This document shows positions 1 through 64,000 of a DNA stretch of 64,000 nt, piece after piece; positions within the stretch are counted from its first letter, which is position 1; each line of letters begins with the position of its first letter. The stretch covers positions 66,752-130,751 of the forward strand of contig JAQTYZ010000003.1 in assembly GCA_028688055.1 (NCBI GenBank), read 5' to 3'. Made by a program: the position numbers and the translations under genes. The notes under the pieces were generated by a model. The model was given only the letters and a program-made list of their open reading frames with translations. It did not search any database and had not been told where the DNA came from. Source of the stretch: Patescibacteria group bacterium (GTDB lineage: Bacteria > Patescibacteriota > Patescibacteriia > Buchananbacterales > UBA6539).

Positions 1-1
1 G

Positions 2-448
2 GTGGCCAATAATGTGCCAATCTTAAATCGAAGTATCGACATTGGTGGGCTGACGATTACCAAATCAATTGCTAATAGTTTAAATGTCAGTTTGGCGCGG
101 GCGGAACAATTCAAATATGATATCGGGATGAACCCTGATCGCGTTGGCCAAGGATCAGTGCCAAAAACAATTGAGACAACCTTAACGCCGATCGTTGACG
201 AGTTGCGTTATAGCTTAAATCTTTATAAAAGCCAGGGTCAGAAAAATATTGAAAAAATAATTTTAACCGGTGGCTCGTCATTACTTTTAAATTTACCCGA
301 TTATTTAGCGAATGTTTTAGGCCTGCGAGTTTTTTTGGGTGATCCTTGGGCCCGGGTTATCTACCCCGAGGAATTAAAGCCCGTCTTAGATGAAATTGGT
401 CCTCGATTTTCAGTCGCCGTCGGTTTGGCGATGAGAGATATCGAATAA
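2..448 (+). CDS. pilM: Type IV pilus assembly protein PilM, C-terminal fragment (gene starts upstream of window)
   Basis: Actin-like ATPase C-terminal motif ILTGGSSLLLNLPDYL; lies first in a pilM-N-O-B...C order. Confidence 0.7.
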   Translation: MANNVPILNRSIDIGGLTITKSIANSLNVSLARAEQFKYDIGMNPDRVGQGSVPKTIETTLTPIVDELRYSLNLYKSQGQKNIEKIILTGGSSLLLNLPDYLANVLGLRVFLGDPWARVIYPEELKPVLDEIGPRFSVAVGLAMRDIE

Positions 449-451
449 TTT

Positions 452-1603
452 ATGCCGGAAATTAATTTATTACCAAATGAATTAAGGGAGAAAGAAGAGA
501 AGGAATTGGGTTCAAAAAAGAAATCCAAGAATTTTTCGGTTTCACTTTCCAGCCCCCAAAAAGAAAAAACTGAGGCGCCGCTAACAGCACCAAAATTTTC
601 GTTACTTAGCCGCTTGTTTTACAAACCGACCCCTAAAGCCAGATCTGTTCAAGTGGTGGCTGAAGAAAAAGAAATAAAAGAAGATCAGCCACCGGTCGAA
701 GCTAGGGTAGAAAATGTTATTTTATCGGACAGTCAGCCCCTTGATGAAATGGAGCATGATTTATTCATCAATAACAGTCAAGCGCCAACTGAAGGGGTAA
801 GTGAAAAAGGTGAAGCGGATAAAATAATAAATAAAGAAGATGGCCAGAAAATTGATGAGATCAAGGCGGAGCAAAAAAAGACAATTAAGCCAAGGGCTAA
901 GCTGTTTAACTTTTTTAAACGCGCGCCGAAGGTGGTTGATTCAAAAATAGTGGAGGAGGCTGAGGAAAAAGGTGGAGTGCACCATAATAAATCTTTTAGT
1001 CGAAGGCATGACAATAGTGATTCGGTTCTAGACGTCAATTTGATTCCGGCCGATTTGGCTAAGCGTCCCGATCTGGAACTAAAGTCGAAGGCAATTAAAA
1101 GCGGGGTGGCGATTTTTATCACAATTTTGTTAATTATTAGCACTTATCTAGGCATAACTTGGTATCAACTTAAAATTGCTCAGGAAATTAAAAATATTGA
1201 GGGTCAAATTAAAGATTATGATTCAAAAATAGCGGCTAAAGAGAATGAAAAAACATCGGCCCTCGATTTGCAACAGCGGCTAATTTTGGTTAAGCAGCTT
1301 TTTGACGGGCATGTTTATTGGACTAGGTTTTTCGATTTGTTAGAGAAATACACCAGCTCGGAAGTTTACTATACTAATTTTTCAATGGTGGGACAGGATA
1401 AACTGGTAATTTCGGCCGTGGGTATGGATTATCAGTCGGTTGCCCGACAGCTGGTTGCCTTTGAAAATGCAACTGACTTTGTTAAGTCGGTTAGAATTGA
1501 TTCGGCTTCGGCCAAAATTGATTCGGCCGACGGAAAATTTGCCGGCGTTAATTTCAACATTAATTTGGAATTTGTGCCAGGCGTTTTTTTACAGCCCAAC
1601 TAA
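452..1603 (+). CDS. PilN-like bitopic membrane protein with long low-complexity (K/E-rich) N-terminal region
   Basis: Single TM helix (VAIFITILLIISTYLGITWY) followed by coiled-coil/periplasmic domain; position immediately after pilM. Confidence 0.5.
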   Translation: MPEINLLPNELREKEEKELGSKKKSKNFSVSLSSPQKEKTEAPLTAPKFSLLSRLFYKPTPKARSVQVVAEEKEIKEDQPPVEARVENVILSDSQPLDEMEHDLFINNSQAPTEGVSEKGEADKIINKEDGQKIDEIKAEQKKTIKPRAKLFNFFKRAPKVVDSKIVEEAEEKGGVHHNKSFSRRHDNSDSVLDVNLIPADLAKRPDLELKSKAIKSGVAIFITILLIISTYLGITWYQLKIAQEIKNIEGQIKDYDSKIAAKENEKTSALDLQQRLILVKQLFDGHVYWTRFFDLLEKYTSSEVYYTNFSMVGQDKLVISAVGMDYQSVARQLVAFENATDFVKSVRIDSASAKIDSADGKFAGVNFNINLEFVPGVFLQPN

Positions 1604-1606
1604 TTT

Positions 1607-2218
1607 ATGGCAATAAATAAAAAATCCAAAACAGACAAGCTGAGTGGTAATCTACTAAACTTGGCCTTGGCCAAGTACTACAAAATTGGTACGGCTGCCA
1701 TTATTGTTAGCTTAGTTTTGTCGAGTTTTTTCTTGGTGTTGAAGCCAAAATATGAAGAAGTTGGCGTCGGTGGTCAATATAATTTGGACACTTTAAAAAG
1801 TGAACTGGCCAAGCGCCAGAAATATTTGAGCGACATTGAAGCGTTGACTAACAATTACCGTAATATCGGGCAGGGCGAGGTTGCCAGGTTGCATGAAGTA
1901 TTACCGCCAGCAAAGGATGTCGCTGGACTGTTTGTTCAATTCCAATCGTTGGCCGAAAAGAATAATTTATTATTAGCCGGCGTAAATATTAACGAGGTGC
2001 CGGAGGTAATTAAAATCGGCAGCGGTAAATCAATTAATAAACTAAGTATTACCGTTAATCTGGTTGGTAATAATAATGGTAGTTATTCGGAAATCAAGAA
2101 TTTTTTGGCATCGTTGGAAGATAATATTAGACTCTTTGATGTTAGTGCGGTTTATTTCAGTCCCGGTTCGCCTAATTATTCCGTTAGTATGTTTACTTAT
2201 TACACTAAAGGAAGTTAG
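1607..2218 (+). CDS. PilO-like membrane protein
   Basis: N-terminal TM helix, about 200 aa, position after the PilN-like gene. Confidence 0.45.
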   Translation: MAINKKSKTDKLSGNLLNLALAKYYKIGTAAIIVSLVLSSFFLVLKPKYEEVGVGGQYNLDTLKSELAKRQKYLSDIEALTNNYRNIGQGEVARLHEVLPPAKDVAGLFVQFQSLAEKNNLLLAGVNINEVPEVIKIGSGKSINKLSITVNLVGNNNGSYSEIKNFLASLEDNIRLFDVSAVYFSPGSPNYSVSMFTYYTKGS

Positions 2219-2223
2219 ACCTT

Positions 2224-2535
2224 ATGCTGATACCAAGGAAAATGTCATTAAATCGAAAAACGATAATTATCTTTATGGTTGTGTTAATTTTAGCGGTGGC
2301 CGGGTATCTTTTTTATGTTGGTTTTTTGGCTGGTAAAATTGAAATTTTAAAACCGCTAAAAGTTGAGGTTGAGGTTTTGCAGGTACCAAGTATCAACAGT
2401 GATTTTAATGATGACTTTTTGAATCGGCTGCCTTATACTGGCCTAGTCCAGTCGGCAAAATTGCCTATTACCGCTGGTGTCGTCGGTCGAAATAACCCTT
2501 TTAGTGAAATTCCGTTTTCTTTAGGCTTAAAATAA
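2224..2535 (+). CDS. Small membrane-anchored hypothetical protein (possibly PilP-like)
   Basis: 103 aa, N-terminal TM helix, in the pilus operon. Confidence 0.3.
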   Translation: MLIPRKMSLNRKTIIIFMVVLILAVAGYLFYVGFLAGKIEILKPLKVEVEVLQVPSINSDFNDDFLNRLPYTGLVQSAKLPITAGVVGRNNPFSEIPFSLGLK

Positions 2536-2541
2536 AGTTCA

Positions 2542-4272
2542 ATGTTTAAAGATCAACAACAGCTTCTCAATGCCTTAGTTGAAGCCAAACTTTTAAGTGC
2601 TGATCAGGCCAAGGAACTTGAGGCCAAAGCGACCGAAGTCAATCAGACTCCGGAAGATTTAATATTAGATGGTCATTTGGTTGCGGAAGATCGTTTAACG
2701 GAAATCAAAGGGAAATTACTTGATATCCCGGCGGTTGATTTAAAGGGTCGAGAAATTCTTAAAAAGGTTTTGAATCTAATACCGGGCGAAGTATCAGAAA
2801 ATTATCAAATGGTGCCGTTTGAATTAATTGGCAATGAGCTTCACGTCGGTTTGGTCAACCCGCAGAATTTTAAAGCGATTGAAGCCGTGGAATTCTTAGC
2901 TCAGAAATCCGGTTTTAAAGTTAGATATTTCATTATTTCTCAAGCTAGTTTGCATGAAGCTTTTAAAAACTACCGCATTTTAGGCGATGAAGCGAAAGAA
3001 GCGCTGGCTAATTTAAGTGAAGAAACCGCCGTCACGGGCGCAGCTAAAGAGTCGCTGAAAGAAATGGAAGAAGTAATTAAAAGCGCTCCAGTTTCGAAAA
3101 TGGTTTTGGTAATTATTAGACACGCTATTGACGGTCATGCATCGGACATTCATATTGAACCGACGATGAAAGATACTAAAGTACGCTACCGTATTGATGG
3201 AATTTTAAGAACGTCGTTGGTTTTGCCAAAGTACATCCATTCCGCGATTATTGCCCGAATAAAAGTTTTGGCAAATTTAAAACTTGATGAAACCAGAAAG
3301 CCTCAAGACGGCCGGATTAGATTGACAATTGATAACCGGGAAATTGATTTTCGTGTTTCAACCCTGCCTTTGTTTGAAGGTGAAAAAGTTGTTTTGCGAA
3401 TTTTAGATACCGAATCGCAAGTGCCGGGTCTGGAGCAATTAGGTTTTAATTCTGTTTACATTGAAAAAATTAAAGAATCAATCAAACGGCCGCATGGGTT
3501 AATATTGCTAACCGGGCCAACTGGTTCGGGAAAAACCACCACCTTGTATACGGTTTTGACTATGTTGAATCAAGATGGAATTAATATTGTAACACTTGAG
3601 GATCCGATTGAATATTATATTAGTGGTGTTAACCAATCGCAGATTAATCCGGAAGTTGGGTATACTTTTGCTTCGGGTTTGAGAGCAATTTTACGGCAAG
3701 ACCCCAATGTGGTTATGCTTGGTGAAATTCGAGATAATGAAACGACTGAGCTAGTCATTCACGCCAGCTTGACTGGTCATATGATTTTATCCACTCTTCA
3801 TACCAACGACGCTATCGGTGCGATTCCCCGACTGGTGGATTTAGGAGCGGAACCATTTTTGCTGTCATCGGTTTTAAATCTAGTCATTGCCCAGCGTTTG
3901 GCTCGAAAAATTTGTACCTATTGTAAGAAGGAAAGTTCAGTTCCGGAGACTTTGTTAACTAAAGCCAAAACCTTGCTGGCTGAAATCCCGCCGAAATTTT
4001 TGAGTAAAATTGATCCAGCGAAGTTATCTTTTTACAAGGGCGAGGGTTGTGCTCATTGTGGTAATTTGGGGTATCAAGGCCGAACAGCGGTCGCGGAAGT
4101 GATTAATATTACGACTGAAATTAGAGAAATAATGAATAATGGCGCCAAGGTTGAAGAAATTAGAAAGGCTTTAAAAAAACAGGATTTTATTACGCTGGCG
4201 CAGGACTGTCTTGTTAGGGCGCTTGAGGGCGAAACGACGCTTGATGAAGTTGTCCGGATTTCGACTTTGTAA
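2542..4272 (+). CDS. pilB: Type IV pilus assembly ATPase PilB (GspE family)
   Basis: Walker A GPTGSGKTTT, Walker B VVMLGEIRD, His box ILSTLHTND, tetracysteine CTYC...CAHC, N-terminal GspII domain. Confidence 0.9.
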   Translation: MFKDQQQLLNALVEAKLLSADQAKELEAKATEVNQTPEDLILDGHLVAEDRLTEIKGKLLDIPAVDLKGREILKKVLNLIPGEVSENYQMVPFELIGNELHVGLVNPQNFKAIEAVEFLAQKSGFKVRYFIISQASLHEAFKNYRILGDEAKEALANLSEETAVTGAAKESLKEMEEVIKSAPVSKMVLVIIRHAIDGHASDIHIEPTMKDTKVRYRIDGILRTSLVLPKYIHSAIIARIKVLANLKLDETRKPQDGRIRLTIDNREIDFRVSTLPLFEGEKVVLRILDTESQVPGLEQLGFNSVYIEKIKESIKRPHGLILLTGPTGSGKTTTLYTVLTMLNQDGINIVTLEDPIEYYISGVNQSQINPEVGYTFASGLRAILRQDPNVVMLGEIRDNETTELVIHASLTGHMILSTLHTNDAIGAIPRLVDLGAEPFLLSSVLNLVIAQRLARKICTYCKKESSVPETLLTKAKTLLAEIPPKFLSKIDPAKLSFYKGEGCAHCGNLGYQGRTAVAEVINITTEIREIMNNGAKVEEIRKALKKQDFITLAQDCLVRALEGETTLDEVVRISTL

Positions 4273-4317
4273 TAAAATAAACCAAGCAAGTTAATTAATA
4301 AAGATTAGGAGAAATTT

Positions 4318-4695
4318 ATGTCAACGAGCAGAAAAATTCTATTAGTGGAGGATGATGAATTCTTGGCGGAGCTGTATGCGACCAAATTAAACATGGAAGG
4401 TTTTGAAGTTTTTTTGGCCGTTGACGGCGAAAAAGGATTAAAGCTGGCCAAAGAAAAAATGCCTGACTTAGTTTTGTTAGATATTATTTTACCTAAAATG
4501 GACGGTTTTGAAGTTTTAGGAAAAATGAAAATCGATCCGGAAACAAAAAATATCCCGGTCATCTTGTTAACCAATTTGTCGCAAAAAGACGAAGTGAAAA
4601 AGGGCCTTGAGTTAGGAGCAAAGGACTATCTGATTAAGGCTCACTTTATGCCGTCGGAAGTCGTAAAGAAAATTAAGCAAACCTTAGGTGATTAA
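4318..4695 (+). CDS. Stand-alone response-regulator receiver domain (PilH/CheY-like)
   Basis: LLVEDDE..., LLDIILPKMDGFEV receiver motifs; RBS AGGAGA upstream. Confidence 0.85.
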   Translation: MSTSRKILLVEDDEFLAELYATKLNMEGFEVFLAVDGEKGLKLAKEKMPDLVLLDIILPKMDGFEVLGKMKIDPETKNIPVILLTNLSQKDEVKKGLELGAKDYLIKAHFMPSEVVKKIKQTLGD

Positions 4696-4697
4696 AT

Positions 4698-5771
4698 ATG
4701 GAAGCATCATTAGAATTATTTATTAACAAAATTTTGACCACGGCCGCCAAGCGGCAGGCGTCCAATATTCATTTGACCGTTAATTCATATCCGGCCTTAA
4801 GAGTTAATGATGAGTTGCTTGAGTTGACCGATGAACAAATCGTTACCGATTCATTAGTGAAAAATATGGCTAATGACTGGCTTGATGATTCGCAGAAAAA
4901 AATATTGGAAGAAAAAAAGGAAATTATTGTCACCAAAGAAATGGGAAAAAAATTCAGATTAAAAATGAATTTTTTTTATCAGAAAGGTTTTTTATCAATT
5001 GCTCTTAGATTAATTCCCGGTCGGGTGCCACCATTGATAAATTTGGGTTTACCAAAAGCAGTTTACGGTTTAACTGATAAAAAAGCGGGTTTGATTATTG
5101 TGGCCGGACCGTATGGATCTGGCCGGACGACAACGGTGGCATCAATGGTCGAGGAGATAAATAAGAGTCGTAAAGAAAATATTGTCGTTGTTGAAGATCC
5201 GATTGAGTATTTATTTGTTAATCAAAATAGTTTGATTGAACAAAGGCAAGTTGGTCGAGATACCAATTCATTTTCTGACGCGATTGATAATGCGGAAGAG
5301 TCTGATGTCGACATCATCGCCATTGGTGTTACTGAAGAAAAAGGCGTTGTAGAAAAAGTCTTAGAATTTGCCAACTCCGGACGGTTGGCGATTTTAGCAA
5401 TGGAGACAACATCAGTGGTTCAAACAATTCAAGAGTTTTTAGATAATTTTAGTTCGGATCGGCGCGACCGAGCTCAGGTACTGTTGGCTGAAAATCTGTT
5501 AGCCATCATTGTCCAGCGTTTAGTGCCGCGAGTGGGGGGTGGGTTAGTTTTAGCGGCGGAGGTTTTAATTAGCACCGAAGCGGTTAGTTCGTTAATTACC
5601 GAAGGACGGATAAAACAATTAACAACAATATTACAAACATCGCGCGCCGAAGGAATGATCAGTTTGGATCAATCACTGGCGGAGTTAGTTAGGTCGGGTG
5701 AGGTCATGATTAATCATGCCATCGAATATGCGGCTGATCCACAAAGTTTTCGGGCCATTGCTAAAGATTAA
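4698..5771 (+). CDS. PilT-like retraction ATPase paralogue with degenerate catalytic motifs
   Basis: PilT-family architecture; Walker A is GPYGSGRTTT (Lys to Arg); His box TLHT replaced by AMET; Walker B region DVDIIAIGVTEE is atypical. Confidence 0.75.
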   Translation: MEASLELFINKILTTAAKRQASNIHLTVNSYPALRVNDELLELTDEQIVTDSLVKNMANDWLDDSQKKILEEKKEIIVTKEMGKKFRLKMNFFYQKGFLSIALRLIPGRVPPLINLGLPKAVYGLTDKKAGLIIVAGPYGSGRTTTVASMVEEINKSRKENIVVVEDPIEYLFVNQNSLIEQRQVGRDTNSFSDAIDNAEESDVDIIAIGVTEEKGVVEKVLEFANSGRLAILAMETTSVVQTIQEFLDNFSSDRRDRAQVLLAENLLAIIVQRLVPRVGGGLVLAAEVLISTEAVSSLITEGRIKQLTTILQTSRAEGMISLDQSLAELVRSGEVMINHAIEYAADPQSFRAIAKD

Positions 5772-5779
5772 TTACGGTT

Positions 5780-6985
5780 ATGCCTTTTTATCGCTACAAA
5801 GCCAATAATATAGATAATGAGACGGTCGAAGGTATGATCCAGGCCGCTTCTTCAGATGTGGCTGCTGACATTTTGAATGATCAAAATTTGACCATTTTGG
5901 CGTTAAATGAAGAAAAAATTAGTTTTCGCGAGCGAATGTTGCGGGTTTTGAATCGGGTCAAAATTAAAGATTTAGTTATTTTTTCTCGGCAACTATCGGT
6001 CATTGTTTCCGCCACGATTCCCTTGGTTCAAGGCTTAAGAATTTTAGTCACTCAGACCGATAGTCCGGTGCTAAAAACAGTCATTTCCGAAGTGGCTGAC
6101 GACGTCGAGGGTGGCGCTAAATTATCGGCGGCACTCAAAAGGCATTCGGAAATTTTTAGCGATTTTTTTATTAATATTATTAAGTCCGGTGAAACTTCCG
6201 GTAAGCTCGATGACGTTTTGAATTATCTAGCCGATCAGCAAGAAAAGGATTATGATTTAAGTTCAAAGATTAAAGGGGCAATGATTTATCCGATTTTTAT
6301 CGTTAGTGGATTATCAATTGTTGGAACCTTGATGATGATTTTTGTTATTCCCCAACTGACTGCGGTTTTAATTGAAACTGGAGCTCAACTGCCAACTTCG
6401 ACCATCGTTTTGATTGCGGTTAGCAATTTTTTGCAAAAATTTTGGTGGTTGTTAGCCATCGTAATCATTGGTACTTATTTTATACTTCACGCTTTAATTA
6501 AAACCGAAAAAGGTAAATATGCTTGGGACACCATCTTATTGCGTTTGCCAGTTTTTGGTGAATTATTTAGAAAAATTATTTTGGTTCGATTTGCTCGAAG
6601 TTTATATACCTTAACTACCGGCGGCGTGTCATTGACTAAAAGCTTGGAAATTGTTGCCGATGTTGTCGGCAATGCCGTTTTCCATGATTTGATTAGTCAA
6701 ACCGTTAAAGAGGTTGAGGACGGAAATTCAATTGCTACTATTTTTTTGCAGAGTAAAGAGGTACCACCAATGGTTTCGCAGATGTTGAATTTAGGGGAAA
6801 AAACCGGACGGCTCGATGATATCTTGGAAAAATTAGCCCACTTTTATAGCCGCGAAGTTGAAAATTTGGTGGCCAACCTGGTAACGTTGCTTGAGCCAAT
6901 GGTGATGATTCTAATGGGTATCGCGGTCGGTGGATTATTTTCGGCTATTATTTTACCAATGTATAGCCTGGCGTCAAGCCTTTAA
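5780..6985 (+). CDS. pilC: Type IV pilus inner-membrane platform protein PilC (GspF family)
   Basis: 401 aa, two GspF repeats, polytopic membrane protein, follows pilB/pilT. Confidence 0.9.
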   Translation: MPFYRYKANNIDNETVEGMIQAASSDVAADILNDQNLTILALNEEKISFRERMLRVLNRVKIKDLVIFSRQLSVIVSATIPLVQGLRILVTQTDSPVLKTVISEVADDVEGGAKLSAALKRHSEIFSDFFINIIKSGETSGKLDDVLNYLADQQEKDYDLSSKIKGAMIYPIFIVSGLSIVGTLMMIFVIPQLTAVLIETGAQLPTSTIVLIAVSNFLQKFWWLLAIVIIGTYFILHALIKTEKGKYAWDTILLRLPVFGELFRKIILVRFARSLYTLTTGGVSLTKSLEIVADVVGNAVFHDLISQTVKEVEDGNSIATIFLQSKEVPPMVSQMLNLGEKTGRLDDILEKLAHFYSREVENLVANLVTLLEPMVMILMGIAVGGLFSAIILPMYSLASSL

Positions 6986-7003
6986 TTAATTAAGGATAAG
7001 ACC

Positions 7004-7420
7004 ATGAATAATAAAAAACGACTCGGATTTACGTTAGTTGAATTGTTGGTTGTTATCTCCATTATTGGAATTTTATCCAGTATTTCTACCGCTTCAGTTA
7101 ATATCGCGCGACAACGTGCCAGAGATGCCAGACGTCAAGCCGACGCTTCTCAAATTCAATTAGCTTTGTATTTATATTTTGATGATCATTTGTCTTTTCC
7201 AGAGGCTGATATGTTGCCAGAAAATGCTGTTTCAAATTGGACCAATGTCTTGGTTCCTAATTTGAATGGCACTAATGGTGGCAGAAAGTATATGACTAGG
7301 GTGCCGCTTGATCCACTCAATATTGATCCTCATTTTTACGGCTATAATAGTGATGGTAAAGAGTTTATTGTTACTTATTATTTGGAAAATGGCGGCCCGG
7401 CTGAACTTCACGGTTATTAA
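7004..7420 (+). CDS. Prepilin-type N-terminal cleavage/methylation domain protein (pilin/pseudopilin)
   Basis: N-terminus KRLGFTLVELLVVISIIGIL (G/FTLxE class III signal). Confidence 0.7.
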   Translation: MNNKKRLGFTLVELLVVISIIGILSSISTASVNIARQRARDARRQADASQIQLALYLYFDDHLSFPEADMLPENAVSNWTNVLVPNLNGTNGGRKYMTRVPLDPLNIDPHFYGYNSDGKEFIVTYYLENGGPAELHGY

Positions 7421-7441
7421 TTTGTGCCTTTGTTGAAAAGT

Positions 7442-7450
7442 TGGTATAAT
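7442..7450 (+). promoter_or_regulatory. Extended -10 promoter element TGGTATAAT for major pilin gene 1
   Basis: TGnTATAAT about 70 nt upstream of ATG; same element and same downstream 5' UTR (ACCAAACGAAAGGGGGTGAGACAATG) recur at 12786. Confidence 0.55.
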
Positions 7451-7517
7451 TAATTAGTTGTTGATAACTAAAAATTTTGGTTTATTATAAACCAACCAAA
7501 CGAAAGGGGGTGAGACA

Positions 7518-7949
7518 ATGAGAAAGAAAGGTTTTACACTTATCGAACTGTTAGTGGTAATTGCCATCATCGGTCTATTATCGACCTTGGCAGTTGTCGC
7601 TTTGAATTCCGCCCGATTGAAGGCGAGAGATGCTAAGCGCGTAGCTGATATTAAACAGGTTCAGACAGCATTGGAGCTTTATTTTAATGATCAACAGAAT
7701 TATCCAGGTACCACTGGTACTTTAGGCACAGCTTCAATGGTTTGTCTTGGTACAGCCGGTTTTGGTACCTCAGGCTGTGGCGGCGCTTATATGGGATTAG
7801 TCCCTTCGAACCCAACTCCAAACGGAGCGGTTTATGTATATTCAGCGGATGGTACTTCAGGAACATACTCAATCACCTTCAGTCTGGAAGGAACGACTGG
7901 TGGTTTAGGTTCAGGTGCTCACACTGCTTCACAAGACGGGTTGGAATAA
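7518..7949 (+). CDS. Major type IV pilin, copy 1
   Basis: [21 protein letters not shown] prepilin leader; Gly/Thr/Ser-rich variable centre; conserved C-terminus [19 protein letters not shown]; RBS GGGGGTGA. Confidence 0.8.
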
Positions 7950-7974
7950 TTTATACAATACACCTATTAACAAT

Positions 7975-7999
7975 AAAACCCCAGCCTGGGGTTTTATTG
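7975..7999 (+). terminator. Rho-independent terminator
   Basis: AAAACCCCAGCCTGGGGTTTT hairpin plus T-run. Confidence 0.6.
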
Positions 8000-8035
8000 T
8001 TGTGTTAGACGTCATTTCAGGTTAAAATTACTATC

Positions 8036-10303
8036 ATGACACCTAAGATCCAAAAAATATTTTTGCCCGTTATATTCTTTTTTTTATTGCTGGTTTTTTT
8101 TGCCCCCTACCTGAATGGGAGCAATATTTTATATGAGGGTGACTATACGGGCAGTGATTTAACTGAGTTGAATTTACCTTTTAGATACTGGGCGGCCGAA
8201 CAAATCAAACATGGAGATTTGCCGCTTTGGAATGATCAAATATCAGCTGGTTTTCCGCAGCTCGCTGAGGGCCAAACGGGAGTTTTTTATCCCTTTAATT
8301 TAATTTTTTTTATTTTATTGCCAATCGGCTTCGCGGTGCTGGCAACTTATTTTTTAAATTTTCTCTTGGCTGGAATTTTTACCTTTATTTATTGTCGAAG
8401 CTTGAATATCAGTCAGGTCGGAAGTTGGCTGGCGGCGACGGCCTTTAGTTTTAGCGGTTGGTTTGTCTTTAGACTAAAACATCTTAATTTGATTAATGCG
8501 GCGATTTGGCTGCCATTAATTTTTTATTTAATTGAAAAATTAATTGTTTCAAAACGTAAAGATTTGTTACTCGTCTTGTTGTCAGGTGTTTATACGATTC
8601 AGTTCTTTGCCGGTCATCCTCAAATCAGTTACATCTCAGTGCTAGCTGGGCTGGCCTATTATTTGATTAGATTATTAGGAAACGACGAATTTAAAAAATC
8701 TGGACGCTGGCTAAAAATTTATAAAATTATATTTCCCTGGATGGTAATTGGTTTTTTGACGCTGGGAATGACGGCCATCCAACTTTTACCAACTTACCAA
8801 TTATCCAAATTATCAGCCAGAGGTAGCTGGTCTGACTTTAATAATTCTGTTGGCACTTTAGTCTTTCAGCCTGTAGAATTTTTAACCGCTATCTATCCTT
8901 ATATATTTGGTAATCCAGCTAACGGCAGTTATCAAGGTTTTGATTTGGGATTCAAATCTGGTTTCTGGGAGGACAGCGTTTACTTCGGTCTACTGCCATT
9001 ATTTTTTTCATTTATTGCTTTAATATTTGTTTGGCGCAAAGAAAAAATTATTAGACAGCTGTCGTTTTTTTTGGTTTTTTGTTTATTTTTTATCCTAGCC
9101 GGATCTAATCCTTGGTTTAAATGGGTCTGGAGTGTCTTACCCTCTTACCAAGTATTTCGTTTTCATCAGCGATTCTTGTTACCATTTATCTTGATAATGT
9201 CGGTTTTGTCAGCCCTGGGATTTGATTATTGTGCCAAAAAGATTGCCAACGTGGGGAAAACCGGCAAGGCGGCCCCACGTAATCTCAATAGCGGTTGGTC
9301 GATTATTGTTATTTTGATTGTTAGTATTGAGTTGCTTTTTATGTCGCTGCAGTTTATTGGCACGATGCCAACTACCTATTTAACCGCCGAGCCTGAAAGC
9401 GTTGAATGGTTAAAGGCTGATCAGGATCAGTTTCGAGTTGCTAGTTTATATTATCAGCTGTCATGGAATTTTGTTTTCTCAAATTCTAATGGTTGGCTTA
9501 GCACGCCAGATTTATACCTAGAAAATCGTGAGTTGGTACAACCTAATTTAAATTTATTTTATGGTCTTAGTACTTATAACGATCGTGGTTGGAATGAGGG
9601 TGGGCAGCTCGACCGTCGCTTGGCAGCACTCTTAACGGTGATTGATAAAAATATCACTCTGGATGTCACCTCCCACGCCGTAATAATTAGTCCTAATGTT
9701 TTGAAAGTTTTAGGTTTGCAAAATGTCAAGTATTTATTGTCATATTATCCGGTCCGTAGCAATCACTTAGCGGAAGTTAAATCGATTAATCAATTATTTT
9801 TGCCAACTTTGCATATTTATCAAAATCCCTATTTTTTAAACAGGGCCTTTATGGTTTTCCAGTCCAAGCCGGTTAATGCTGACGCTGACGAAATAGCAAG
9901 TTTGTTTGCTGATGATTTTGATCCGTCAAAAGTGGTAACGAGCGCGGCTGAGCTTGGTTTAAAACCAGCCCTTAAAGCTCAGTCCCAAGTCGAAGTTATT
10001 AGTCATCAGGCTAATAAATCAGCTTATCGTGTTAAAACTGATAGTGATGGTTTGCTGTTTATTAGCCAGCTGTATTATCCGGGCTGGATTGCCAAAGTTG
10101 ACGGTAAAAAGGTTGACCTGGAGCGTGTTAATGGGGCATACACTGGCCTAATGATTCCGAGTGGCGAACATCGAGTTGAGCTGAAATATGACCCCAAGTC
10201 TTTCGAGCTTGGGTTAACAATTTCTTTGCTAACACTAATATTGATTATTATTTATTTTGCGATGAAACTTTTGGTTTCAATGCGATCAGTTTTTAAATTA
10301 TGA
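8036..10303 (+). CDS. YfhO-family polytopic membrane protein (GT-C fold glycosyltransferase-like)
   Basis: 755 aa, many TM helices; C-terminal YYPGWIAKVDGKKVDLERVNGAYTGLMIPSGEHRVELKYDP is typical of the YfhO family. Confidence 0.65.
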   Translation: MTPKIQKIFLPVIFFFLLLVFFAPYLNGSNILYEGDYTGSDLTELNLPFRYWAAEQIKHGDLPLWNDQISAGFPQLAEGQTGVFYPFNLIFFILLPIGFAVLATYFLNFLLAGIFTFIYCRSLNISQVGSWLAATAFSFSGWFVFRLKHLNLINAAIWLPLIFYLIEKLIVSKRKDLLLVLLSGVYTIQFFAGHPQISYISVLAGLAYYLIRLLGNDEFKKSGRWLKIYKIIFPWMVIGFLTLGMTAIQLLPTYQLSKLSARGSWSDFNNSVGTLVFQPVEFLTAIYPYIFGNPANGSYQGFDLGFKSGFWEDSVYFGLLPLFFSFIALIFVWRKEKIIRQLSFFLVFCLFFILAGSNPWFKWVWSVLPSYQVFRFHQRFLLPFILIMSVLSALGFDYCAKKIANVGKTGKAAPRNLNSGWSIIVILIVSIELLFMSLQFIGTMPTTYLTAEPESVEWLKADQDQFRVASLYYQLSWNFVFSNSNGWLSTPDLYLENRELVQPNLNLFYGLSTYNDRGWNEGGQLDRRLAALLTVIDKNITLDVTSHAVIISPNVLKVLGLQNVKYLLSYYPVRSNHLAEVKSINQLFLPTLHIYQNPYFLNRAFMVFQSKPVNADADEIASLFADDFDPSKVVTSAAELGLKPALKAQSQVEVISHQANKSAYRVKTDSDGLLFISQLYYPGWIAKVDGKKVDLERVNGAYTGLMIPSGEHRVELKYDPKSFELGLTISLLTLILIIIYFAMKLLVSMRSVFKL

Positions 10304-10944
10304 TTAACAAAGAAGCTTTAGATAAAATTCACCGAAATGTTCCGCCTGATTATTATCAGTCTGGGATCAAGCATAATTATTTACAACGATATTGGCATCA
10401 CCGACGTTTTGCAGTAATTAGTCGTGAATTAAAAAAATTAAATTTAAGCGCTCCCTTGTTGGATTTGGGTTGCCACGGCGGTGACTTAACCAACGTCTTG
10501 AGTCAAGCCGCGCAGGTTGATATTTATGGTATTGATATCTCGGAAAAATCAATTGAATTTGCTAAAAGGCGTTTCCCAAACATCAATTTTAGTGTTCAGG
10601 ACTTTCCCGGTCAAAAGCAATTTACTGATAATTATTTTCAAGCCATCACCGCCTTTGATGTGATGGAGCATATCCCTGATACCCCTAAAGTCCTTGATGA
10701 AATTAAAAGATTGCTAAAACCCGGTGGCTATTTTATTATGGCTATTCCCAATGAAAATTTACTTTTTAAAGTAGTCTGGTTGTTCTGGACGAGCTTTAAA
10801 GGTCAAGTTTGGGAGGGCGTTCATGTCCACGATTTTAAGATGGAAGGCTTTGCGGAATTTGAAAAGCAGGGTTTTGAAAAAATTGTTGAGCTAAAAATTA
10901 TTTTTGGGATGTGGTGGTTTTTAATTTTTCGCGTTAAAAAATAA
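10300..10944 (+). CDS. Class I SAM-dependent methyltransferase
   Basis: LDLGCHGGDLT (motif I), LKPGGYFIM; overlaps upstream stop by 4 nt. Confidence 0.75.
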   Translation: MINKEALDKIHRNVPPDYYQSGIKHNYLQRYWHHRRFAVISRELKKLNLSAPLLDLGCHGGDLTNVLSQAAQVDIYGIDISEKSIEFAKRRFPNINFSVQDFPGQKQFTDNYFQAITAFDVMEHIPDTPKVLDEIKRLLKPGGYFIMAIPNENLLFKVVWLFWTSFKGQVWEGVHVHDFKMEGFAEFEKQGFEKIVELKIIFGMWWFLIFRVKK

Positions 10945-10947
10945 ATA

Positions 10948-12765
10948 ATGAAAACACTTAAAGCTAATAAAAATTTTTTGTTATTCGGTTTGGTTTTTTT
11001 TGTTGCAATGTCGGTCTATATTATGACCTTAGCGCCGTCCATTACCATGGAAGACAGCGGTGAATTAGTGACGGCGGCTTATACACTCGGGATTCCTCAT
11101 CCGTCCGGTTATCCATTGTTTGTCCTCTTAGGCAAGCTATTTACTTTTTTACCATTGGGTACTATTGCTTGGCGAGTTAATTTAATGTCGGCTTGTTTTG
11201 CATCGCTCGCAGTAGCTTTGCTTTATCTAATCCTTGAAAAAACGACAAAAAATAAAATTATTTCCGTTGGTAGCGCATTAATGTTAGCTTTTAGCCCGGT
11301 TTACTGGTCACAGAGCGTAATCACGGAGGTGTATGCTTTAAATATTTTTTTTGTGGCGGTGTTATTGTACCTGTGTTTGTTGTATTGGGAAACGAAGAAT
11401 AAGAAATTGTTGCTCTGGTTTTCTTTTTGGTACGGCCTGAGCTTAACAAATCACTCGATGAATATTTTGTTAGCACCGGCTTTTGCCGCTTTTTTTATAT
11501 ATGCTGATTGGAAAATTCTAAAAAAATTTAAGTTAATAGTGGCCATGCTGGGTCTTTTTGTACTCGGGTTGTCCGTTTATTTTTATATCCCGTGGCGGGC
11601 GTTTCAGTTGCCAATTTTTAATTGGGGTCCGATTACAACTTGGAGCGATGTTTGGAAACATCTTAGTCGAGCGCAGTACAATGATTTTTCACCCCTGAGT
11701 AATGAATATCGCAAAATTGGTTTGGTCATCTCTTTTTTTTATGAGATCTACCAACAATTTCATTTGCCGACGTTGATTTTAGCTTTTGGTGGCGCTATAT
11801 ATTGGTGGTCAAAAAATCGTCCGATCGCGCTTTTAACGTCGGGAATATTTTTATTAAACAGTTTGGGGATTATTTTTTTAAGAAAATTCGGCTGGGGGAT
11901 AAGTGTCGATTTTACTTATCGAGTATATTATTTACCGGCCCTGATGATTGTTATATTTTGGTTTGCCTCTATTGTGGCTTTTGGTTTAGATAAAATAAAA
12001 TTTTACTTTAAAGATCGTCCGAACATTATTAAAACCCTGACAGTTGTCATTTATATCTTAATCATTTCTTTACCAGCTAGTTTTGTCCTGGCCAATTATC
12101 AGCGTGAAGATATGAGCAGCTTTTGGCTTAATTATGATTATACTAGAAATCTGCTCAATAGTTTGGAGCCAAATAGCATTTATTATTTTGCCTACGATGG
12201 TAGTTTGCAGGGCGATACGGAGTTATTTAGTCTGATCTATTTTAAAGATGTTGAAGGATTAAGACCAGACGTCAGCATCGTGACGGAGCAGCAATTTTTT
12301 TATCTTGATTTATATTTAGCGTTGCCGGCTGATTATTATCAATTAAGTTTTGAAGATCGGCGAAAAGTATTGATGAGTCTACTGACTAAGATAAAAAATC
12401 GTCCCCTCTATGCTAATTACGCCTTAACCTCAACTAACAATAACGAGCACCTTTATAGTTTATCCAACGGTTATGCCTATAAAGTCTTTTCCAATATTGC
12501 TGAGGCGAGAAAATCGAAAGTTGGTTTATTTTTAGCGCCAATCAGAGGGCTCGATGAAATGGCCGAGCAGGGTGATAATACCGTTTTAGGATTTATATCG
12601 CATTACTATTATAATTTGAGCGCGTACTACTTGACTTCCGGATCGACCGCTCAATACCAAAAATATTTAATGAAAGCTTTTAATCTTGATAACGCGCCAT
12701 TTAATCATGAGTATCGACGGTTTCTTGATTATCGCGCCGAGTGGCTTCGTAATGATGGTGGGTAA
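10948..12765 (+). CDS. DUF2723 (TMEM260-like) polytopic membrane protein, putative GT-C glycosyltransferase
   Basis: N-terminal MEDSGELVTAAYTLGIPHPSGYPLF signature of DUF2723; about 12 TM helices. Confidence 0.6.
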   Translation: MKTLKANKNFLLFGLVFFVAMSVYIMTLAPSITMEDSGELVTAAYTLGIPHPSGYPLFVLLGKLFTFLPLGTIAWRVNLMSACFASLAVALLYLILEKTTKNKIISVGSALMLAFSPVYWSQSVITEVYALNIFFVAVLLYLCLLYWETKNKKLLLWFSFWYGLSLTNHSMNILLAPAFAAFFIYADWKILKKFKLIVAMLGLFVLGLSVYFYIPWRAFQLPIFNWGPITTWSDVWKHLSRAQYNDFSPLSNEYRKIGLVISFFYEIYQQFHLPTLILAFGGAIYWWSKNRPIALLTSGIFLLNSLGIIFLRKFGWGISVDFTYRVYYLPALMIVIFWFASIVAFGLDKIKFYFKDRPNIIKTLTVVIYILIISLPASFVLANYQREDMSSFWLNYDYTRNLLNSLEPNSIYYFAYDGSLQGDTELFSLIYFKDVEGLRPDVSIVTEQQFFYLDLYLALPADYYQLSFEDRRKVLMSLLTKIKNRPLYANYALTSTNNNEHLYSLSNGYAYKVFSNIAEARKSKVGLFLAPIRGLDEMAEQGDNTVLGFISHYYYNLSAYYLTSGSTAQYQKYLMKAFNLDNAPFNHEYRRFLDYRAEWLRNDGG

Positions 12766-12785
12766 TTGTTAGGTGATTAAGTTTG

Positions 12786-12794
12786 TGGTATAAT
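12786..12794 (+). promoter_or_regulatory. Extended -10 promoter TGGTATAAT for major pilin gene 2
   Basis: Same promoter and 5' UTR block as at 7442. Confidence 0.55.
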
Positions 12795-12842
12795 AAATTT
12801 ATAATTTTTTTGGATTACAACCAAACGAAAGGGGGTGAGACA

Positions 12843-13307
12843 ATGAGAAAGAAAGGTTTTACACTTATCGAACTGTTAGTGGTAATTGCCATCATCGGTC
12901 TATTATCGACCTTGGCAGTTGTCGCTTTGAATTCCGCCCGATTGAAGGCGAGAGATGCTAAGCGCGTAGCTGATATTAAACAGGTTCAGACAGCGTTGGA
13001 GCTTTATTTTAATGACAATAACAGTTATCCGATTATGGGTGGGGCGCCGATTGTGTTAGGGTCAGGTGCCACCTGTTTAGGTGACGGTGGTTTTGGCACT
13101 AGTTGTTCGGCGCCAGTCTATATGGGTTTATTGCCAACCAACCCAACGCCAAATGGTGCTGATTATTCTTATACTTCTGTTTCAGAGGGTGGCGGTGATT
13201 GTGGCTCGGAGCCTTGCTCAACATATGCCATTACCTTTACACTTGAAGGAACTACGGGTGGCTTAGGTTCAGGCGCTCACACGGCCTCACAGGATGGTTT
13301 ACAGTAA
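12843..13307 (+). CDS. Major type IV pilin, copy 2 (true start at internal ATG 12843, not the 12783 ORF start)
   Basis: Identical 5' UTR/RBS and first ~55 codons as pilin 1; divergent middle; conserved C-terminus [24 protein letters not shown]. Confidence 0.8.
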   Translation: MRKKGFTLIELLVVIAIIGLLSTLAVVALNSARLKARDAKRVADIKQVQTALELYFNDNNSYPIMGGAPIVLGSGATCLGDGGFGTSCSAPVYMGLLPTNPTPNGADYSYTSVSEGGGDCGSEPCSTYAITFTLEGTTGGLGSGAHTASQDGLQ

Positions 13308-13327
13308 AAATCAGTTCGGAATTTTAG

Positions 13328-13357
13328 ATCCCGCCCAATAATTTGGGCGGGATTTTT
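13328..13357 (+). terminator. Rho-independent terminator
   Basis: ATCCCGCCCAATAATTTGGGCGGGATTTTT. Confidence 0.6.
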
Positions 13358-13407
13358 AGACTCCAAAAATGTTTGCCTATTTTGCTTAATCAAGGTAAAA
13401 TTAAGGT

Positions 13408-14157
13408 ATGTTTGAACTATTTATTTTTATTTTTGGCCTGGTAATTGGTAGTTTTTTGAACGTTGTTATTTTGCGGTTAGAAAAAGCGGAATCATTTATG
13501 AGTGGTCGTTCGCGCTGTCCAAACTGTAAACATAATTTAGCTTGGTATGACAATATTCCGCTATTGAGTTTTATTTTCTTGCGCGCTAATTGTCGTTATT
13601 GCCACACAAAAATTTCTTGGCAATACCCAATCGTTGAGTTAGCAACGGCTGTGTTGTTTAGTCTATTATATTATAAATTTGATTTTACTGACCATTTTTT
13701 TTCTTTTTTACTCTTAACCTGTTTTTTGATAATTATCTTTGTCTACGATCTAAAATATTATTTAATTCCAGACGTTGTCTCAATACCAGCAATTATTGTT
13801 GCTCTGCTTCTGAATATTTTTTTACACCTTAGTTTGACCAGCGTCATCCTGGGCGCCATTGTCGGCGGGTTGTTTTTTGCTCTTCAATATTGGGTTTCCC
13901 GGGGAGTTTGGGTTGGTGATGGCGATATTCGTTTAGGTATTTTAATGGGTTTAATTTTGGGCTTTAAAATTTTGTTGGTGGCGCTTTTTTTGGCGTACTT
14001 GGTTGGTGCGATGGTGGGAGTAAGTCTGTTGCTAGTCAAAAAAAAGCAGCTGTCATCAGCGCTTCCCTTTGGACCGTTTTTAACCTTAGCGACTTTTGTG
14101 GCGATGATTTGGGGCGAAAAAATTTTATTTTGGTACTTAAATTTAGTTTACTACTAA
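13408..14157 (+). CDS. pilD: Prepilin peptidase PilD (A24 family)
   Basis: LIGSFLNVVILRL, CPNC...CRYC zinc motif, polytopic, DGDIRLG Asp box. Confidence 0.85.
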   Translation: MFELFIFIFGLVIGSFLNVVILRLEKAESFMSGRSRCPNCKHNLAWYDNIPLLSFIFLRANCRYCHTKISWQYPIVELATAVLFSLLYYKFDFTDHFFSFLLLTCFLIIIFVYDLKYYLIPDVVSIPAIIVALLLNIFLHLSLTSVILGAIVGGLFFALQYWVSRGVWVGDGDIRLGILMGLILGFKILLVALFLAYLVGAMVGVSLLLVKKKQLSSALPFGPFLTLATFVAMIWGEKILFWYLNLVYY

Positions 14158-14158
14158 T

Positions 14159-14755
14159 GTGGTAAAGCAGAGATTAAAATTTTTTTTAAATCGGCGGGGC
14201 TTTACCTTAATTGATTTATTGGTCGCCGCGACGGTTGTAATTATTATGCTAAGTTTTGGTTTAGCGCGGTTTAGAACCGGTCAGTTTAGCAATGAACTTG
14301 ATGTTTCCACTAAGCAATTGTCTGATGGTGTCAGTACGGTTCGCAATTATAATTTAGCCGGTCGGACATTAGTGAATAGTAGCTTACCTGATGGTGGCTA
14401 TGGTGTTAGGTTTGATTTAGCTAGCCCAGATAAATTTAAGTTATTCGCCGTGGTCAATGCGGCAGCGGAAATTTTACCCAAGGGAACATCAACTCTCAGT
14501 GGTGTCGACTTGAAAAGTTTTTGTGGTTTAAATAAGGCGACGGTTACCACGCTGCCATGCCAAGGTGCTAGTTGGAATAATATTGGTAATTATTTAGAAA
14601 TAATTTTTACCCCGCCGGGAAAAATTTTAGCTAATTTTAGTGATACTGGCACTTATCAGTATGTTGGTGGTGTGATTGAACATCAGCGCACTGGCCAAAA
14701 GGCCTACTTTTATATTTCTTTGACCTCCGGTCTGATAACCCAGGGTTTATTATGA
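14159..14755 (+). CDS. Minor pilin/pseudopilin (GTG start)
   Basis: RRGFTLIDLLVAATVVIIML prepilin N-terminus. Confidence 0.6.
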   Translation: MVKQRLKFFLNRRGFTLIDLLVAATVVIIMLSFGLARFRTGQFSNELDVSTKQLSDGVSTVRNYNLAGRTLVNSSLPDGGYGVRFDLASPDKFKLFAVVNAAAEILPKGTSTLSGVDLKSFCGLNKATVTTLPCQGASWNNIGNYLEIIFTPPGKILANFSDTGTYQYVGGVIEHQRTGQKAYFYISLTSGLITQGLL

Positions 14756-15324
14756 AATATTTTAATCGAAATAATTCCGGCCAAAGTTTAGTTGAAACAG
14801 TTTTTGCTATTGGTATTTTGATGATGGTCGTTAGTGCTATTTTGGCCTTAGCTGCCGCCAACACTTTGGGCCAAAAAGAGAGTGAATTTCAAATTGTGGC
14901 TAATAATTTAGCTCGTGAAAATATTGAAGTGGTCAGAAATATTCGCGATTCAAATTGGTTGACTGGTGGTAAAAAAGCTTGGGATGATGGCTTAACTGAT
15001 GCCTTGGGCGGCAATCAAGCGATCGCTTTATTTGATCCGGCCAGTAATAGTTGGTCACTTAATTTTAATTATCTCGATGATGCCTTATATAATTCACCGG
15101 ATGGTACTTATAGTCATGATGCGACCAAAAAACAATCAATTTATCATCGGCACTTGATTTTGGATAATATTTGTCGGGATGCTAACGGCCAGGAATTAAT
15201 AAAATTTCCCTGTGGCAGCGGCGAAGACAAGGTCGGAATTAAGATAATGTCAACGGTACAATGGAATGAGCGTGGGCGAGATCGCAAGGTGACAATTGAT
15301 GATTTAATTTATGAGTGGAAATAA
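14752..15324 (+). CDS. Minor pilin-like protein
   Basis: N-terminal SGQSLVETVFAIGILMMVV (Gly then Glu at +5, hydrophobic helix). Confidence 0.5.
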   Translation: MKYFNRNNSGQSLVETVFAIGILMMVVSAILALAAANTLGQKESEFQIVANNLARENIEVVRNIRDSNWLTGGKKAWDDGLTDALGGNQAIALFDPASNSWSLNFNYLDDALYNSPDGTYSHDATKKQSIYHRHLILDNICRDANGQELIKFPCGSGEDKVGIKIMSTVQWNERGRDRKVTIDDLIYEWK

Positions 15325-16030
15325 AAAATCACAAGCTGGTTTTACGTTAGTTGAGATAATTGTTGTCCTCGGAATTTTTTCAGTTTTGGTCGTGGTAATT
15401 TTAAATGTTTTTATTTTAGCTTTGCGCTCACAGCGTCAGGCAGCCTTCAGGCAACAAACGCTTTCAAATTTACGTTATATTGTTGAGACTATTGCCAAGC
15501 AGGTTAGAACATCAGAAATTGATTATTCGTATCCATATGATAAAGATGGCGATAATGGTATTGTCGGCGCCGAGTCCGAACTTTATCTCAAGGATAGCGA
15601 TGGCAACAGTTCAGCTTACTATTTGAAAAATGGTGAATTATATTTGACATCGAATGGTCAAGATTCTCCGCTAACCAATATTAATGATATAAAAATTGTA
15701 ACTTTGAGTTTTTTTATTGCGCCCTCAACTAACCCCTTTACCGAAGAAAGGTGTAACGCGGCGGTAACGCCGAATGGCTGTCAGCCGACGATCAGTTGTA
15801 CGGTCGATGATTCCAGTAACGTGACATTTAAAACTGGCTTTTGCCTTTGTACTCAAAATCAGGATTGTGCGACAAACAATTGTGATACCACCGATCGGGT
15901 TTGCTTACCACCCGATGTCCAACCGAGGGTAACGCTGGTGCTAGGCTTTGAAAGTGCGCAGTTGAGGCCGGAGGATATCAAGCGAATATATTTACAGACA
16001 ACAGCGACCAGCCGTATCTATAAGCGATAA
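15311..16030 (+). CDS. Minor pilin (prepilin-type N-terminal domain)
   Basis: AGFTLVEIIVVLGIFSVLVVV; Cys-rich C-terminal domain. Confidence 0.6.
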   Translation: MSGNKKSQAGFTLVEIIVVLGIFSVLVVVILNVFILALRSQRQAAFRQQTLSNLRYIVETIAKQVRTSEIDYSYPYDKDGDNGIVGAESELYLKDSDGNSSAYYLKNGELYLTSNGQDSPLTNINDIKIVTLSFFIAPSTNPFTEERCNAAVTPNGCQPTISCTVDDSSNVTFKTGFCLCTQNQDCATNNCDTTDRVCLPPDVQPRVTLVLGFESAQLRPEDIKRIYLQTTATSRIYKR

Positions 16031-16032
16031 CT

Positions 16033-16977
16033 ATGCATCAAGCGAATAAACAATCTGGCATCGTTTTAATTCTAGCGGTTTTAATTATTGGCGCGGTTTT
16101 AGTGACGGCTGTTGTTTTTAGTAATCTAGTTATTTCGCAAATTCAGCAATCGCGTCTGATTGATCAATCAATTGCCTCCTATTATTTAGCGGAAAGCGGT
16201 GCTGAACGCGCGCTCTATCAAACGAGGCGATTACAAGCTGTTAAATCGGCTGATTGTTCAAAAATTGTTAGCGGTTCGACTTGTCAAAACAGTGGGAATA
16301 ATTATGGTTTTTGTTCTTTGACTAATGATAAAATTGCTTGCATTACCGATAATCAAGGCGCTTTAGCCGTCGGTGGCGGTTGGAATATTATTGTTAATAA
16401 TGAAAAAGATTCAACGGTAAATTTAAATGTTGGTGATTCATTCCAGTTGGATTTATTCAGCCCCTATCAGGGTGGTGATTTTCAAACCAATGTTCAATCT
16501 TTTTTGGTTACTAGTACTATTACCGGTGGGGCTAAGCTTTACGCGGAACTTACTAATTTAACTTGGTTGGTTGGCGGAACGATTAATTGTCCGCTTGATA
16601 CGTTTGTGCCAGCGCGTCCGGCCATCAGCAAGGGTCAGATCAATTTGGATTCTCAAACTGGATATTCATCAACGGGCTATTTAACCAAACTGGCCAATGA
16701 TCCCGAAATTAATCCAAACTGTTCTTATGTCTTGCGCTTAAGTAATGTTTTGGACGGAGCTGAACCGGGTCAATTTACGGTTAGTATTTATAATAAAGCG
16801 ATTGATGTTGATCCGACGACTGATAAGTTAGAAATACCGAGCCGGTTAGTTATTGATTCCCAAGCAACGGTTGGCCGTTCCCAACAAAGTGTCAGAATAA
16901 AATCGCCGATTAGGCCGCCCCTTTCCGGGCTATATGATTTTGTCCTTTTTTCAGAGCAGGAAGTTGTTAAGAATTAA
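16033..16977 (+). CDS. Pilus-associated hypothetical protein (PilX-like N-terminal hydrophobic segment)
   Basis: N-terminal SGIVLILAVLIIGAVLV TM segment; last gene of the pilin cluster. Confidence 0.4.
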   Translation: MHQANKQSGIVLILAVLIIGAVLVTAVVFSNLVISQIQQSRLIDQSIASYYLAESGAERALYQTRRLQAVKSADCSKIVSGSTCQNSGNNYGFCSLTNDKIACITDNQGALAVGGGWNIIVNNEKDSTVNLNVGDSFQLDLFSPYQGGDFQTNVQSFLVTSTITGGAKLYAELTNLTWLVGGTINCPLDTFVPARPAISKGQINLDSQTGYSSTGYLTKLANDPEINPNCSYVLRLSNVLDGAEPGQFTVSIYNKAIDVDPTTDKLEIPSRLVIDSQATVGRSQQSVRIKSPIRPPLSGLYDFVLFSEQEVVKN

Positions 16978-19011
<2,034 letters not shown>

Positions 19012-19021
19012 GAAAAGAGGT

Positions 19022-19140
19022 GGCGGCAACCCATGGATAGACGTCTGGAGATCTACCACTGTCGGGTTGCCGCCAAGTGCGTCGCAACTGGTTTTAGCTG
19101 GGGGACTAGCACCAGCTGCGGAGACGGGGCAAAGGGCAAT
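19022..19140 (+). ncRNA. Candidate structured RNA / long GC-rich hairpin in the ligA-gatC intergenic region
   Basis: GGCGGCAACCC...GGGTTGCCGCC 11-bp stem around a 29-nt loop with AGACGTCT and AGATCT palindromes; further GC-rich pairing downstream; no T-run, so not a simple terminator. Confidence 0.3.
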
Positions 19141-19228
19141 GAATTTGTTGATATTATCAGATGTACTGTGGCTTGTCAAACTCAACGATTACGGATATAC
19201 TATTAAGGTAAAATTTTAAATCATTTTT

Positions 19229-19519
19229 ATGGCTTTAACAAAAAGTGAAGTTGAGCATATTGCTAAATTGGCAAGATTGGGCTTGACGGAAGAAGAAAAA
19301 ACTAAATTTGCCTCGCAGCTCTCGTCAATTTTAAATTACGTCGAACAACTTGGTTCCGTTGATACTGATGGGATTGAGCCAACGGCTCAGGTGACTGGCT
19401 TGGAAAATATCTATCGGTTAGACCAAATCGAAGATTGCGACTCTCAAACGCAACAGAAATTAATTGCCTCAGCCCCGGCAAGTGAAGACAATTTAATTAA
19501 GACCAAATCAGTTTTTTAG
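19229..19519 (+). CDS. gatC: Glu/Asp-tRNA amidotransferase subunit C
   Basis: 96 aa; LTKSEVEHIAKLARLGLTEEE typical GatC N-terminus; followed directly by gatA. Confidence 0.85.
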   Translation: MALTKSEVEHIAKLARLGLTEEEKTKFASQLSSILNYVEQLGSVDTDGIEPTAQVTGLENIYRLDQIEDCDSQTQQKLIASAPASEDNLIKTKSVF

Positions 19520-19522
19520 CCT

Positions 19523-20989
19523 ATGAAATTAAATCAATTAACAATTGCTCAAGCTCATGATGGGCTTAAGGCAAAAAAGTTTTCGGCGACCGAATTAGCT
19601 AAAGATTGTTTTGCCCAGATAAAAAAAACTGATCAGGAGCTAGAAGCTTTTATTACCTTAACCGAAGAGCAGGCAATGGCCAGGGCGGAGGCCATTGATA
19701 AAGTTGGTGATTTTTCCAAGCCATTAACGGGAATTCCACTGGCGGTTAAAGATATTTTTTGTACCAATGGCGTTCGAACGACAGTCGGTTCAAGAATTTT
19801 AGAAAATTATGTGCCGCCATTTTCGGCGTCGGTTATTGAACGTCTTGAACAACAAGGTAGTGTGATGTTAGGCAAGGTTAATATGGATGAGTTTGCCTGT
19901 GGGTCGTCAACTGAAACCTCATTTTATGCCAAGACAAAAAATCCCTGGGACACCCAAAGGGTTCCCGGCGGTAGCTCCGGCGGTTCCGCCGCCGCGGTAT
20001 CGTCCAACCAGAGCCTGTACGCGCTTGGCACCGATACTGGCGGATCAATTCGTCAGCCGGCATCGTTGTGTGGCCTGGTTGGTTTAAAACCGACTTATGG
20101 TCGTGTCTCGCGCTATGGCGTCGTCGCTATGGCGTCGTCGCTGGATCAGGTTGGCCCAATGACCAAAACCGTTGAAGATGCCGCGCTGGTTTTAGAAGCC
20201 ATCGCCGGCGTTGATCCAAAAGATGCGACGACAGTAAATCTACCGGTTCGTGAATATGCCAAGGAAATTAAGCAGGATATTAAGGGTTTAAAAATTGGCG
20301 TACCAAAAGAATATTTTATTGACGGTATGGATAAAGAAGTTGAGGCATCGGTTAGAGAAGCCATTAATAAATTCAAGGATTTGGGCGCCGAAATTGTTGA
20401 TGTTAGTTTGCCACATTCAATGTCCGGCCTGGCCGTTTATTATATTTTAATGCCTTCGGAATTGAGTTCAAACTTAGCTAAATTCGACGGCGTTCGATTT
20501 GGCCATTCAGCTAAAGCGGATAATTTACTAGAAAATTACCTGCAGACCAGAGCCGAAGGCTTTGGGCCAGAAATCAGGCGGCGAATTATGTTGGGAACTT
20601 ATTCGTTGTCGTCAGGCTATTATGATGCGTATTATTTAAAAGCGCAGAAAGTTAGAACGTTAGTCAGGCGCGATTTTGATCAAGCGTTTGAACAAGTTGA
20701 TTGTATTATGACGCCGACTTCGCCAACAGTGGCTTTTAAATTCGGTGAAAAAGTTGATGACCCATTAACAATGTATCTGAGTGATATTTTTACCGTTTCC
20801 GTAAATATTGCCGGGTTGCCGGGGATTTCTGTTCCTTGTGGTATGGTTAAACCCTCCAACGGTGAGACGCTTATGCCGGTTGGACTTCAATTGATCGGTA
20901 AAGCTTTTGATGAATCAACAATGATGCGCCTGGCGTATAATTATGAGCAGGCCACTGATTGGCACAAACTTAAGCCAGCAATTGCTTAA
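19523..20989 (+). CDS. gatA: Glu/Asp-tRNA amidotransferase subunit A (amidase signature enzyme)
   Basis: GGSSGGSAAAV amidase signature, Ser-cisSer-Lys triad context, 488 aa. Confidence 0.95.
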   Translation: MKLNQLTIAQAHDGLKAKKFSATELAKDCFAQIKKTDQELEAFITLTEEQAMARAEAIDKVGDFSKPLTGIPLAVKDIFCTNGVRTTVGSRILENYVPPFSASVIERLEQQGSVMLGKVNMDEFACGSSTETSFYAKTKNPWDTQRVPGGSSGGSAAAVSSNQSLYALGTDTGGSIRQPASLCGLVGLKPTYGRVSRYGVVAMASSLDQVGPMTKTVEDAALVLEAIAGVDPKDATTVNLPVREYAKEIKQDIKGLKIGVPKEYFIDGMDKEVEASVREAINKFKDLGAEIVDVSLPHSMSGLAVYYILMPSELSSNLAKFDGVRFGHSAKADNLLENYLQTRAEGFGPEIRRRIMLGTYSLSSGYYDAYYLKAQKVRTLVRRDFDQAFEQVDCIMTPTSPTVAFKFGEKVDDPLTMYLSDIFTVSVNIAGLPGISVPCGMVKPSNGETLMPVGLQLIGKAFDESTMMRLAYNYEQATDWHKLKPAIA

Positions 20990-21042
20990 GCCTAGTTTTT
21001 TTGCTAAAATAGTTAAATAAGTAAGATAATTAATTTAACCTT

Positions 21043-21789
21043 ATGTCCGAAAAAAGTTTTTTTGACATGAGCGGCAAGCAGGGGATGCTATTTGGTCTAG
21101 TCTCTGGTGTCGCGATTGTCAGCGTTATTGGTTTTGGTATTTTATTAGCAAACGGTCAGGGTGGTTTTAGTCTTGGCAGTAAGAATGCGCCTGGCGCTAA
21201 TGCCAATGTCGCCGCGGCGCCGACCCCAACGCCCACGCCGACCCCAACGCCGTCAGCCGGTGATGATTTTTCAAAGGTGCCTAAGGTTACTGCCAGTGAT
21301 CATGTTCGTGGTGATAATAATGCGGCGGTAACTTTGATCGAATATTCAGATTATCAGTGCCCTTATTGTAGTCAGTTAGAGCCAACAATGGAAAAAATCT
21401 TGGCTGATTATAAAGGTAAAGTTAGGATTGTTTATCGAAATTTTCCATTAACAACCATTCATCCTTATGCCCAAGGTGCGGCCGAAGCCTCCGAGTGTGC
21501 GGCCGAGCAAGGAAAATTTTGGGAAATGCATGATCAATTATTCAGTAATCAAACCGCTTTAGACGAAACCAGTCTAAAGAGTTATGCTGCTAAAATTGGT
21601 TTGAACACCTCGCAGTTTGATAGTTGTTTGACGTCACATAAGTATGCTAGTCAAATAAGTCAAAGCGCTTCTGACGCTCAGGCTTCTGGTATTACCGGCA
21701 CGCCTGGAGTTTGGGTTGGCAACCAATTAATTAAGGGTGCTTATCCTTATGACACTTTTAAACAGTTGATTGACAGCTTGCTAAAGTAA
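21043..21789 (+). CDS. DsbA-family thiol:disulfide oxidoreductase with N-terminal TM anchor and (PT)n linker
   Basis: CPYC active site, thioredoxin fold, PTPTPTPTPTPS linker. Confidence 0.8.
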   Translation: MSEKSFFDMSGKQGMLFGLVSGVAIVSVIGFGILLANGQGGFSLGSKNAPGANANVAAAPTPTPTPTPTPSAGDDFSKVPKVTASDHVRGDNNAAVTLIEYSDYQCPYCSQLEPTMEKILADYKGKVRIVYRNFPLTTIHPYAQGAAEASECAAEQGKFWEMHDQLFSNQTALDETSLKSYAAKIGLNTSQFDSCLTSHKYASQISQSASDAQASGITGTPGVWVGNQLIKGAYPYDTFKQLIDSLLK

Positions 21790-21802
21790 AAATAATCAAT
21801 AA

Positions 21803-21829
21803 AAATCCCCCGGCAACGGGGGATTTTTT
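21803..21829 (+). terminator. Rho-independent terminator
   Basis: AAAAATCCCCCGGCAACGGGGGATTTTTT. Confidence 0.65.
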
Positions 21830-21835
21830 GGTGTC

Positions 21836-22390
21836 TTATTTGATTAATTGCAAAATTGAATTTACTACTTCCGGCAGCTCCAAGCAATTATCCTCAGTGG
21901 AAAAATGACCAGCCTGATGCTTGATGATAACCTCGGCGTTAAGCTTTTTTCCAAAAATGTCGGAATATTTTAGGGGGACAAACGGGTCATTGTCAGAAGC
22001 GATGGAAATAAATTTATTCGCTTTATTTTTAAGTACGGAAAAATTAATGGGCGTCGTAAAAAAATTATCTAATTCTTGATAGCCAAGATTGTCAGTAAAT
22101 CCAGCCACCAAAATCACGCCGCCAATTTTTTCGGTAAGCTCAATTTTTTCTAAATATCTTAGAATGGTGATGCAGCCGATACTGTGACCAATAAAAAATA
22201 AATTATGATCAGGCGTTTGGGCCAGTTGGGCGAGAGGTGGTAGCCAGAGTTTAAGTTTTGGTAAATTAGTTTGCGGCAAGGCCGGAACGGCGACTTTAAA
22301 ATTATTTTTTTCTAGCTGCTTTTTAGTCCAAGGATACCAGCAATATTCCGGATTACCATCCCAACAGTGGACAATGACAGCTGTTTTCAT
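21836..22390 (-). CDS. Alpha/beta hydrolase (RBBP9/YdeN-like serine hydrolase)
   Basis: GHSIGC nucleophile elbow, 184 aa. Confidence 0.6.
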   Translation of the reverse strand: MKTAVIVHCWDGNPEYCWYPWTKKQLEKNNFKVAVPALPQTNLPKLKLWLPPLAQLAQTPDHNLFFIGHSIGCITILRYLEKIELTEKIGGVILVAGFTDNLGYQELDNFFTTPINFSVLKNKANKFISIASDNDPFVPLKYSDIFGKKLNAEVIIKHQAGHFSTEDNCLELPEVVNSILQLIK

Positions 22391-22392
22391 AT

Positions 22393-23064
22393 TTAATTAA
22401 CTTTTAAGGTTTGCAAAACTTCATTTAAACGGCTGAAAGCAAAGTCTTTGATAAATGGTGCTATTCTTGGTGGATCGTAAACCTCAGGGTTGGTGCCGAA
22501 CACCAAGACGTCAATTGCGAAGCAAGTATTATTTTTTAGCAGACGGTAAGCGTATACTTCACTGTAATGATTCATGGCGGCATCCGAAAATTGAATCAGG
22601 GTATATTCATTACCGTTGATATTTACCAGCCGCTTATTTGGTGTCAGGTAGTCGGGTTCAGTTAAGCAATTTGCCAATGACTCCGGATTTCGACTAGCCC
22701 CGATTCTTAATTCGCCACTAGTCACGTCGTCGGAATTTGGTACGGTGATATCAATAATTCGGTCACCCGTACTTGTCGCGGCGGTTAGTAAATTCCAATT
22801 ATCAGATAAAAGATAAGATTGACTGAAGCTAGTTTTTGGTTTCATGTCATCAGGGTATTCTAGGGAAAAATTGTAGGTTGAATTGACGTAGGTATTTTTG
22901 AAAGTTGGGACGGTAGTGGTCGCAGTGTTTTCAGTTGGCGACGGCAGTTGACTTGGCGGTTTTGGCTGGTTTGATATAAACCCCAAATAAAAACCAAGCC
23001 CTAAACCAATGAGGAATAAGGCAATAGTAATAATGATAGTATTTTTGAGATGTTGGTAATTCAT
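22393..23064 (-). CDS. Membrane-anchored hypothetical protein
   Basis: N-terminal TM helix, Thr-rich linker, no recognisable motif. Confidence 0.35.
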   Translation of the reverse strand: MNYQHLKNTIIITIALFLIGLGLGFYLGFISNQPKPPSQLPSPTENTATTTVPTFKNTYVNSTYNFSLEYPDDMKPKTSFSQSYLLSDNWNLLTAATSTGDRIIDITVPNSDDVTSGELRIGASRNPESLANCLTEPDYLTPNKRLVNINGNEYTLIQFSDAAMNHYSEVYAYRLLKNNTCFAIDVLVFGTNPEVYDPPRIAPFIKDFAFSRLNEVLQTLKVN

Positions 23065-23097
23065 ATAACTATTTTAGCTTAAATTTTAATGAAATAC

Positions 23098-23126
23098 AAA
23101 AAACCTCGCGGTTGCGAGGTTTTTTG
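23098..23126. terminator. Bidirectional Rho-independent terminator
   Basis: AAAAAACCTCGCGGTTGCGAGGTTTTTTG. Confidence 0.6.
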
Positions 23127-23139
23127 ATACTAAGGAACC

Positions 23140-23345
23140 GGTATCATCTCAGTAAAAGATATGAGACGATTGAAACCATTTTGTCTGATAAATTCGTATA
23201 CTGTCCGACCGACGATGGCGCAACGGCAATCGACGATGGCTACTGAAACAGAATTTATCAGACAACAAAATATCCGATGATAGGATATTTGGGAGCAACA
23301 AGTATACCAATTAAAAAGACTGTGTCAAGGGTCTGTTTTTCAATA
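23140..23345 (+). ncRNA. Candidate small structured RNA
   Basis: Perfect 13-bp inverted repeat GTCTGATAAATTC / GAATTTATCAGAC (23183-23195, 23251-23263) enclosing two CGACGATGGC direct repeats; ends in hairpin plus T-run near 23320-23345. Confidence 0.25.
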
Positions 23346-23362
23346 TTTTTCGAGTTTTTTGG

Positions 23363-24019
23363 TTAAATTTTGAGAAGCTGGCCGTATTGTTTTAGCCATT
23401 GGCGGGCCGCTAAAGCTGGCGGGTATACTAGTTCAACTTGATCCCAAAAGGTTTGGGAATGATTTTTAAATTCAAGATGAGCTAACTCGTGGACAACGAC
23501 ATAGTCAATAATGTTAACGGGAGCCATAATTAGTCGCCAATTAAAATTTAAATTTTTGTCACGGCACGAGCCCCAACGTTTTTGGGCGGTTGAGATTCTT
23601 ATTTTTTTATAACGCAAATTATTTTGGGTGGCATAAAATTCGACGCGCTGAGTAATAATTATTTTGGCTTGTTTTTTATACCAACTTTCAAAGATTGTTT
23701 TGGCTTTATCACGTAATGAGTAAGAGAGATAAAAACCGTGGTCGAAAAAATATTTATTTTTTAGAGTGGTAAAATTTAAATTGTATTCGGTACCGAGATA
23801 TAAAAATTTTTCGTCGGGAATAAATTGTTTAATTTTCGCGGTCGGCCGCGCTTTAACTTTTTCAAAACTGCGATTAATCCATTGTCGCTTTGAATTAACA
23901 ATTGCTTCAATCATAAAAACTGGCATCCGCAGTGGCGCGCGAACGGTTAAGGTTGCATCAGGATCAATGACGAGGGCAACCGTTTTTCTTTTTGAACGGA
24001 TAAGAGTATAGTTTTTCAC
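23363..24019 (-). CDS. DUF45 (YgjP-like) metal-dependent hydrolase
   Basis: HELAHLEFKNHSQTFW zinc-binding HExxH motif. Confidence 0.7.
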   Translation of the reverse strand: MKNYTLIRSKRKTVALVIDPDATLTVRAPLRMPVFMIEAIVNSKRQWINRSFEKVKARPTAKIKQFIPDEKFLYLGTEYNLNFTTLKNKYFFDHGFYLSYSLRDKAKTIFESWYKKQAKIIITQRVEFYATQNNLRYKKIRISTAQKRWGSCRDKNLNFNWRLIMAPVNIIDYVVVHELAHLEFKNHSQTFWDQVELVYPPALAARQWLKQYGQLLKI

Positions 24020-24024
24020 AAGTG

Positions 24025-24552
24025 TCAGATTAAATTATATTCCCAGTAAGGTTGCCATTGGAAAGGTTGAGTTAAGCATTGTTTAATGGTTTTATTTTCT
24101 ACTAAAATATCTAGCGCAAATTGAGTTGCGCGGTGGCCGACAATTAAAATGTTTTGGTCGGGATATTTCTGTTTTAATTCAAGATAAAATTCAATAGTTC
24201 GGTTGATCGCATCATTATAGCTTTCGCCGTTCGGAAACGGTTTGGCAATATATTTAAGTTTTAACGGTTCGACTTGGGATTTTAGTTTTCCATTGTAGTC
24301 GCCGTAATTAAGTTCGCGTAGCCTTTGATCAATTATAATCGGATATGTATCATCAAAGGCAAGCTTGACCGTGTCGAGTGCTCTAGTTAAATCACTACAG
24401 CAAATCATAGTAAAAGACAAATTTTTAAGATTAGTTTTAAGGCGTTTGGCTTGCTCGAGTCCAAGGCTGGAAAGTTTAGCATCTTGCCAGCCCGATGAAA
24501 TATCAGCCTCATTGTCAGTTGTTGTCGCATGGGTAGCGAAATATATTTTCAT
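24025..24552 (-). CDS. Histidine phosphatase family (phosphoglycerate mutase-like) protein
   Basis: N-terminal IYFATHATTTDNE resembles RHG motif region; LIVGHRAT His motif near C-terminus. Confidence 0.5.
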   Translation of the reverse strand: MKIYFATHATTTDNEADISSGWQDAKLSSLGLEQAKRLKTNLKNLSFTMICCSDLTRALDTVKLAFDDTYPIIIDQRLRELNYGDYNGKLKSQVEPLKLKYIAKPFPNGESYNDAINRTIEFYLELKQKYPDQNILIVGHRATQFALDILVENKTIKQCLTQPFQWQPYWEYNLI

Positions 24553-24687
24553 AATTTAATCTTAACAAAATAAAGTCGATTTGGCGATGCTTTCAATAAG
24601 TGATATTGAAAATTAATTGGTGGTATTTTTAAGCACAACAAAACCGCTCAAGCAGTTGGCAACGGAGCGATTTTTTAGGTATTAAAA

Positions 24688-25335
24688 TTAAATGATGTTT
24701 GATTCTTTGAGTTCAAGCTTTAGTTCAGCGAGAAAATCTTTTAAAAACTTCGTGCGGCGCTTGGCCATTTTTTTAGCTGTTGTCGTATGCATCCCTTGCT
24801 CGACAATCAACAGTCGCTGATAAAATAGATCAAGTCCGGAGCGAAACTGAACGGAACCTTTTTGGCAAAATGGATCCGTCGGATCGTAAAATGGCCGATT
24901 CGTTTGGCCGCCGGAGGAAAATGTTCTCATAATTGATATCGCGCCGGTGGCCTCAAGTCGATCAGCATCTTGGAGTATTTTTGACTCCAGCAACTTTGGT
25001 TTAAGGCCTTTGGAAAATGAGCATTCATTAATGCAGACAGCGACGCTTGCTATTTTTTCTTTGGGGTAAGCTTTAATTTTTTTTAAAATATTTTCCGCGA
25101 CGGCCGCACTGGCGCTGCTGGCTTTTTTATTTTTAGGTGAATTTTTTGGATAGACAATGATGTCATGAAATAAAGCCGCCGGGATTAAGATATCCCGATC
25201 AGCTTTCTCTTGTTTGCCAATTAGCTCAGCTAAATTAGTAACACGTAAAATATGCTGCCAGTCGTGTGATGGGTCGGTTTTAATCTGCCGCTCTGCGGCT
25301 AATTTTTTTAATTGGCTTGTTATTTTATTATTCAT
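24688..25335 (-). CDS. HD-domain phosphohydrolase (start moved to internal Met to remove 131-nt overlap)
   Basis: H...HD...D metal-binding motifs (HDWQHILRV, ALFHDI, DADRLEA). Confidence 0.7.
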   Translation of the reverse strand: MNNKITSQLKKLAAERQIKTDPSHDWQHILRVTNLAELIGKQEKADRDILIPAALFHDIIVYPKNSPKNKKASSASAAVAENILKKIKAYPKEKIASVAVCINECSFSKGLKPKLLESKILQDADRLEATGAISIMRTFSSGGQTNRPFYDPTDPFCQKGSVQFRSGLDLFYQRLLIVEQGMHTTTAKKMAKRRTKFLKDFLAELKLELKESNII

Positions 25336-25858
25336 GATTTGATTTGTTAGGGGTTGGATTTTTAAAAGTTTGCCAATTGTCACTGCCGTCGGGCCAACGA
25401 CCGAAAGCAGTATTTTTCGTTTGTGGTTTATAACGGACATAATCAAGTCGGTGGCCATTGACGTCGGTTAGAGCGATGTCGCCGCCATCGTTGGCCAGGC
25501 GAAAATTGGCGTGCAGTATTCCTTGATCGGTTTGTTGGTCGGCCCAGATAATTAAAAAACCTTGCGGCGGGATAGTCGTCGCGGTTGGGTCAGTTTTGGG
25601 AATTTCCCATTTGGTTAATTTTAATTTATTGTCAGACAGAAACATTCCGCCTACATCAACAGCTATACTGTTAGGATTATAAATTTCAAGCCAGTCGTCG
25701 TATTCATTTTTTTCGTCAGCAATTGAATTATTGTTGCTGGCCATAAATTCGTTAATATAAAGTTTAGTCGGTTGCGGTGCGGTTGTCGGTAAATAGCTAC
25801 AACCGGAAATAAAAAAAATTAGTAGCGATAAAGTGACGGTAAGTTTAAGGTTTTCCAT
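25328..25858 (-). CDS. Lamin-tail-domain lipoprotein
   Basis: Lipobox LLIFFISGC; INEFMASNNNS...DWLEIYNP lamin tail domain signature. Confidence 0.6.
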   Translation of the reverse strand: MENLKLTVTLSLLIFFISGCSYLPTTAPQPTKLYINEFMASNNNSIADEKNEYDDWLEIYNPNSIAVDVGGMFLSDNKLKLTKWEIPKTDPTATTIPPQGFLIIWADQQTDQGILHANFRLANDGGDIALTDVNGHRLDYVRYKPQTKNTAFGRWPDGSDNWQTFKNPTPNKSNHE

Positions 25859-25866
25859 ATTGAATA

Positions 25867-26232
25867 CTATTGCTGAATCATTTTTTTACGCGAGCCGATA
25901 ATAAGCGGGATGATAAAAGTCAGAGCATAATATAAATACACATCCAACTTATAATAGCCGTCGGTTGGTTTAAACGCTTTAACAATGAAGAGATAATCAA
26001 GGACAATAGCAATTAATGTCCACACAATGCCCAGTATCAAATAATACTGGAAATAATTTCCTTTTACTTTTTTTAATAATACCCAAAGCGTGATAATTAT
26101 GCCGATCGGCATAATTAACCAGCCAATAGTAGTAGGCGACACAATCGAAAAAAGAATTATGCCAAGCGCGTAGCCTATAAGCCAGAGGATAAAACCCCAG
26201 CCCAGCGTGTCTTTAAGTAATTCTTTGTTCAT
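25867..26232 (-). CDS. Small polytopic membrane protein, unknown function
   Basis: 121 aa, 3-4 TM helices. Confidence 0.4.
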   Translation of the reverse strand: MNKELLKDTLGWGFILWLIGYALGIILFSIVSPTTIGWLIMPIGIIITLWVLLKKVKGNYFQYYLILGIVWTLIAIVLDYLFIVKAFKPTDGYYKLDVYLYYALTFIIPLIIGSRKKMIQQ

Positions 26233-26357
26233 AAATGTTTCAATTATTTTAAAATTATCTTGTTATTTCGACATTCCAGAGTTTGTTCAAGGGGTCTATT
26301 GATAATTTGCCACTATAATCAAATACAATTAGCTATATAGAAATAGCGTAAATAATT

Positions 26358-26849
26358 CTATAACTTTCCTTCTTTTATTAACTCAATTGATGACTTTCCG
26401 GCTTGAACTTTCAAGAATAAATTCCCTGGGTCATTAATGGCGTCCTTGATTCTTTCAACCTGCTTTGGTGAAGTATTAGAAGGTATTTTTTCGATTTCAA
26501 AATACTCAATCTTATCAGCTTCATTATTTAATGTTATTTTTCCGTCGGCCACCCTGCAGATAAATGAAAAAATAATTTCGTTTTTATCTGGTTTGCTATA
26601 AACACCCATTAATTTTGAAACTTCGACTACCAACCCAGTTTCTTCTTTAACTTCTCTTTTTACTCCATCCCAAGGAGCCTCACCCGATTCTAAGGTACCA
26701 CCAGGTAAATTCCACAAATCATAATCTCTTCGATGGCAAAGCAAAACGCGAGATTGTTTATCTAGTATTATTCCGAATGTTCCTACGGTAAATTGTGGTT
26801 TCATAATTTTAGTTTGAATCTCCTTTCGGCTTACGATTCCAATTTTCAA
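26358..26849 (-). CDS. NUDIX hydrolase
   Basis: Nudix box GGTLESGEAPWDGVKREVKEETGL. Confidence 0.8.
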   Translation of the reverse strand: MKIGIVSRKEIQTKIMKPQFTVGTFGIILDKQSRVLLCHRRDYDLWNLPGGTLESGEAPWDGVKREVKEETGLVVEVSKLMGVYSKPDKNEIIFSFICRVADGKITLNNEADKIEYFEIEKIPSNTSPKQVERIKDAINDPGNLFLKVQAGKSSIELIKEGKL

Positions 26850-26955
26850 TTTTAGTGGGACACTCGGGTTAAGTACCCCGAATTTTAAGGTGTTTTGATT
26901 AATTCTGGAGACTCCCTGATTGAGGCACGCGGGTCACGCCGATAAAAAGTTGTCC

Positions 26956-27043
26956 TGGCGGAGAGAGGGGGATTCGAACCCCCGAACCCTTGCGGGTTAC
27001 ACGCTTTCCAAGCGTGCGCACTAGACCACTATGCGATCTCTCC
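26956..27043 (-). tRNA. tRNA-Ser (anticodon GGA), long variable arm, CCA encoded
   Basis: Cloverleaf by eye: acceptor GGAGAGA/TCTCTCC, anticodon loop UUGGAAA, long extra arm, T-loop TTCGAAT. Confidence 0.8.
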
Positions 27044-27046
27044 TTA

Positions 27047-27487
27047 TTATTTTATTTTCTTGTCAATTAATGAAAGAATATCAACCGGATAAAGCGGCGT
27101 ATTTTTTTTAGGGAAGTCACTGATGTTTAGCCAAACGGCGGTGCTCTTTACGCCATTTTCCATAACGGCGATTTTTTTCTGAGCATAAAATTTTTGATCA
27201 ACAAATTGTCCGTCATAAATAAAGACAATCTCATGGCCAGGCTGTCCGTTGTAAGTAAAAATATTTTCAACTAATCCAATTTTTTTTAGCCCCTTGACCT
27301 CGGTGTTAAGCTCCTCTTTAATTTCTCTCACCAAAGCTTCTTGGCTGGTTTCGCCGAATTCAATTCCACCGCCGATTGGTCGGTAGAAGTACTGTTTCTT
27401 ACTTTCATCATAGCCTCTCGTCGCTAGAATTTTACCGTGGTGATAAAATATGCAAATTGCAATTGGTCGAGTTATTTTTTTTATCAT
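27047..27487 (-). CDS. NUDIX hydrolase
   Basis: GGGIEFGETSQEALVREIKEELN Nudix box. Confidence 0.8.
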   Translation of the reverse strand: MIKKITRPIAICIFYHHGKILATRGYDESKKQYFYRPIGGGIEFGETSQEALVREIKEELNTEVKGLKKIGLVENIFTYNGQPGHEIVFIYDGQFVDQKFYAQKKIAVMENGVKSTAVWLNISDFPKKNTPLYPVDILSLIDKKIK

Positions 27488-27559
27488 AAATATTTTTTTG
27501 TCAGGCGAGGTCTAGGTTACAAAACAGATAAGTTGGATTTTTATCTCGAATATAGCTAA

Positions 27560-28168
27560 TTAGGAATCTTTCACGACCCCTGTTTTAATTAAAGCTTGGT
27601 AATGCTCTAGCTTAACTCTTTTAAGATACTCAATAATTTTTCCTCGAACAGTGGCGATTTTTAGATTATTTTCCTTAGCAAAAGCTACTATTTTATTTAT
27701 CGCTTCTTTAATTTCAGATTTTTTATTGACCATGAGTTCAATTTCTCCAATTGCATAAGTAAATTCTTGAAAATCAACAACATCTAAATCAATAATAAAC
27801 AGTCCCTTTTTATACTTACTTCGTGTAGTTTTGCAGATACAGAATGAAGCATAATCATTTTCCTTTAAATTATCAGCCAAGCTTTTGTCAGTATCGAAAT
27901 TTAGTGCCTCTTTTATTTCTGATTCATTTTCCAACTCGTTGTATTGATCTACCAACCGTTCTACACCTGAATGTAGTGGAAGTTTTAGTTCGAATCTACC
28001 TTCACGGGAGCGGAGCCATTTATCTTGGGAAGTAAGAGTAAATTCTTTTGTATCATAGTAGATATCTGTAAATATTTTTTTATTTAAAAATTCAGCGCCG
28101 TTAGTAAGACGATTCTTATTGTTTTCATCAAGAATAAATTTCTTTTCAACTTCAATCATTTGGTCCAA
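27560..28168 (-). CDS. CYTH-domain protein (triphosphate tunnel metalloenzyme)
   Basis: N-terminal EVEKKF(I) motif, 202 aa. Confidence 0.6.
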   Translation of the reverse strand: MDQMIEVEKKFILDENNKNRLTNGAEFLNKKIFTDIYYDTKEFTLTSQDKWLRSREGRFELKLPLHSGVERLVDQYNELENESEIKEALNFDTDKSLADNLKENDYASFCICKTTRSKYKKGLFIIDLDVVDFQEFTYAIGEIELMVNKKSEIKEAINKIVAFAKENNLKIATVRGKIIEYLKRVKLEHYQALIKTGVVKDS

Positions 28169-28226
28169 ACCCCTACTTTTTTGTTGATTATCTAAGCATC
28201 ACCTACGGTGGTGCTCAAATAACCAA

Positions 28227-28313
28227 CGGAGAGGGTGGGATTCGAACCCACGGTGACATTGCTGCCACGACAGTTTTCAAGACTGTTCCTTTAGACCACT
28301 CAGGCACCTCTCC
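28227..28313 (-). tRNA. tRNA-Ser (anticodon TGA), long variable arm, CCA not encoded
   Basis: Acceptor GGAGAGG/CCTCTCC, anticodon loop CUUGAAA, long extra arm, T-loop TTCGAAT. Confidence 0.8.
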
Positions 28314-28436
28314 ACTCTATTGTCGAAATCATTAACTATCATATTAAAGCAGAAAAAAACGTCTTAGTCAATTTTCTTGCCTTAATTAAGCCAAGTAGAG
28401 TAAAATGAAAAGGCTTTAGAATTTATCCTTATTATA

Positions 28437-30230
28437 ATGGCCGGTCAAATTGACGATATTAAAGCCCGAGTCGACATTGTCGATTTGGTTTCGGAATATA
28501 TCAGATTAAAACAAACGGGTACCAATTGGCGCGCGCTGTGTCCTTTTCATAATGAAAAATCGCCGTCGTTTATGGTCTCGCGCGATAAGCAGATTTGGCA
28601 CTGCTTCGGCTGCAATGAGGGGGGCGATATTTTTACCTTTGTGCAGAAGATGGACAATATCGAATTTCCTGAAGCGTTGCGGTTACTAGCCCAAAAGGCC
28701 GGGGTGAAATTAATCGATCAGGATCCGAAAATGTCGAGCCAAAGAAATCGATTAATGGATAGCTTAGTTTTGACAACTAAATTTTGGCACCAAAATTTAG
28801 TTGAAGCAGCGGCCGGACAAAAAGCGCGCGACTATTTGGCGAAGCGGGGCGTGAGCGAAAAAATGATTGAAGAATTTAAATTAGGTTACGCGCCGGACAG
28901 CTGGGATAATTTAATCAAATTTTTAAAAAGTCAAAAATATTCCGACCAGGAAATTTTTCTCGCGGGTTTGTCAGTTAAAAAAGATCGCGGTATTGATTTT
29001 TATGATCGCTTTCGCGATCGGCTAATGTTTCCCATTAATGATTTCCACGGCAATCCGATTGGCTTTTCCGGTCGAACTTTGAAAGCCGACGAAGTCGGCG
29101 GTAAATATATTAACACGCCGCAAACTTTAGTTTACAATAAAAGTTTAGCGATTTTTAATTTAGACAAGGCCAAACAAGAAATTAAAAAGAAGAATTATGC
29201 TATTTTGGTTGAGGGGCAAATGGATGTGTTGGCGGTTTTTGCCGCCGGTTACGAAAATGTGATTGCGTCTTCAGGAACCGCTCTAAGTTTGGATCAACTT
29301 AAAATTTTAAAACGCTACACCAATAATTTGGCAATCTCGTTTGATACTGATGCCGCCGGTCAATCGGCGGCGAAACGTGGGATTGATTTGGCGCTGGGCG
29401 AAGAAGTTAATGTTAAAGTAATTGTCGTGCCCGGTGGCAAAGACCCGGATGAATGTATTCGCCATAATATTAATGATTGGCACAGTGCGGTCAAAAACGC
29501 TAAATCAATTATGGAATATTATTTTGATGAAACTTTTAAAAAATATGATTTAAAACAAGTTGAAGGGAAGAAAGCGGCCGCTAAAATTTTACTAACCGCC
29601 ATTTCTAAGCTGGGCAATAAAATTGAGCAGACACATTGGCTGCAGCAGCTTTCGGAAGCCATTAATGTGCCAGTTGATATCTTGCGCGAGTCGCTCAATC
29701 AAGGCGAAGCAAAACCGGCCGCGCCGTCAAATGTCGGCGTGAAGCTAAAGGTAGCCCAGCCGCGTAGTCTTAACGAAATGATGGCGGAGCAGATTTTGGC
29801 CATTGGTTTAAAGTATCCCGATAATCTGCCTTATATTATTGATAATCTGCCAGTTGATCTAATCACTGATGAAAGCTTAAAACAGCTTTACAAACAATTA
29901 ATAGTTTATTATACTAAAAACATTAGCGGAGAAATTAATTCTTTTAATTATCCCGAATTCAGCATACAACTTAAGGCGGATAATTTCAGTCAATTAGCCG
30001 ATAAGCTGGTTCTTCTAGCCGAGAAGGATTTTTTTGATTTTGAACCGCAGGTCGTAGGAGTTGAGCTAATAAAAATAGTTACATCACTTAAGCGCGCTTA
30101 TTATCAAAGTCAGCTTAAGGATATTGAACAACGGATTAAGCAAGAAGAAAAAAATAAGCAGTCAGGCGAGATTGAAAATTTAAACGACGAATTTAATAAA
30201 ATTATTAGTCAATTACAGAATTTAGAATAA
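28437..30230 (+). CDS. dnaG: DNA primase DnaG
   Basis: Zinc ribbon [11 protein letters not shown]...[24 protein letters not shown]; followed by rpoD. Confidence 0.9.
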
Positions 30231-30235
30231 TTATA

Positions 30236-31456
30236 ATGCCCAAGACTAAAAAAGTAGTTTCAAAAAAACCGGTCAAGAAAAAAGTTAGCAAGAAAAAACC
30301 GGTTAAAAAAGCCGCCAAACAGAAAGTCGCCAAGGCGACCAAGGCCACTAGGATGTCGAAGACGAAAGTGATCGCTAATTTTGAATTGATTAAACGGCTT
30401 TTAAATAAGGGTCGGACCCGTGGGTTTATTACGGAAACTGAAATTTTACATACTTTTCCGGAAGTTGAAGATTATTTGGAGGAGTATGAAAAGTTTTTGG
30501 GCAGGTTGGATCAGCTTGGATTGAATATCGTGGAAAGTGATGCTGGTTACTTAGGAACAACCGAGCGGCGGATGGAGGCATTGGATAAATCAGGCTTAGG
30601 CAAAAAAAATAAAAAAATTGATATTTCTGATATTTCCGCTGATTCAATTCAGATGTATCTGCGTGAAATCGGCAAAGTGCCATTGTTAAAATCAGAAGAA
30701 GAAATTTCTTTGGCCAAGAAATCGGAACACGGTGACAAGGAAGCCAAGAAGCGGTTAATCGAAGCCAACTTGCGGCTAGTCGTTTCGATTGCCAAGCGAT
30801 TCACTGGCAAAAGTTTGTCGTTACTTGATTTGATCCAGGAAGGTAATATCGGTTTGTTCCGCGCCGTCGAGAAATTTGATTATCGTCGTGGGTATAAATT
30901 TTCCACCTATGCAACTTGGTGGATTCGTCAAGCCATTACCCGAGCGTTAGCCGATCAGTCGCGAACGATTCGGATTCCGGTGCACATGGTTGAAACAATT
31001 AATAAATTTAAGCAAGCCGAGCGTCAACTGATTCAGGACTTGGGTCGTGAACCGTTGCCGGAAGAAATTGCCGCCGAAATGGGCGAACCGCTTGACAAAG
31101 TTCTTCATATCATTAAAATAAGTCAAGATACTATTTCGATTGAAACCTCGGTCGGCGAAGACGACGAGGACAGTACGCTGGAAGATTTTATTGAGGATGT
31201 TAGAACCGTCACCCCTGATCGGGCGGCGGCTTTGCAGTTATTGCGTGATTATGTCAATGAAATTATTAAGGATTTGACGCCCCGGGAGCAAAAGATTTTG
31301 GAAATGCGGTTTGGTCTTAAAGATGGCGTCGCCCATACGCTGGAGGAAGTCGGACAGGAATTTGATGTTACCAGAGAGCGCATCAGACAAATTGAAGCCA
31401 AAGCTTTAGAAAAAATTGAAAAACATAGTTTGATTGAGAAGTTAAGGGACTATTAG
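30236..31456 (+). CDS. rpoD: RNA polymerase sigma-70 factor RpoD with Lys-rich N-terminal tail
   Basis: Regions 1.2-4 including [13 protein letters not shown] (region 2.4) and region 4 HTH. Confidence 0.95.
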
Positions 31457-31486
31457 AAAATTAGTTTAAGATTAGGAGAGTTAAGC

Positions 31487-31540
31487 TCCGAGGTAGCTCA
31501 ACGGTAGAGTCCCGCCACGGCGGGATTAATCCATTGGTCC
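31487..31540 (+). pseudogene. Degenerate 5' fragment of tRNA-Asn (acceptor and D-arm intact, anticodon stem replaced by a GC mini-hairpin)
   Basis: TCCGAGGTAGCTCAACGGTAGAG is identical to the intact tRNA-Asn at 31807; it is followed by TCCCGCCACGGCGGGA and TTAATCCATTGGTCC. Confidence 0.5.
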
Positions 31541-31548
31541 TTGATTAT

Positions 31549-31794
31549 ATGAACTATTTCGTTTATATTATTAAGAATCAACAAGGCGCAATTTATATCG
31601 GTCAGACAAAGAATATTTTTGTCAGACTGAAGGTTCACAATTCGAACGAGGTTTTTTCAACGAAAAATCAAGGTCCCTGGAAACTTATTTATTTTGAAGA
31701 GTTCACATCTCGATCAGACGCCATGGCACGAGAAAAGCAGTTAAAAAGTTTTAAGGGTGGTAATGCTCTAAAAAAATTAATTGATAAAGTTTAA
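31549..31794 (+). CDS. Small GIY-YIG nuclease family protein (YhbQ/UPF0213-like); ATG 31549 preferred over the TTG at 31534
   Basis: YFVYIIKN...AIYIGQT (GIY/YIG), conserved Arg and EKQLK helix; 81 aa. Confidence 0.75.
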   Translation: MNYFVYIIKNQQGAIYIGQTKNIFVRLKVHNSNEVFSTKNQGPWKLIYFEEFTSRSDAMAREKQLKSFKGGNALKKLIDKV

Positions 31795-31806
31795 GGAGAG
31801 TTAAGC

Positions 31807-31878
31807 TCCGAGGTAGCTCAACGGTAGAGCAGTGGACTGTTAATCCATTGGTTCCGGGTTCGAATCCCGGCCTCGGAG
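31807..31878 (+). tRNA. tRNA-Asn (anticodon GTT), intronless
   Basis: U1:A72 and G73 as in bacterial tRNA-Asn; D-loop AACGGTA, anticodon loop CUGUUAA, T-loop TTCGAAT; 72 nt. Confidence 0.8.
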
Positions 31879-32103
31879 GAGGCTGGACGCGTTCCCGGAG
31901 ACCGGTTTGAGGCAGTCAACTTAGCCAAAAATAGTAGTCGTCAGTTTGTGTCCAATCCTAGGTGAGAAATCAGTTTAGAACCAGATAGCAAATTAGAGTC
32001 CAGTGATTAGGTAATACATAAGTGTTCTCGGCGACTGGCTCCGCCGATCAAAGGCTTGAAAATTTAAAACTGAATATTTATACTTCAAAAAAGAGTCATG
32101 TGC

Positions 32104-32396
32104 TCCGAGGTAGCTCAATGGTAGAGCAGCGGACTGTAGAATGATGCAGCCCCTAGGAGAAATCCTAAGGTGAAAATTTCGGGATAACGGTGAAGGCTAC
32201 GTTCGTCAGTTGACGGATATGCGAACACCGTGGGAACTCTGATCCGCCAGATGGCAGATCGGGGAGCGCCGTAGAGACTAGATACCGAAACACCTACATC
32301 CAAAATTGGATACGGTGATGATATAGTCCATCCCCCAACGAAAGTTGAGGACAAGATGTAATCCGTTGGTTCCGGGTCCGAGTCCCGGCCTCGGAG
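32104..32396 (+). tRNA. tRNA-Asn (GTT) interrupted by a 221-nt group I intron (32138-32358) in the anticodon loop
   Basis: Exons rebuild the same scaffold as the 31807 gene with anticodon loop CUGU|UAA; intron follows a U, ends with G, and carries R-like AGAGACTAGA and S-like GATATAGTCC (P7 pairing) plus a GAAA-capped P9. Confidence 0.7.
32138..32358 (+). other. Group I self-splicing intron (no ORF)
   Basis: P1 CUGU/GCAG with U.G at the 5' splice site, conserved R/S elements, omega-G at 32358. Confidence 0.7.
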
Positions 32397-32460
32397 CAGA
32401 TGACTTTTTGAAAAGAATTTTGAATAAAATAAGGCCAATCAGGTAGGTATACCGACGGCT

Positions 32461-33750
32461 TTATTTTACTAGAGAGACCTTTTGGTTTTTAAGATAGAGT
32501 TCAGTTTTTAAACAAGCCAATATCTCCCGCTTCTCATCGCGAGTTCCTTCGGCTAGTAAGTATTTAACGTATTCCTTGATGTCCACTTCGGACATTTTTA
32601 TTTCATCTCGGTTATTACCCTTGGAAATTAGCGTATTAAATTTTTGGTAACGCTCCATTTCCTGCTGCATTTTTTTCAGCGTACCCAACTTATCCAGTTC
32701 AATCTGATCAATTATTTTGAGCAACTCCTCGATTAATGTTTCTTCTCTGACGTACGCTTCTTTGCAATTGTAATCTTTGAATCGGTTACAGTGGTAGTAG
32801 ACGTAGCGTTTTATTGAACCATCATGTTTGATCTTTTTGAATTTATCTTCGGCTGTGACCCCTGATCCGCATGAACCACACTTAATCATGTTGGCGAAGT
32901 CAAATTCTTTGGTACCAGGTTTTAATTTCGGTGCTACCTCGAGATGTATCTTGACTTCGTTAAATAGATCTTTACTGATTAATGCCTGATGCGAACCTTT
33001 GTAGAATATTCCTGAACCCACCGGATACTCAAACTCGCCGTAATAGAAATGATTTTTGAGCATATTGTAAATACTACTCAATGCTATTTTCTTTCCGCTC
33101 CTCGTCCTAAATCCGATTTCATTCATCCATCGCTTGAGTGCCCGACCACTGTATCCTTGGTAGGCAACCTTTTCAAACATTTGAGTGATTACCGGCGCTC
33201 GCTTTGGATCAAGATATACTTTCCGCTGACCCTTCGTTTCGCCAATTCCGTGGAGGTAACCAATCGGAGGATAGCCTGGTCGCCAGCCCTGTTCACATTT
33301 GGCGCGAAGCCCTCGTTTAACATTCACTCCCTTGGCATCGTTTTCTAGTTTGGCAGTACTACCTAGGATCATCAACAAGAATTTTTCGTTCGGTGAATTA
33401 CCAAAGGTTTGTCCGTAGGTTTTTATCTGCTTCAAGATTCCCTGATCCATAAAATCAATGAGCTTGCCAAGGTCACCGGCGTTTCTGCTCAACCTATCAG
33501 GTGCCCAAGTTAAAATGGCGTTGTATTTTTCAGTTCGCAATGCCTCAACCATTTTATTAAATACCGGTCGTTTACCCGAATCTTTAGCTGAATGAGACTC
33601 CTCAAATGTCTCAAGGATTTCAATATTTTCTCGTTTGGCCACTACCGCCATTTCTTTATTCTGTGTTGGGATAGAAAGCTGTTGGAGTTCGTCAGACTCC
33701 GTGCTTTTCCGGCTATAGAGGCAATACCTCAAATTTTGTTCTAAGTCCAT
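32461..33750 (-). CDS. Large serine recombinase (resolvase-domain integrase)
   Basis: YSRKSTESDELQ catalytic Ser motif, DRLSRN, recombinase domain, zinc ribbon CGSCGS...YYHC, coiled-coil tail; adjacent to tRNA genes. Confidence 0.85.
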   Translation of the reverse strand: MDLEQNLRYCLYSRKSTESDELQQLSIPTQNKEMAVVAKRENIEILETFEESHSAKDSGKRPVFNKMVEALRTEKYNAILTWAPDRLSRNAGDLGKLIDFMDQGILKQIKTYGQTFGNSPNEKFLLMILGSTAKLENDAKGVNVKRGLRAKCEQGWRPGYPPIGYLHGIGETKGQRKVYLDPKRAPVITQMFEKVAYQGYSGRALKRWMNEIGFRTRSGKKIALSSIYNMLKNHFYYGEFEYPVGSGIFYKGSHQALISKDLFNEVKIHLEVAPKLKPGTKEFDFANMIKCGSCGSGVTAEDKFKKIKHDGSIKRYVYYHCNRFKDYNCKEAYVREETLIEELLKIIDQIELDKLGTLKKMQQEMERYQKFNTLISKGNNRDEIKMSEVDIKEYVKYLLAEGTRDEKREILACLKTELYLKNQKVSLVK

Positions 33751-34035
33751 ATTATTGATGGTTATTACTTATCAACTACATGGATGACGCACCGGTGGCT
33801 GGGTGTCCAGTTCCCATTGTAGGTAAACTGTAGGTAACTTAAAATCGATATTTTGGCTTTACTTTGGTTAATTTTTTTGGTATTTTATATGTAGTGAATC
33901 TGATTAATACTTGTTGAATAATTAGGCGCAACATAACTTATTTGCCTATAGGTTTTGCGCTGTTAATGAATAGATCAGTAAAAGCCCTTCTTATGATTAC
34001 GATTTTGAAGTTAAAATCGGAAAACAAAAAATAAT

Positions 34036-34950
34036 GTGGCATTATTTAAAATAATCGGCTCAACCGTAAAAAAAATCACCGCAAAAGAGCTTGACTTGGA
34101 GAAAAACCTGCAGACGCTTTTTGAAAATAATCTGGAGGAGTTATTGAACATTTTTTTTCTATCTCATGAGCATTCAACTGGCTTCGGTGGTAGAATTGAC
34201 ACACTCGGCATAGACAAGGATGGTGCGCCCTGCATTATTGAATACAAAAAAAATCAGAACAACAATGTTATCAATCAGGGACTTGCTTACCTTTATTGGC
34301 TGTTAGATCACAAAGCCGATTTTGAGAAAATTTGTCGGAATAATAAAATTGGTATCGAAATCGATTGGGATTCTCCCCGAGTTATTTGCGTAGCTGAAAG
34401 ATACAACAATTTTGATCTGGATACGGTCAACGTTTTGCCGATTAATGTTGAGCTTTGGCGCTACCGTATTTACGACGAAAATATTCTCTTTTTAGAGCCG
34501 GAGAATTTCCAGAAAGTTCGAATATCTACGGCCAGTATTATGCGGAAGACGAAGTATGATAGGGAAAAGCAGGAAATTATCCAAAAAAATTATTCGGTGG
34601 GAGAGCATCTTGCAAAAGCAGGTGAAGACATTAAATCGCTGTTTTTGAAGTTGCGCGAGAAAATAATCTCACTCGACACCGAGATTAAAGAAGATCCACA
34701 AAAAAACTACGTGGCTTATAAGTTATCAACGAATTTTGCGGACGTGGAAATCTACCGCAATCAACTTAAAATTTTCCTGAATGTAAAAAGCGGCCAGCTT
34801 AATAATCCTGATTCCATTGCCCGTGATATGGAAAATCCAAGGCACATCGGTCACCACGGCAATGGCGACTATGAATTAAAGCTGGAAAGCGATGAAGATA
34901 TGGATAAGGTGTTTTCACTTATCAAGCAAAGCTACGATCTGAATAAATAA
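34036..34950 (+). CDS. PD-(D/E)xK nuclease-superfamily protein (NucS/DUF91-like core), candidate restriction endonuclease (GTG start)
   Basis: GRIDTLGIDKDGAPCIIEYKK (D...ExK); directly upstream of an EcoRI-family MTase. Confidence 0.45.
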   Translation: MALFKIIGSTVKKITAKELDLEKNLQTLFENNLEELLNIFFLSHEHSTGFGGRIDTLGIDKDGAPCIIEYKKNQNNNVINQGLAYLYWLLDHKADFEKICRNNKIGIEIDWDSPRVICVAERYNNFDLDTVNVLPINVELWRYRIYDENILFLEPENFQKVRISTASIMRKTKYDREKQEIIQKNYSVGEHLAKAGEDIKSLFLKLREKIISLDTEIKEDPQKNYVAYKLSTNFADVEIYRNQLKIFLNVKSGQLNNPDSIARDMENPRHIGHHGNGDYELKLESDEDMDKVFSLIKQSYDLNK

Positions 34951-34954
34951 TATT

Positions 34955-36025
34955 ATGAGTACTCGATCACTAAATAGAAGTCTTCATAAGGCAAGCCAGG
35001 CAAAAAATGATGAGTTTTATACTCAGCTTGGCGATATTGCTAATGAGCTCCGGCATTACCGAGACCAGCTTAGCGGCAAGGTGATTCTTTGTAATTGCGA
35101 TGATCCATTTGAGAGCAACTTTTTCAAATATTTTGCAGCTAATTTCAACACGCTTGGGCTCAAGAAGCTCATCGCCACTAGTTATCAGAAGTCGCCGATT
35201 GTCGGCGGACAACTATCGCTTCTTGATATTGAAGGGCTCAAGCCGGAAGGGAGAGAACCGTATGTGGTGGAGATCAACGAAGTGCCGGATATGAATAGCG
35301 ACGGAGCGATAAGTTTGGATGATGTAGAGCATCTGCTTAAGCACAATAAAAATATCGCGATGCCGCTTAAAGGTGGCGGTGATTTTCGAAGTAAAGAATG
35401 TATTGAGCTTCTTAAAAAAGCCGATATTGTCGTCACCAATCCACCGTTCTCGCTCTTTCGGGAATATGTCGCACAGTTAATTGAGCATAACAAAAAATTT
35501 CTTATAATCGGCAGCAAAAACGCTATCACATACAAGGAAATTTTTAAGCTCATAAAAGAAAACAAATTGTGGCTTGGATATGGCTTTGCGGCCGGAAACG
35601 CATTTTTCAAAATTCCGGCAGAGAAAGCGCGCGAATTTGCGGCTGGTGTATATGATTCAAAAACTGGCCTTGTAAAGTTTCGTAATGTTGGATGGTTCAC
35701 CAACCTTTATGTTGATAAATCCGAAGATCCGATCACGCCCTATCTCACCTATGAGCAGGGACGCAAGAAAGGGCTTTATCCGAAATATGACAACTATGAC
35801 GCTATTGAAGTTTCGAAAGTCGCAGAAATTCCAAGTGATTACAAAGGCGTTATGGGCGTGCCTATAACGTTCTTAGACAAATGGGCACCCGAAAGCGGCA
35901 TAGAGATAGTCAAATTCAGAAAAGGCGATGATGATAAAGACCTAGCGTTTACGAGAGAGAGAGAGAGAGTACAACCGTACTTCAGAATACTCATTCGCTA
36001 TCGTCGGGCAAACAGGAGTCATTGA
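34955..36025 (+). CDS. EcoRI-family N6-adenine DNA methyltransferase
   Basis: N-terminal LHKA..NDEFYTQ and ILCNCDDPFESNFFKYFAANF are characteristic of the M.EcoRI family (from memory of the family); NPPF motif IV; (GA)8 tract 57 nt before the stop. Confidence 0.65.
   Translation: MSTRSLNRSLHKASQAKNDEFYTQLGDIANELRHYRDQLSGKVILCNCDDPFESNFFKYFAANFNTLGLKKLIATSYQKSPIVGGQLSLLDIEGLKPEGREPYVVEINEVPDMNSDGAISLDDVEHLLKHNKNIAMPLKGGGDFRSKECIELLKKADIVVTNPPFSLFREYVAQLIEHNKKFLIIGSKNAITYKEIFKLIKENKLWLGYGFAAGNAFFKIPAEKAREFAAGVYDSKTGLVKFRNVGWFTNLYVDKSEDPITPYLTYEQGRKKGLYPKYDNYDAIEVSKVAEIPSDYKGVMGVPITFLDKWAPESGIEIVKFRKGDDDKDLAFTRERERVQPYFRILIRYRRANRSH
35953..35969 (+). repeat. (GA)8 microsatellite inside the MTase 3' coding region
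   Basis: CGAGAGAGAGAGAGAGAGTAC; a +/-2 nt change switches to an alternative, longer C-terminus. Confidence 0.9.
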
Positions 36026-36229
36026 GCCAGATGGAATCTGTATTGAGTACAAGGCGGGCAGGCCGTACATTAAGGGACAAAGGAAGTATGCGAGATTATT
36101 TATTAAGCAAAAACAAATTTGAAATCCTTGGCATCGCAAACTCTGCGCGATGGATAGGATACAAATTATATACGATTATAGATGGCCGAAAAATTTACAA
36201 TAGGATTATAATTAGACGAAGATAATAAT

Positions 36230-37327
36230 ATGAATATAGAACTCAAAAATATCAAAATACGCGACGTAGTGAAGGGCTACAAAGACAGTGGCGAGAGCGG
36301 CGTGGTTGGTTACGGCGGCAAACTAAACATTCGTCCGGCGTTTCAGCGCGAGTTTATTTACGGCCAGAAAGAGCGCGACGCTGTTATAAGGACAGTACGG
36401 TCTAGCTTCCCGCTCAACACAATGTATTGGTCGGTGGACAGAGACGGCGGCTTTGAACTCATGGATGGACAACAGCGCACCATTTCTATTTGCCAATATG
36501 TCACCGAGATTATCCCAATAAAGTTTGATGACGGCTACGAACTGGCATTTAACAATTTGACCACCGATCAGCAAGAGAAGATTTTGAATTATGACCTCTC
36601 CGTCTATATCTGCGAAGGAACGGAAAGCGAAAAACTTGCATGGTTTCGGACGATCAATATCGCAGGCAAGCCATTAACCGATCAGGAACTCTTAAACGCC
36701 ATGCACACTGGGCCGTGGCTTGCCGATGCCAAACGCTGGTTTAGCAAGACAGGCGGACCGGCGTATCAGATTGGCGAAAATTATGTAAACGGCTCGCCGA
36801 TTCGCCAAGATTATCTGGAAAAGGCGCTTGACTGGATTTCGGATGGAAAGATTGAGAATTATATGAGCCGCCACCAGCAAGACAAAGACGCGCAGGAATT
36901 GTGGCAGTATTTTCAAGAAGTCGTAGCATGGGTTGAGCGCGTATTCCCCGAGTATCGAAAAATTATGAAGGGCTTAGAATGGGGGCGATTTTACAATGAG
37001 CACAAGGGCGATAAATTAAATGCGGCAAGCTTGGAAAAACGAATTGCGGGATTGATTGAAGATGACGAAGTAGATAATAAGAAAGGTATTTATGAATATC
37101 TTTTGACCGGAAACGAGAAGACGCTCAATCTGCGCGCCTTTGATGAAAAGACGAAAGTTAAACAGTACGAGAAACAGAAAGGAATTTGCCCGACATGTAA
37201 GAAACATTTTGAAATTGATGAAATGGAAGCTGATCACATTGTTCCATGGAATCAAGGTGGAAAAACAATGGAGAAAAATTGCCAGATGCTGTGCAAACAG
37301 GACAATAGGACTAAGTCTGGGAAATAA
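36230..37327 (+). CDS. DUF262 (ParB-like NTPase) - HNH nuclease fusion, GmrSD-like type IV restriction candidate
   Basis: RPAFQREFIY and DGQQRTISI (DUF262 signatures); C-terminal HNH DHIVPWNQGG...C..C..DN. Confidence 0.7.
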   Translation: MNIELKNIKIRDVVKGYKDSGESGVVGYGGKLNIRPAFQREFIYGQKERDAVIRTVRSSFPLNTMYWSVDRDGGFELMDGQQRTISICQYVTEIIPIKFDDGYELAFNNLTTDQQEKILNYDLSVYICEGTESEKLAWFRTINIAGKPLTDQELLNAMHTGPWLADAKRWFSKTGGPAYQIGENYVNGSPIRQDYLEKALDWISDGKIENYMSRHQQDKDAQELWQYFQEVVAWVERVFPEYRKIMKGLEWGRFYNEHKGDKLNAASLEKRIAGLIEDDEVDNKKGIYEYLLTGNEKTLNLRAFDEKTKVKQYEKQKGICPTCKKHFEIDEMEADHIVPWNQGGKTMEKNCQMLCKQDNRTKSGK

Positions 37328-37330
37328 AAA

Positions 37331-38698
37331 ATGAGTATGAACATGGAAAATTCAAAATGGAAAAAGAAAGATATCGCTATTAAAGACCTTTTGCTGTGGG
37401 ATGAAAACGCGCGTTTTTCTGATCAGTATTTTGACCTCTCGGAAGAAGACCTGTTGAAACATTTCTTAATAAGTAAATTTCAGCTACTTAAACTTGCTGG
37501 CGAGATGGAAAAAGATGCCGACCTTCCTCAGTTGGAAAAAATTGTTGTCTGGCGTTCCAATGATCGTAATATAATTCTTGAGGGCAATAGACGAATCGCC
37601 GCATATAAATTACTGGCAAATCCGAAATTGGCCGGTGTTCAAGAAAGTAAATTTTCAAAAATTGGGTCAAAGGTTGGGATTTCCGAAGACTTCGAAGTTG
37701 AATGTCTTGTCACTGAAGATTTGGAACAAGGTTACCGATTTATCGAGAGAAAGCACCTTAATCAAAACAACGAAGTTTCTTGGGGTTCAAATGAGATCGC
37801 CCATCATAAAGATCGCCGAGGAAAGGCCGGTGAAAAAGAACTAATAAGAGTCGGTATTACGAAAGTTGTTAATGACCTCGAAATGGCAAACGAGTTAAAG
37901 GAAGCCGTCTTGGGACCGGGATATGTAACTACTTTTTGGAGACTGACCGGACAAACACCCGCCCAGCAGTATTTTGGCTTCTCTTTCGGTGATGATAAAA
38001 AGTTGAAAATAAAAGATGGTGACTTCGATAAAAAACTGAAAGTTATTGTCTGGGATGTACTCAAAAACGGCCAGTATAAGGGAAAGTTGTTTTCTCGTTT
38101 AAATAATGCGGAAATATCGGATTATTTGAAAAATATTTCTGATAAAGATTACAATCGAGCATCGCAAGAGATAGAAGAGGCAGAAAACAATAAACAGAGT
38201 GATCTTTTCGGGAAAGCGAGCGTTGCTACGAACTACAATTTTAGGATACGAAAAACTCCGGTTACTAAAACTGGAAACGACCTTTTCGGCAGGACTTTAG
38301 CTTTACAGTCCGGCCATGTAAATGATTTATATCGCGCCCTTGCAGATATTGATAAAAAAAATCAAGGTAACGATGCGGTTTTGCCGTTTTTGGGTATGGC
38401 CCTGCGTCTTTTAGTAGAAGTTGCCGCTCGCGTGCATTATGACAATAATGGCGACAAAGAAAAAGCTAAAAAGGATCAAATTTGCGAGATATTTTTGAAA
38501 GAAGCGAAGAAGAAACTAAATCAGCATCGAAAAAATGATATTTCCCTTACTAATGATTGGCTTTCAGATAAAAGAAATCTTAGTGCTATTTTGGACAAGT
38601 ATGCTCATGGCCAAATTGTTTGTAAACGTGCCGATGTATTAAAAGATTCATACATTGTCGCTGATATTTTAGATTTCTACTTCGAAAAGAAGTCTTAA
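37331..38698 (+). CDS. ParB-like nuclease-domain protein, function unknown
   Basis: LLLWDENARF and ILEGNRRIAAYKLL resemble the ParB/Srx N-terminal domain. Confidence 0.45.
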   Translation: MSMNMENSKWKKKDIAIKDLLLWDENARFSDQYFDLSEEDLLKHFLISKFQLLKLAGEMEKDADLPQLEKIVVWRSNDRNIILEGNRRIAAYKLLANPKLAGVQESKFSKIGSKVGISEDFEVECLVTEDLEQGYRFIERKHLNQNNEVSWGSNEIAHHKDRRGKAGEKELIRVGITKVVNDLEMANELKEAVLGPGYVTTFWRLTGQTPAQQYFGFSFGDDKKLKIKDGDFDKKLKVIVWDVLKNGQYKGKLFSRLNNAEISDYLKNISDKDYNRASQEIEEAENNKQSDLFGKASVATNYNFRIRKTPVTKTGNDLFGRTLALQSGHVNDLYRALADIDKKNQGNDAVLPFLGMALRLLVEVAARVHYDNNGDKEKAKKDQICEIFLKEAKKKLNQHRKNDISLTNDWLSDKRNLSAILDKYAHGQIVCKRADVLKDSYIVADILDFYFEKKS

Positions 38699-38703
38699 TT
38701 TAT

Positions 38704-39552
38704 ATGCAAAAGATACCACGAAAAAGAAACCAAAAATTACACTGTAGCCCGTTAAGATATCCCGGAGGGAAGACTTTTTTATTTCCTTTCTTTGATAATG
38801 TCATAAAGGATAACGGATTGGAAAAGGTTACCTATGTCGAACCGTTCGCCGGTGGTGCCGGTGCGGCACTGGTTTTGCTACTATCCGGGAAAGTTGATCG
38901 CATTGTGATTAATGACTTGGATAAAGCTATCTATGCTTTTTGGAAATCGTCTATATTTAATCCCGACAAATTTATAAAAAAGATAAAATCAACCCCGGTA
39001 ACCATTAATGAATGGAAAAAGCAAAAGGCGATTTATAATAACCCGAAGGCTAGTCTCTTTGATCTCGGTTTTGCCACTTTTTTTCTCAATAGAACTAATA
39101 CGTCCGGCATTTTGGACGGCGGACCTATTGGAGGATTAAGACAAAAAGGTAAATACAAAATCGATGCCAGATTTAACAAGGACACTTTGATAGAACGAAT
39201 ACAGCGGATAGCCACACATAAAAAGAAAATATCAGTTTTTAATAAGGACGGACTTAGGTTGATTGGTGAGTATTTAAATAAAAAGAATACATTTATATAT
39301 CTTGACCCACCTTATTTTGAAAAAGGCGCAACACTTTATCTAAACCACTATAAAAAAGAAAATCACGAGGCTCTGGCTAAAAAGCTAAACGATAACCCTG
39401 ATGCCTTTTGGCTGTTAACGTATGATAACAAAAAAGAAATTAAGTCACTTTATTCGAACAGACATATCATCAACTTTTCGCTGAATTACAATGCCTACAA
39501 ATCCCGCAATGGTAGAGAAGTTATGATTATGTCAGATGCGCTCATAAGGTAA
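38704..39552 (+). CDS. Dam-family (D12 class) N6-adenine DNA methyltransferase
   Basis: LRYPGGKTFL SAM-binding N-terminus, DPPY catalytic motif (YLDPPYF). Confidence 0.8.
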   Translation: MQKIPRKRNQKLHCSPLRYPGGKTFLFPFFDNVIKDNGLEKVTYVEPFAGGAGAALVLLLSGKVDRIVINDLDKAIYAFWKSSIFNPDKFIKKIKSTPVTINEWKKQKAIYNNPKASLFDLGFATFFLNRTNTSGILDGGPIGGLRQKGKYKIDARFNKDTLIERIQRIATHKKKISVFNKDGLRLIGEYLNKKNTFIYLDPPYFEKGATLYLNHYKKENHEALAKKLNDNPDAFWLLTYDNKKEIKSLYSNRHIINFSLNYNAYKSRNGREVMIMSDALIR

Positions 39553-39603
39553 AGCAGGTAGACAAACTGTAGATAACCTAAAAGCTCAAAATATGCTAGA
39601 ATA

Positions 39604-39632
39604 TTGACAATATTACGATATTGTGGTATTGT
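39604..39632 (+). promoter_or_regulatory. Sigma-70-like promoter for the DGR target gene
   Basis: TTGACA, 17-nt spacer, TGgTATTGT extended -10. Confidence 0.45.
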
Positions 39633-39719
39633 AATATATCCGATTACCAACGTGGTAAAAGGTCCCCAGCCTCGGGGAGAGGCAGATACCAACTGGCCAT
39701 CGGCTAGGAGGATAGGAAA

Positions 39720-40685
39720 ATGATGTGTACTTTGACGGGAGTTTCCGACCTTGACGAGTTGTCTCATGCCCATTGGAAGGCGTTAGCCAACAAATGCGGC
39801 GGTCTGGAAAATGTTATTGCCGTCCTGCAAGGAGAGCAAGAGATTACCCTCCGGGAAATCATCAAGCTCCTCATTGACCGGAACGGTCGTGGCATCCCCG
39901 ACAAGTCGGTGGTGAAGTCGAATGTGTGCGACGCAAACCGCGCATACTACTTTGACCGCCTGCCGGACGATTACGACTTTGCCGCCATGCTGTCATTGTG
40001 GCAGGAGCGCTTCAAGCAGAATCCGGGCATGGATGCCAAGGAATTCCGCGAGCGTATCGCTGGCATCCGGGGAATGATTGCGGCTAACCGCCAGATCAGA
40101 AATCTGGACACACCAAACGCCGCGCCGTGGTTCCCGCTTATCCTGCCGCAGATTCCGTTGCAAAAGCCCGAAGGCGACGAAGCAGTCGAGGCCAAACAAA
40201 TGGACTACGGCACATTGCTCGAAGACACCTTGTTGCCCGCCGTCGAGGCGAGTTACATTGCGGCCTACCCCCAGCGGCAGTTTATCAACTACCGCAAGGG
40301 TGAGCTGTCAGGACAGGTGACGATCGTCGAGGAACGTCACGCCAAGCTCTACCAAGACTTGGCCAACGGTCCGATTATCGGGATTTTGTTCCCGACAGCG
40401 TTGCACGGCTTCAGCCCGTTTGCCCAGCGCGAGATGATCACCCTTATGCCAGAGCACTGCTCACTTGAGGGACCGATGGACATGGGTGTCGCCGAAACGC
40501 TGTACACACGGCAACTGTCGCGTGACAACAACACGCCCGTGAAAGACTGCTCTGCAGTCCAATGGCGGGACCCCGAGTACTCGCTGTACTTCAACGCCGA
40601 CGACGACGAGCTCGGGTTCGACTACGGGGACGACCTCGGCCTTGCGTACGGCGGCTCTGCGGGTGGGGTGTTCTTCCGCGGGTAG
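39720..40685 (+). CDS. DGR target (variable) protein; the C-terminal 40 codons form the variable repeat
   Basis: GC-rich ORF whose 3' 120 nt (40563-40682) is an A-mismatch-only copy of the TR at 41050; RBS GGAGGA. Confidence 0.75.
   Translation: MMCTLTGVSDLDELSHAHWKALANKCGGLENVIAVLQGEQEITLREIIKLLIDRNGRGIPDKSVVKSNVCDANRAYYFDRLPDDYDFAAMLSLWQERFKQNPGMDAKEFRERIAGIRGMIAANRQIRNLDTPNAAPWFPLILPQIPLQKPEGDEAVEAKQMDYGTLLEDTLLPAVEASYIAAYPQRQFINYRKGELSGQVTIVEERHAKLYQDLANGPIIGILFPTALHGFSPFAQREMITLMPEHCSLEGPMDMGVAETLYTRQLSRDNNTPVKDCSAVQWRDPEYSLYFNADDDELGFDYGDDLGLAYGGSAGGVFFRG
40563..40682 (+). repeat. DGR variable repeat (VR)
   Basis: 120 nt aligned to TR with 16 substitutions, every one at a TR adenine. 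Confidence 0.85.
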
Positions 40686-40756
40686 TGAATTGGTCTTTGA
40701 CCTTTGGTACCTTGATACTTTTGGTGCCTTGGTCAGATCACGCTACTTATTTAATC

Positions 40757-40799
40757 GAGAGGGTTCAAAGCTTCGGCTGCGAACCCTCTCTTCTTTTTG
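40757..40799 (+). terminator. Rho-independent terminator after the DGR target gene
   Basis: GAGAGGGTTC..(UUCG mini-loop)..GAACCCTCTC plus T-run. Confidence 0.6.
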
Positions 40800-41049
40800 T
40801 AAAATTTGGTATAGTACAATATGAAAGTAGGCAGTGCGTCTTGGTTTACGGATCAAGGCCGTCGAAATCCTTTGTTTCTGCAAAGTGCCAGAATTTGATA
40901 GCTCATGGGTTATCAGAGCGTGCATCCTAAGAAATAAAGACACTACGTGTTTTTCTCTAGTGCCTAGTATGGGCCAAATAAAATTCAGAAGATGGCTCAC
41001 GAGTGAGACAGAGTCGCTTCGGTGCTTTGGATGGAGAACAACACTTTTC

Positions 41050-41169
41050 TGGCAGGACCCCGAGTACTCGCTGTACTTCAACGCCAACGACGACAAGCTC
41101 AAGTTCGACAACAGGAACAACCTCGGCAATGCGAACGACAACTATGCGGGTGGGGTGTTCTTCCGCGGG
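41050..41169 (+). repeat. DGR template repeat (TR), rich in AAC codons
   Basis: TR-only adenines at all 16 VR/TR differences (AAC to GAC/TAC/GGC etc.); shared GC-rich 3' end GCGGGTGGGGTGTTCTTCCGCGGG (IMH-like). Confidence 0.85.
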
Positions 41170-41187
41170 CAGTGTCTTTACTTCAAG

Positions 41188-41210
41188 GAGACCTCCGTAT
41201 CGGAGGTCTC
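41188..41210. other. Perfect 10-bp hairpin GAGACCTCCG-TAT-CGGAGGTCTC directly 3' of TR
   Basis: Seen in sequence; may act as a DGR RNA structural element or as the avd terminator. Confidence 0.6.
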
Positions 41211-41215
41211 TTATG

Positions 41216-51044: not shown

Positions 51045-52051
51045 CGACGCAAGAATTTTTTGATGGCCTGCTTGACCATGTCGATTTGAAGGTCAGCGAT
51101 AAGGAGCGACGACTGATCGAAACTAAACAGAATGAGCTGCGCGAAAAGTTGCGCGAATTCCTGGATTTAGAGGATGATTTCCTTACGGGGTCATACCGTC
51201 GCAATACAATCATTAAGCCGAGGAATCCATCGGAAAAATTTGATGTCGATGTGTTTGTTGCTTTCAACAAGGAAGATTACGAGAATAAGGACTTAGCTGA
51301 GCTTCGGCAAACGGTAATTGACGCTTTGCATAATATAAATAGTCAGTACCCAGAGCTGGGGATCTCGCGAATTAATGAAAGCCAGCGTCGTTCCGTTAGA
51401 GTTGAATTTGGGAATAATTTTCAAATTGATGTCGTTCCGGCGATTCAAATTGAAAAAGATGTTCACTACAAGATTTTTGACAAGAGGACACTCTCGGCAG
51501 TTAAGTCGAATCCAAAACTGCACGGTGAATTACTGACCAAGGCTAACGAGCATGCGAAAGGTAAATTAGTCCCTTTAATAAAAATGTTACGGGCGTGGAA
51601 GCGTCAAGAGTGCCCATACGTTAAATCATTTCATATTGAGTTACTGGCGGTTGAGATTTTAGGATCGTCAAATTTCGATTCCTATTCCGAAGGGGCTGAT
51701 ATATTTTTTGATAAGGCAAGGGAGTATGCGAAGAGTGCTTGCCTTAAGGATCCGGCAAACGCCGATGTCACTATTGATGACTACCTCGATGATGACGGCA
51801 AGAGGCAAGACTTTATTAACCTAATTAACACAGAATTTCAATTGTCAGAAGAAGCAAGGAAATTAGAATCGGTCGGGGACGAAGATGGTGCAGTCGCTAA
51901 GTGGCAAGAAATTTTCTATGACGAAGATGAAAAAACTGCGGCGGCGATTAGGTCTGGTAACTTTTACGTGGGTGCTGGTGGAGTGGTAGTAGGCAATAAT
52001 GATGAGCAAAAGTATGGGAGAATTGAATCGCCCCGTTCCTACCGAGTCTAA
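51041..52051 (+). CDS. cGAS/DncV-like nucleotidyltransferase (CD-NTase, SMODS domain)
   Basis: GSYRRNTIIKPRNPSEKFDVDV (GS...DxD) and third Asp in QIDVVPA; helical domain LIKMLRAWK. Confidence 0.65.
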   Translation: MTTQEFFDGLLDHVDLKVSDKERRLIETKQNELREKLREFLDLEDDFLTGSYRRNTIIKPRNPSEKFDVDVFVAFNKEDYENKDLAELRQTVIDALHNINSQYPELGISRINESQRRSVRVEFGNNFQIDVVPAIQIEKDVHYKIFDKRTLSAVKSNPKLHGELLTKANEHAKGKLVPLIKMLRAWKRQECPYVKSFHIELLAVEILGSSNFDSYSEGADIFFDKAREYAKSACLKDPANADVTIDDYLDDDGKRQDFINLINTEFQLSEEARKLESVGDEDGAVAKWQEIFYDEDEKTAAAIRSGNFYVGAGGVVVGNNDEQKYGRIESPRSYRV

Positions 52052-52841
52052 CCCGCAATGGTACGATACATTACCAGATCGCCTTGAGGAAGAAATTCGG
52101 TTAATGAAAGAATTTCATCCTTCATTTGATCTTAGCCATTCTGCCGGGGAAAGTATTTTTTGGACAGGATATGCGAAAGCATTGCGAAGCGATGGTTCAG
52201 TAATTACAGTATTGAAAATTAAAATAGAATGTCCAGCAGCATATCCTTTTTTATTTCCCCTGGTTTATGATTCTGAGAACATTTTGTTTAACCGCGGTTG
52301 CCCGCACCTAAGTAATAGCAGCGGCGGTTTTTTCACTCTTTGTTACGGGAATAGGCTCGATCCCCAGTTGGATTTTCAAGGGTCTACACGTGTTAAGGAC
52401 GTAGTAAACTACGTATGCATTTTTCTTGCCCGCCAATGGCATTTTGAAAGGTATGGTTTTTGGCCTGACGGTCAACCTCACGGTGAATTAGCCTTTTTAT
52501 ATCATGAGATTAAGCAAGACGTTTTGAATCCTGATGATTTATGCCCCTGTGGCCTAACTGAAAAAACATACAGACATTGTCATATGCCCGCTGTTTTAAA
52601 CGTTCTCAACCAATGGGACCTATCCCTAAAAGGAGAAATCAGGAAACGTGTTGATCAGGTTAGTGGTAGAAATGACCCATGCCCTTGTGGGAGCGACAAA
52701 AAATTTAAAAAATGTTGTTCGCCAAAACTAAATTATTCAAGTAAGTTTTTTTTATTCATGAAATTTCCAGAATTTTTTGACTTTGATTTGTTCAGGCGTG
52801 ATAATATATTAAATGCTTTGTGTGGCATGAAAACTGAATGA
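51999..52841 (+). CDS. E2 (UBC)-like protein with two C-terminal SEC-C zinc motifs; Cap2-like partner of the CD-NTase
   Basis: YPFLFPLVY...GCPHL...GGFFTLCYGN resembles the E2 YPFKPP/HPN/Cys core; CPCG...C.H and CPCGSDKKFKKCC. Confidence 0.4.
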   Translation: MMSKSMGELNRPVPTESNPQWYDTLPDRLEEEIRLMKEFHPSFDLSHSAGESIFWTGYAKALRSDGSVITVLKIKIECPAAYPFLFPLVYDSENILFNRGCPHLSNSSGGFFTLCYGNRLDPQLDFQGSTRVKDVVNYVCIFLARQWHFERYGFWPDGQPHGELAFLYHEIKQDVLNPDDLCPCGLTEKTYRHCHMPAVLNVLNQWDLSLKGEIRKRVDQVSGRNDPCPCGSDKKFKKCCSPKLNYSSKFFLFMKFPEFFDFDLFRRDNILNALCGMKTE

Positions 52842-52886
52842 GACAGTCAAAAGTAGCCTTAAGGACTGTCTCATTTGTCTCATTTT
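52840..52886 (+). terminator. Terminator after the CD-NTase/E2 operon
   Basis: GAGACAGTC...GACTGTCTC plus T-rich tail. Confidence 0.5.
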
Positions 52887-53046
52887 CCCAAAAAGGCTAC
52901 AATTATCGAGTTAAATCACCTGACCGGTTCCCGTCCAGATTCGTAGCTGAAAGACCGCTGAAACCCTTGGTAACGGTGGTTCCAGACCGCGATGGGGAGC
53001 TTAGCTCTCCTTTTTTGTTTTCTAAAATATTTTCAATGGTATAATC

Positions 53047-53055
53047 CTATATTCT
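53047..53055 (+). promoter_or_regulatory. Extended -10 promoter TGGTATAAT upstream of pheS
   Basis: Same TGnTATAAT element as the pilin promoters. Confidence 0.45.
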
Positions 53056-53210
53056 CGAAGATGGTTTGAAAGGTGGTGTATGCTGTATTGTCAATTCCCT
53101 GTCCTTTAAAGAGGAGGTTCGCTTCCAAATACGCTAGGATAGCTCTCCTAACGTTTATAGCTTTCAACTTTGTTAATTCTAAGATGGTTAGGTAGCAGCT
53201 TTACTTAAGT

Positions 53211-54266
53211 ATGTTTTTTGGTTATAATATTTTTATGCTAAATGAAATTAAAAAATTAAGAGAATCATTTAACCAGGAGATTGATGGTATTTCCGATGGT
53301 GACTCTTTAGATGAGTTAGAGGTAAGTTATCTGGGTCGCAAATCGGGTAAATTAAACAATATTTTACGAGGGTTAAAGGATTTAGCAGAAGATGACCGTA
53401 AAAAAGTTGGACCACTGGCCAATAAGTTAAAAAAGGAAATTGAGGAAAATATTGTAATAAAGCGAAAAGAATTGATCCACGGCAAAGCTAGCGAAGAATT
53501 TTTTGATGTTACCTTGCCGGGCACTAAATTTCCAGAAGGCCATTTGCATTTGGTGACGCAAGCAATTAGGGAAATAACCCACATTTTTGAAAAAATCGGT
53601 TTTACTCGGGTTAAATATCCTGAAGTCGAATGGGATTATTATGCCTTTGGCGCACTTAATATGCCTCTTGATCATCCAGCTCGTGATGAATGGGAAACTT
53701 TTTTTATTGACGCTGAGCCAGTAGGGCCAAAAGGAAAAAGAATATTGACTCCCCATACTTCATCGGGGCAGGTAAGAGAAATGGAAAAAGGAAAGTTGCC
53801 GATCAGAATGATTAATATTTCAAAATGCTATCGACGCCAAGCCGATGTTTCTCACTTGCCGATGTTTCATCAGTTTGAAGGATTATTAATTGCTGAGCAG
53901 GTTACGATTGCGAATTTAAAAGGAACGCTCGAATATTTTTTTAAAAATTATTACGGCCCTGATCGGAAATATCGTTTAAGGCCGTTTCATTTTCGATTTA
54001 CCGAACCCAGCTTTGAGATAGATGTTTCCTGCGATCTGTGCCAAGGTAGAGGATGTAAAATGTGCAAAGCTGGGTGGCTTGAGCTGGGTGGCGCTGGGAT
54101 GGTTCATCCGAACGTTTTAAAAGCCGGTAAAATTGATCCCCATAAATACTCCGGCTTTGCTTTTGGCTGGGGGGTTGAACGGGTCTTTTTAATGAAGCCA
54201 GGATTAAACATTCCAGATATCAGAATGTTGTACAATAATGATTTGAGATTTCTACAGCAGTTTTAA
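53211..54266 (+). CDS. pheS: Phenylalanine-tRNA ligase alpha subunit
   Basis: Class II aaRS motifs (FRFTEPSFE, GFAFGWGVERV); no pheT follows. Confidence 0.9.
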   Translation: MFFGYNIFMLNEIKKLRESFNQEIDGISDGDSLDELEVSYLGRKSGKLNNILRGLKDLAEDDRKKVGPLANKLKKEIEENIVIKRKELIHGKASEEFFDVTLPGTKFPEGHLHLVTQAIREITHIFEKIGFTRVKYPEVEWDYYAFGALNMPLDHPARDEWETFFIDAEPVGPKGKRILTPHTSSGQVREMEKGKLPIRMINISKCYRRQADVSHLPMFHQFEGLLIAEQVTIANLKGTLEYFFKNYYGPDRKYRLRPFHFRFTEPSFEIDVSCDLCQGRGCKMCKAGWLELGGAGMVHPNVLKAGKIDPHKYSGFAFGWGVERVFLMKPGLNIPDIRMLYNNDLRFLQQF

Positions 54267-54638
54267 CCGATCTAAATTCAATAGAATATAAAAAAATGAC
54301 TACCACCGAGAGAATCAACGGTAGTCGTTTGTGTTTATAATTGATCCCAGCCGTAAAGGGAGAGTCTGGGCTTATTTTTTATTAATTACTCGTTCAAATT
54401 GCCGATCCTTTCTATTTTTGGTAGGATTAAACTGAAAAACCAGCAATTTTTCCTACATCCAAACGTTAAATAAAATAAATTTTAGGTGGTCAACCGAAAA
54501 CAAGATCAACATTTAGCTTAATAATATTAAGGTGGTAGACTAAGATATTATTAAAATTTTATCCTGTTTCGCTCCGCAAAATTTCATCTAGCATCAAGAT
54601 TGCCTGAAACTAAAAATATTCTTTAACTAAATAAAACT

Positions 54639-54965
54639 ATGCCATTTCTAAATCAAAAACCAATGTTAAGTGATTTTCAACAGTATGTCCGCGAACTTGA
54701 GGAAGAACGCGGGTTTACTAGTCAAACAGTTTTACAAAGGTGTCTAATGCTCGGCGAAGAAATGGGTGAGCTATTTCAGGCGATTCGTAAAGAAGAGAAT
54801 ATAGTAATTGACCATAACTCCAAGTTTGGCTCAATTGAAGAAGAACTTGCGGACATTTTTATTTTTTTGTGTTCAATTGCCAATAGATATAATATCGATT
54901 TAGAACAGGCCTTTCGAACCAAAGAGGAAGTGAATAAAAAAAGAGTTTGGAGCAAAGTAGCGTAG
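54639..54965 (+). CDS. MazG-like nucleotide pyrophosphohydrolase
   Basis: LGEEMGELFQAIRKEE and ELADIFIF EExxE motifs. Confidence 0.7.
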   Translation: MPFLNQKPMLSDFQQYVRELEEERGFTSQTVLQRCLMLGEEMGELFQAIRKEENIVIDHNSKFGSIEEELADIFIFLCSIANRYNIDLEQAFRTKEEVNKKRVWSKVA

Positions 54966-54992
54966 AAAGTTTTAATCAATAATATTTAAAAT

Positions 54993-55340
54993 ATGAGCGA
55001 AACACTTGAGGAGGAACCAATTGAAACATTAACCAATACGAATAATTTTTATACTTATCTGCCCGGGGGTTGGCTAAGAGACTTGGGGGGCGCAAATCCG
55101 GAACAGCAGCGGTTAATGGCGGCGATTGATCAATTGCTGCAAGATGAATTCTCCGATATCAATGGTGCGGAAATTGCTAAGACTATGGCTGAGGCAAATC
55201 AATCAATCGCTCAAGCTTTTAACGACAAGGGGTCACCGGACCAAGCGAGAGCACAATTTAAAGCGGCGGAAGAAAAACTGCGCCCATTATTTAATCGACT
55301 TTTGGAGCTGGGCTTTGACGCTGATTTGATGCGGGGATAA
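54993..55340 (+). CDS. Hypothetical acidic protein
   Basis: ORF only. Confidence 0.3.
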   Translation: MSETLEEEPIETLTNTNNFYTYLPGGWLRDLGGANPEQQRLMAAIDQLLQDEFSDINGAEIAKTMAEANQSIAQAFNDKGSPDQARAQFKAAEEKLRPLFNRLLELGFDADLMRG

Positions 55341-55392
55341 ATTTGGCCGATCGCGCTGCACTATTAAGTTTAAAAATTTTTTAAGTAATAAC

Positions 55393-55839
55393 ATGGCTAA
55401 AAATATTTCAGTTATTCCTAATTGTTTTTATCGTGTCAGCGTCAAGGCTTTGATTCTTGATGACCAAAAAAGATTTTTACTTACCTGGGAAGACAAGGGC
55501 TTTTGGGAACTGCCCGGCGGCGGTTTAGATTTTGGCGAAAAATCGTTTGAATGTCTGGCTCGGGAAATAAAAGAAGAAATGGGGCTGGAGGTAACTCAGG
55601 TTAACGACCGGCCGTCGTATTTTTTAACCGTTTTGCACCGCGGTGGCCAGTATTCGATTTGTAACATTTTGTATGAAGTAAAAGTCAACAACTTGAATTT
55701 TCGGCCGTCAGCGGAGTGCGTTGAGCTGCGGTTTTTTACCAAGGCTGAAGCGGCCAAAGAAAATCTTTCGATTAATGTTGTTGAGTTTGTAAAATTGTAT
55801 AATCCCGACAATCATCAGCCGGGGGAAAATAGTGTTTAG
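55393..55839 (+). CDS. NUDIX hydrolase
   Basis: GGGLDFGEKSFECLAREIKEEMGLE. Confidence 0.8.
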   Translation: MAKNISVIPNCFYRVSVKALILDDQKRFLLTWEDKGFWELPGGGLDFGEKSFECLAREIKEEMGLEVTQVNDRPSYFLTVLHRGGQYSICNILYEVKVNNLNFRPSAECVELRFFTKAEAAKENLSINVVEFVKLYNPDNHQPGENSV

Positions 55840-55910
55840 GGCAGTGATGGATTTGATGCTCCAAAAAATGGGTGATAGTAAATTTAAAAATATTTATTTT
55901 AAAACAGATG

Positions 55911-56540
55911 GCTGATTGGGACAAAATTTATGTTGATTACCAGCAAGGTGGAGAAGCTTGGGCAACCTTAAGCGAAGGGATCCATCCTTTATTTAAACAA
56001 TTTTTGAACCAATCAAATTTTAAACATCAACAGGTTTTAGATATCGGATGTGGGACTGGCAAATATGCAAGCTGGTTGATTAACCAAGGCTTCCAAGTTG
56101 ATGGTATTGATTCTAGTCCAACCGCTGTTCAAATGACCAAAGACTTGCTGGGCGGTCAAGCCGGAATGATCAAAGAGGCAAATATGTTTAAATTCAGCAT
56201 TGCCAAAAATAAATATGATTTAATAATTTCGGTGGCAACTATTCAGCACGGTATTAAAAAAGACATTCAAAATTTGATTAACAAAATTCACTCGGCCTTA
56301 GTGGCTGGCGGAAAAACGTTTATTACTATGCCAGATTTGGAGAGTTCGAAAAAATGGAAGACATTTAAGAGTCATCAGGATTTGGGCGATAGTACTTTCG
56401 CCCCTTTAGCTGGTCCAGAGCAAGGTTTACCTCATAGTTTCTTTACTAAAGTCGAAGTTCAAAAATTGTTTGCCAAATTTAGCAAGGTCAAAATCAATTT
56501 GGATGATCGGGGGCGCTGGGTTGTTCAAGCTGCTAAATGA
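55911..56540 (+). CDS. Class I SAM-dependent methyltransferase (start at MADWDK)
   Basis: VLDIGCGTGKYASWL motif I. Confidence 0.7.
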   Translation, partial: ADWDKIYVDYQQGGEAWATLSEGIHPLFKQFLNQSNFKHQQVLDIGCGTGKYASWLINQGFQVDGIDSSPTAVQMTKDLLGGQAGMIKEANMFKFSIAKNKYDLIISVATIQHGIKKDIQNLINKIHSALVAGGKTFITMPDLESSKKWKTFKSHQDLGDSTFAPLAGPEQGLPHSFFTKVEVQKLFAKFSKVKINLDDRGRWVVQAAK

Positions 56541-56558
56541 AATAGATAAATTTTTTCT

Positions 56559-56948
56559 ATGAAACTGATTCAAAAAGCCATCATTAAAATGGGCGATAAA
56601 TATTTGATCGGGCTGAGGTCGCCCAACGCTAAATATTTTCCCCAACACTGGGATTTGCCCGGCGGCAAACTGGAGCCAAACGAAGATCCATTTTTAGGAA
56701 TCAAACGAGAAGTAAAAGAAGAAACGGATTTAGAGGTCAAACCGCTTAAGGTTTTGGGCGTTTATGAATTTGATTTGGATGGGCAAGGGGAGAATACTCA
56801 TCGTTTTACCATCTATGCCGTTGAAATTATTTCCGGTACGGTTAAATTAAGTTCGGAACACACTGAGCAAAGCTGGGCCACCAAAGATGAAATCCTCAAA
56901 TTGAAGATTGAACCATACTTTGTGCCTTTTTTTGAAGAACATCCGTAA
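56559..56948 (+). CDS. NUDIX hydrolase
   Basis: PGGKLEPNEDPFLGIKREVKEETDLE. Confidence 0.8.
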   Translation: MKLIQKAIIKMGDKYLIGLRSPNAKYFPQHWDLPGGKLEPNEDPFLGIKREVKEETDLEVKPLKVLGVYEFDLDGQGENTHRFTIYAVEIISGTVKLSSEHTEQSWATKDEILKLKIEPYFVPFFEEHP

Positions 56949-57198
56949 AAATTTATTTGAGCAATAACTTATGGCGTTAGCTGGATTTAATAGTGCCAGT
57001 AAGTATAGTATGCGACGTTGAGAAAGAGTAAAATTTTGTTTTAAGAATAAAAAACCCCATCACATGGACAGTAATAAAATATTTCATCAACTTTAAAGTC
57101 GGTGGTCTAGGCCTCCTTTTTTGTTTCCCCATAGCGCTTGATAATATTCAAAAAATGTAGTATATTTTATTTTCAGGCCAATTATTATTTTTTTAAAA

Positions 57199-58656
57199 AT
57201 GGCAAACGAAGGTATTTTAAGATTTGATAACGTGACATTTGAATATGTCGAAAAAAAGCCGCTGTTGGAAGAGGCGAGTTTTAGCGTGCGCAAGGGCGCA
57301 AAAATTACTTTAATGGGGCAAAATGGTGCCGGTAAAAGTACAATTTTTGGTTTGATTAAAAAAGAGTTAAAGCCAAAAAGCGGTCAAGTGTTTGTGACCG
57401 ATAATGCCAGTATTGCGACAGCCGCGCAGGTAATTGATCGGCAAGATTTTGCCCTAACGGTTGAAGCTTATTTCGCCAAAGCGTTTAGTCCAGTTCCGGC
57501 CAACTTGAAAAGTCGAATCAGCAAAGCGATGGATGCGGTTAACTTAAGTGTCCCCACCGCCCACACTGTTGGCGACTTGTCCGGCGGGCAACAAGCGCGA
57601 TTATTATTGGCCTATGCGTTGATTCAAAATCCTGATATTTTATTGCTCGACGAGCCAACTAATAATTTGGACACGGCCGGCATTGATCACTTGATTGCTT
57701 TTTTAATGGCCTACGACAAAACCGTAATTGTCATTTCTCATGATGCGAATTTCTTAAATTGTTTTACCGATGGGGTTATTTACCTTGATATTTTTACCAA
57801 GAAATTAGAAACCTATGTCGGCGACTATTATACGGTGGTTGAAGAAATTAATCAGCGAATTGAACGCGAAATTAAAAAAAATGCCCAACTCGAAAAACAG
57901 ATTCAAGACCGTAAGGACAAAGCCAATTTTTTCGCCAACAAAGGCGGTAAGATGAGAAAATTGGCGAAGAAATTGCGCGATGAAACTTATGAGATGGAAG
58001 AAAATAAAGTTGACGTGCGCCGCGACGATAAAACCATTCGCGAATTTACGATTCCTAATCAGGATATTCATGGGGACATTGTGACCATTACCAGCGTTAA
58101 GGTAGTCAAAAATCATGAACCGGTGGCGGTGGCGGTTAATAAAGTTTTAAAAAAACGTTCGCGTTTATTAGTTTCCGGACCAAACGGGATCGGTAAAAGT
58201 ACGCTGTTGCGATCATTGGTCAAGGGAACCGAAGCCGGTGTCAAGATTTTGGACGGGGTGCGCGTCGGCTATTACAGTCAGGATTTCGCGGCGCTTAATT
58301 TTGACGAAACGGTTTTTGATTCGTTGAAAAATGTGATGATTGAAGGTCATGATATTCAGGAGGTGCGTTCAATTGCCGCCGGTTTTCTTATTACCGGTGA
58401 ATTTATGGGCAGTAAAGTTTCGCAATTGTCCGAAGGTCAAAAGGGTTTATTGGCCTTCGCGCGATTGGTTTTGATGGAGCCAGGTTTGCTGATTTTAGAT
58501 GAACCGACTAATCACATTAATTTTCGTCACATTCCGATTATCGCTCAAGCGGTCAACGATTACCAAGGCGCACTAATTTTAATCAGCCATATGCCGGAGT
58601 TTGTTAGTGAAATTAAGGTTGATGATTATTTGGATTTGGGCGCGCTAGCCAAATAG
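57199..58656 (+). CDS. ABC-F family ATPase (tandem ABC domains, EttA/Uup-like)
   Basis: Two Walker A motifs (GQNGAGKST, GPNGIGKST), two LSGGQ signatures, inter-domain linker. Confidence 0.85.
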   Translation: MANEGILRFDNVTFEYVEKKPLLEEASFSVRKGAKITLMGQNGAGKSTIFGLIKKELKPKSGQVFVTDNASIATAAQVIDRQDFALTVEAYFAKAFSPVPANLKSRISKAMDAVNLSVPTAHTVGDLSGGQQARLLLAYALIQNPDILLLDEPTNNLDTAGIDHLIAFLMAYDKTVIVISHDANFLNCFTDGVIYLDIFTKKLETYVGDYYTVVEEINQRIEREIKKNAQLEKQIQDRKDKANFFANKGGKMRKLAKKLRDETYEMEENKVDVRRDDKTIREFTIPNQDIHGDIVTITSVKVVKNHEPVAVAVNKVLKKRSRLLVSGPNGIGKSTLLRSLVKGTEAGVKILDGVRVGYYSQDFAALNFDETVFDSLKNVMIEGHDIQEVRSIAAGFLITGEFMGSKVSQLSEGQKGLLAFARLVLMEPGLLILDEPTNHINFRHIPIIAQAVNDYQGALILISHMPEFVSEIKVDDYLDLGALAK

Positions 58657-58696
58657 TTTACGACAGTTGAGTTTTTTATTTTAAAAATAGTTGATT

Positions 58697-58726
58697 CCCG
58701 CCACCGCGGGATTTTTTATTAGCTAA
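58697..58726 (+). terminator. Rho-independent terminator
   Basis: GATTCCCGCCACCGCGGGATTTTTT. Confidence 0.6.
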
Positions 58727-58990
58727 CAGTATCACGTATGAAGGAGGGATGGCGAAGCACCATGGCCTTCTACTGTACCTGTCATCCTGAATTAATTTCA
58801 GGATCTCTGAGATGCTGAACCCACTGCCACGGCGGGGCAAGTAAGTTTGGCATGACCCTAACGAGCGTGTCGCGAAGCACAGGAAACCTCGGCATTAATT
58901 GACATGAGTTTTTGGTTTCGTTAGGATGGTTTTAGTGTTTCGTCGTGCCTGGTTTGGGTCAAGCGTTGTTTGGCAACAGAGGAGGGCTTA

Positions 58991-59436
58991 TGCCTACAAG
59001 TCGAACGTTAAGTATAGCTTTTTTGTTTGCCCGTGGGTCACGGGATCAGATCCTGGAAAAAGCTAATGATTACGCTCGGATGATTCCGTCAAGCGAAGCC
59101 AAGTTTAAGCGACTGCCAACATCAAGCGTTAGTCAGGTCGTCGCCACCTTATCCCGTTCGCTCGAAGATGGCGGCGGTAGGGGTATTCCTAATGCCGGTG
59201 ATGTTTGGGTGGCGTGCGTCCAGTATCCGACCGAGTGTTTATTGCCGCCATTGACCGGTGCCGTGACTGTTCAGTTTCATGAAGAAACCGTCACTAACGG
59301 CAGCTTTGAACAGTTGGCGGAGAAAGTCAATCAATTTACCAAAGAGCATCGCGCCACTTACTTTGAGGTGACGTGGGATGATCGCAGTCCCAACTCTTGG
59401 TCGGTGATAATTACGTACCTTGTAGCGTACAACTAG
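58991..59436 (+). CDS. Hypothetical protein in a locally GC-rich segment (start at RBS-supported ATG)
   Basis: GGAGGG RBS 4 nt before the ATG; no recognisable motif. Confidence 0.3.
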
Positions 59437-59566
59437 ACGGTGCGTTTGGACTGACCGTTCATTGTTTCCAGAGCCATCAATCCGTCTAAGGTAATTGGTG
59501 GTTTTTTTTATAAAAATGATTTGGTAAATCGCCAACCAGACGATTTTTTGTTACAATATCAAAACT

Positions 59567-60082
59567 ATGAAAATTGTAATTATTGGTTCGTTGGCCAAAG
59601 GTGATGAAATTAGGAAGTCCTGGCTTGATTGGAAGCCCGGCTATCTTAAGGTTTTATCTCAAATCCCCGGCGTTGAGATTAATGACGGCGATGAATGGCA
59701 AGATGAATCGAAACCCGTTATCACCGTCGGTCATGATGCGCAGATGATTAAAATTTGCGATGTCGTTATTGTTAATGCGGAAATCAAACTTGGCGCTGGT
59801 ACCGCGATGGAAATAATGATTGCCAAATATTTTTCCAAACCCGTTATCACGGTTTTACCGCGTAACAGCCACCATCGTCGTCGTGATGTTTGGTTTGAGG
59901 GAAAAATTATTGAAGACTGGATTCATCCGTTTATTTTTGTCGTCTCCGATGCCATTATCGAAAATATTGATCAAGTCTATGATCAGCTCGATCAGTTGCA
60001 AAAAGGCAAAATGTCAGTTAAGGGTATTAGCGTGATTGATGACGCCATTACCCAATATTTAAAACTCATTAGCCAAAAGTAA
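59567..60082 (+). CDS. Nucleoside 2-deoxyribosyltransferase-like protein
   Basis: KIVIIGS..., CDVVIVN, GTAMEIMIAKYFSKPVI pattern. Confidence 0.55.
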   Translation: MKIVIIGSLAKGDEIRKSWLDWKPGYLKVLSQIPGVEINDGDEWQDESKPVITVGHDAQMIKICDVVIVNAEIKLGAGTAMEIMIAKYFSKPVITVLPRNSHHRRRDVWFEGKIIEDWIHPFIFVVSDAIIENIDQVYDQLDQLQKGKMSVKGISVIDDAITQYLKLISQK

Positions 60083-60151
60083 AATTTATTAAGATAAAAA
60101 ACAATCCCGCTGAGGTGGGGTTGTTTTTTGAAATATATTTAGGGTGATAAG

Positions 60152-61201
60152 TTATAATTCGTCATCAACTTGAATCAGCGGTTTATAGATCCATTGTGGT
60201 GATCCAGTAACTCTAATCCAGTCGCCTTTAATCTCATAAATTTCAATTTTTCCTTTATTGAATTGAGTAACCACGCCATAATTTAGGCCCGGGCCTTTGC
60301 GGACATTAACTTTGTCGCGAAGAATTGTTCCGGTCGGTAAATGAGGATAGGCCGCCATCAAGTGCGGCAACATCCGTCCCGGCTCGACAAAATATTGTCC
60401 CGGCAAATTATAAGCGCAAGTCGCGCTGGCACCGCCATCGGCTTGGAGTTGATTTTCGAGGGGCACGCCGGCGGCCAGCAACGCGTTGCGCGCTTCTTGG
60501 GTTGAGGCGCCGCGACTGCAATAAACGACTAACTCTTTGCCGTCGGCGCGGACGCCGACAAACGAGCGGGCAATGCCGTCGTTATCGCTTTTGGCCGTAA
60601 CGGTTGGCGTAAAACCTTCAACGGCCTGATCGCCACTTGATAAAAATGTATTCGCGTCGAAATCCAAAATTTCGGCCGTACCGATTTTATTATCAATAAT
60701 TAACATCCGACGACTCTGCACCATATCCCAAGACGGGCGACTGCCACTGGTGATATATGGACTGGGGCCAAGGGTTGATTTTAGCGCCAAGCTTAAATCA
60801 GTGCTGGTACCGGTAATATTAAAAAATGGCATGTTCCACATAAACTGCGCGCTAGGATTTTGAGTTTTGGTTTGCTCCACCACCATTTTTGGAAAGACCC
60901 AATTGCTAACCGTTGGCAAATTAAACGGCGAGGGCGCATCGCCCCAAACTGTTTGCGGGGTGGATGAGGTAATTAATTTAATCTGCGCGTAAGGTAGATA
61001 AATGACGGTTAAGTAATCGATATAGCCGTTACCGGTTTGCGGTTTGAAAAAAGTCGCCACGCCACGCGCCTTGGCCCACGTTAGAGGGGTGAAGCCGTCA
61101 GGTGCAGCGGCGGACCAAGTTTTGGTCGCGGCGGGCGTCGCGGCGGGTAAAATGAGGACGGCAAAAAGAATAAGGAGTAATCCGGCAAATGTTTTTTTCA
61201 T
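60152..61201 (-). CDS. Secreted DUF2233 (phosphodiester glycosidase-like) protein with C-terminal SH3b domain
   Basis: Signal peptide; C-terminal SH3b-like NVRKGPGLNYGVV...GDWIRV. Confidence 0.5.
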   Translation of the reverse strand: MKKTFAGLLLILFAVLILPAATPAATKTWSAAAPDGFTPLTWAKARGVATFFKPQTGNGYIDYLTVIYLPYAQIKLITSSTPQTVWGDAPSPFNLPTVSNWVFPKMVVEQTKTQNPSAQFMWNMPFFNITGTSTDLSLALKSTLGPSPYITSGSRPSWDMVQSRRMLIIDNKIGTAEILDFDANTFLSSGDQAVEGFTPTVTAKSDNDGIARSFVGVRADGKELVVYCSRGASTQEARNALLAAGVPLENQLQADGGASATCAYNLPGQYFVEPGRMLPHLMAAYPHLPTGTILRDKVNVRKGPGLNYGVVTQFNKGKIEIYEIKGDWIRVTGSPQWIYKPLIQVDDEL

Positions 61202-61317
61202 ATGTTTATTTTTGAGAGTTTAAAGTTACTCTATTATAGCACGAATTAGTTTTAAGATGAAAAGAATGATAATTTTTGGTATACTAAATCAAGTCCTAAA
61301 AATTAAACTTAGACGAT

Positions 61318-61530
61318 ATGATTTTTGAACATCAGTTCAAAGCCAAAAAAATTTTGTTATTGATTGCCTTGATAATTCTAGTTGGTGGTGTTGGTTATTA
61401 TTTTTGGCAGGCCAATAGCCAGCCGTCAAATTTAGTGGCTTGTACTATGGAAGCAAAACTTTGTCCGGATGGTACCGCGGTTGGACGCACCGGACCGAAC
61501 TGCGAATTCGCGCCGTGTCCAGTGCGCTAA
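61318..61530 (+). CDS. Small TM-anchored Cys-rich protein
   Basis: TM helix plus four Cys. Confidence 0.3.
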   Translation: MIFEHQFKAKKILLLIALIILVGGVGYYFWQANSQPSNLVACTMEAKLCPDGTAVGRTGPNCEFAPCPVR

Positions 61531-61692
61531 TTATCATGAACCGAAAAAAAATAATTGTACGGCTGCGAGTGGTTAAGCGTTTTTTCAATCAAGGGGAATA
61601 ATAGTGCCTAATATTTTTTTAACCTTGCCAAAGAGGCATTTTTTTGTTATAGTTAAATGAAGTGATAATTTATTAGAAATTATCAACCTATT

Positions 61693-62523
61693 ATGTCCGA
61701 AGGAGAAAGTCGCTATTCTAATTATGAGGCAGACAAAAGGCCGGTCGAACCGGGGCTTCCTTTATTGGTTAAGAATTTTGATGTGGTCCGAGCCGGCGAG
61801 GTGACTAAGCCGTCGCTGGAATCTTTTCCCGCCCTATTGGATTCAGTTAAGTATCGCCAACATTGTTTTGAAGAAACAAAAAAGGCCTGGTTAGATCAAT
61901 ACAACCCGGAGGAATTATTGGCTCATGTCAGCTCCAAGCCAAATAAGGAGCATTATAAATACCAGAAGCGAGTCAGGAAGTATGGATCGATGCTACTTAA
62001 TATGTATCGATTTTTTGATGTCTCACATACTTCCCCGGATAAGTTGCATCAACTAGTGGTTGATCTGGGAAATCTCAACGATCGATATCAAACCAGACGA
62101 CAGGAAAAATTATCCGATGTTGTCACTGATGAAATTTATTCCGTTGAGCAAAGTTATGAAATCGAATATGCCGGCGATCAAGACTTTCAAGATTATTGCC
62201 AAAAACAGTTGCAAGAACTTGAACAGTATTGCCAGAGTGAAACTTTGGCGTTAGAAGATTTTCATATTTTTAGAAAAAAAATAAGAATGTTTGCCAATTT
62301 AATTCAGACCGCGGCCGTGGAAGATCTGGCCGGCGGACCGCATTGGTTATTTTTAAAACTTGATGGATTATCCGGCCGGCTGGGTGAAATTATTGATGAT
62401 TTAAGAGGCAAACAATTAATGTCGGAAGTTGATGCGCGACTTGAGGTTCCACTAGCTGACAGTGACGTTGCCGACTTTGAGGAAAGTTTGCCTTATCTAA
62501 AAAAGGCGATTGGTTTAGAGTAG
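61693..62523 (+). CDS. Hypothetical protein
   Basis: ORF only. Confidence 0.35.
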   Translation: MSEGESRYSNYEADKRPVEPGLPLLVKNFDVVRAGEVTKPSLESFPALLDSVKYRQHCFEETKKAWLDQYNPEELLAHVSSKPNKEHYKYQKRVRKYGSMLLNMYRFFDVSHTSPDKLHQLVVDLGNLNDRYQTRRQEKLSDVVTDEIYSVEQSYEIEYAGDQDFQDYCQKQLQELEQYCQSETLALEDFHIFRKKIRMFANLIQTAAVEDLAGGPHWLFLKLDGLSGRLGEIIDDLRGKQLMSEVDARLEVPLADSDVADFEESLPYLKKAIGLE

Positions 62524-62557
62524 TAGCGATGATTTATAATTTAAGTGTCAGCCACCG

Positions 62558-63142
62558 ATGGGGGCGATGTTTTTTCAAGTCGCTAATAAAATATTAATTA
62601 TGAACCAAGAATATTTAGACTGTGTTAATGACAGTAATGAGCCGAGTGGCGAAAAAAAACTCCGATCGGAGATTCATGCCGATGGTGATTGGCATCGTGT
62701 CGTCCATATTTATTTTTTTCGTAAAGTTGGTGAGACCTTTAATTTTTTAGTCCACTTGCGCTCAAAAAGCAAAGACTCCAGTCCGAACAAATGGGACACG
62801 CGTTTTGGCGGCCACCTCAAAAGTGGTGAAACGGTTGCGGGGGCAGTTATTTCGGAAATTAAAGAAGAGCTTGGTTATGATCTCGACTTAAGTAAATTAA
62901 TTAAGGGACAGCTGGTGCGAAAAAAGCGCGCGGGCAACAACGAATTCACTTATATTTTTTATTATCCGTTTGATGGTGATTTAAGCGAATTAAGTTTTGT
63001 CGATAATGAGGTGTCGGAAGTGAAATGGCTGACTAGCGACCAGATCGTTGCGGAACTAGAAGATAATGATCAAGCTTGGTCACCGAGCACGAAATCATTT
63101 GCCTATATTTTTGACTATTTGAAAAGCATTCTTGAAAAGTAA
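62558..63142 (+). CDS. NUDIX hydrolase (start possibly at MNQEY, 62600)
   Basis: GGHLKSGETVAGAVISEIKEELG. Confidence 0.7.
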   Translation: MGAMFFQVANKILIMNQEYLDCVNDSNEPSGEKKLRSEIHADGDWHRVVHIYFFRKVGETFNFLVHLRSKSKDSSPNKWDTRFGGHLKSGETVAGAVISEIKEELGYDLDLSKLIKGQLVRKKRAGNNEFTYIFYYPFDGDLSELSFVDNEVSEVKWLTSDQIVAELEDNDQAWSPSTKSFAYIFDYLKSILEK

Positions 63143-63144
63143 TA

Positions 63145-63654
63145 ATGAAATTATTAAAAACCATTAATTTTAGCGATATCAGCAAACCGGACATTTCGCA
63201 ATATCGAATTCGTACGGCGGCGCGAGCGGTGGTGGTTGATGCCGAAAACAAGCTGGCGTTGTTGTTTGTTTCGGCTTATGGTTATCATAAACTTCCTGGC
63301 GGTGGCGTTGAAGTCGGTGAAACAATTATTCAGGCTTTAAAACGAGAATGCCTCGAAGAAATCGGTTGTGATATTATCGTGGGCCAAGAAGTTGGTGCCA
63401 TTATTGAAATCAGAACTAAACTCTCATTTAAACAGGAATCATTTTGTTTTTTGGCAAAGGTTGCTGGCCCGAAGCGGCCGCCGAAATTTGATCCAGAAGA
63501 AATCGCGGAAGGTCTTGAATTAAAATGGGTGGCCATTGATGAAGCAATTAAATTAATCAAAGGTGATAAGTCTCTTAGTTACCGGGGTAAATTTATTAGA
63601 GACCGTGATCTAACATTTTTAACCGCGGCGGTAAGCCAGCTTGGTTTGTTATAA
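63145..63654 (+). CDS. NUDIX hydrolase
   Basis: LPGGGVEVGETIIQALKRECLEEIG. Confidence 0.75.
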   Translation: MKLLKTINFSDISKPDISQYRIRTAARAVVVDAENKLALLFVSAYGYHKLPGGGVEVGETIIQALKRECLEEIGCDIIVGQEVGAIIEIRTKLSFKQESFCFLAKVAGPKRPPKFDPEEIAEGLELKWVAIDEAIKLIKGDKSLSYRGKFIRDRDLTFLTAAVSQLGLL

Positions 63655-63694
63655 AAATTATAGCTTTATTAATATTTAAAAAAATGCTCCACGA

Positions 63695-63736
63695 CGATAC
63701 CAACTGGTAAGGTCGTGGAGCATATTGGAATTTCCC
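63695..63736 (-). terminator. Terminator for a minus-strand gene (12-bp stem; U-run on the minus strand)
   Basis: ATGCTCCACGAC...GTCGTGGAGCAT, preceded on the plus strand by AAAAAAA. Confidence 0.55.
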
Positions 63737-63750
63737 TCCAAACTTAGACT

Positions 63751-64000
63751 TGGCCGCTTGAGGACGATTTTCGCTCCGGCATTTTCTTCTCCGGAGCTGG
63801 CGGTAGATCGGACGGCGGAGTGCCGCCAAGGTTCTCCAAAGCCTTGGCCTCGGCCGCGCTGCCACTAGGCGCAATGACGAGAACAAGCAACCACTCGTCG
63901 GTGGTTTTGGCGGTCTTGGCTATGCCGTCGATTGCCTTGGTTTCAAGGTTACTGTCGGACGGCGTTATTGAATAAATGGTTCCCCAGTCGAGAAAGTTGT
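63751..64000 (-). CDS. 3' end of an unidentified minus-strand gene that runs beyond the window; Pro/Ser-rich tail
   Basis: Open minus-strand frame reading ...LETKAIDGIAKTAKTTDEWLLVLVIAPSGSAAEAKALENLGGTPP...; stop at 63748-63750. Confidence 0.4.

Follow-up and report, generated by a model that had tools for sequence, protein, structure and literature searches.

A tRNA-linked island in a Patescibacteria genome as a cargo-rich copy of a conserved, probably satellite-like mobile-element family

The 64-kb stretch of a Patescibacteria (CPR) genome analyzed here (the window) contains an island of ∼20.6 kb at about 32.41-53.1 kb, the listed genes of which span 32461-52841 (Table 1). The original prediction of an integrated, phage-derived island of about 20 kb next to tRNA-Asn was borne out, but its interpretation was too loose. 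We think it probable that the island is a single integrated member of a conserved family of CPR mobile elements, and that such elements are inducible, satellite-like, and packaged into the capsids of a helper phage. The family is widespread and apparently undescribed, and the copy in the window is unusually rich in cargo.

The fixed parts of the element would be a non-coding block at its terminus, a LexA/CI-type repressor that cleaves itself, a ParB-MTase/MTase/TerS/TerL operon divergent from it, the LOOT RNA, and a large serine recombinase (LSR) that would direct integration to a position next to a tRNA gene's 3′ end. The cargo would vary and would occupy two slots, one behind the repressor, which holds CBASS in the window, and one between TerL and the recombinase, which holds a PDC-S11-like gene set and two blocks at 19-mer sites (an R-M-like pair with DUF262-HNH and PD-Lambda-5 in one, a DGR in the other). 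We propose that the repressor silences the core and co-expresses the defense cargo until DNA damage or phage infection leads to its self-cleavage. The recombinase would then excise the element, the MTases would pre-methylate its DNA, and TerS/TerL would load that DNA into capsids from a putative helper phage. Such an element would repay its host with anti-phage systems.

Table 1. Features of the island and its borders, with positions in the window
Feature	Position	Strand	Remarks
Split host tRNA-Asn(GTT)	32103-32396	+	221-nt putative group I intron at 32138-32358; left flank, outside element
Left (LSR-proximal) junction interval	32410-32460	.	tRNA acceptor-stem complement and L006 similarity end at 32409; LSR stop codon 32461-32463
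LSR (integrase)	32461-33750	-	Resolvase, Recombinase, Zn_ribbon_recom; phrog_95 integrase 1e-60
LSR-upstream conserved block ATGACGC-N14-GTCCAG plus 19-mer copy 1	33780-33837	+	block upstream of LSR in 18 loci
19-mer copy 1, GTAGGTAAACTGTAGGTAA	33819-33837	+	68 bp upstream of recombinase gene
Cargo block 1	33838-39557	+	between 19-mer copies 1 and 2
DUF5655/PADLOC PDC-S18 protein	34036-34950	+	6e-96; paired with EcoRI-family MTase
EcoRI-family MTase	34955-36025	+	4e-126; R-M-like pair with PDC-S18 gene
DUF262(GmrSD_N)-HNH	36230-37327	+	PADLOC REase_II 7e-134
PD-Lambda-5_A	37331-38698	+	2e-27
PD-Lambda-5_B (D12/Dam MTase)	38704-39552	+	1e-113
19-mer copy 2, GTAGACAAACTGTAGATAA	39558-39576	+	second of three window matches
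Cargo block 2 (DGR)	39577-42665	+	between 19-mer copies 2 and 3
DGR target gene	39720-40685	+	contains VR 40563-40687
DGR TR	41050-41174	+	125-nt TR/VR pair, 86% identical
DGR bAvd	41216-41590	-	bAvd match 1e-19
DGR RT	41564-42669, read as 41564-42226/42244-42669	+	RVT_1; frameshifted
19-mer copy 3	42666-42684	+	right flank resembles LOOT-side flank of single L088 site
LOOT RNA (Rfam RF03000)	42771-42888	+	80 bits vs GA 46.4; model positions 1-121; strand opposite TerL
LOOT-to-TerL cargo	42948-45236	+	three genes
Membrane protein	42948-43508	+	cargo between LOOT and TerL
PDC-S11-like nuclease-family protein	43520-44608	+	weak link to PDC-S18
HTH protein	44640-45236	+	HTH matches all sub-threshold
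Invariant core operon	45349-49334	-	ParB_N-MTase, MTase, TerS, TerL
TerL	45349-46845	-	phrog_38 7e-77
TerS	46823-47269	-	phrog_4044 2e-9
MTase	47288-48067	-	PF01555
ParB_N-MTase	48027-49334	-	PF01555 and ParB_N
Zinc-ribbon ORF CxxC...CxxxC, 61 aa	49343-49528	-	just upstream of ParB-MTase
LexA/CI-type S24 repressor	49862-50515	+	Peptidase_S24, LexA_DNA_bind; divergent from core operon
CBASS cargo	50520-52841	+	TM effector, CD-NTase, E2/SEC-C
CBASS TM effector	50520-51044	+	6e-21
CBASS CD-NTase	51041-52051	+	SMODS 8e-20; PADLOC Cyclase 3e-55
CBASS E2 + SEC-C	51999-52841	+	Cap2-like E2, 8e-15
Terminal non-coding block	52826-53016	+	hairpin, tandem GTCTCATTT repeats, distal hairpin with loop GGTTCCAGACC, terminator
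Right junction interval	53017-53210	.	family-conserved block ends at terminator near 53016; pheS start 53211 or 53235

Position and borders of the island

On its left the island is flanked by dnaG and rpoD, the latter followed by a tRNA-Asn cluster, and on its right by pheS; the gene calls bear out the flanks given in the original prediction, and every gene that it listed is present with strong family matches. The remainder of the window carries type IV pilus and housekeeping genes. The right border had been placed within 52850-53200, consistent with our junction interval. We agree that there is no clean attL/attR repeat: no conserved att sequence is derivable at the left junction, and direct att repeats would not be anticipated with a serine recombinase. 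The organism is present in a single sample, and neither an excised circle nor an empty site nor an att sequence could be demonstrated. Vertical synteny of these genes in relatives, which had been named as evidence against an insertion, was not seen; among the 36 closest CPR rpoD loci, none carries island genes and in none does pheS follow rpoD within 10 kb. An LSR at this tRNA position is present in two of these loci only (L006 and L020), and it is unrelated (28% identity).

The conserved core and its relatives

At least 323 relatives from metagenomes belong to the family, and among TerL clusters (50% identity) 480 representatives match it at E ≤ 1e-30; CPR origin is established among the family loci for the window, L024, L114, and L150 only. 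The core order ParB-MT-(MT)-TerS-TerL is collinear in ∼85 fetched loci. The terminase and the ParB-fused and second MTases, which had been taken for cargo, therefore belong to an invariant core. TerL proteins are at least 37-83% identical within the family, at most 31% identical to other IMG/VR TerLs, and 26-28% identical to those of the nearest isolated phages, which are Mu-like. The Walker A/B and nuclease acidic residues of TerL are invariant in the family alignment. When 1042 ORFs from 88 loci were clustered, the core genes alone were widespread, plus a LexA-like gene in 16 loci; recurrent accessory clusters comprised type I R-M, Eco57I/MmeI-type MTase, SNF2-PLD, CD-NTase, ImmA/Xre, and similar proteins. 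The zinc-ribbon ORF is not family-conserved and has a single homologue, in L094.

The recombinase contains PF00239, PF07508, and PF13408, as expected of a large serine recombinase of the phage-integrase type, with YSRKSTE as its catalytic-serine motif. Homologues with 44-58% identity lie downstream of TerL, on the strand of the core, in 49 of the ∼85 loci. The two genes are separated by 216 bp or less in 25 of these loci, by 0.9-2.5 kb in 13, and by 4-7 kb in 10, while the 11.6 kb in the window, filled by defense cargo and the DGR, is the largest distance observed. Most cargo lies between two genes that half of the relatives have side by side, and the smallest whole elements (L125 and L114) measure only ∼5-6 kb. 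Other family copies are convergent to tRNA-Glu, -Ser, -Gln, -Asn, and -Asp genes; the occurrence of the same core module beside different tRNA genes is a prediction of a mobile island.

The LexA-like protein has the full set of autocleavage motifs (Ala-Gly site, GPSM serine, and VKRL lysine). Its gene has the same position and orientation, divergent from the ParB-MTase, in 15 relatives, and the copy in L088, the closest relative, encodes a protein 81% identical to that of the window. It had been counted as cargo; we consider that it probably belongs with the core as the master switch of the element. CBASS begins 4 bp behind it, and it is from this spacing only that co-transcription of the two is inferred. 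The CBASS is swappable cargo behind the LexA-like repressor; three relatives (L088, L109, and L162) have a different CBASS in the same place, with a CD-NTase of 23-30% identity and a SLATT effector.

Two non-coding elements accompany the genes. LOOT, an orphan Rfam RNA, is a component of the element family: it was found in six of six relatives tested, and a model built in this analysis (R1) gave 34 matches in 1.19 Mb of family loci vs 2 in 1.16 Mb of controls. The terminal non-coding block is family-specific and marks the right end of the element. Its 19-nt core, with ≤3 substitutions allowed, was detected in 15 family loci but in none of 80 rpoD loci, always upstream of the ParB-MTase and on the strand opposite TerL.

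Cargo and the site beside the recombinase gene

Three matches to the 19-mer occur in the window, where 0.01 would be expected, and they bracket two inserted cargo blocks. The 19-mer is present as a single copy in L088, L089, L109, L125, and L162, and the flanks of this single site agree with the outer flanks of the window's copies. Multiple copies of the LSR-proximal site were seen in the window and in no other family locus. The two cargo blocks would have gone in exactly at the 19-bp site beside the recombinase gene.

In the first block, the gene predicted to encode a ParB-like protein is present, but it is identified solely as PD-Lambda-5_A. The PD-Lambda-5_B gene adjoins it, with 5 bp between the two, and these matches make the gene and the D12/Dam MTase a single two-gene system. 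The second block contains the TR/VR pair, bAvd, and RT of the predicted DGR, with 16 of the 17 TR/VR mismatches at TR adenines. The RT, however, is not an intact frame: it is broken within a (GA)12 tract at 42127-42150, inside a 45-nt insertion, and the frame would return on loss of one GA. An independent Logan assembly has the identical sequence at the frameshift. Given this frameshift, at least the DGR cargo may be inactive.

Between LOOT and TerL, the gene at 43520-44608 corresponds to what had been called a second PD-(D/E)xK paralogue; we find it to be PDC-S11-like, and the kinship to the PDC-S18 protein is weak. Its family recurs beside LOOT or the core in L082, L088, L108, and L150. The triple-HTH protein described as excisionase-like is likewise encoded here, but sub-threshold HTH matches do not establish that label, and no recombination directionality factor is recognizable in the island.

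Satellites, prophages, and other readings of the island

Capsid, portal, and tail families were found neither in the island nor in the recurrent accessory clusters of the 88 loci, nor among the 25 of 47 families listed for the rest of the window; since the surroundings covered in relatives extend to ±10 kb and many accessory proteins match no family, a divergent structural gene may have escaped notice. Of the features of an intact tailed prophage, the island thus has a terminase and an integrase but no capsid, portal, or tail genes, and a PHASTER-type "prophage" call would mislead. No family indicative of a replication module (primase/helicase-type Rep or ori) was found among the island genes or recurrent clusters, in which some small ORFs are unannotated.

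The satellite-like reading has to be weighed first against a non-transmissible, recombinase-anchored defense island, in which the terminase/MTase core would itself act in defense or counter-defense (the terminase, for example, cutting or mis-packaging invading phage DNA while the MTases shield self DNA) and the LSR would serve only for gain, loss, or inversion of cassettes. The constant company of defense cargo, the failure to find capsid and replication genes, the 19-mer-bracketed cassettes adjoining the LSR, and the loci in which LSR and core point in opposite directions (L128, L143, L148, and L024) would all suit such an island. We nevertheless consider it unlikely, because the many tRNA loci and patchy distribution among relatives argue for mobility of the whole element, because tandem family copies occur on one contig (L082/L086), and because TerS and TerL with intact ATPase and nuclease motifs are most simply a packaging machine.

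A decayed prophage remnant is more doubtful still. A temperate phage would have lost its structural, replication, and lysis genes, leaving integrase, terminase, and MTase genes to decay by a defense hotspot. TerS, TerL, and ParB-MTase are typical phage genes, Streptococcus prophages have a ParB-MTase directly before the packaging genes, several relatives are classed as viral in IMG/VR, and the RT of the DGR is broken. Random decay, however, would not spare the same four to five genes, intact and in a constant order, across hundreds of divergent loci (40-60% identity, invariant catalytic residues), nor would it preserve two associated non-coding elements, and no locus was found with a partly decayed structural module. 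Least probable is a mosaic of independent neighbors (an LSR element, a phage fragment, and a CBASS island) sharing one tRNA-linked hotspot: such hotspots do gather unrelated islands, as the LSRs of L006 and L020 illustrate, and identities to L088 of 52% for the LSR vs 83% for TerL suggest module exchange, but the LexA-like gene, core, LOOT, and LSR keep their order in dozens of loci scattered over different chromosomal positions, and the window and L088 share the terminal block beyond their differing CBASS cargo.

The satellite-like element that we favor resembles PICIs/SaPIs and other phage satellites, which are small, integrate at a conserved chromosomal site, encode an integrase, a divergent master repressor, and their own TerS, lack capsid, tail, and lysis genes, and carry anti-phage systems in defined hotspots. 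The island has the integrase with divergent repressor, and packaging genes free of structural and lysis genes, but a replication module (primase/replicase-ori) like that of PICIs was not found. It differs further in its large serine recombinase, where PICIs/SaPIs have a tyrosine integrase, in its full TerL besides TerS, in the two MTases and LOOT of its core, and in its CPR host, and its dependence on a helper is a prediction. The cf-PICIs are satellites that do encode both TerS and TerL; however, they also encode capsid, portal, protease, and head-tail connector genes, none of which was found in the island or its relatives. As in lambda cI-rexAB, defense genes would be co-transcribed behind a maintenance repressor, although the repressor fold class and the defense system are different.

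The cargo blocks invite other comparisons. SCCmec-type composite islands (CcrAB) and ICE-CIME tandem accretion likewise place a large serine recombinase by cargo blocks split by short direct site copies, an arrangement resembling successive insertions into one site; in the island, however, the repeated site is internal, upstream of the recombinase gene rather than at a chromosomal junction, is multi-copy at this locus only, and is accompanied by neither ccrAB pairs nor an orfX target. Integrons share, in architecture only, a recombinase gene with an adjoining cassette-accumulating site oriented away from it. They use the tyrosine recombinase IntI, attI, and cassettes bounded by folded attC sites, whereas the island has a serine recombinase, a 19-bp repeat of double-stranded type devoid of an attC-like hairpin, and "cassettes" that are multi-gene blocks of 3-6 kb. 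A bolder proposal, which we offer tentatively and do not expect to hold in full, is a widespread, so far undescribed class of CPR phage satellites with their own TerS and TerL and protective MTases but no capsid genes, in which LOOT is integral and multi-gene defense/DGR cassettes are captured at a dedicated 19-bp site beside the serine recombinase gene, making an integron-like acquisition platform operated by a serine recombinase.

CPR bacteria account for a large share of bacterial diversity, and to our knowledge their mobile elements and phage-defense economy have been little described. The locus suggests a common vehicle by which R-M-like systems, CBASS, PD-Lambda-5, and DGRs would travel between tiny CPR genomes, which Burstein et al. 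(2016, PMC4742961) describe as mostly lacking CRISPR-Cas. It gives the orphan LOOT RNA a genomic home and, for genome engineering, in which large serine recombinases are prized, offers a compact system of this kind with a candidate site for cassette capture. If the satellite reading is true, the island would be the first hint that CPR bacteria harbor phage satellites and that satellites can have a whole terminase without a capsid.

A second tRNA-Asn gene, split by a putative group I intron in the anticodon loop and missing from the original list, lies between the annotated tRNA-Asn (31806-31879) and the LSR, with its 3′ end facing the 3′ end of the LSR gene; it marks the probable target region of the element. 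Its two halves share 81-90% identity with the annotated tRNA-Asn; the insert matches Rfam Intron_gpI at 45.7 bits (E 3e-10), below the GA of 50. The insert is preceded by U and ends in G, in keeping with the splice-site rules, and ARAGORN identifies the spliced sequence as tRNA-Asn. Homologues of the split tRNA occur in the host contexts L024, L019, L023, L021, and L007, and in L006 and L020 they abut an LSR.

A collinear terminase core and its family

Profile searches of the island recovered all of the genes named in the original prediction, which had read it as phage-derived, integrated and rich in defence genes (see the table). The genes called there a ParB-like protein and a Dam methyltransferase are present, with identities of PD-Lambda-5 component A and component B, respectively. 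A megablast search of the island against GenBank phages gave no matches.

Features of the island and its left flank, in window coordinates
Feature	Position	Strand	Basis or remark
tRNA-Asn stub, degenerate	31486-31509		first 3' of rpoD
GIY-YIG ORF, 86 aa	31534-31794		second 3' of rpoD
tRNA-Asn, intact	31806-31879		third 3' of rpoD
Spacer between tRNA-Asn genes	31880-32102
Second tRNA-Asn(GTT)	32103-32396
Group I-like intron	32138-32358		within second tRNA-Asn
LSR	32461-33750	(-)	profile search
19-mer copy 1			68 bp upstream of LSR gene
Block 1	33838-39557		R-M-like pair, DUF262-HNH, PD-Lambda-5
DUF5655/PDC-S18 protein and EcoRI-family MTase	island		profile search
(GA)8 tract	35953-35968
DUF262-HNH enzyme	island		profile search
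PD-Lambda-5 pair, complete (components A and B)	island		profile search
19-mer copy 2			6 bp past PD-Lambda-5_B stop
Block 2	39577-42665		DGR
DGR	island		profile search
(GA)12 tract	42127-42150
19-mer copy 3			at RT stop, 86 bp before LOOT
LOOT RNA	42771-42888		80 bits, Rfam
PDC-S11-like paralogue	island		profile search
HTH protein	island		profile search
TerL and TerS	island		profile search
Two PF01555 MTases, one with ParB_N fusion	island		profile search
Inverted repeat	49559-49676
S24 LexA-like protein	island		profile search
CBASS, three genes	island		profile search
Terminal block, ~190 nt	52826-53016		directly 3' of CBASS E2 stop

When the large serine recombinase (LSR) was used to query IMG/VR, the matches were contigs with ParB-MTase, (MTase), TerS, TerL and LSR in a row, TerL adjoining LSR. 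As a single-protein query of IMG/VR, TerL gave no matches, and an alignment query was needed to find relatives; this recovered 80 metagenomic loci of at least 323 relatives, plus further IMG/VR loci, and the core gene order is the same in all of them. TerL identity inside the family is 37-83%, compared with ≤31% for the next IMG/VR terminases and 26-28% for the nearest isolated phages, which are Mu-like. A full HMMER scan places 480 cluster representatives (50% identity) in the TerL family at E ≤ 1e-30, and the alignment shows the Walker A/B and nuclease acidic residues to be invariant across it.

We clustered 1042 ORFs from 88 loci. The only widespread clusters are MTase (77 loci), TerL (86), TerS (77), LSR (55) and the LexA-like protein (16). 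Recurrent accessory clusters include type I R-M subunits, an Eco57I/MmeI-type MTase, an SNF2-PLD helicase, large MTases, CD-NTases, ImmA/Xre regulators, DUF4352, an OB-fold protein and several without assignment; among those in the 88 loci there is no match to capsid, portal or tail families. Complete-looking copies are as short as about 5-6 kb (L125, L114). Many copies lie on contigs of 100-330 kb and are therefore chromosomal. No terminal direct repeats or circular contigs were found. The literature searched does not describe this CPR element family, though an earlier mention is possible.

The small RNA LOOT (Rfam RF03000) belongs to the same arrangement and was found in six of six relatives tested. 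A covariance model built from seven copies gives 34 matches in 1.19 Mb of family loci vs 2 in 1.16 Mb of controls, these two being the window itself and L006, a locus that also bears an LSR island. LOOT is nearly always opposite in strand to TerL, and it typically lies 140-230 bp upstream of the LSR gene, divergent from it. We found no description of its genomic context in the literature searched.

Several loci depart from the common layout. On one 25.6 kb IMG/VR contig (IMGVR_UViG_3300014205_009253) two elements stand in tandem, L086 (1-18114) and L082, with MTase-rich cargo between them and an ImmA(M78)/Xre pair in place of the LexA-like gene in the first. Two tandem full-length TerL genes, ~50% identical to the window TerL, are present in L081 (1620-4813), L169 (3167-6216) and L176 (3812-6764), and the TerL representatives P0001, P0002, P0004, P0008, P0009 and P0011 reach ~690-760 aa, with an extra ~200-250 aa outside the TerL region, mostly C-terminal. 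The LSR is divergent and upstream of ParB-MTase, not downstream of TerL, in L128, L143, L148 and L024, and LOOT lies directly 3' of the LSR in L084, L128 and L143; this variable placement suggests inversion or module shuffling. The closest relative, L088, encodes a further reverse transcriptase (18996-19907) ~4 kb past the LSR, near two tRNA-Arg genes, and an rve-type transposase and a Fic protein past its terminal block.

Cargo slots, probable block insertions and a putative switch

Cargo occupies two slots. Across 49 loci, the TerL-LSR gap is ≤216 bp in 25, 0.9-2.5 kb in 13 and 4-7 kb in 10; that of the window, at 11.6 kb, is the largest. In relatives the slot holds a 43520-family gene (L088, L108, L150) or a DGR (L085, L093, L103, L149, L163). 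The window gap contains the 19-mer GTAGRYAAACTGTAGRTAA, of which there are three copies in the window vs 0.01 expected; the five relatives whose LSRs are most similar each carry it once, between LSR and LOOT. On its LSR side, copy 1 has the flank seen in these relatives (ATGACGC-N14-GTCCAG), and on its LOOT side copy 3 has a flank that matches L088. The simplest reading is that two blocks were inserted at the 19-mer site. None of the other loci with a long TerL-LSR gap has a convincing repeat of the LSR-proximal site, and in IMG/VR the 19-mer has five unrelated matches, all without family genes. The bracketed blocks recall an integron platform or the tandem accretion of SCC-type islands, with multiple copies seen only in this one locus; an integron has IntI and attC, and the element, which has neither, is not an integron.

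The DGR is genuine, since it has bAvd and TR adenines account for 16 of the 17 TR/VR differences. Its RT is frameshifted within a 45-nt insertion bearing (GA)12, and the Logan assembly of run SRR22315507, which is independent, has the identical frameshift sequence. We note that two cargo genes contain (GA)n microsatellites with like flanks, CGA(GA)nGTAC. The (GA)12 tract breaks the RT frame, which one unit fewer would restore, and the (GA)8 tract is in frame close to the 3' end of the EcoRI-family MTase gene. A possible role for both tracts, which are unchanged in the Logan assembly, is that of slipped-strand phase-variation switches.

Upstream of ParB-MTase is the second slot, in which 15 relatives have the LexA-like gene in divergent orientation to the core. 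The L088 protein is 81% identical to that of the window, which carries an Ala-Gly site, a GPSM serine and a VKRL lysine, and different CBASS operons follow the LexA-like gene in L088, L109 and L162. From these autocleavage motifs, the recurrent divergent position and the varying operons behind the gene, we read the LexA-like protein as the probable self-cleaving switch of the element, and CBASS as exchangeable cargo behind it. A small Zn-ribbon ORF upstream of ParB-MTase was considered as a conserved RDF candidate and rejected, as it has a single homologue. The intergenic stretch between this ORF and the repressor gene contains a long inverted repeat, whose 26-nt arms are 85% complementary and separated by 66 nt; it could serve as an operator or form a structured RNA.

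Likeness to phage satellites

With its anatomy, family conservation, cargo slots and motifs established, the element appears most like a phage satellite with defence hotspots. In such an element the repressor would silence the core, and its cleavage would induce the MTases, the terminase and excision; element DNA could then be packaged into helper phage capsids in the fashion of PICI-type satellites, and the host would gain from the defence cargo. Neither a replication module nor a directionality factor, a helper phage or an excision product was found, and these absences count against the satellite reading, the first of them being a module expected of a PICI. The element further differs from PICIs in its serine recombinase, in having TerL besides TerS, and in the MTases and small RNA of its core; cf-PICIs have capsid genes, and the element, which has none, is not one of them. 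A rival to the satellite reading, and a less likely one, is a non-transmissible defence island in which the terminase serves as effector. A decayed prophage is unlikely, because the same intact genes are kept across hundreds of divergent loci, and so is a chance mosaic of neighbouring elements, because the collinearity recurs.

Element ends and the tRNA-Asn flank

The terminal block comprises a hairpin with 13-bp arms, tandem GTCTCATTT repeats, a distal hairpin with a covarying stem, and a terminator. Its 19-nt core (≤3 substitutions) occurs in 15 family loci vs 0 of 80 rpoD loci, always opposite in strand to TerL and 0.5-7 kb upstream of ParB-MTase. The block marks the far end of the element, which places the right junction within 53017-53210, in agreement with the border interval originally proposed. 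No Rfam family was found for the block. A 68-aa ORF called over it in the Logan assembly was rejected as non-coding, because L088 does not keep the frame and the core does not vary at the nucleotide level.

The left junction is within 32410-32460, next to the second tRNA-Asn gene, which was reported neither by ARAGORN nor by Rfam at the gathering threshold. Its anticodon loop is split by a 221-nt insert that scores 45.7 bits (E 3e-10; gathering score 50) against the group I intron model, is preceded by U and ends in G; its removal yields a valid tRNA-Asn(GTT). Intron-bearing homologues occur in other CPR genomes (L024, twice, L019, L023, L021, L007, L006 and L020) in host contexts, and those of L006 and L020 lie directly against LSR genes that are unrelated; the second tRNA-Asn therefore belongs to the host and is a spot where integration recurs. 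The LSR 3' end of relatives often faces a convergent tRNA gene (Glu, Ser, Gln, Asn or Asp) within 0.2-1.1 kb, and the layout of the window agrees with this.

The two junction intervals have no significant direct or inverted repeat in common, and the original prediction had seen no clean attL/attR repeat by eye; the best inverted match (32408-32434 vs 53009-53036) scores 28, and shuffles score 18.9 ± 2.7 with a maximum of 32. Sequence downstream of the LSR genes shows no conservation in 48 loci, the LSRs being ~50% identical. GC content and skew were uninformative: island GC is 0.38-0.45, similar to that of the flanks, and only the DGR repeat region is GC-rich. Synteny did not define att sites either, the relatives being too distant (about 70% in rpoD) and pheS never near rpoD; the window rpoD is 70-75% identical to those of Uhrbacteria, Falkowbacteria, Kerfeldbacteria and Parcubacteria MAGs, which makes the host a CPR/Patescibacteria bacterium. 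Neither rpoD nor pheS (two candidate starts) has an exact-protein match on record, and the searchable collections contain no strain with an empty site. Exact matches to TerL, LSR and MazG come only from the Logan assembly of SRR22315507, 100% identical to the window.

Further observations concern the host side. The tRNA-Asn stub consists of the 5' part and 12 nt of upstream sequence, both matching the full gene at 100% identity, and a GC hairpin and then the GIY-YIG ORF separate it from the intact copy; region 31474-31879 has the look of a duplicated tRNA with a homing-endonuclease-type cassette inside. In L006, L143 and L101, too, GIY-YIG ORFs are found beside tRNAs or element ends. The ~220-nt spacer between the two tRNA-Asn genes is non-coding, without ORF or Rfam match. 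Outside the island, the window encodes type IV pilus proteins, a GatA-type amidase, an NAD-dependent ligase and several NUDIX proteins. The pilus cluster in the host flanks (1-27000, 54600-63700) consists of two T2SSE ATPases, T2SSF, a prepilin peptidase and four N_methyl pilins; the 64 kb also contain five NUDIX-domain genes, separate from one another.

What the first reader, a model, noticed from the sequence alone, without database searches (positions are those of the whole stretch)
33821..33838. 17-nt motif AGGTA(GACA)AACTGTAG(A/G)TAA recurs at three module boundaries of the island
Copies lie at 33821-33838 (just upstream of the recombinase start and of the R-M cargo), 39556-39577 (immediately after the Dam stop and before the DGR) and 42668-42685 (immediately after the RT stop). 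The last two bracket the entire DGR cassette (~3.1 kb) like direct repeats. Three copies of a 17-mer are not expected by chance in 64 kb. The candidate roles are: recombination or crossover sites for the adjacent serine recombinase, allowing cassette gain or loss of the DGR; footprints of cassette insertion; or a shared promoter or operator.
Basis: seen in the sequence. Interest (0 to 1): 0.55.

Follow-up and report, generated by a model that had tools for sequence, protein, structure and literature searches.

The report
Junction motif of a Patescibacteria island
The thrice-repeated 20-base word is real and belongs to a widespread family of mobile islands in Patescibacteria (CPR bacteria), where it sits next to the serine-recombinase gene, just upstream of a promoter, at the place where new cargo such as the restriction genes and the retroelement here has been added.

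Summary
There are three co-oriented copies of GTAGRYAAACTGTAGRTAA(C/G) at 33819-33838, 39558-39577 and 42666-42685, and none elsewhere in the 64 kb (0 of 100 shuffles give three).

The word is two 8-nt direct half-sites (GTWGRYAA) 11 nt apart. It is not a generic promoter word. In public genomes it occurs almost only in one family of Patescibacteria integrative islands.

In those islands it lies 8-10 nt from a conserved bipartite element (ATGACGC-N14-GTCYAG) upstream of the large serine recombinase gene. A sigma70-like -35 usually begins 6-8 nt after it. That promoter normally drives the LOOT RNA or a second, unlisted structured RNA.

Relatives L035 and L130 have a single copy. Their homology to the window stops and restarts exactly at copies 1 and 3. 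So the R-M and DGR blocks (33840-42664) are an insertion bounded by the motif. The closest DGR relatives elsewhere carry no motif.

Best reading (about 0.45): a protein-binding control site at about -42 to -61 that also serves as the joint for cargo exchange.

A dedicated serine-recombinase crossover site is not excluded (about 0.2), but the motif has no dyad symmetry and is short.

The binding protein is unknown.

The parts
33819..33838 (+). Motif copy 1, GTAGGTAAACTGTAGGTAAC. This is the recombinase-proximal copy, at the head of the R-M module.
   Evidence: It is homologous to the single copy of L035 and L065 together with the upstream element.
39558..39577 (+). Motif copy 2, GTAGACAAACTGTAGATAAC. 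It lies between the Dam stop and the DGR.
42666..42685 (+). Motif copy 3, GTAGGTAAACTGTAGATAAG. It contains the RT stop codon and heads the LOOT RNA module.
   Evidence: Homology to L035 and L130 restarts at 42665.
33784..33810 (+). Conserved bipartite element ATGACGC-N14-GTCCAG between the recombinase start and copy 1. The spacing is rigid. It occurs only once in the window.
   Evidence: It is present in 52 of 78 unbiased relatives, and the gap to the motif is 8-10 nt.
32461..33750 (-). Large serine recombinase gene (Resolvase, Recombinase and zinc-ribbon domains). Its 3' end faces tRNA-Asn.
33858..33886 (+). Promoter-like site after copy 1 (TTTACT-17-TATTTT). The -35 is 20 nt after the motif, which is not the canonical spacing.
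34036..39552 (+). Cargo module 1: DUF5655 protein, EcoRI-like methylase, GmrSD/HNH nuclease, an unknown protein and a Dam-type methylase.
   Evidence: Absent from L035 and L130.
39604..39632 (+). Promoter-like site after copy 2 (TTGACA-17-TATTGT with an upstream TG). The -35 is 27 nt after the motif.
39720..42669 (+). Cargo module 2: the DGR. It comprises the target gene with VR at 40563-40687, TR at 41050-41174, and an RT gene split at a (GA)12 tract.
42692..42720 (+). Promoter-like site at the canonical spacing after copy 3 (TTCGCA-17-TAGTAT). The -35 is 7 nt after the motif.
   Evidence: The same arrangement occurs in L008, L009, L019, L035 and L060.
42725..42753 (+). Second promoter-like site (TGGACA-17-TAAAAT) directly upstream of the LOOT RNA.
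42771..42888 (+). LOOT RNA (Rfam RF03000, 80 bits). This is the resident downstream partner of the motif across the family.
33840..42664 (+). Segment present in the window but absent from relatives L035 and L130. It is the R-M plus DGR insertion, bounded by copies 1 and 3.

Best explanation
The motif is a protein-binding control site of a family of Patescibacteria integrative islands. Those islands typically carry, in order, a LexA-like repressor gene, a ParB-methylase, a methylase, a TerS-like HTH protein, TerL, a variable cargo slot, a large serine recombinase and then a tRNA.

The motif consists of two 8-bp half-sites (GTWGRYAA) one helical turn apart. It sits in a rigid array: ATGACGC, 14 nt, GTCYAG, about 9 nt, half-site 1, 3 nt, half-site 2, 5-6 nt, then a -35 hexamer. 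That places it at about -42 to -61 of the first rightward promoter, which normally makes the LOOT RNA or another structured RNA, and back to back with the control region of the recombinase gene.

A factor bound there would set transcription of the rightward module and possibly of the recombinase gene. It could also block read-through from the module upstream. The factor's identity is not known. The recombinase is the only island protein that always accompanies the motif.

Because the motif is the one non-coding sequence shared by islands at this position, it has also served as the joint at which cargo was added. In this window two blocks (R-M and DGR) lie between the recombinase-side copy and the LOOT-side copy, which gives three co-oriented copies.

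Shown: the motif's reality, its architecture, its specificity to the family, its spacing to promoters, and the insertion boundaries.

Inferred: protein binding, any effect on transcription, and the recombination mechanism.
For: Specificity. A scan of 185,579 species genomes for the 19-mer gave 63 loci. About 36 of these are Patescibacteria-type islands with the same recombinase, TerL module or LOOT RNA next to the motif. The other roughly 27 fit my own chance estimate of about 35.

Unbiased sample. Among 78 metagenome relatives of the recombinase, chosen without reference to the motif, 52 have the bipartite element. Of those 52, 19 have the full motif and 13 have only the promoter-proximal half-site. 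The gap between the bipartite element and the motif is always 8-10 nt, and positions G1, T2, G4, A7, A8 of both half-sites are invariant.

Promoter spacing. The best sigma70-like -35 starts 6-7 nt after the motif in 20 of 40 copies, and is second best there in 6 more. The hexamers differ between loci (TTTACT, TTCGCA, TTGATT, TTCCAA and others). In the unbiased set the promoter score peaks sharply at offsets 6-8.

LOOT linkage. LOOT RNA follows 48-58 or 87-101 nt downstream in 15 loci and the window.

Independence from the recombinase. Units of motif plus promoter also occur away from the recombinase gene (L028, L042, L058).

Insertion boundaries. Homology to L035 covers 33778-33839 and restarts at 42665. 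Homology to L130 starts at 42665.

Other multi-copy loci. All pairs are co-oriented, with extra DNA between them.
Against: No binding protein is identified.

The island's LexA-like gene has a different conserved upstream element and no motif.

Islands without TerS or LexA-like genes still have the motif.

Window copies 1 and 2 are not at the canonical distance from their best promoters (20 and 27 nt). So for these two copies a promoter role is weak, and copy 2 is more easily explained as a recombination joint.

Some islands keep the motif with no rightward promoter (L013, L046, L052). Others drive LOOT without it (L143, and LOOT placed after the recombinase stop).

All promoter calls are consensus matches only.
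Confidence: 0.45

Rival explanations
1. The copies are dedicated recombination sites of the adjacent large serine recombinase. Circular cargo segments carrying one copy integrate at the recombinase-proximal copy and can be excised again. This would be like cassettes in an integron, or like SCC elements between Ccr-recognised direct repeats.
For: The motif is within about 100 nt of the recombinase start in nearly all family members.

There are n+1 co-oriented copies for n extra modules in the window, L041, L008 and L026.

Insertion breakpoints lie exactly at the motif edges.

Upstream ORFs abut the next copy within 0-5 nt.

Cargo at this slot varies widely.

The motif is retained beside the recombinase gene even without a promoter.

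Copies within the window differ at the R/Y positions, as expected if the incoming DNA brought its own copy.
Against: The motif has no dyad symmetry (6 of 20 positions match its reverse complement, read directly from the sequence). It is only 20 nt long, whereas known large-serine-recombinase sites are 40-50 bp imperfect palindromes (established knowledge).

The recombinase's 3' flank, not this region, faces tRNA genes, and L035 shares the tRNA-Asn site with the window.

Half-sites are not enriched at that flank.

33 of 52 relatives with the bipartite element lack a full motif.

Arrays are rare and never exceed 3 copies.

The closest DGR relatives (80-83% and 72% nucleotide identity) sit in other chromosomal contexts without any motif.

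No strain-level polymorphism was found.
Confidence: 0.2
2. The copies act as a transcriptional insulator or roadblock, like the stoperators of cluster A mycobacteriophages. An asymmetric site bound by an island factor, placed at the end of one module and co-oriented with transcription, would stop read-through into the next module. Its built-in stop codons in all three frames would also end translation.
For: Copies 2 and 3 lie at or within 5 nt of the stop codons of Dam and RT, with no terminator between.

In L016, L032 and L042 an upstream ORF also ends at the motif.

All copies share one orientation.

The motif reads TAG, TAA, TAG, TAA in three different frames (read directly from the sequence).
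Against: There are only 1-3 copies per island, against dozens for stoperators. No repressor is linked to the motif. Its fixed distance to a downstream -35 is not required by this model.
Confidence: 0.12
3. The motif is a site for a host or packaging factor: an IHF/HU-type bending site, a DnaA box, a LexA box, a pac site for the TerS-like protein, or an iteron.
For: The reverse complement of the T-type variant (TATCAACNNNTTA) fits the IHF consensus WATCAANNNNTTR, and TTATCTACA is 8 of 9 to a DnaA box (my reading of the sequence against textbook consensus sequences).

The GTWG-N7-GTWG layout resembles the direct-repeat LexA box GTTC-N7-GTTC of Alphaproteobacteria.

The island encodes TerS-like and LexA-like proteins.
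Against: The position that must be C in a DnaA box is A or T in all 19 unbiased copies and never the required base.

The LexA-like gene's own upstream region lacks the motif.

Islands with no TerS, TerL or LexA-like gene keep the motif.

The motif is absent from host intergenic regions of the window. The two intergenic single half-sites are not in this arrangement.

The conserved bases outside the IHF consensus are unexplained.
Confidence: 0.1
4. The copies have no function of their own. They are chance repeats, or neutral remnants of one local duplication.
For: Copies 1 and 2 lack the canonical promoter spacing.
Against: 0 of 100 shuffles give three copies. The same word is conserved across islands whose recombinases are only about 50% identical and whose surrounding intergenic sequence is not alignable.
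Confidence: 0.03

Closest known systems
Boundary sequences and moron junctions of lambdoid phages
   Same: A short conserved non-coding sequence sits between functional modules. It coincides with regulatory signals and marks the points where different cargo is joined in related elements.
   Different: Here the sequence is a defined pair of 8-bp direct repeats at a fixed distance from a -35 hexamer and from a bipartite element next to a serine recombinase gene. The elements are Patescibacteria islands without capsid genes in the stretches examined.
res sites of serine resolvases, especially Sin resH (site I inverted repeat plus site II direct repeats, upstream of the recombinase gene)
   Same: It lies immediately upstream of a serine recombinase gene in a divergent control region. 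A roughly 27-bp bipartite element with rigid spacing is followed by direct repeats one helical turn apart.
   Different: The enzyme is a large serine recombinase with a zinc-ribbon domain, a type not known to use accessory sites. The dyad symmetry of the bipartite element is weak. Copies 2 and 3 lack that element. Binding has not been tested.
Integron attI/attC cassette arrays, and SCCmec integration-site repeats recognised by Ccr large serine recombinases
   Same: A recombinase gene reads away from an array of co-oriented cargo modules, and each boundary carries a copy of a short sequence. ORFs run right up to the next copy.
   Different: There is no tyrosine integrase and no hairpin-forming attC. 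The modules carry their own promoters. Arrays hold at most 3 copies. Unlike SCC repeats, the motif is inside the island and not at the chromosomal junction.
Direct-repeat activator sites such as pho boxes (PhoB) or lambda CII sites, and UP elements
   Same: There are two phased direct repeats about 11 bp apart, immediately upstream of or next to the -35 hexamer, at about -42 to -61.
   Different: The sequence is unrelated and not A/T-tract-like. No response regulator or CII-like gene is linked. It is absent from host promoters in the window.
Stoperators of cluster A mycobacteriophages
   Same: An asymmetric site, in one orientation relative to transcription, lying in tiny intergenic gaps or overlapping stop codons.
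   Different: The copy number is far lower, and no immunity repressor has been shown to bind.

Membership tests
Large serine recombinase att site (attP/attB/attL/attR) | A 40-50 bp site with imperfect dyad symmetry around a central dinucleotide | tested here: not met
   The motif is 20 nt and a direct repeat. Only 6 of 20 positions match its reverse complement (read directly from the sequence).
Large serine recombinase att site (attP/attB/attL/attR) | Located at the junction between the element and the host DNA in the integrated state | tested here: not met
   The copies are internal to the island. The tRNA genes face the recombinase's 3' end in the window, L035, L060, L007, L116, L061 and L043.
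Large serine recombinase att site (attP/attB/attL/attR) | Bound and recombined by the cognate recombinase | not testable with these tools
   This needs EMSA and in vitro recombination.
Integron cassette site (attC/attI) | Tyrosine integrase IntI next to attI | tested here: not met
   The adjacent gene is a serine recombinase (PF00239, PF07508, PF13408).
Integron cassette site (attC/attI) | attC is an imperfect inverted repeat that folds as a single-strand hairpin | tested here: not met
   The motif contains no inverted repeat. No consensus structure was found for the region.
Integron cassette site (attC/attI) | The same cassette is found in different arrays together with its site | tested here: not met
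   The closest DGR relatives (L152, L153) have no motif at their borders. No nucleotide relatives of the R-M or DGR heads were found in 150 loci.
res site of serine resolvases (Tn3/Sin type) | Lies upstream of the recombinase gene in a divergent control region | tested here: met
   Copy 1 and the bipartite element lie 34-88 nt upstream of the start codon.
res site of serine resolvases (Tn3/Sin type) | A crossover subsite with inverted 12-bp repeats, plus accessory subsites | tested here: inconclusive
   ATGACGC-N14-GTCYAG has rigid spacing, but only a weak TGAC/GTCC dyad. The mean folding z-score is -0.6.
res site of serine resolvases (Tn3/Sin type) | Two complete sites in direct repeat are resolved | tested here: not met
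   There is only one bipartite element in the window.
Upstream promoter element or class I activator site | Fixed position at about -40 to -60 relative to a sigma70-type promoter | tested here: met
   The -35 starts 6-8 nt after the motif in 26 of 40 copies (best or second best) and in 12 of 23 unbiased copies. Window copy 3 meets this. Copies 1 and 2 do not.
Upstream promoter element or class I activator site | Effect on transcription, and a bound factor | not testable with these tools
   This needs reporter assays and footprinting.
UP element (RNA polymerase alpha-CTD site) | A/T-tract composition and use at strong host promoters | tested here: not met
   The motif is 35% G+C with invariant G and C positions. 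It has no copy outside the island in 64 kb.
DnaA box | TTWTNCACA with C at position 6 | tested here: not met
   The corresponding position is A or T (rarely C on the motif strand) and never the required base in 19 unbiased copies.
Operator of the island's LexA-like repressor | Also present at the repressor's own promoter (autoregulation) | tested here: not met
   None of the 10 relatives' LexA-like upstream regions, nor the window's own, has GTWG-N7-GTWG. They share a TGTCAAG element instead.
DGR cis element (part of the retroelement) | Travels with DGRs | tested here: not met
   The motif is present in islands without DGRs and absent from the closest DGRs.
Structured RNA family (Rfam) | Match to a covariance model, or a conserved fold | tested here: not met
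   No Rfam match was found at E<=1 in 33650-34050. No consensus structure was found.

The most novel reading that the evidence does not exclude
The motif, together with the neighbouring ATGACGC-N14-GTCYAG element, is the capture site of a cassette platform run by a large serine recombinase. Under this reading, Patescibacteria islands would gain and lose defence and diversification modules (R-M systems, DGRs, nucleases, small RNAs) by site-specific recombination at a 20-bp direct-repeat site. That would be functionally an integron analogue built on a different enzyme family, possibly helped by the linked LOOT RNA.
Probability: 0.15. Interest if true: 0.8.

Novelty: new variant of a known kind. 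Interest (0 to 1): 0.55.

Why it matters
It defines a sequence landmark for a large island family that I did not find described. More than 579 recombinase relatives turned up in metagenomes. These islands live in Patescibacteria, organisms with tiny genomes in which gene gain is poorly understood.

The landmark marks the slot where restriction systems, DGRs, nucleases and small RNAs are inserted.

It also gives the orphan LOOT RNA a concrete genomic context: it sits next to a large serine recombinase gene, under a motif-flanked promoter. That makes its function testable.

If the motif proves to be a recombinase substrate, it would be a new type of short, asymmetric site for a large serine recombinase.

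Tried and rejected
Chance or a generic word: rejected.

Part of an RNA: there is no Rfam hit and no consensus fold. The hairpin I thought I saw around GTCCAG is only a weak average tendency.

Phage origin: megablast of the island against phage records found nothing. The five IMG/VR hits are one unrelated coding sequence.

DnaA box, UP element and LexA-like operator: rejected (see the membership test).

pac site for the TerS-like protein: weakened, because islands without TerS/TerL keep the motif.

attP of the recombinase: rejected for this window, because recombinase, motif and cargo are contiguous while the island is integrated.

attR or a tRNA-Asn 3' repeat at the right end: not found.

Half-sites at the recombinase 3' flank: not enriched, with 10 found against about 5 expected.

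Strain-level variants lacking the DGR or R-M: the only other contigs with identical proteins come from one run and have the same arrangement.

Cargo modules travelling with the motif: not seen.

The LOOT description in the source paper: the supplement is not held.

Full report
THE OBSERVATION

The window holds three co-oriented copies of a 19-20-nt word:
- GTAGGTAAACTGTAGGTAAC at 33819-33838
- GTAGACAAACTGTAGATAAC at 39558-39577
- GTAGGTAAACTGTAGATAAG at 42666-42685

The 13-nt core with up to one mismatch occurs only at these three places. The chance expectation is 0.18, and none of 100 shuffles gives three. Allowing three mismatches to the 17-mer or to the two-half-site pattern adds no convincing further copy.

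Read correctly, the word is two 8-nt direct repeats, GTAGRYAA, with an 11-nt period. Only about 20-26 nt are alike between the copies, and the flanks do not align.

THE SURROUNDINGS

The left of the window carries host genes: dnaG, rpoD, tRNA-Ser and tRNA-Asn. From there the order is as follows:
- A large serine recombinase gene at 32461-33750 on the - strand, whose 3' end faces a tRNA-Asn.
- Copy 1.
- A restriction/modification block at 34036-39552.
- Copy 2.
- A diversity-generating retroelement at 39720-42669. Its VR/TR pair is verified, with 16 of 17 differences at TR adenines.
- Copy 3.
- The LOOT RNA (Rfam RF03000) at 42771-42888.
- Three genes of unknown function.
- On the - strand, TerL, a TerS-like HTH protein, a methylase and a ParB-methylase.
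- A LexA-like S24 protein, a SMODS protein and a SEC-C protein.
- The host pheS gene.

An identical DGR target protein is recorded from a Patescibacteria group MAG.

SPECIFICITY TO ONE ISLAND FAMILY

A scan of one genome per species for GTAGRYAAACTGTAGRTAA gave 63 loci. From the pattern's information content I estimate about 35 chance hits, and about 27 hits are indeed unrelated sequences.

The other roughly 36 come from Patescibacteria MAGs and from TPA MAGs labelled 'uncultured Gammaproteobacteria'. They share the window's context. A recombinase homologue (49-78% identity) lies immediately to the left. A TerL/TerS/methylase block, a LOOT RNA, or both lie to the right. IMG/VR gave only one unrelated coding sequence.

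AN UNBIASED VIEW OF THE MOTIF

I searched metagenomes with an alignment of the recombinases, without using the motif. There were more than 579 relatives, and 80 loci were fetched.

- Of the 78 loci with enough upstream sequence, 52 have a bipartite element, ATGACGC-N14-GTC(C/T)AG, upstream of the recombinase start.
- Of those 52, 19 have the full motif, 13 keep only one exact half-site GTWGRYAAC, and 20 have neither.
- The gap from the bipartite element to the motif is always 8-10 nt.
- In the 19 full copies, G1, T2, G4, A7 and A8 of both half-sites are invariant.
- Position 3 is A or T, positions 5 and 6 are R and Y, and the 3-nt spacer varies.

So the conserved object is the pair of phased half-sites, not the exact 17-mer.

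The region has no consensus RNA structure, only a weak average tendency to pair around GTCCAG, and no Rfam match.

LINK TO PROMOTERS AND RNAS

Downstream of the motif, a sigma70-like promoter has its -35 hexamer starting 6-7 nt after the 19-mer.
- It is the best-scoring site there in 20 of 40 copies and the second-best in 6 more. The hexamers and spacers differ between loci.
- In the unbiased set the promoter score peaks sharply at offsets 6-8, with 12 of 23 copies scoring at least 8.
- This places the motif at about -42 to -61.

The transcript is usually LOOT RNA, which starts 48-58 nt after the motif, or 87-101 nt after it when a second promoter intervenes.

In another group of loci it is a different RNA of about 165 nt that Rfam does not list. 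In five sequences it has 47 predicted pairs, 15 of them with compensatory changes.

Units of motif plus promoter also occur away from the recombinase gene: beyond the ParB-methylase in L028, between two LOOT genes in L058, and after a nuclease gene in L042.

In the window, copy 3 has the canonical arrangement (TTCGCA-17-TAGTAT, then TGGACA-17-TAAAAT, then LOOT). Copies 1 and 2 have their best promoters 20 and 27 nt away.

LINK TO CARGO INSERTION

The nearest relatives have one motif copy and no R-M or DGR.
- L035 has a 72% identical recombinase and the same tRNA-Asn site.
- L130 has TerL, TerS-like and LexA-like proteins that are 81-83% identical.

BLASTN places L035 homology at window 33778-33839 and again from 42665. 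L130 homology starts at 42665. On L035 the two segments overlap by exactly the motif. The 8.8 kb from 33840 to 42664 is therefore an insertion bounded by copies 1 and 3, with copy 2 dividing it into two modules.

Other family members show the same pattern:
- L041 has a nuclease gene between two identical copies, each with a promoter.
- L008 has a 105-codon ORF between two copies of the whole 61-nt bipartite element plus motif.
- L026 has 2.7 kb between a recombinase-side copy and a variant copy that heads the unk362 module.

All such pairs are co-oriented.

Cargo at this slot varies across the family. It includes R-M systems and a superinfection-immunity gene in L107 and a DGR in the opposite orientation in L052.

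WHAT ARGUES AGAINST A CLASSICAL RECOMBINASE SITE

- The motif has no dyad symmetry and is 20 nt long. Characterised sites of large serine recombinases are 40-50 bp imperfect palindromes (established knowledge).
- The recombinase's 3' flank faces tRNA genes in many loci, which fits integration on that side. That flank is not enriched in half-sites.
- Many relatives lack the motif.
- The closest DGRs are L153 (80-83% nucleotide identity) and L152 (72%). Both lie in unrelated chromosomal contexts without any motif. So the motif belongs to the island slot, not to the DGR.
- No nucleotide relatives of the R-M or DGR heads exist among the fetched loci.
- No alternative arrangement was found for identical proteins.

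WHO BINDS THE MOTIF

This remains unknown.
- The LexA-like gene's upstream region carries a different conserved element (TGTCAAG) and no motif.
- Islands that have the recombinase and motif but no TerL, TerS or LexA-like gene within 10 kb exist (L107, L115, L148, L077).
- So the recombinase is the only island protein that always accompanies the motif. This is an inference, not evidence of binding.
- Resemblances to an IHF site, a DnaA box and the alphaproteobacterial LexA box are leads from memory. The DnaA box is excluded by the base at its critical position.

CONCLUSION

The motif is a real, conserved, family-specific cis element. Two properties are shown. First, it holds a fixed place in a rigid array between the recombinase gene's upstream element and a rightward promoter. 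Second, it coincides with the boundaries of inserted cargo.

I take the first as its selected function: a protein-binding control or insulator site. I take the second as a consequence: it is the conserved joint at which island DNA recombines.

I leave about one chance in five that it is itself a substrate of the serine recombinase. Copy 2, which is neither recombinase-proximal nor LOOT-proximal and has non-canonical promoter spacing, is the piece best explained by recombination.

COMPARISON WITH KNOWN SYSTEMS

It works most like the boundary or moron junctions of lambdoid phages combined with a direct-repeat activator or operator site. Its layout recalls the res site of Sin-type resolvases, and its array recalls integron or SCC cassette boundaries.

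It fails the defining features of each that could be tested (see the membership test). I therefore file it as a new variant rather than as a member of any of them.

Noticed in passing
window 42127-42150 (RT gene 41564-42669) and 35953-35968 (EcoRI-like methylase 34955-36025): These are the only two (GA)n tracts in the 64 kb, and both lie inside island cargo genes. The DGR RT is split by a frameshift at (GA)12. Removing one GA unit, or adding two, restores a single 367-codon ORF that ends at the TAG inside motif copy 3. A one-unit change at (GA)8 extends the methylase from 356 to 422 codons. This looks like slipped-strand phase variation of a DGR and of a methylase. The closest DGR (L153) also has its RT called in two pieces.
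   Followed up: partly
window 42771-42888; loci L046, L080, L089, L091, L108, L117 and 15 others: The orphan LOOT RNA (RF03000) is consistently linked to the large serine recombinase gene of these islands. It lies either divergent from the gene behind the motif and promoter, or directly after the recombinase stop codon. That context may help explain what LOOT does.
   Followed up: partly
L014, L041, L047, L056, L081 (also L042, L116), directly after the motif plus a TTTACT-17-TATATT promoter: A conserved structured RNA of about 165 nt starts with TTAAGTGCGAAAC and ends with GGTCGGGTGTCCGTTTTT. Rfam 15 does not list it. Five sequences give 47 predicted pairs, 15 with compensatory changes. It precedes genes for small membrane or secreted proteins, so it could be a leader or a small RNA.
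   Followed up: partly
window 32091-32399 (intron about 32127-32350); also 31474-31530 and 31534-31794: A second tRNA-Asn(GUU) copy next to the recombinase gene is interrupted in the anticodon loop by a group I intron (RF00028, 45.7 bits, E 3e-10, just under the gathering score of 50). Upstream lie a 5' tRNA fragment and a short ORF that I read as GIY-YIG-like, which was not tested.
   Followed up: partly
window 32400-53200; loci L013, L028, L065, L074, L081, L130 and others: The island family has a syntenic core of a LexA-like repressor, a ParB-methylase, a methylase, a TerS-like HTH protein, TerL and a serine recombinase. No capsid or portal gene was seen in the stretches examined. It may be a satellite-like or defective element of Patescibacteria. 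More than 579 recombinase relatives exist in metagenomes, but none were found in IMG/VR with the motif.
   Followed up: partly
window 33784-33810 and 52 of 78 relatives: The bipartite element ATGACGC-N14-GTC(C/T)AG upstream of the recombinase start is more widespread than the motif and has rigid spacing. It does not look like a sigma70 promoter. On the recombinase strand it reads CTGGAC-N14-GCGTCAT, loosely like an ECF-type -35/-10 pair. Its function is unknown.
   Followed up: partly
window 49560-49680: A long inverted repeat of about 27 nt per arm (AAAAACCCACAAGCGACTAATGAATCG ... CGGATTCATTAATCGTTCGCGGGTTTTT) lies between the ParB-methylase operon and the LexA-like gene. The LexA-like genes of relatives share a TGTCAAG element upstream of their -35.
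   Followed up: no
window 51041-52841: A SMODS/DncV-like nucleotidyltransferase and a protein with a SEC-C motif follow the LexA-like gene at the right edge of the island. This is a possible CBASS-like defence pair.
   Followed up: no
L015, L027, L067 (Crocinitomix MAG) and L018, L020, L030, L036, L040: Unrelated genomes hit the same 19-mer for other reasons. One is a repeat present on three contigs of a single Bacteroidota MAG. Several others are tandem arrays of 11-nt units (GTAGATAAACT)n.
   Followed up: no

Follow-up and report, generated by a model that had tools for sequence, protein, structure and literature searches.

We identified five close-packed genes (A-E, positions 34036-39552) in a 64-kb window, the whole stretch of DNA that was analysed, that probably form a defence island of three anti-phage modules lying end to end: A alone, the restriction-modification (R-M) pair B and C, and the pair D and E. 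Within this island, the C-terminus of the methylase B is predicted to switch among three reading frames. An earlier note had described a stack of restriction and defence modules here, which is borne out, but most of its groupings of the genes are not.

A repeat that probably selects among three C-termini of methylase B

Gene B (34955-36025, + strand, 356 aa as isoform a) encodes a predicted EcoRI-family N6-adenine DNA methyltransferase (EcoRI_methylase, Pfam accession PF13651, 421 bits) with an NPPF motif at residues 162-165. B is 47% identical to M.EcoRI of plasmid pU90-3 over its whole length, C-terminal cassette included. The gene contains a (GA)8G simple-sequence repeat (35953-35969, + strand), a putative frame selector; it is translated as (RE)n at the turn of the C-terminal beta-hairpin. 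The window has just two (GA)n tracts of at least five units. The 204 nt between B and C are no intergenic spacer: alternative C-termini of B are encoded there in the other two frames, and one of these C-termini takes in a 67-aa open reading frame at 36022-36225.

Downstream of the tract, all three frames are open and each closes with a complete C-terminal cassette. The present genome reads isoform a, with cassette a, which is the C-terminus of M.EcoRI. C-terminus b (35970-36122, + strand, 50 codons plus stop) includes cassette b1, FAIVGQTGVIEPDGICIEYKAGRPYIKGQRKYARLFIKQKQI, and would be read if the tract gained one or lost two GA units (modulo three units). C-terminus c (35971-36225, + strand, 84 codons plus stop) has an S/T/K/E-rich linker, then cassette c1, FEILGIANSARWIGYKLYTIIDGRKIYNRIIIRRR, and stops 4 nt short of the C start codon (ATG).

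We found the same architecture in 19 of 19 loci, where all three post-tract frames are open and end in a [YF]xR[ILM]xx[IV] motif; comparable openness in all three frames occurs at only some 0.7% of positions in the window. Tract length in these loci ranges from 9 to 31 nt, and frames a, b and c are in use in 6, 4 and 9 of them, respectively. Frame b is read in L008, L033, L038 and L039 and in many database proteins, and all three isoforms form abundant protein clusters from independent samples. The tract is kept, with varying length, across DNA that is 76-88% identical. In a comparison between assemblies, L006 and L008 are one GA unit apart with flanks identical at 1499 of 1500 positions; all tract-length differences are of this kind, between assemblies and not inside one population.

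As read from their sequences, the cassettes of B are under purifying selection. Variable sites at the three codon positions number 4/1/24 in cassette b1, which only three of nine loci currently read, and 7/1/20 in cassette c1, next to an unconstrained linker; this third-position substitution bias extends to cassettes that the present frame does not read. Cassette types recombine combinatorially, are reshuffled between loci and also serve as the sole C-termini of single-cassette relatives, M.EcoRI included. The cassette loop is the sole hypervariable segment of B. We found no solved structure for the EcoRI methylase family, and a fold search was uninformative; AF2 models (isoform a, pLDDT 80; isoform c, P0243) show the cassette as the last beta-hairpin of the protein, its loop disordered.

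The predicted repeat switch of B amounts to phase variation of the C-terminus in a Type II methylase. Simple-sequence-repeat phase variation is established in R-M systems, including Type III mod phasevarions, Type I hsdS/hsdM and AG repeats in Mycoplasma M.MmyCI, and 'C-terminal phase variation' is known in H. canadensis and N. gonorrhoeae (PMC5320596, PMC3498834, PMC5909438, PMC7383803). B likewise has a hypermutable repeat inside an R-M methylase coding sequence, with a length that varies among close strains and a location near the 3' end that switches the C-terminal sequence among three frames. Whereas the known R-M cases are ON/OFF or truncation switches, B would be a complete enzyme in every frame, differing in homologous cassettes that appear selectively maintained and are shuffled between loci. 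B also differs in being a Type II-style stand-alone methylase with Patescibacteria as hosts. A full-text literature search for simple-sequence-repeat phase variation in Patescibacteria returned no paper, and we found no description, for this enzyme family, of a GA repeat choosing among three conserved C-terminal ends.

C is the predicted nuclease partner of B

Gene C (36230-37327, + strand, 365 aa) encodes an N-terminal DUF262 domain (Pfam GmrSD_N/DUF262, 55.5 bits; DGQQR at 79-83) and a C-terminal HNH nuclease domain (47.5 bits; D335-H336, N350 and N359). It matches the PADLOC REase_II model PDLC03418 over its full length (E=7e-134). Among 36 loci in which C is full-length, 35 have a B homolog on its 5' side; in the exceptional locus, just 214 nt of upstream DNA are present. 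Wherever upstream DNA is available, then, B precedes C, in about 30 distinct loci from at least eight phyla, and the pairing is also found on plasmids. The slot after C varies and holds a gene for a 947-aa ATPase in L006. The note had joined A to B as a Type II system and taken C for a solitary Type IV-like enzyme; on gene order and homology, the true R-M pair is B and C.

B, as an m6A methyltransferase, would mark host DNA, and C (DUF262, ParB/Srx-like and probably NTP-binding, plus HNH) may cut unmarked DNA. Because C is strictly coupled to the m6A methyltransferase gene before it, its target is expected to be unmodified, not modified, DNA. A search of the window's palindrome statistics for the B-C recognition sequence pointed to none.

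The pair resembles the EcoRI system in that B shares the NPPF motif and the cassette type KFRKG-D-KDL...PYFRILI with M.EcoRI. It differs in its DUF262-HNH partner (R.EcoRI is a PD-(D/E)xK enzyme), in its gene order, M then R, and in having a (GA)n tract with two additional cassettes in other frames. Like GmrSD, BrxU and SspE, C joins an N-terminal DUF262 domain with DGQQR to a His-Me finger nuclease in one polypeptide. Unlike them, it is short and tied to a methyltransferase, and its C-terminal domain matches Pfam HNH (PF01844), not DUF1524; the C-terminal domain of BrxU is likewise called an HNH fold (PMC12707154).

Each cassette of B would complete the fold with the terminal hairpin that it requires, 'F-x-I-x-G ... 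variable loop ... Y-x-R-I-x-I', and (GA)n in the turn of this last beta-hairpin would be prone to slippage. The variable loop most likely modulates DNA recognition or interaction with C. We detected no covariation between C sequence and B cassette type, variation in C being evenly spread, so a simple model in which the cassette sets specificity and C reads DNA independently is hard to sustain. It is conceivable, though doubtful, that B-C operates like a Type III system, with a non-specific C targeted by B, the cassette as target-recognition element and slippage retargeting methylation and restriction jointly among three specificities. The absence of cassette-linked variation in C, its unusual conservation (54-96% identity across phyla) and the confinement of hypervariability in B to the cassette loop all fit such a system. 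So do the discrete cassettes, shuffled between loci and slots as hsdS and mod target-recognition domains are, and the NTP binding of DUF262 in GmrSD and BrxU (PMC12707154), which parallels the NTPase Res subunit. However, M.EcoRI shares cassette type a yet works with an independent nuclease, PADLOC (with REBASE-derived models) places C in Type II, a loop of 25-35 aa is small for a complete target-recognition domain, and a switch would leave new unmethylated sites exposed on the host chromosome.

D and E match PD-lambda-5, and A is probably a separate module

Genes D (37331-38698, + strand, 455 aa) and E (38704-39552, + strand, 282 aa) match the PADLOC profiles PD-Lambda-5_A (E=2e-27, a moderate match over residues 8-439) and PD-Lambda-5_B (E=1e-113). 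PD-lambda-5 is an experimentally validated two-gene system; its cloning required an mrr-deleted host, and its published mechanism is limited to the remark 'compacted RM+Abi' (Vassallo et al., 2022, PMC9519451). The likeness, nearly full length for A, extends to gene order, near-overlap of the genes and relatives in P2-like phage adjoining an integrase, so the D-E part of the tandem that the note had called no standard described arrangement has a published counterpart. The copy here differs in its chromosomal location, in a Patescibacteria MAG, and in its docking 3 nt after another R-M pair. The 3-5 nt spacing and the three independent junctions of B-C with PD-lambda-5 (window, L031 and L012) could allow functional cross-talk between modules.

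E belongs to the D12 class (Pfam MethyltransfD12, 73 bits; DPPY and FAGGAG motifs) and falls below the NCBIfam Dam cut-off (57 vs 115 bits); the label 'Dam-type' therefore holds for the class and fails for the family. D homologs are always followed by a D12 methyltransferase gene; E is thus a conserved partner of D and not an orphan methylase. The note's domain calls for A, B, C and E hold up, while its ParB fold for D fared worse: D had no match among Pfam and PDB sequences, and hhalign comparisons with the DUF262 family and a ParB_N protein were not significant. The D family alignment has an invariant E-G-N-R-R motif (84-88), and weak 'ParB-like' PHROG matches occur in 5 of 45 members (best E=0.001), together with one UniRef name. 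A ParB/Srx-like N-terminus of D is possible but weakly supported. D, presumably the effector of the pair, is a PD-lambda-5 A homolog paired with E and not the plasmid-partition remnant that the note had named as the outcome against its view.

We found D-E without B-C in L029, L030, L047-L052 and a P2-like Vibrio phage. It lies behind Type I hsdS, Type III mod or an MmeI-like (Type IIG) enzyme, or without an adjacent R-M gene. The C-D-E triad does recur, as the note had proposed to check, in L031 and L012, but D-E also stands behind other R-M types or alone, suggesting an association with R-M loci generally and not with DUF262-HNH specifically. D-E may be an autonomous PD-lambda-5-type pair, a self-marking D12 methylase with an effector, that docks repeatedly behind R-M genes.

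Gene A (34036-34950, + strand, 304 aa) encodes a NucS-like PD-(D/E)xK domain, with the D...ExK core readable as D55...E69-x-K71, and a C-terminal DUF5655 domain (Pfam, 52 bits). A is the single-gene PADLOC candidate PDC-S18 (E=6e-96, full length), a module apart and not the restriction enzyme of B. In three of four sampled plasmids, its relatives are embedded in Type I R-M operons or adjoin them, and they are not neighbours of EcoRI-family methylases. Other B-C loci lack A, save for a remnant in L012; a NucS-like gene stands ahead of B in the window and L005, and in L012 as that remnant. A shares its NucS-like N-terminus and DUF5655 with the plasmid homologs but adjoins a Type II pair here, whereas they sit within a Type I operon. 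A would be a NucS-like nuclease-fold protein of the PDC-S18 type, from a family whose members regularly settle in R-M loci.

Module borders and the meaning of the switch

The five + strand open reading frames were confirmed at the positions given by the note, with gaps of 4 (A-B), 204 (B-C), 3 (C-D) and 5 nt (D-E). We sought internal promoters and terminators in the block and found none that convinced; the three modules are probably co-transcribed. A large serine recombinase gene (32461-33750, - strand), divergent from A and 0.6 kb downstream of a tRNA-Asn gene (31806-31879), probably accounts for the island's mobility, and related recombinases flank B-C in L009/L036, L012, L016 and L031. Nucleotide homology between the window and its relatives (>20) starts at 34940-34971 and stops at 37326-37337, the borders of B-C. 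Modules A, B-C and D-E would have been inherited independently, beside the serine recombinase.

That all five genes constitute one integrated system, a single operon with interdependent parts, is improbable. The shared strand, the 3-5 nt gaps and the lack of convincing internal signals favour it, as do the NucS-like genes before B and the PD-lambda-5-type pair that follows C by 2-3 nt in three loci with unequally diverged modules. But each module is far more often alone than joined, homology breaks at module borders, and the same slots hold different genes elsewhere, such as the L006 ATPase.

Very little speaks for the note's own grouping, a classical Type II system of A and B with C, D and E as a modification-dependent or nicking unit in which two proteins of ParB fold join an orphan Dam methylase. 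In its favour, A has a PD-(D/E)xK core and stops 4 nt before B, C carries the GmrSD N-terminal domain, and the C-D-E order occurs in three places; against this stand the recurrent pairing of B with C, the Type I company of A relatives, the unproven ParB fold of D, and D-E pairs that match a system working with two genes and that follow Type I, IIG or III genes where C is absent. Least credible is that the extra cassettes are decaying relics of 3'-end replacements, with frame differences due to assembly or sequencing errors and no functional switching: dinucleotide repeats are error-prone and current annotation has a plain 204-nt gap with a small open reading frame, but the open frames of all 19 diverged loci, the codon bias of out-of-frame cassettes, the abundance of each isoform in independent samples and the conserved, length-variable tract all contradict it.

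We therefore favour frame switching in B, in which gain or loss of GA units would swap the variable loop among three versions. Since each frame holds one complete cassette, such changes would never turn the methylase off, a state that would be lethal beside an active nuclease.

Gene organization of the block

The five genes between window positions 34036 and 39552 all lie on the + strand and form three modules: A, B–C and D–E. Gene A (34036–34950) encodes a protein with a visible D55...E69-x-K71 motif and a C-terminal DUF5655 domain (Pfam), and matches the PADLOC single-gene defence candidate PDC-S18. Gene B (34955–36025) encodes an EcoRI-family methylase (Pfam accession PF13651, 421.3 bits against a gathering cut-off of 26.4). 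Gene C (36230–37327) encodes a GmrSD_N/DUF262 domain followed by an HNH domain and matches the PADLOC family ‘REase_II’ (PDLC03418). The last two genes, D (37331–38698, without a Pfam match) and E (38704–39552, a Pfam D12-class methylase), match PD-Lambda-5_A and PD-Lambda-5_B (PADLOC), respectively. Spacers A–B, B–C, C–D and D–E measure 4, 204, 3 and 5 nt.

The block is located ~2.2 kb downstream of tRNA-Asn (31806–31879), after the housekeeping genes dnaG and rpoD, and 0.3 kb from a divergent large serine recombinase gene (32461–33750). Promoter and terminator scans returned counts close to the shuffle expectation. Taken singly, the modules are already known or catalogued, and the block is an otherwise ordinary defence island composed of a restriction-modification (R-M) pair, the validated PD-lambda-5 system and the database candidate PDC-S18. 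We also detected a second NucS-like PD-(D/E)xK protein (43520–44608, 362 aa; PADLOC candidate PDC-S11, E = 1e-13) that is remotely related to the N-terminal part of A. Its position implies that the island reaches beyond the neighbouring diversity-generating retroelement (DGR).

B and C form a widespread candidate R-M pair

We identified thousands of C homologs (54–96% identical) in Patescibacteria, Acidobacteria, Beta- and Deltaproteobacteria, Bacteroidota, Planctomycetes, Actinobacteria and Armatimonadetes. An EcoRI-family methylase gene precedes C on the same strand in 35 of 36 loci (~30 distinct), that is, in all loci that have upstream DNA. The two genes usually overlap by 4 nt in these relatives, and plasmids from Aeromonas, Gordonia, Variovorax, Ligilactobacillus and others likewise carry the pair. 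In more than 20 relatives, nucleotide-level homology to the window sets in at 34940–34971 and breaks off at 37326–37337, which defines B–C as a discrete 2.4-kb unit. The other genes of the block rarely accompany this unit: among B–C loci, A occurs solely as a 49-aa remnant in locus L012, D is detectable solely in locus L031, and an E-like gene is present in both. An earlier note had paired A with B as a Type II R-M system. This pairing is set aside, since the neighbour of B in its relatives is C and A persists among them only as the L012 remnant.

The catalytic motifs of both proteins are intact. B aligns with authentic M.EcoRI, carries the catalytic motif NPPF at residues 162–165 and has a conserved SAM-binding N-terminal region. 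C matches PDLC03418 over its full length (E = 7e-134), with an N-terminal DUF262/GmrSD_N domain (55.5 bits against a cut-off of 33.2) and a C-terminal HNH domain (Pfam accession PF01844, and HNH_5). It retains the invariant HNH residues D335-H336, N350 and N359 as well as a DGQQR motif. Judged by sequence, B and C thus combine the adjacency, co-inheritance and intact motifs of a Type II R-M system, in which B would methylate adenine in host DNA and C would cut unmethylated DNA. Palindrome over- and under-representation in the window gave no GAATTC signal, and PDB sequence searches with B, C, D and a D-family profile returned nothing useful beyond a generic HNH match.

C has the DUF262/GmrSD_N domain in common with GmrSD-type Type IV enzymes. 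It differs from them in having an HNH domain in place of the C-terminal DUF1524, for which a profile search of C found no match. GmrSD-type enzymes also act on modified DNA by themselves, without a cognate methyltransferase, whereas the C gene shows strict linkage to an m6A methyltransferase gene. The association of a DUF262-HNH protein with an EcoRI-family methylase represents an R-M architecture that is very widespread and strongly conserved and seems to be uncharacterised.

Some loci contain additional genes around the pair. Locus L011 has a ~200-aa ORF between the methylase and nuclease genes (5400–6000) whose translation looks GIY-YIG/T5orf172-like by eye. In locus L005, the methylase gene is immediately preceded by an HTH gene and the gene for a NucS_C-like PDC-S02 protein of 308 aa (E = 4e-162; 307–1447). 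Within the repeat-bearing clade, B thus has a NucS-like gene upstream at three loci, namely in the window, in L005 and, as a remnant, in L012.

A (GA)n tract gives B three alternative C-termini

B contains a (GA)8G tract (35953–35969) that precedes the 204-nt ‘gap’ between B and C. The 64-kb window has just one other (GA)n tract of at least five units. Downstream of the tract, each reading frame encodes an alternative C-terminus. Frame a, which is the one in use, ends ...TRERERVQPYFRILIRYRRANRSH; frame b (35970–36122) ends ...FAIVGQTGVIEPDGICIEYKAGRPYIKGQRKYARLFIKQKQI; and frame c (35971–36225) encodes a linker and then ...FEILGIANSARWIGYKLYTIIDGRKIYNRIIIRRR, with a stop 4 nt before C. Every frame finishes with the C-terminal signature of the family, F-x-I-x-G, a variable loop and Y-x-R-I-x-I. 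A 67-aa ORF at 36022–36225, considered as a possible controller (C) protein, had no family matches and corresponds to the end of B as read in frame c.

Authentic M.EcoRI, taken from a plasmid with an adjoining annotated R.EcoRI, ends FELIKFRKGVDEKDLSINGKCPYFRILIKNK. This C-terminus corresponds to cassette a (we call the terminal hairpin-encoding segments cassettes), with an INGK turn where B has an (RE)n stretch. An AF2 model of B (pLDDT 80) predicts a terminal beta-hairpin with strands at 316–322 and 344–349 and a disordered loop between them. In the model of an isoform-c protein, the terminal strands are supplied by cassette c after a disordered region of ~70 residues. A Foldseek search of the B model against the PDB gave weak Rossmann-fold matches only, by which the cassette is not placeable relative to DNA.

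We identified 19 loci (~16 distinct) with the tract by scanning genomes, searching metagenomes for the pattern and looking up contigs. Tract lengths among them are 9, 13, 15, 17, 19, 21, 23, 25 and 31 nt, and the frame in use is a in six loci, b in four and c in nine. All three frames are open to the cassette end in 19 of 19 loci; only ~0.7% of window positions are equally open in all three. The three isoform lengths are all present in database protein clusters, some with 12–27 members. Closely related loci differ in repeat length: the flanks of L006 (23 nt, frame a) match those of L008 (25 nt, frame b) at 1499 of 1500 positions, and L032 (21 nt) and L038 (19 nt) are one unit apart at 98.5% identity.

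Cassettes are conserved at the protein level. For cassette b1, present in nine loci of which three currently read it, variable sites number 4/1/24 at codon positions 1/2/3. When the same DNA is read in frame c, the amino acid is altered in 22 of 24 variable codons, implying that the linker is unconstrained. Cassette c1 shows a similar pattern (7/1/20). These codon-position biases, along with the frames being open in every locus, rule out that the extra cassettes are relics or assembly errors. Cassettes fall into discrete types (b1–b4, c1–c5 and more) whose combinations vary freely from locus to locus and which even switch slots, and each type is also found as the sole C-terminus of single-cassette relatives in other phyla. 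B thus displays two hallmarks of C-terminal phase variation by simple sequence repeats (SSRs): repeat length is polymorphic between near-identical strains, and all three frames are in use, with purifying selection on all cassettes.

A second architecture was seen in five database proteins (P0260, P0261, P0264, P0268 and P0298). In these, (RE)n stands directly before the first cassette (e.g., ...WVPDIAALS-RERERER-WQVLGNLGSY...) instead of lying within an EcoRI-type cassette loop.

A neighbouring retroelement has a similar tract

The DGR reverse transcriptase gene (41564–42669), 6 kb away, is interrupted precisely at a (GA)12 tract (42127–42150). As it stands, the gene reaches a stop after 220 aa, before the YADD motif; (GA)11 or (GA)14 would restore a protein of 367–369 aa. 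From its sequence, the reverse transcriptase looks like an ON/OFF phase-variable gene that is currently OFF, and a repeat of the type seen in B appears to switch it. A scan of viral contigs found no relatives of it.

The variable repeat (VR, 40563–40687) and template repeat (TR, 41050–41174) of the DGR are 125 nt long and 86% identical, and the VR forms the 3' end of the target gene (39720–40685; local GC 54%). Sixteen of 17 VR/TR mismatches fall at template adenines, indicating that the DGR has been active. Some 100 nt downstream of the reverse transcriptase gene is a full-length LOOT RNA (Rfam accession RF03000, 42771–42888; 80 bits).

D–E and A behave as riders on R-M loci

D matches PD-Lambda-5_A with E = 2.4e-27 (residues 8–439 onto profile positions 4–424 of 440), and E matches PD-Lambda-5_B with E = 1.3e-113. 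Their order, 5 nt apart, is that of PD-lambda-5, and the pair is kept in eight other contexts. PD-lambda-5 is a validated two-gene system for which phage resistance was shown for the E. coli prototype only (PMC9519451). By analogy, D–E would act as PD-lambda-5, with E providing self-marking and D serving as effector. The FAGGAG and DPPY motifs of E are intact.

Every one of the D homologs (40–87% identity) has a nearly overlapping D12 methylase gene behind it. Upstream of them we found Type I hsdR-hsdM-...-hsdS genes (L047 and L048), a Type III mod gene with res further downstream, so that the pair sits between mod and res (L049 and L050), or a 944-aa MmeI-like enzyme (L051 and L052). The pairs in L029 and L030 have no R-M gene upstream, and a D–E-type pair adjoins the integrase in a P2-like Vibrio phage. 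In six of the eight sampled contexts, PD-lambda-5 pairs lie directly behind or inside R-M systems of various types. A tblastn search found no match to D on plasmids.

The junction between B–C and PD-lambda-5 recurs in two loci. In L031, B and C are 57% identical and D and E 80–82% identical to those of the window. In L012, B (83%) and C (92%) precede a PD-lambda-5_A protein, whose divergence prevents tblastn from linking it to D, and then an E-like gene (50%). The earlier note had grouped C with D and E as one unit. As a co-occurring triad this grouping is borne out by L031 and L012 and weakened by the D–E pairs in unrelated contexts (L047–L052, L029 and L030). As a module it does not hold, since those pairs sit behind varied R-M genes or none and C is paired with B. 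Locus L006 (11101–13944; also L007 and L008) encodes a 947-aa protein 2 nt after the nuclease gene, in the slot taken by D–E in the window, with weak PADLOC matches to Ppl, LmuB and AriA-type ATPases. With this ATPase in some loci and PD-lambda-5 in others, the slot after C behaves as a docking site for defence genes.

The ParB fold and Dam class attributed to D and E in the same note fared unevenly. D has no Pfam or PDB match, a Pfam scan of 45 D homologs gave no ParB match, and hhalign comparisons of the D family with the DUF262 family and with a ParB_N protein were not significant. An EGNRR motif in D aligns to the ParB G-G-H-x-R box, and 5 of 45 D-family members have weak (E ≥ 0.001) matches to ParB-like PHROGs. 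E reaches the Pfam threshold for the D12 class, which keeps that part of the assignment. Its score against the NCBIfam Dam family (TIGR00571) is 57.2 bits, below the cut-off of 114.85. GATC is mildly under-represented in the window (z = −2.0).

A matches PDC-S18 over its full length (residues 2–301, E = 5.9e-96) and its D...ExK motif is intact. Homologs on plasmids are annotated ‘DUF5655 domain-containing protein’, and in three of four sampled plasmid records their place is between hsdS and hsdR or next to hsdM (L044, L045 and L046; Acinetobacter, Cupriavidus and Rhizobium plasmids). A scan of viral contigs found no relatives of A. By its motif and gene context, A is a predicted nuclease-fold protein that tends to settle in R-M loci. 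Both PD-lambda-5 pairs and DUF5655 proteins thus behave as riders on several types of R-M locus, which bears on how defence islands assemble and possibly on functional coupling.

Proposed operation and significance of the B switch

Slippage in the GA tract would exchange the terminal hairpin loop of B while keeping the terminal strand needed by the fold, and the methylase would remain ON in whichever frame is read. With the methylase ON in every frame, self-restriction would be avoided. A never-OFF design of this kind answers the lethality of an OFF methylase beside its own nuclease.

The combination of a conserved nuclease with a hypervariable methylase cassette raises the question of which protein reads DNA. 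C is highly conserved and has no hypervariable patch, and a test for covariation of C with the cassette type of B found none, which casts doubt on C cutting a defined sequence without input from B. There are two options: the loop is not what sets sequence specificity, or the specificity of C comes from B. We consider the latter, in a Type III-like manner, a doubtful though conceivable reading of the sequences. It also seems unlikely, on present evidence, that B–C is an unrecognised kind of R-M system in which a ParB/Srx-like NTPase-HNH nuclease is targeted by an EcoRI-family methylase and the GA repeat switches both methylation and restriction among three specificities. If this were true, single cells would choose among three specificities drawn from a horizontally shared pool of cassettes, and B–C would act in Patescibacteria as a phasevarion and defence switch with three states, none of them OFF.

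Phase variation through SSRs is familiar among R-M methylases, with examples in the mod genes of Type III systems, the hsdS and hsdM genes of Type I systems and Mycoplasma M.MmyCI with its AG repeats (PMC5909438, PMC7383803, PMC3498834). What is new in B is the set of three homologous, selected and shuffled cassettes, the never-OFF design in a stand-alone Type II-style methylase, and the Patescibacteria host; a full-text search found no paper on phase variation by simple sequence repeats in this group. The three-frame (GA)n switch is a clean natural case of a hypermutable gene in which each frame is functional, and it suggests that Patescibacteria have phase-variable epigenetic or defence states.

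Follow-up and report, generated by a model that had tools for sequence, protein, structure and literature searches.

A GA repeat as the probable selector among three C-terminal modules, encoded in overlapping frames, of an EcoRI-family DNA methyltransferase

Close to the 3' end of a predicted methyltransferase gene lies a perfect dinucleotide repeat, which raises the question of what becomes of the enzyme when the repeat gains or loses a unit: an inactive remnant, or a different protein. The window, the whole stretch of 64,000 nucleotides analysed here, carries this repeat as a (GA)8.5 tract at 35953-35969, recovered by Tandem Repeats Finder with 100% matches and also visible in the raw sequence. 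Dinucleotide-preserving shuffles predict 0.09 occurrences per 64 kb of a 12-nt GA pattern that tolerates one mismatch; 12 matches were observed, and 12 of the 12 fall within the two GA tracts of the window. The tract is real, and a chance origin is excluded. An earlier, sequence-only reading of this DNA had placed the tract, its current tail and a longer alternative tail correctly, as judged from the raw sequence and its translations.

The GA tract and the reading frames behind it

The tract is located in an open reading frame at 34955-36025 (+) whose product ends in ...TRERERVQPYFRILIRYRRANRSH; the tract is separated from the stop codon by 54 nt (18 codons), or by 57 nt with the stop included. 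The protein scores 421 bits against Pfam PF13651 (cut-off 26.4), matches the PADLOC profile MTase_II PDLC03297, and contains the catalytic motif TNPPFSLF at residues 161-168, with N162, P163, P164 and F165 invariant across 60 aligned sequences. Its constant part also includes the conserved segment GVMGVPITFLDK...IEIVKFRKGDDDKDLAF. The profile score, the NPPF motif with the core residues, and a complete M.EcoRI-like C-terminus identify the product as a predicted m6A methyltransferase of the PF13651 family. The locus comprises the following features:

34955..35952, + strand: constant part of the EcoRI-family N6-adenine DNA methyltransferase, residues 1-332
35953..35969, + strand: (GA)8.5 simple sequence repeat, 17 nt (frame A), putative selector of the switch
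35970..36025, + strand: tail A, in frame now, VQPYFRILIRYRRANRSH, a short M.EcoRI-type terminal beta-strand; stop at 36023-36025
35970..36122, + strand: tail B, frame +1, YNRTSEYSFAIVGQTGVIEPDGICIEYKAGRPYIKGQRKYARLFIKQKQI, overlapping tail A in another frame; stop at 36120-36122
35971..36117, + strand: stop-free linker of tail C, frame -1, TTVLQNTHSLSS...RDYLLSKNK, the tail-B DNA read in the third frame
36118..36225, + strand: module C proper, FEILGIANSARWIGYKLYTIIDGRKIYNRIIIRRR; stop at 36223-36225, 4 nt short of the nuclease start codon
36230..37327, + strand: partner nuclease, GmrSD_N/DUF262 + HNH (Pfam PF03235 and PF01844)

The tract encodes an (Arg-Glu)n linker, and its length modulo 3 sets the frame downstream. 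Translation revealed that all three frames after it (A, B, and C) are open and that none of them closes quickly. The current frame, A, yields a protein of 356 aa. Frame B, reached by +1 or -2 GA units, yields 389 aa with a 50-residue tail (EYNRTSEY...FIKQKQI) that ends in KYARLFIKQKQI before the stop, and frame C, reached by -1 or +2 units, yields 422 aa with an 84-residue tail ending in KFEILGIANSARWIGYKLYTIIDGRKIYNRIIIRRR. In every version the tract follows residue 332, late in the gene. As in other contingency loci, the repeat is coding, and one unit more or less alters the C-terminal 18, 50, or 84 residues. The sequence-only reading had treated a change of +/-2 nt as leading to a single alternative; +2 nt indeed gives the longer tail, as does -4 nt, whereas -2 nt gives instead the third open tail.

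Each tail was then compared with family members. The authentic EcoRI system was found by a plasmid search on the E. coli plasmid NZ_OW967970.1, where the methyltransferase adjoins R.EcoRI. The window protein as it stands aligns with M.EcoRI at 46% identity to within 2 residues of both ends; its (Arg-Glu)n stretch stands in place of the M.EcoRI sequence 'SINGKC', and the M.EcoRI C-terminus reads FELIKFRKGVDEKDLSINGKCPYFRILIKNKRLQK (quoted also as ...CPYFRILIKNKRLQK, FRKGVDEKDLSINGKCPYFRILIKNKRLQK and ...KDLSINGKCPYFRILIKNKRLQK). The same protein covers positions 1-330 of 332 in the PADLOC Type II MTase profile, and its short tail (...VQPYFRILIRYRR...) is the commonest tail type among the repeat-free relatives. 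Tail B provides the sole version with an end-to-end Pfam match (2-345 of 345, vs 2-308 for the protein as it stands), at a gain of just 4.5 bits, the three versions spanning 421-426 bits. Module C of the window matches the sole in-frame tail of a repeat-free methyltransferase from Saccharibacteria (L021; 85% identity over 33 residues, E 9e-24). These comparisons show that all three frames end in genuine family-type C-terminal modules.

Because the present tail aligns with M.EcoRI, fills the PADLOC profile and is the commonest in repeat-free relatives, the gene in the window is predicted not to be 'off'; the switch would stand in position A, with a complete enzyme. Classical on/off phase variation, in which the frame-B protein alone is functional and the current frame is an inactive or truncated 'off' state, would fit the way in which repeats normally control phase-variable methyltransferases, and the +1 GA version alone matches Pfam to its last position. 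Set against the slight gain in bits, the M.EcoRI-like alignment and predicted terminal strand of the current tail, and the bona fide module that likewise ends the third frame, it is very unlikely. The longer tail had also been judged the more protein-like one. It is genuine, yet the short, M.EcoRI-type tail is not inferior to it, and comparison with homologues, in which support for the short tail was to count against the sequence-only reading, supports that tail and yet supports tails B and C too.

AlphaFold2 models were obtained for the A form (the window protein, mean pLDDT 74) and for the B form, represented by P0001 (96% identity to the B version of the window, mean pLDDT 77). Both models contain a confident terminal strand (residues 344-349 in A and 379-383 in B), and low confidence is limited to the repeat-encoded linker. 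A sequence search of solved structures returned no match to the methyltransferase family, while a fold search matched the Rossmann core only and left the C-terminal module without a match.

The three-frame layout and the tract among relatives

For comparison, 240 related loci were taken from genomes, metagenomes and viral contigs, the conserved GVPITFLDK segment was found in each, and the DNA 3' of it was inspected. Thirty-two loci, the window counted, have a simple repeat in the corresponding position, which follows FRKGxDxKDL. The repeats are (GA)n, (AG)n, poly-G, (AGAC)n or (CAGA)n, and (AGAAC)3, that is, five different types at the same site in distant lineages. The family terminal motif occurs in all three frames in 27 of the 32 loci, in two frames in 3, and in one or none in 2, both of the last having short, doubtful 8-nt repeats. 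When every offset was scanned in the repeat-free loci, more than one family-type frame was found in 0 of 193. The motif test is a regular expression of our own design; independent support comes from a BLAST test, in which 58 of 63 off-frame modules matched the sole in-frame tail of a repeat-free relative. The three-frame layout is conserved across phyla, is found in many uncultured bacteria as well as phages and, in this set, is confined to the repeat-bearing loci.

The best database relatives (72-96% identity, mostly from Patescibacteria metagenomes) differ in the number of Arg-Glu repeats at the tract position, and their sizes of ~358, 385-395, and 415-436 residues correspond to the A, B, and C tail types, respectively. 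Tail B is in frame in P0001, P0002, P0004, L002, L081 and L243, and tail C in P0006, P0009, P0019, L001, L007 and L244. The tail-C linker is open in L001, L003, L007, L241, L243 and L244, whatever frame is current. Some loci have a second copy of the whole GVPITFLDK...FEIIG segment in their alternative frames. At least five close relatives were among the listed matches of a metagenome scan, and a viral scan gave none closer than 64%.

Within the clade of the window (80-90% nucleotide identity), the tract measures 9, 13, 15, 17, 19, 21, 23, or 31 nt, and in every case the frame can be predicted from this length modulo 3 (2 = A, 1 = B, 0 = C). The window and L241 are in state A, L243, L002 and L081 in state B, and L244, L001, L003 and L007 in state C; the three modules are intact in every locus of the clade, whichever is in frame. 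A closer set consists of three human-gut contigs (L150, L158 and L160) that are 99.1-99.6% identical over 2.3-3.3 kb and carry 8, 13, and 18 AG units; a count made between fixed flanks places them in two frames, and a viral contig (L173), ~95% identical to this lineage, is in the third. Of 30 repeat-bearing loci, 8 read the short state and 22 a long module, which comes near the 1:2 ratio to be expected with all three states in use. The tract is, as far as these comparisons go, hypermutable, its length differing among relatives and altering the product. For the window itself, exact look-ups of the methyltransferase and the nuclease recovered a single further contig, identical in sequence and in tract length, and no near-isogenic length variants.

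Analysis of nine close relatives revealed a sharp change in constraint at the tract. Over the 240 nt before it, 40% of columns vary, including 71 of 80 third-codon positions, vs 5 of the first 30 columns after it, 4 of those in one sequence. The block that follows the tract, GTACAACCGTACTTCAGAATACTCAT, reads VQPYFRILI, YNRTSEYS and TTVLQNTH in the three frames and is recognisably kept even in loci with poly-G or AGAC repeats. The sequence after the tract is evidently constrained in more than one frame.

The GA tract is probably a slipped-strand, three-state switch of C-terminal modules in the methyltransferase of a methyltransferase + DUF262-HNH pair. In the proposed mechanism, slipped-strand mispairing at replication would add or remove GA units of 2 nt each, so that each gain would move the gene from A to B, B to C, and C to A, and each loss in the reverse direction. 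The first 332 residues, catalytic core included, are constant in all states, and after the (Arg-Glu)n linker each frame supplies its own module with the terminal strand Y/F-x-R-I/L-x-I common to the whole family. State A is the minimal M.EcoRI-type ending, while B and C restart at an 'FEIxG'-like strand and continue into different variable loops; the module-B DNA, kept stop-free in the third frame, serves as the linker to module C. We infer that switching within a population would be frequent and reversible. The suggestion in the sequence-only reading that restriction-modification (R-M) activity may be phase-variable survives insofar as a hypermutable repeat in an R-M-type methyltransferase changes the product, yet what changes would be an A/B/C state, not an on/off state.

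Slippage might also act on RNA or on the ribosome, with frameshifting on the GA run giving a mixture of A, B, and C forms in proportions set by the DNA length. In a 2026 preprint, (AG)n frame-dependent frameshift suppression is described for a Mycoplasma bovis mod fragment in E. coli. DNA-level length variation among near-identical loci is seen directly, however, and suffices for the pattern, which leaves slippage of this kind improbable.

Dinucleotide repeats can be miscalled, so that the tract length might be an assembly or sequencing error, or the gene a pseudogene with accidental open frames, and the other GA tract of the window does interrupt its gene. An independent assembly of the population of the window (Logan SRR22315507), however, shows 100% identity to the window sequence over 6.1 kb, and its tract likewise measures 17 nt. 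The layout recurs in 27 loci of different phyla and in 0 of 193 controls, and the sequence after the tract is more conserved than that before it. Error or decay is a negligible explanation of the locus.

The other GA tract belongs to a diversity-generating retroelement (DGR), with the following features:

42127-42151: second GA tract, (GA)12.5, splitting the reverse transcriptase gene
41216-41590, - strand: Avd gene of the DGR
40563-40687 (end of the target gene) and 41050-41174: 125-nt repeat pair of the DGR, 86% identical

That this second tract is real, as the sequence-only reading had held, was confirmed by Tandem Repeats Finder. With one unit removed, the gene again encodes an RVT_1 protein of 367 residues; both remaining frames run into a stop within ~30 codons of the tract. 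Directly ahead of the GLPIGN motif, where the tract lies, 30 of the best 120 reverse transcriptase homologues have Arg-Glu repeats, and others have Gly runs or (Ser-Leu)n. The (GA)12.5 tract appears to be a separate on/off repeat site specific to the reverse transcriptase family. A common origin of the two tracts had been proposed from a shared 5' motif, GTT(T/C)(A/C)CGAGAG; this motif fits the methyltransferase tract only, the reverse transcriptase reading GTTCC-GAGAG, one base shorter. What the two tracts truly have in common is a single C on the 5' side and TAC on the 3' side; in the methyltransferase gene this TAC belongs to the triple-coding block. We rejected a common origin, the reverse transcriptase site being kept within its own family with different flanks. 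Origin through a shared 3' flank was rejected as well, since that flank of the methyltransferase tract is the triple-coding sequence, kept even with poly-G or AGAC repeats.

The partner nuclease and the possible role of the modules

The gene downstream of the methyltransferase matches the PADLOC profile REase_II PDLC03418 over its full length (E 6.9e-134). The adjacent genes thus match MTase_II and REase_II, the arrangement of a Type II R-M system whose activity is predicted. The methyltransferase gene is followed at once by a nuclease homologue in 23 of 26 loci with a repeat and in 105 of 158 without one, a total of 128 of the 184 loci with enough flank. By gene content the pair does not belong to Type III, its partner being GmrSD_N + HNH and its methyltransferase PF13651; it resembles Type III in logic only, with a conserved nuclease, a hypervariable mobile methyltransferase segment and a repeat in the methyltransferase gene.

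Comparison of 115 repeat-free pairs revealed that nuclease identity tracks the identity of the methyltransferase core (r = 0.68) and is no higher when the tail module is shared (residual -0.30 vs +0.06). Core identity is 54.6 in same-module vs 54.5 in different-module pairs. Since module type tracks neither nuclease nor core identity, the modules are exchanged independently of both. It would follow that specificity is not set by the modules, or that the nuclease on its own does not recognise sequence.

The effect most likely exerted by the modules is a change of the DNA sequence that is methylated, for which we see roughly even chances. [quoted passage not shown] If the nuclease had its own fixed target, a change of methylation specificity would be self-destructive, which would favour another role for the modules. 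More tentatively, and with some doubt, the three modules may represent three DNA specificities, with the DUF262-HNH nuclease taking its target from the methyltransferase or from the methylation state. If so, a system that looks like Type II would follow a Type III-like logic, with three R-M specificities and methylomes accessible through one GA unit, and would offer a compact, overlapping-frame alternative to hsdS shufflons that is widespread in Patescibacteria, gut Bacteroidales, Clostridia and their phages.

The lack of co-variation between nuclease and module type would also suit a fail-safe, in which the repeat is tolerated or serves as a flexible linker, the frames are repaired against a lethal loss of the methyltransferase, and the three forms are equivalent. 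The roughly equal frequency of the three states and the strong selection against loss of a nuclease-paired methyltransferase agree with it. M.EcoRI and most relatives, however, manage without a repeat at this site, and the recurrence of five unrelated repeat types there in distant lineages argues for selection on mutability as such. Modules B and C are strongly different, with cassette types common to several phyla, which is more than repair requires, and repair would need less than the duplicated GVPITFLDK...FEIIG segment of some loci. We regard the fail-safe as unlikely and keep the three-state module switch as the preferred reading.

The stop codons of the three frames end at 36025 (A), 36122 (B), and 36225 (C), and the nuclease starts at 36230, so that the A stop lies 204 nt upstream and the C stop 4 nt. 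This geometry is repeated in L244, which is in state C with a gap of 1 nt, and in L241, in state A with a gap of 198 nt, and the frame state could also affect translational coupling of the nuclease. The switch might accordingly serve to tune the nuclease, the state setting the ratio of restriction to modification or the module forming a contact surface for the nuclease; the tight coupling in C, the recurrence of the geometry in these two relatives and the conserved pairing of the two genes speak for this. As the whole explanation it is improbable, for it leaves the family-type module in each frame and the diversity of modules unexplained, and 3 of 26 repeat-bearing loci (two with doubtful repeats) have no full-length nuclease homologue immediately downstream. 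Such tuning is compatible with the three-state switch and does not exclude it.

Relation to known systems

M.EcoRI belongs to the same Pfam family, shares the NPPF motif and ends in the same short C-terminus as frame A. Unlike the window gene, it has neither the repeat nor the alternative frames, and its partner is R.EcoRI (by annotation of the record) rather than a DUF262-HNH protein. On the topology and specificity of PF13651, a methyltransferase-classification preprint, Nanomotif and a PBCV-1 paper give no more than a listing of the profile among those used.

[quoted passage not shown] 2010, PMC2823697) and Neisseria gonorrhoeae (Zelewska et al. 2016, PMC5320596). As in the window, a 3' repeat shifts among three frames and a protein is still made with another C-terminus; the window gene likewise yields most of its protein in every frame. 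The reported cases involve homopolymer tracts, tails whose unrelated residues number from a few to several dozen at most, and single genes of single species. Mutually homologous alternative tails are not reported there, whereas those of the window are homologous, family-type modules. In the window gene, moreover, one frame stays open through another module, and the layout is conserved across phyla and repeat types. A full-text literature search, incomplete in that subscription journals may hold an earlier description, turned up on/off switching, truncated HsdS and C-terminal phase variation with short unrelated tails, and no three-frame switch of homologous modules. As far as found, the category of C-terminal phase variation is known, and the stacking of three homologous modules in three frames is apparently undescribed.

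In the Metamycoplasma hominis genes DCM8/DAM3 (PMC10305163), a dinucleotide repeat, (TA)n, with length heterogeneity also lies in the recognition region of a Type II methyltransferase. Its outcomes, in contrast, are a full-length or a disrupted protein, with the DAM3 part switched on or off, and alternative functional tails are absent. A (TA)n-disrupted fusion was proposed in a 2023 paper as the first Type II phase-variable methyltransferase.

Like the window, the Type III mod genes of phasevarions (PMC1557822) combine a repeat inside an R-M gene for an N6-adenine methyltransferase with a recognition region that is hypervariable and cassette-like, and with a conserved nuclease that does not co-vary with this region. 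Their repeats act on/off and the specificities are alleles of different strains, whereas the window gene has three alternatives in one gene. The Type III partner is the Res helicase-nuclease, in contrast to the DUF262-HNH partner and PF13651 methyltransferase here.

Repeat-driven phase variation of methyltransferases is usually treated as binary, and the known multi-state specificity switches need recombinases and separate cassettes. In Type I hsdS switching, as in the window, there are several specificity modules per locus and a stochastic DNA change chooses among them. NgoAV (PMC9577141) has two states, a full-length or a truncated HsdS set by a repeat, and the invertible hsdS shufflons (PMC7672463, PMC9881135) depend on site-specific recombination between separate cassettes. 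In the window, by contrast, the alternatives are stacked in overlapping frames inside the methyltransferase itself, and one gene holds three functional-looking endings picked by repeat length. Gene callers give proteins of 356, 389, or 422 aa, or frameshifted ones, and the alternatives are missed. The layout is present in tiny-genome Patescibacteria, in human and animal gut bacteria and in their viruses; if the modules change target specificity, it would represent a new and very compact route to methylome and phage-defence diversity beside these known switches.

Setting of the methyltransferase in a defence island

The EcoRI-family methyltransferase gene (PF13651, 34955-36025, plus strand) lies in a defence island, whose defence genes were classed with PADLOC. 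The features flanking the methyltransferase and its partner nuclease are as follows:

31806-31879, tRNA-Asn
32461-33750, minus strand, large serine recombinase following the tRNA (Resolvase, Recombinase and Zn_ribbon_recom domains)
34036-34950, PDC-S18 candidate with DUF5655, upstream of the methyltransferase (E 5.9e-96)
37331-39552, PD-Lambda-5 A+B pair, downstream of the methyltransferase, in which B (E 1.3e-113) is a methyltransferase of the D12 class
43520-44608, PDC-S11/NucS-like protein, beyond the PD-Lambda-5 pair

The tRNA-Asn and the large serine recombinase together probably mark the integration end of the island.

Methyltransferase reading frames and their relatives

Three C-terminal frames can follow the (GA)8.5 tract of the methyltransferase: the current frame (A), the frame after gain of one GA unit (B), and the frame after loss of one (C). 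Their stops lie at 36025, 36122, and 36225, and the start codon of the downstream nuclease follows after 204, 107, and 4 nt, respectively. Two related loci exhibit the same geometry as the window, with a 198-nt gap to the nuclease in the A state (L241) and a 1-nt gap in the C state (L244). Because the three stops leave different gaps, the switch position may also alter translational coupling to the nuclease.

Comparison with related proteins revealed a 387-aa homologue (P0003), 87% identical to the frame-B construct used as query, which carries TRGGGGGVSHTSEYSF in place of T(RE)nYNRTSEYSF of the window. As judged from its protein sequence, a poly-G tract probably substitutes for the GA tract in the gene of this close relative, within the window's own clade. 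At four loci from gut Clostridia and other metagenomes (L055, L059, L063, and L101), the alternative frames begin further back and duplicate the entire G(V/I)MGVPITFLDKYNPEQFEIIG segment, and the tetranucleotide tract spans 108 nt in L063 versus 24 nt in the related L059.

Comparison with P0018, P0023, P0027, and P0030 showed a second mosaic segment, located in the core at residues ~205-245 of the window protein, where LGYDNGGTKWFQVPDHYDI...KYFSMG takes the place of LGYGFAAGNAFFKIPAEKAREFAAGVYDSKTGLVKFRNVG in otherwise close relatives. This segment may also belong to the recognition region.

The GA tract in the DGR reverse transcriptase

The second GA tract of the window lies in a diversity-generating retroelement (DGR), the other components of which were found at 39720-41590:

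39720-40685, DGR target gene, with the variable repeat at 40563-40687
41050-41174, template repeat, 86% identical to the variable repeat
41216-41590, minus strand, Avd gene, matching NCBIfam NF033474 with 84 bits (threshold, 80 bits)
42127-42151, (GA)12.5 tract, breaking the DGR-type reverse transcriptase into ORFs 41564-42226 and 42244-42669

The template repeat is Asn-rich at positions where the target shows Asp, Tyr, or Gly. The reverse transcriptase is out of frame in the window, and removal of one GA unit restores 367 aa. Among the 120 best reverse transcriptase homologues, 30 carry Arg-Glu repeats at the tract site, preceding the GLPIGN motif, while others contain Gly runs or (Ser-Leu)n at this position. 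A full-text literature search found no prior report of on/off phase variation in DGR reverse transcriptases. The recurrence of repeats at this site among the homologues suggests that such variation is common in the DGR reverse transcriptases of Patescibacteria.
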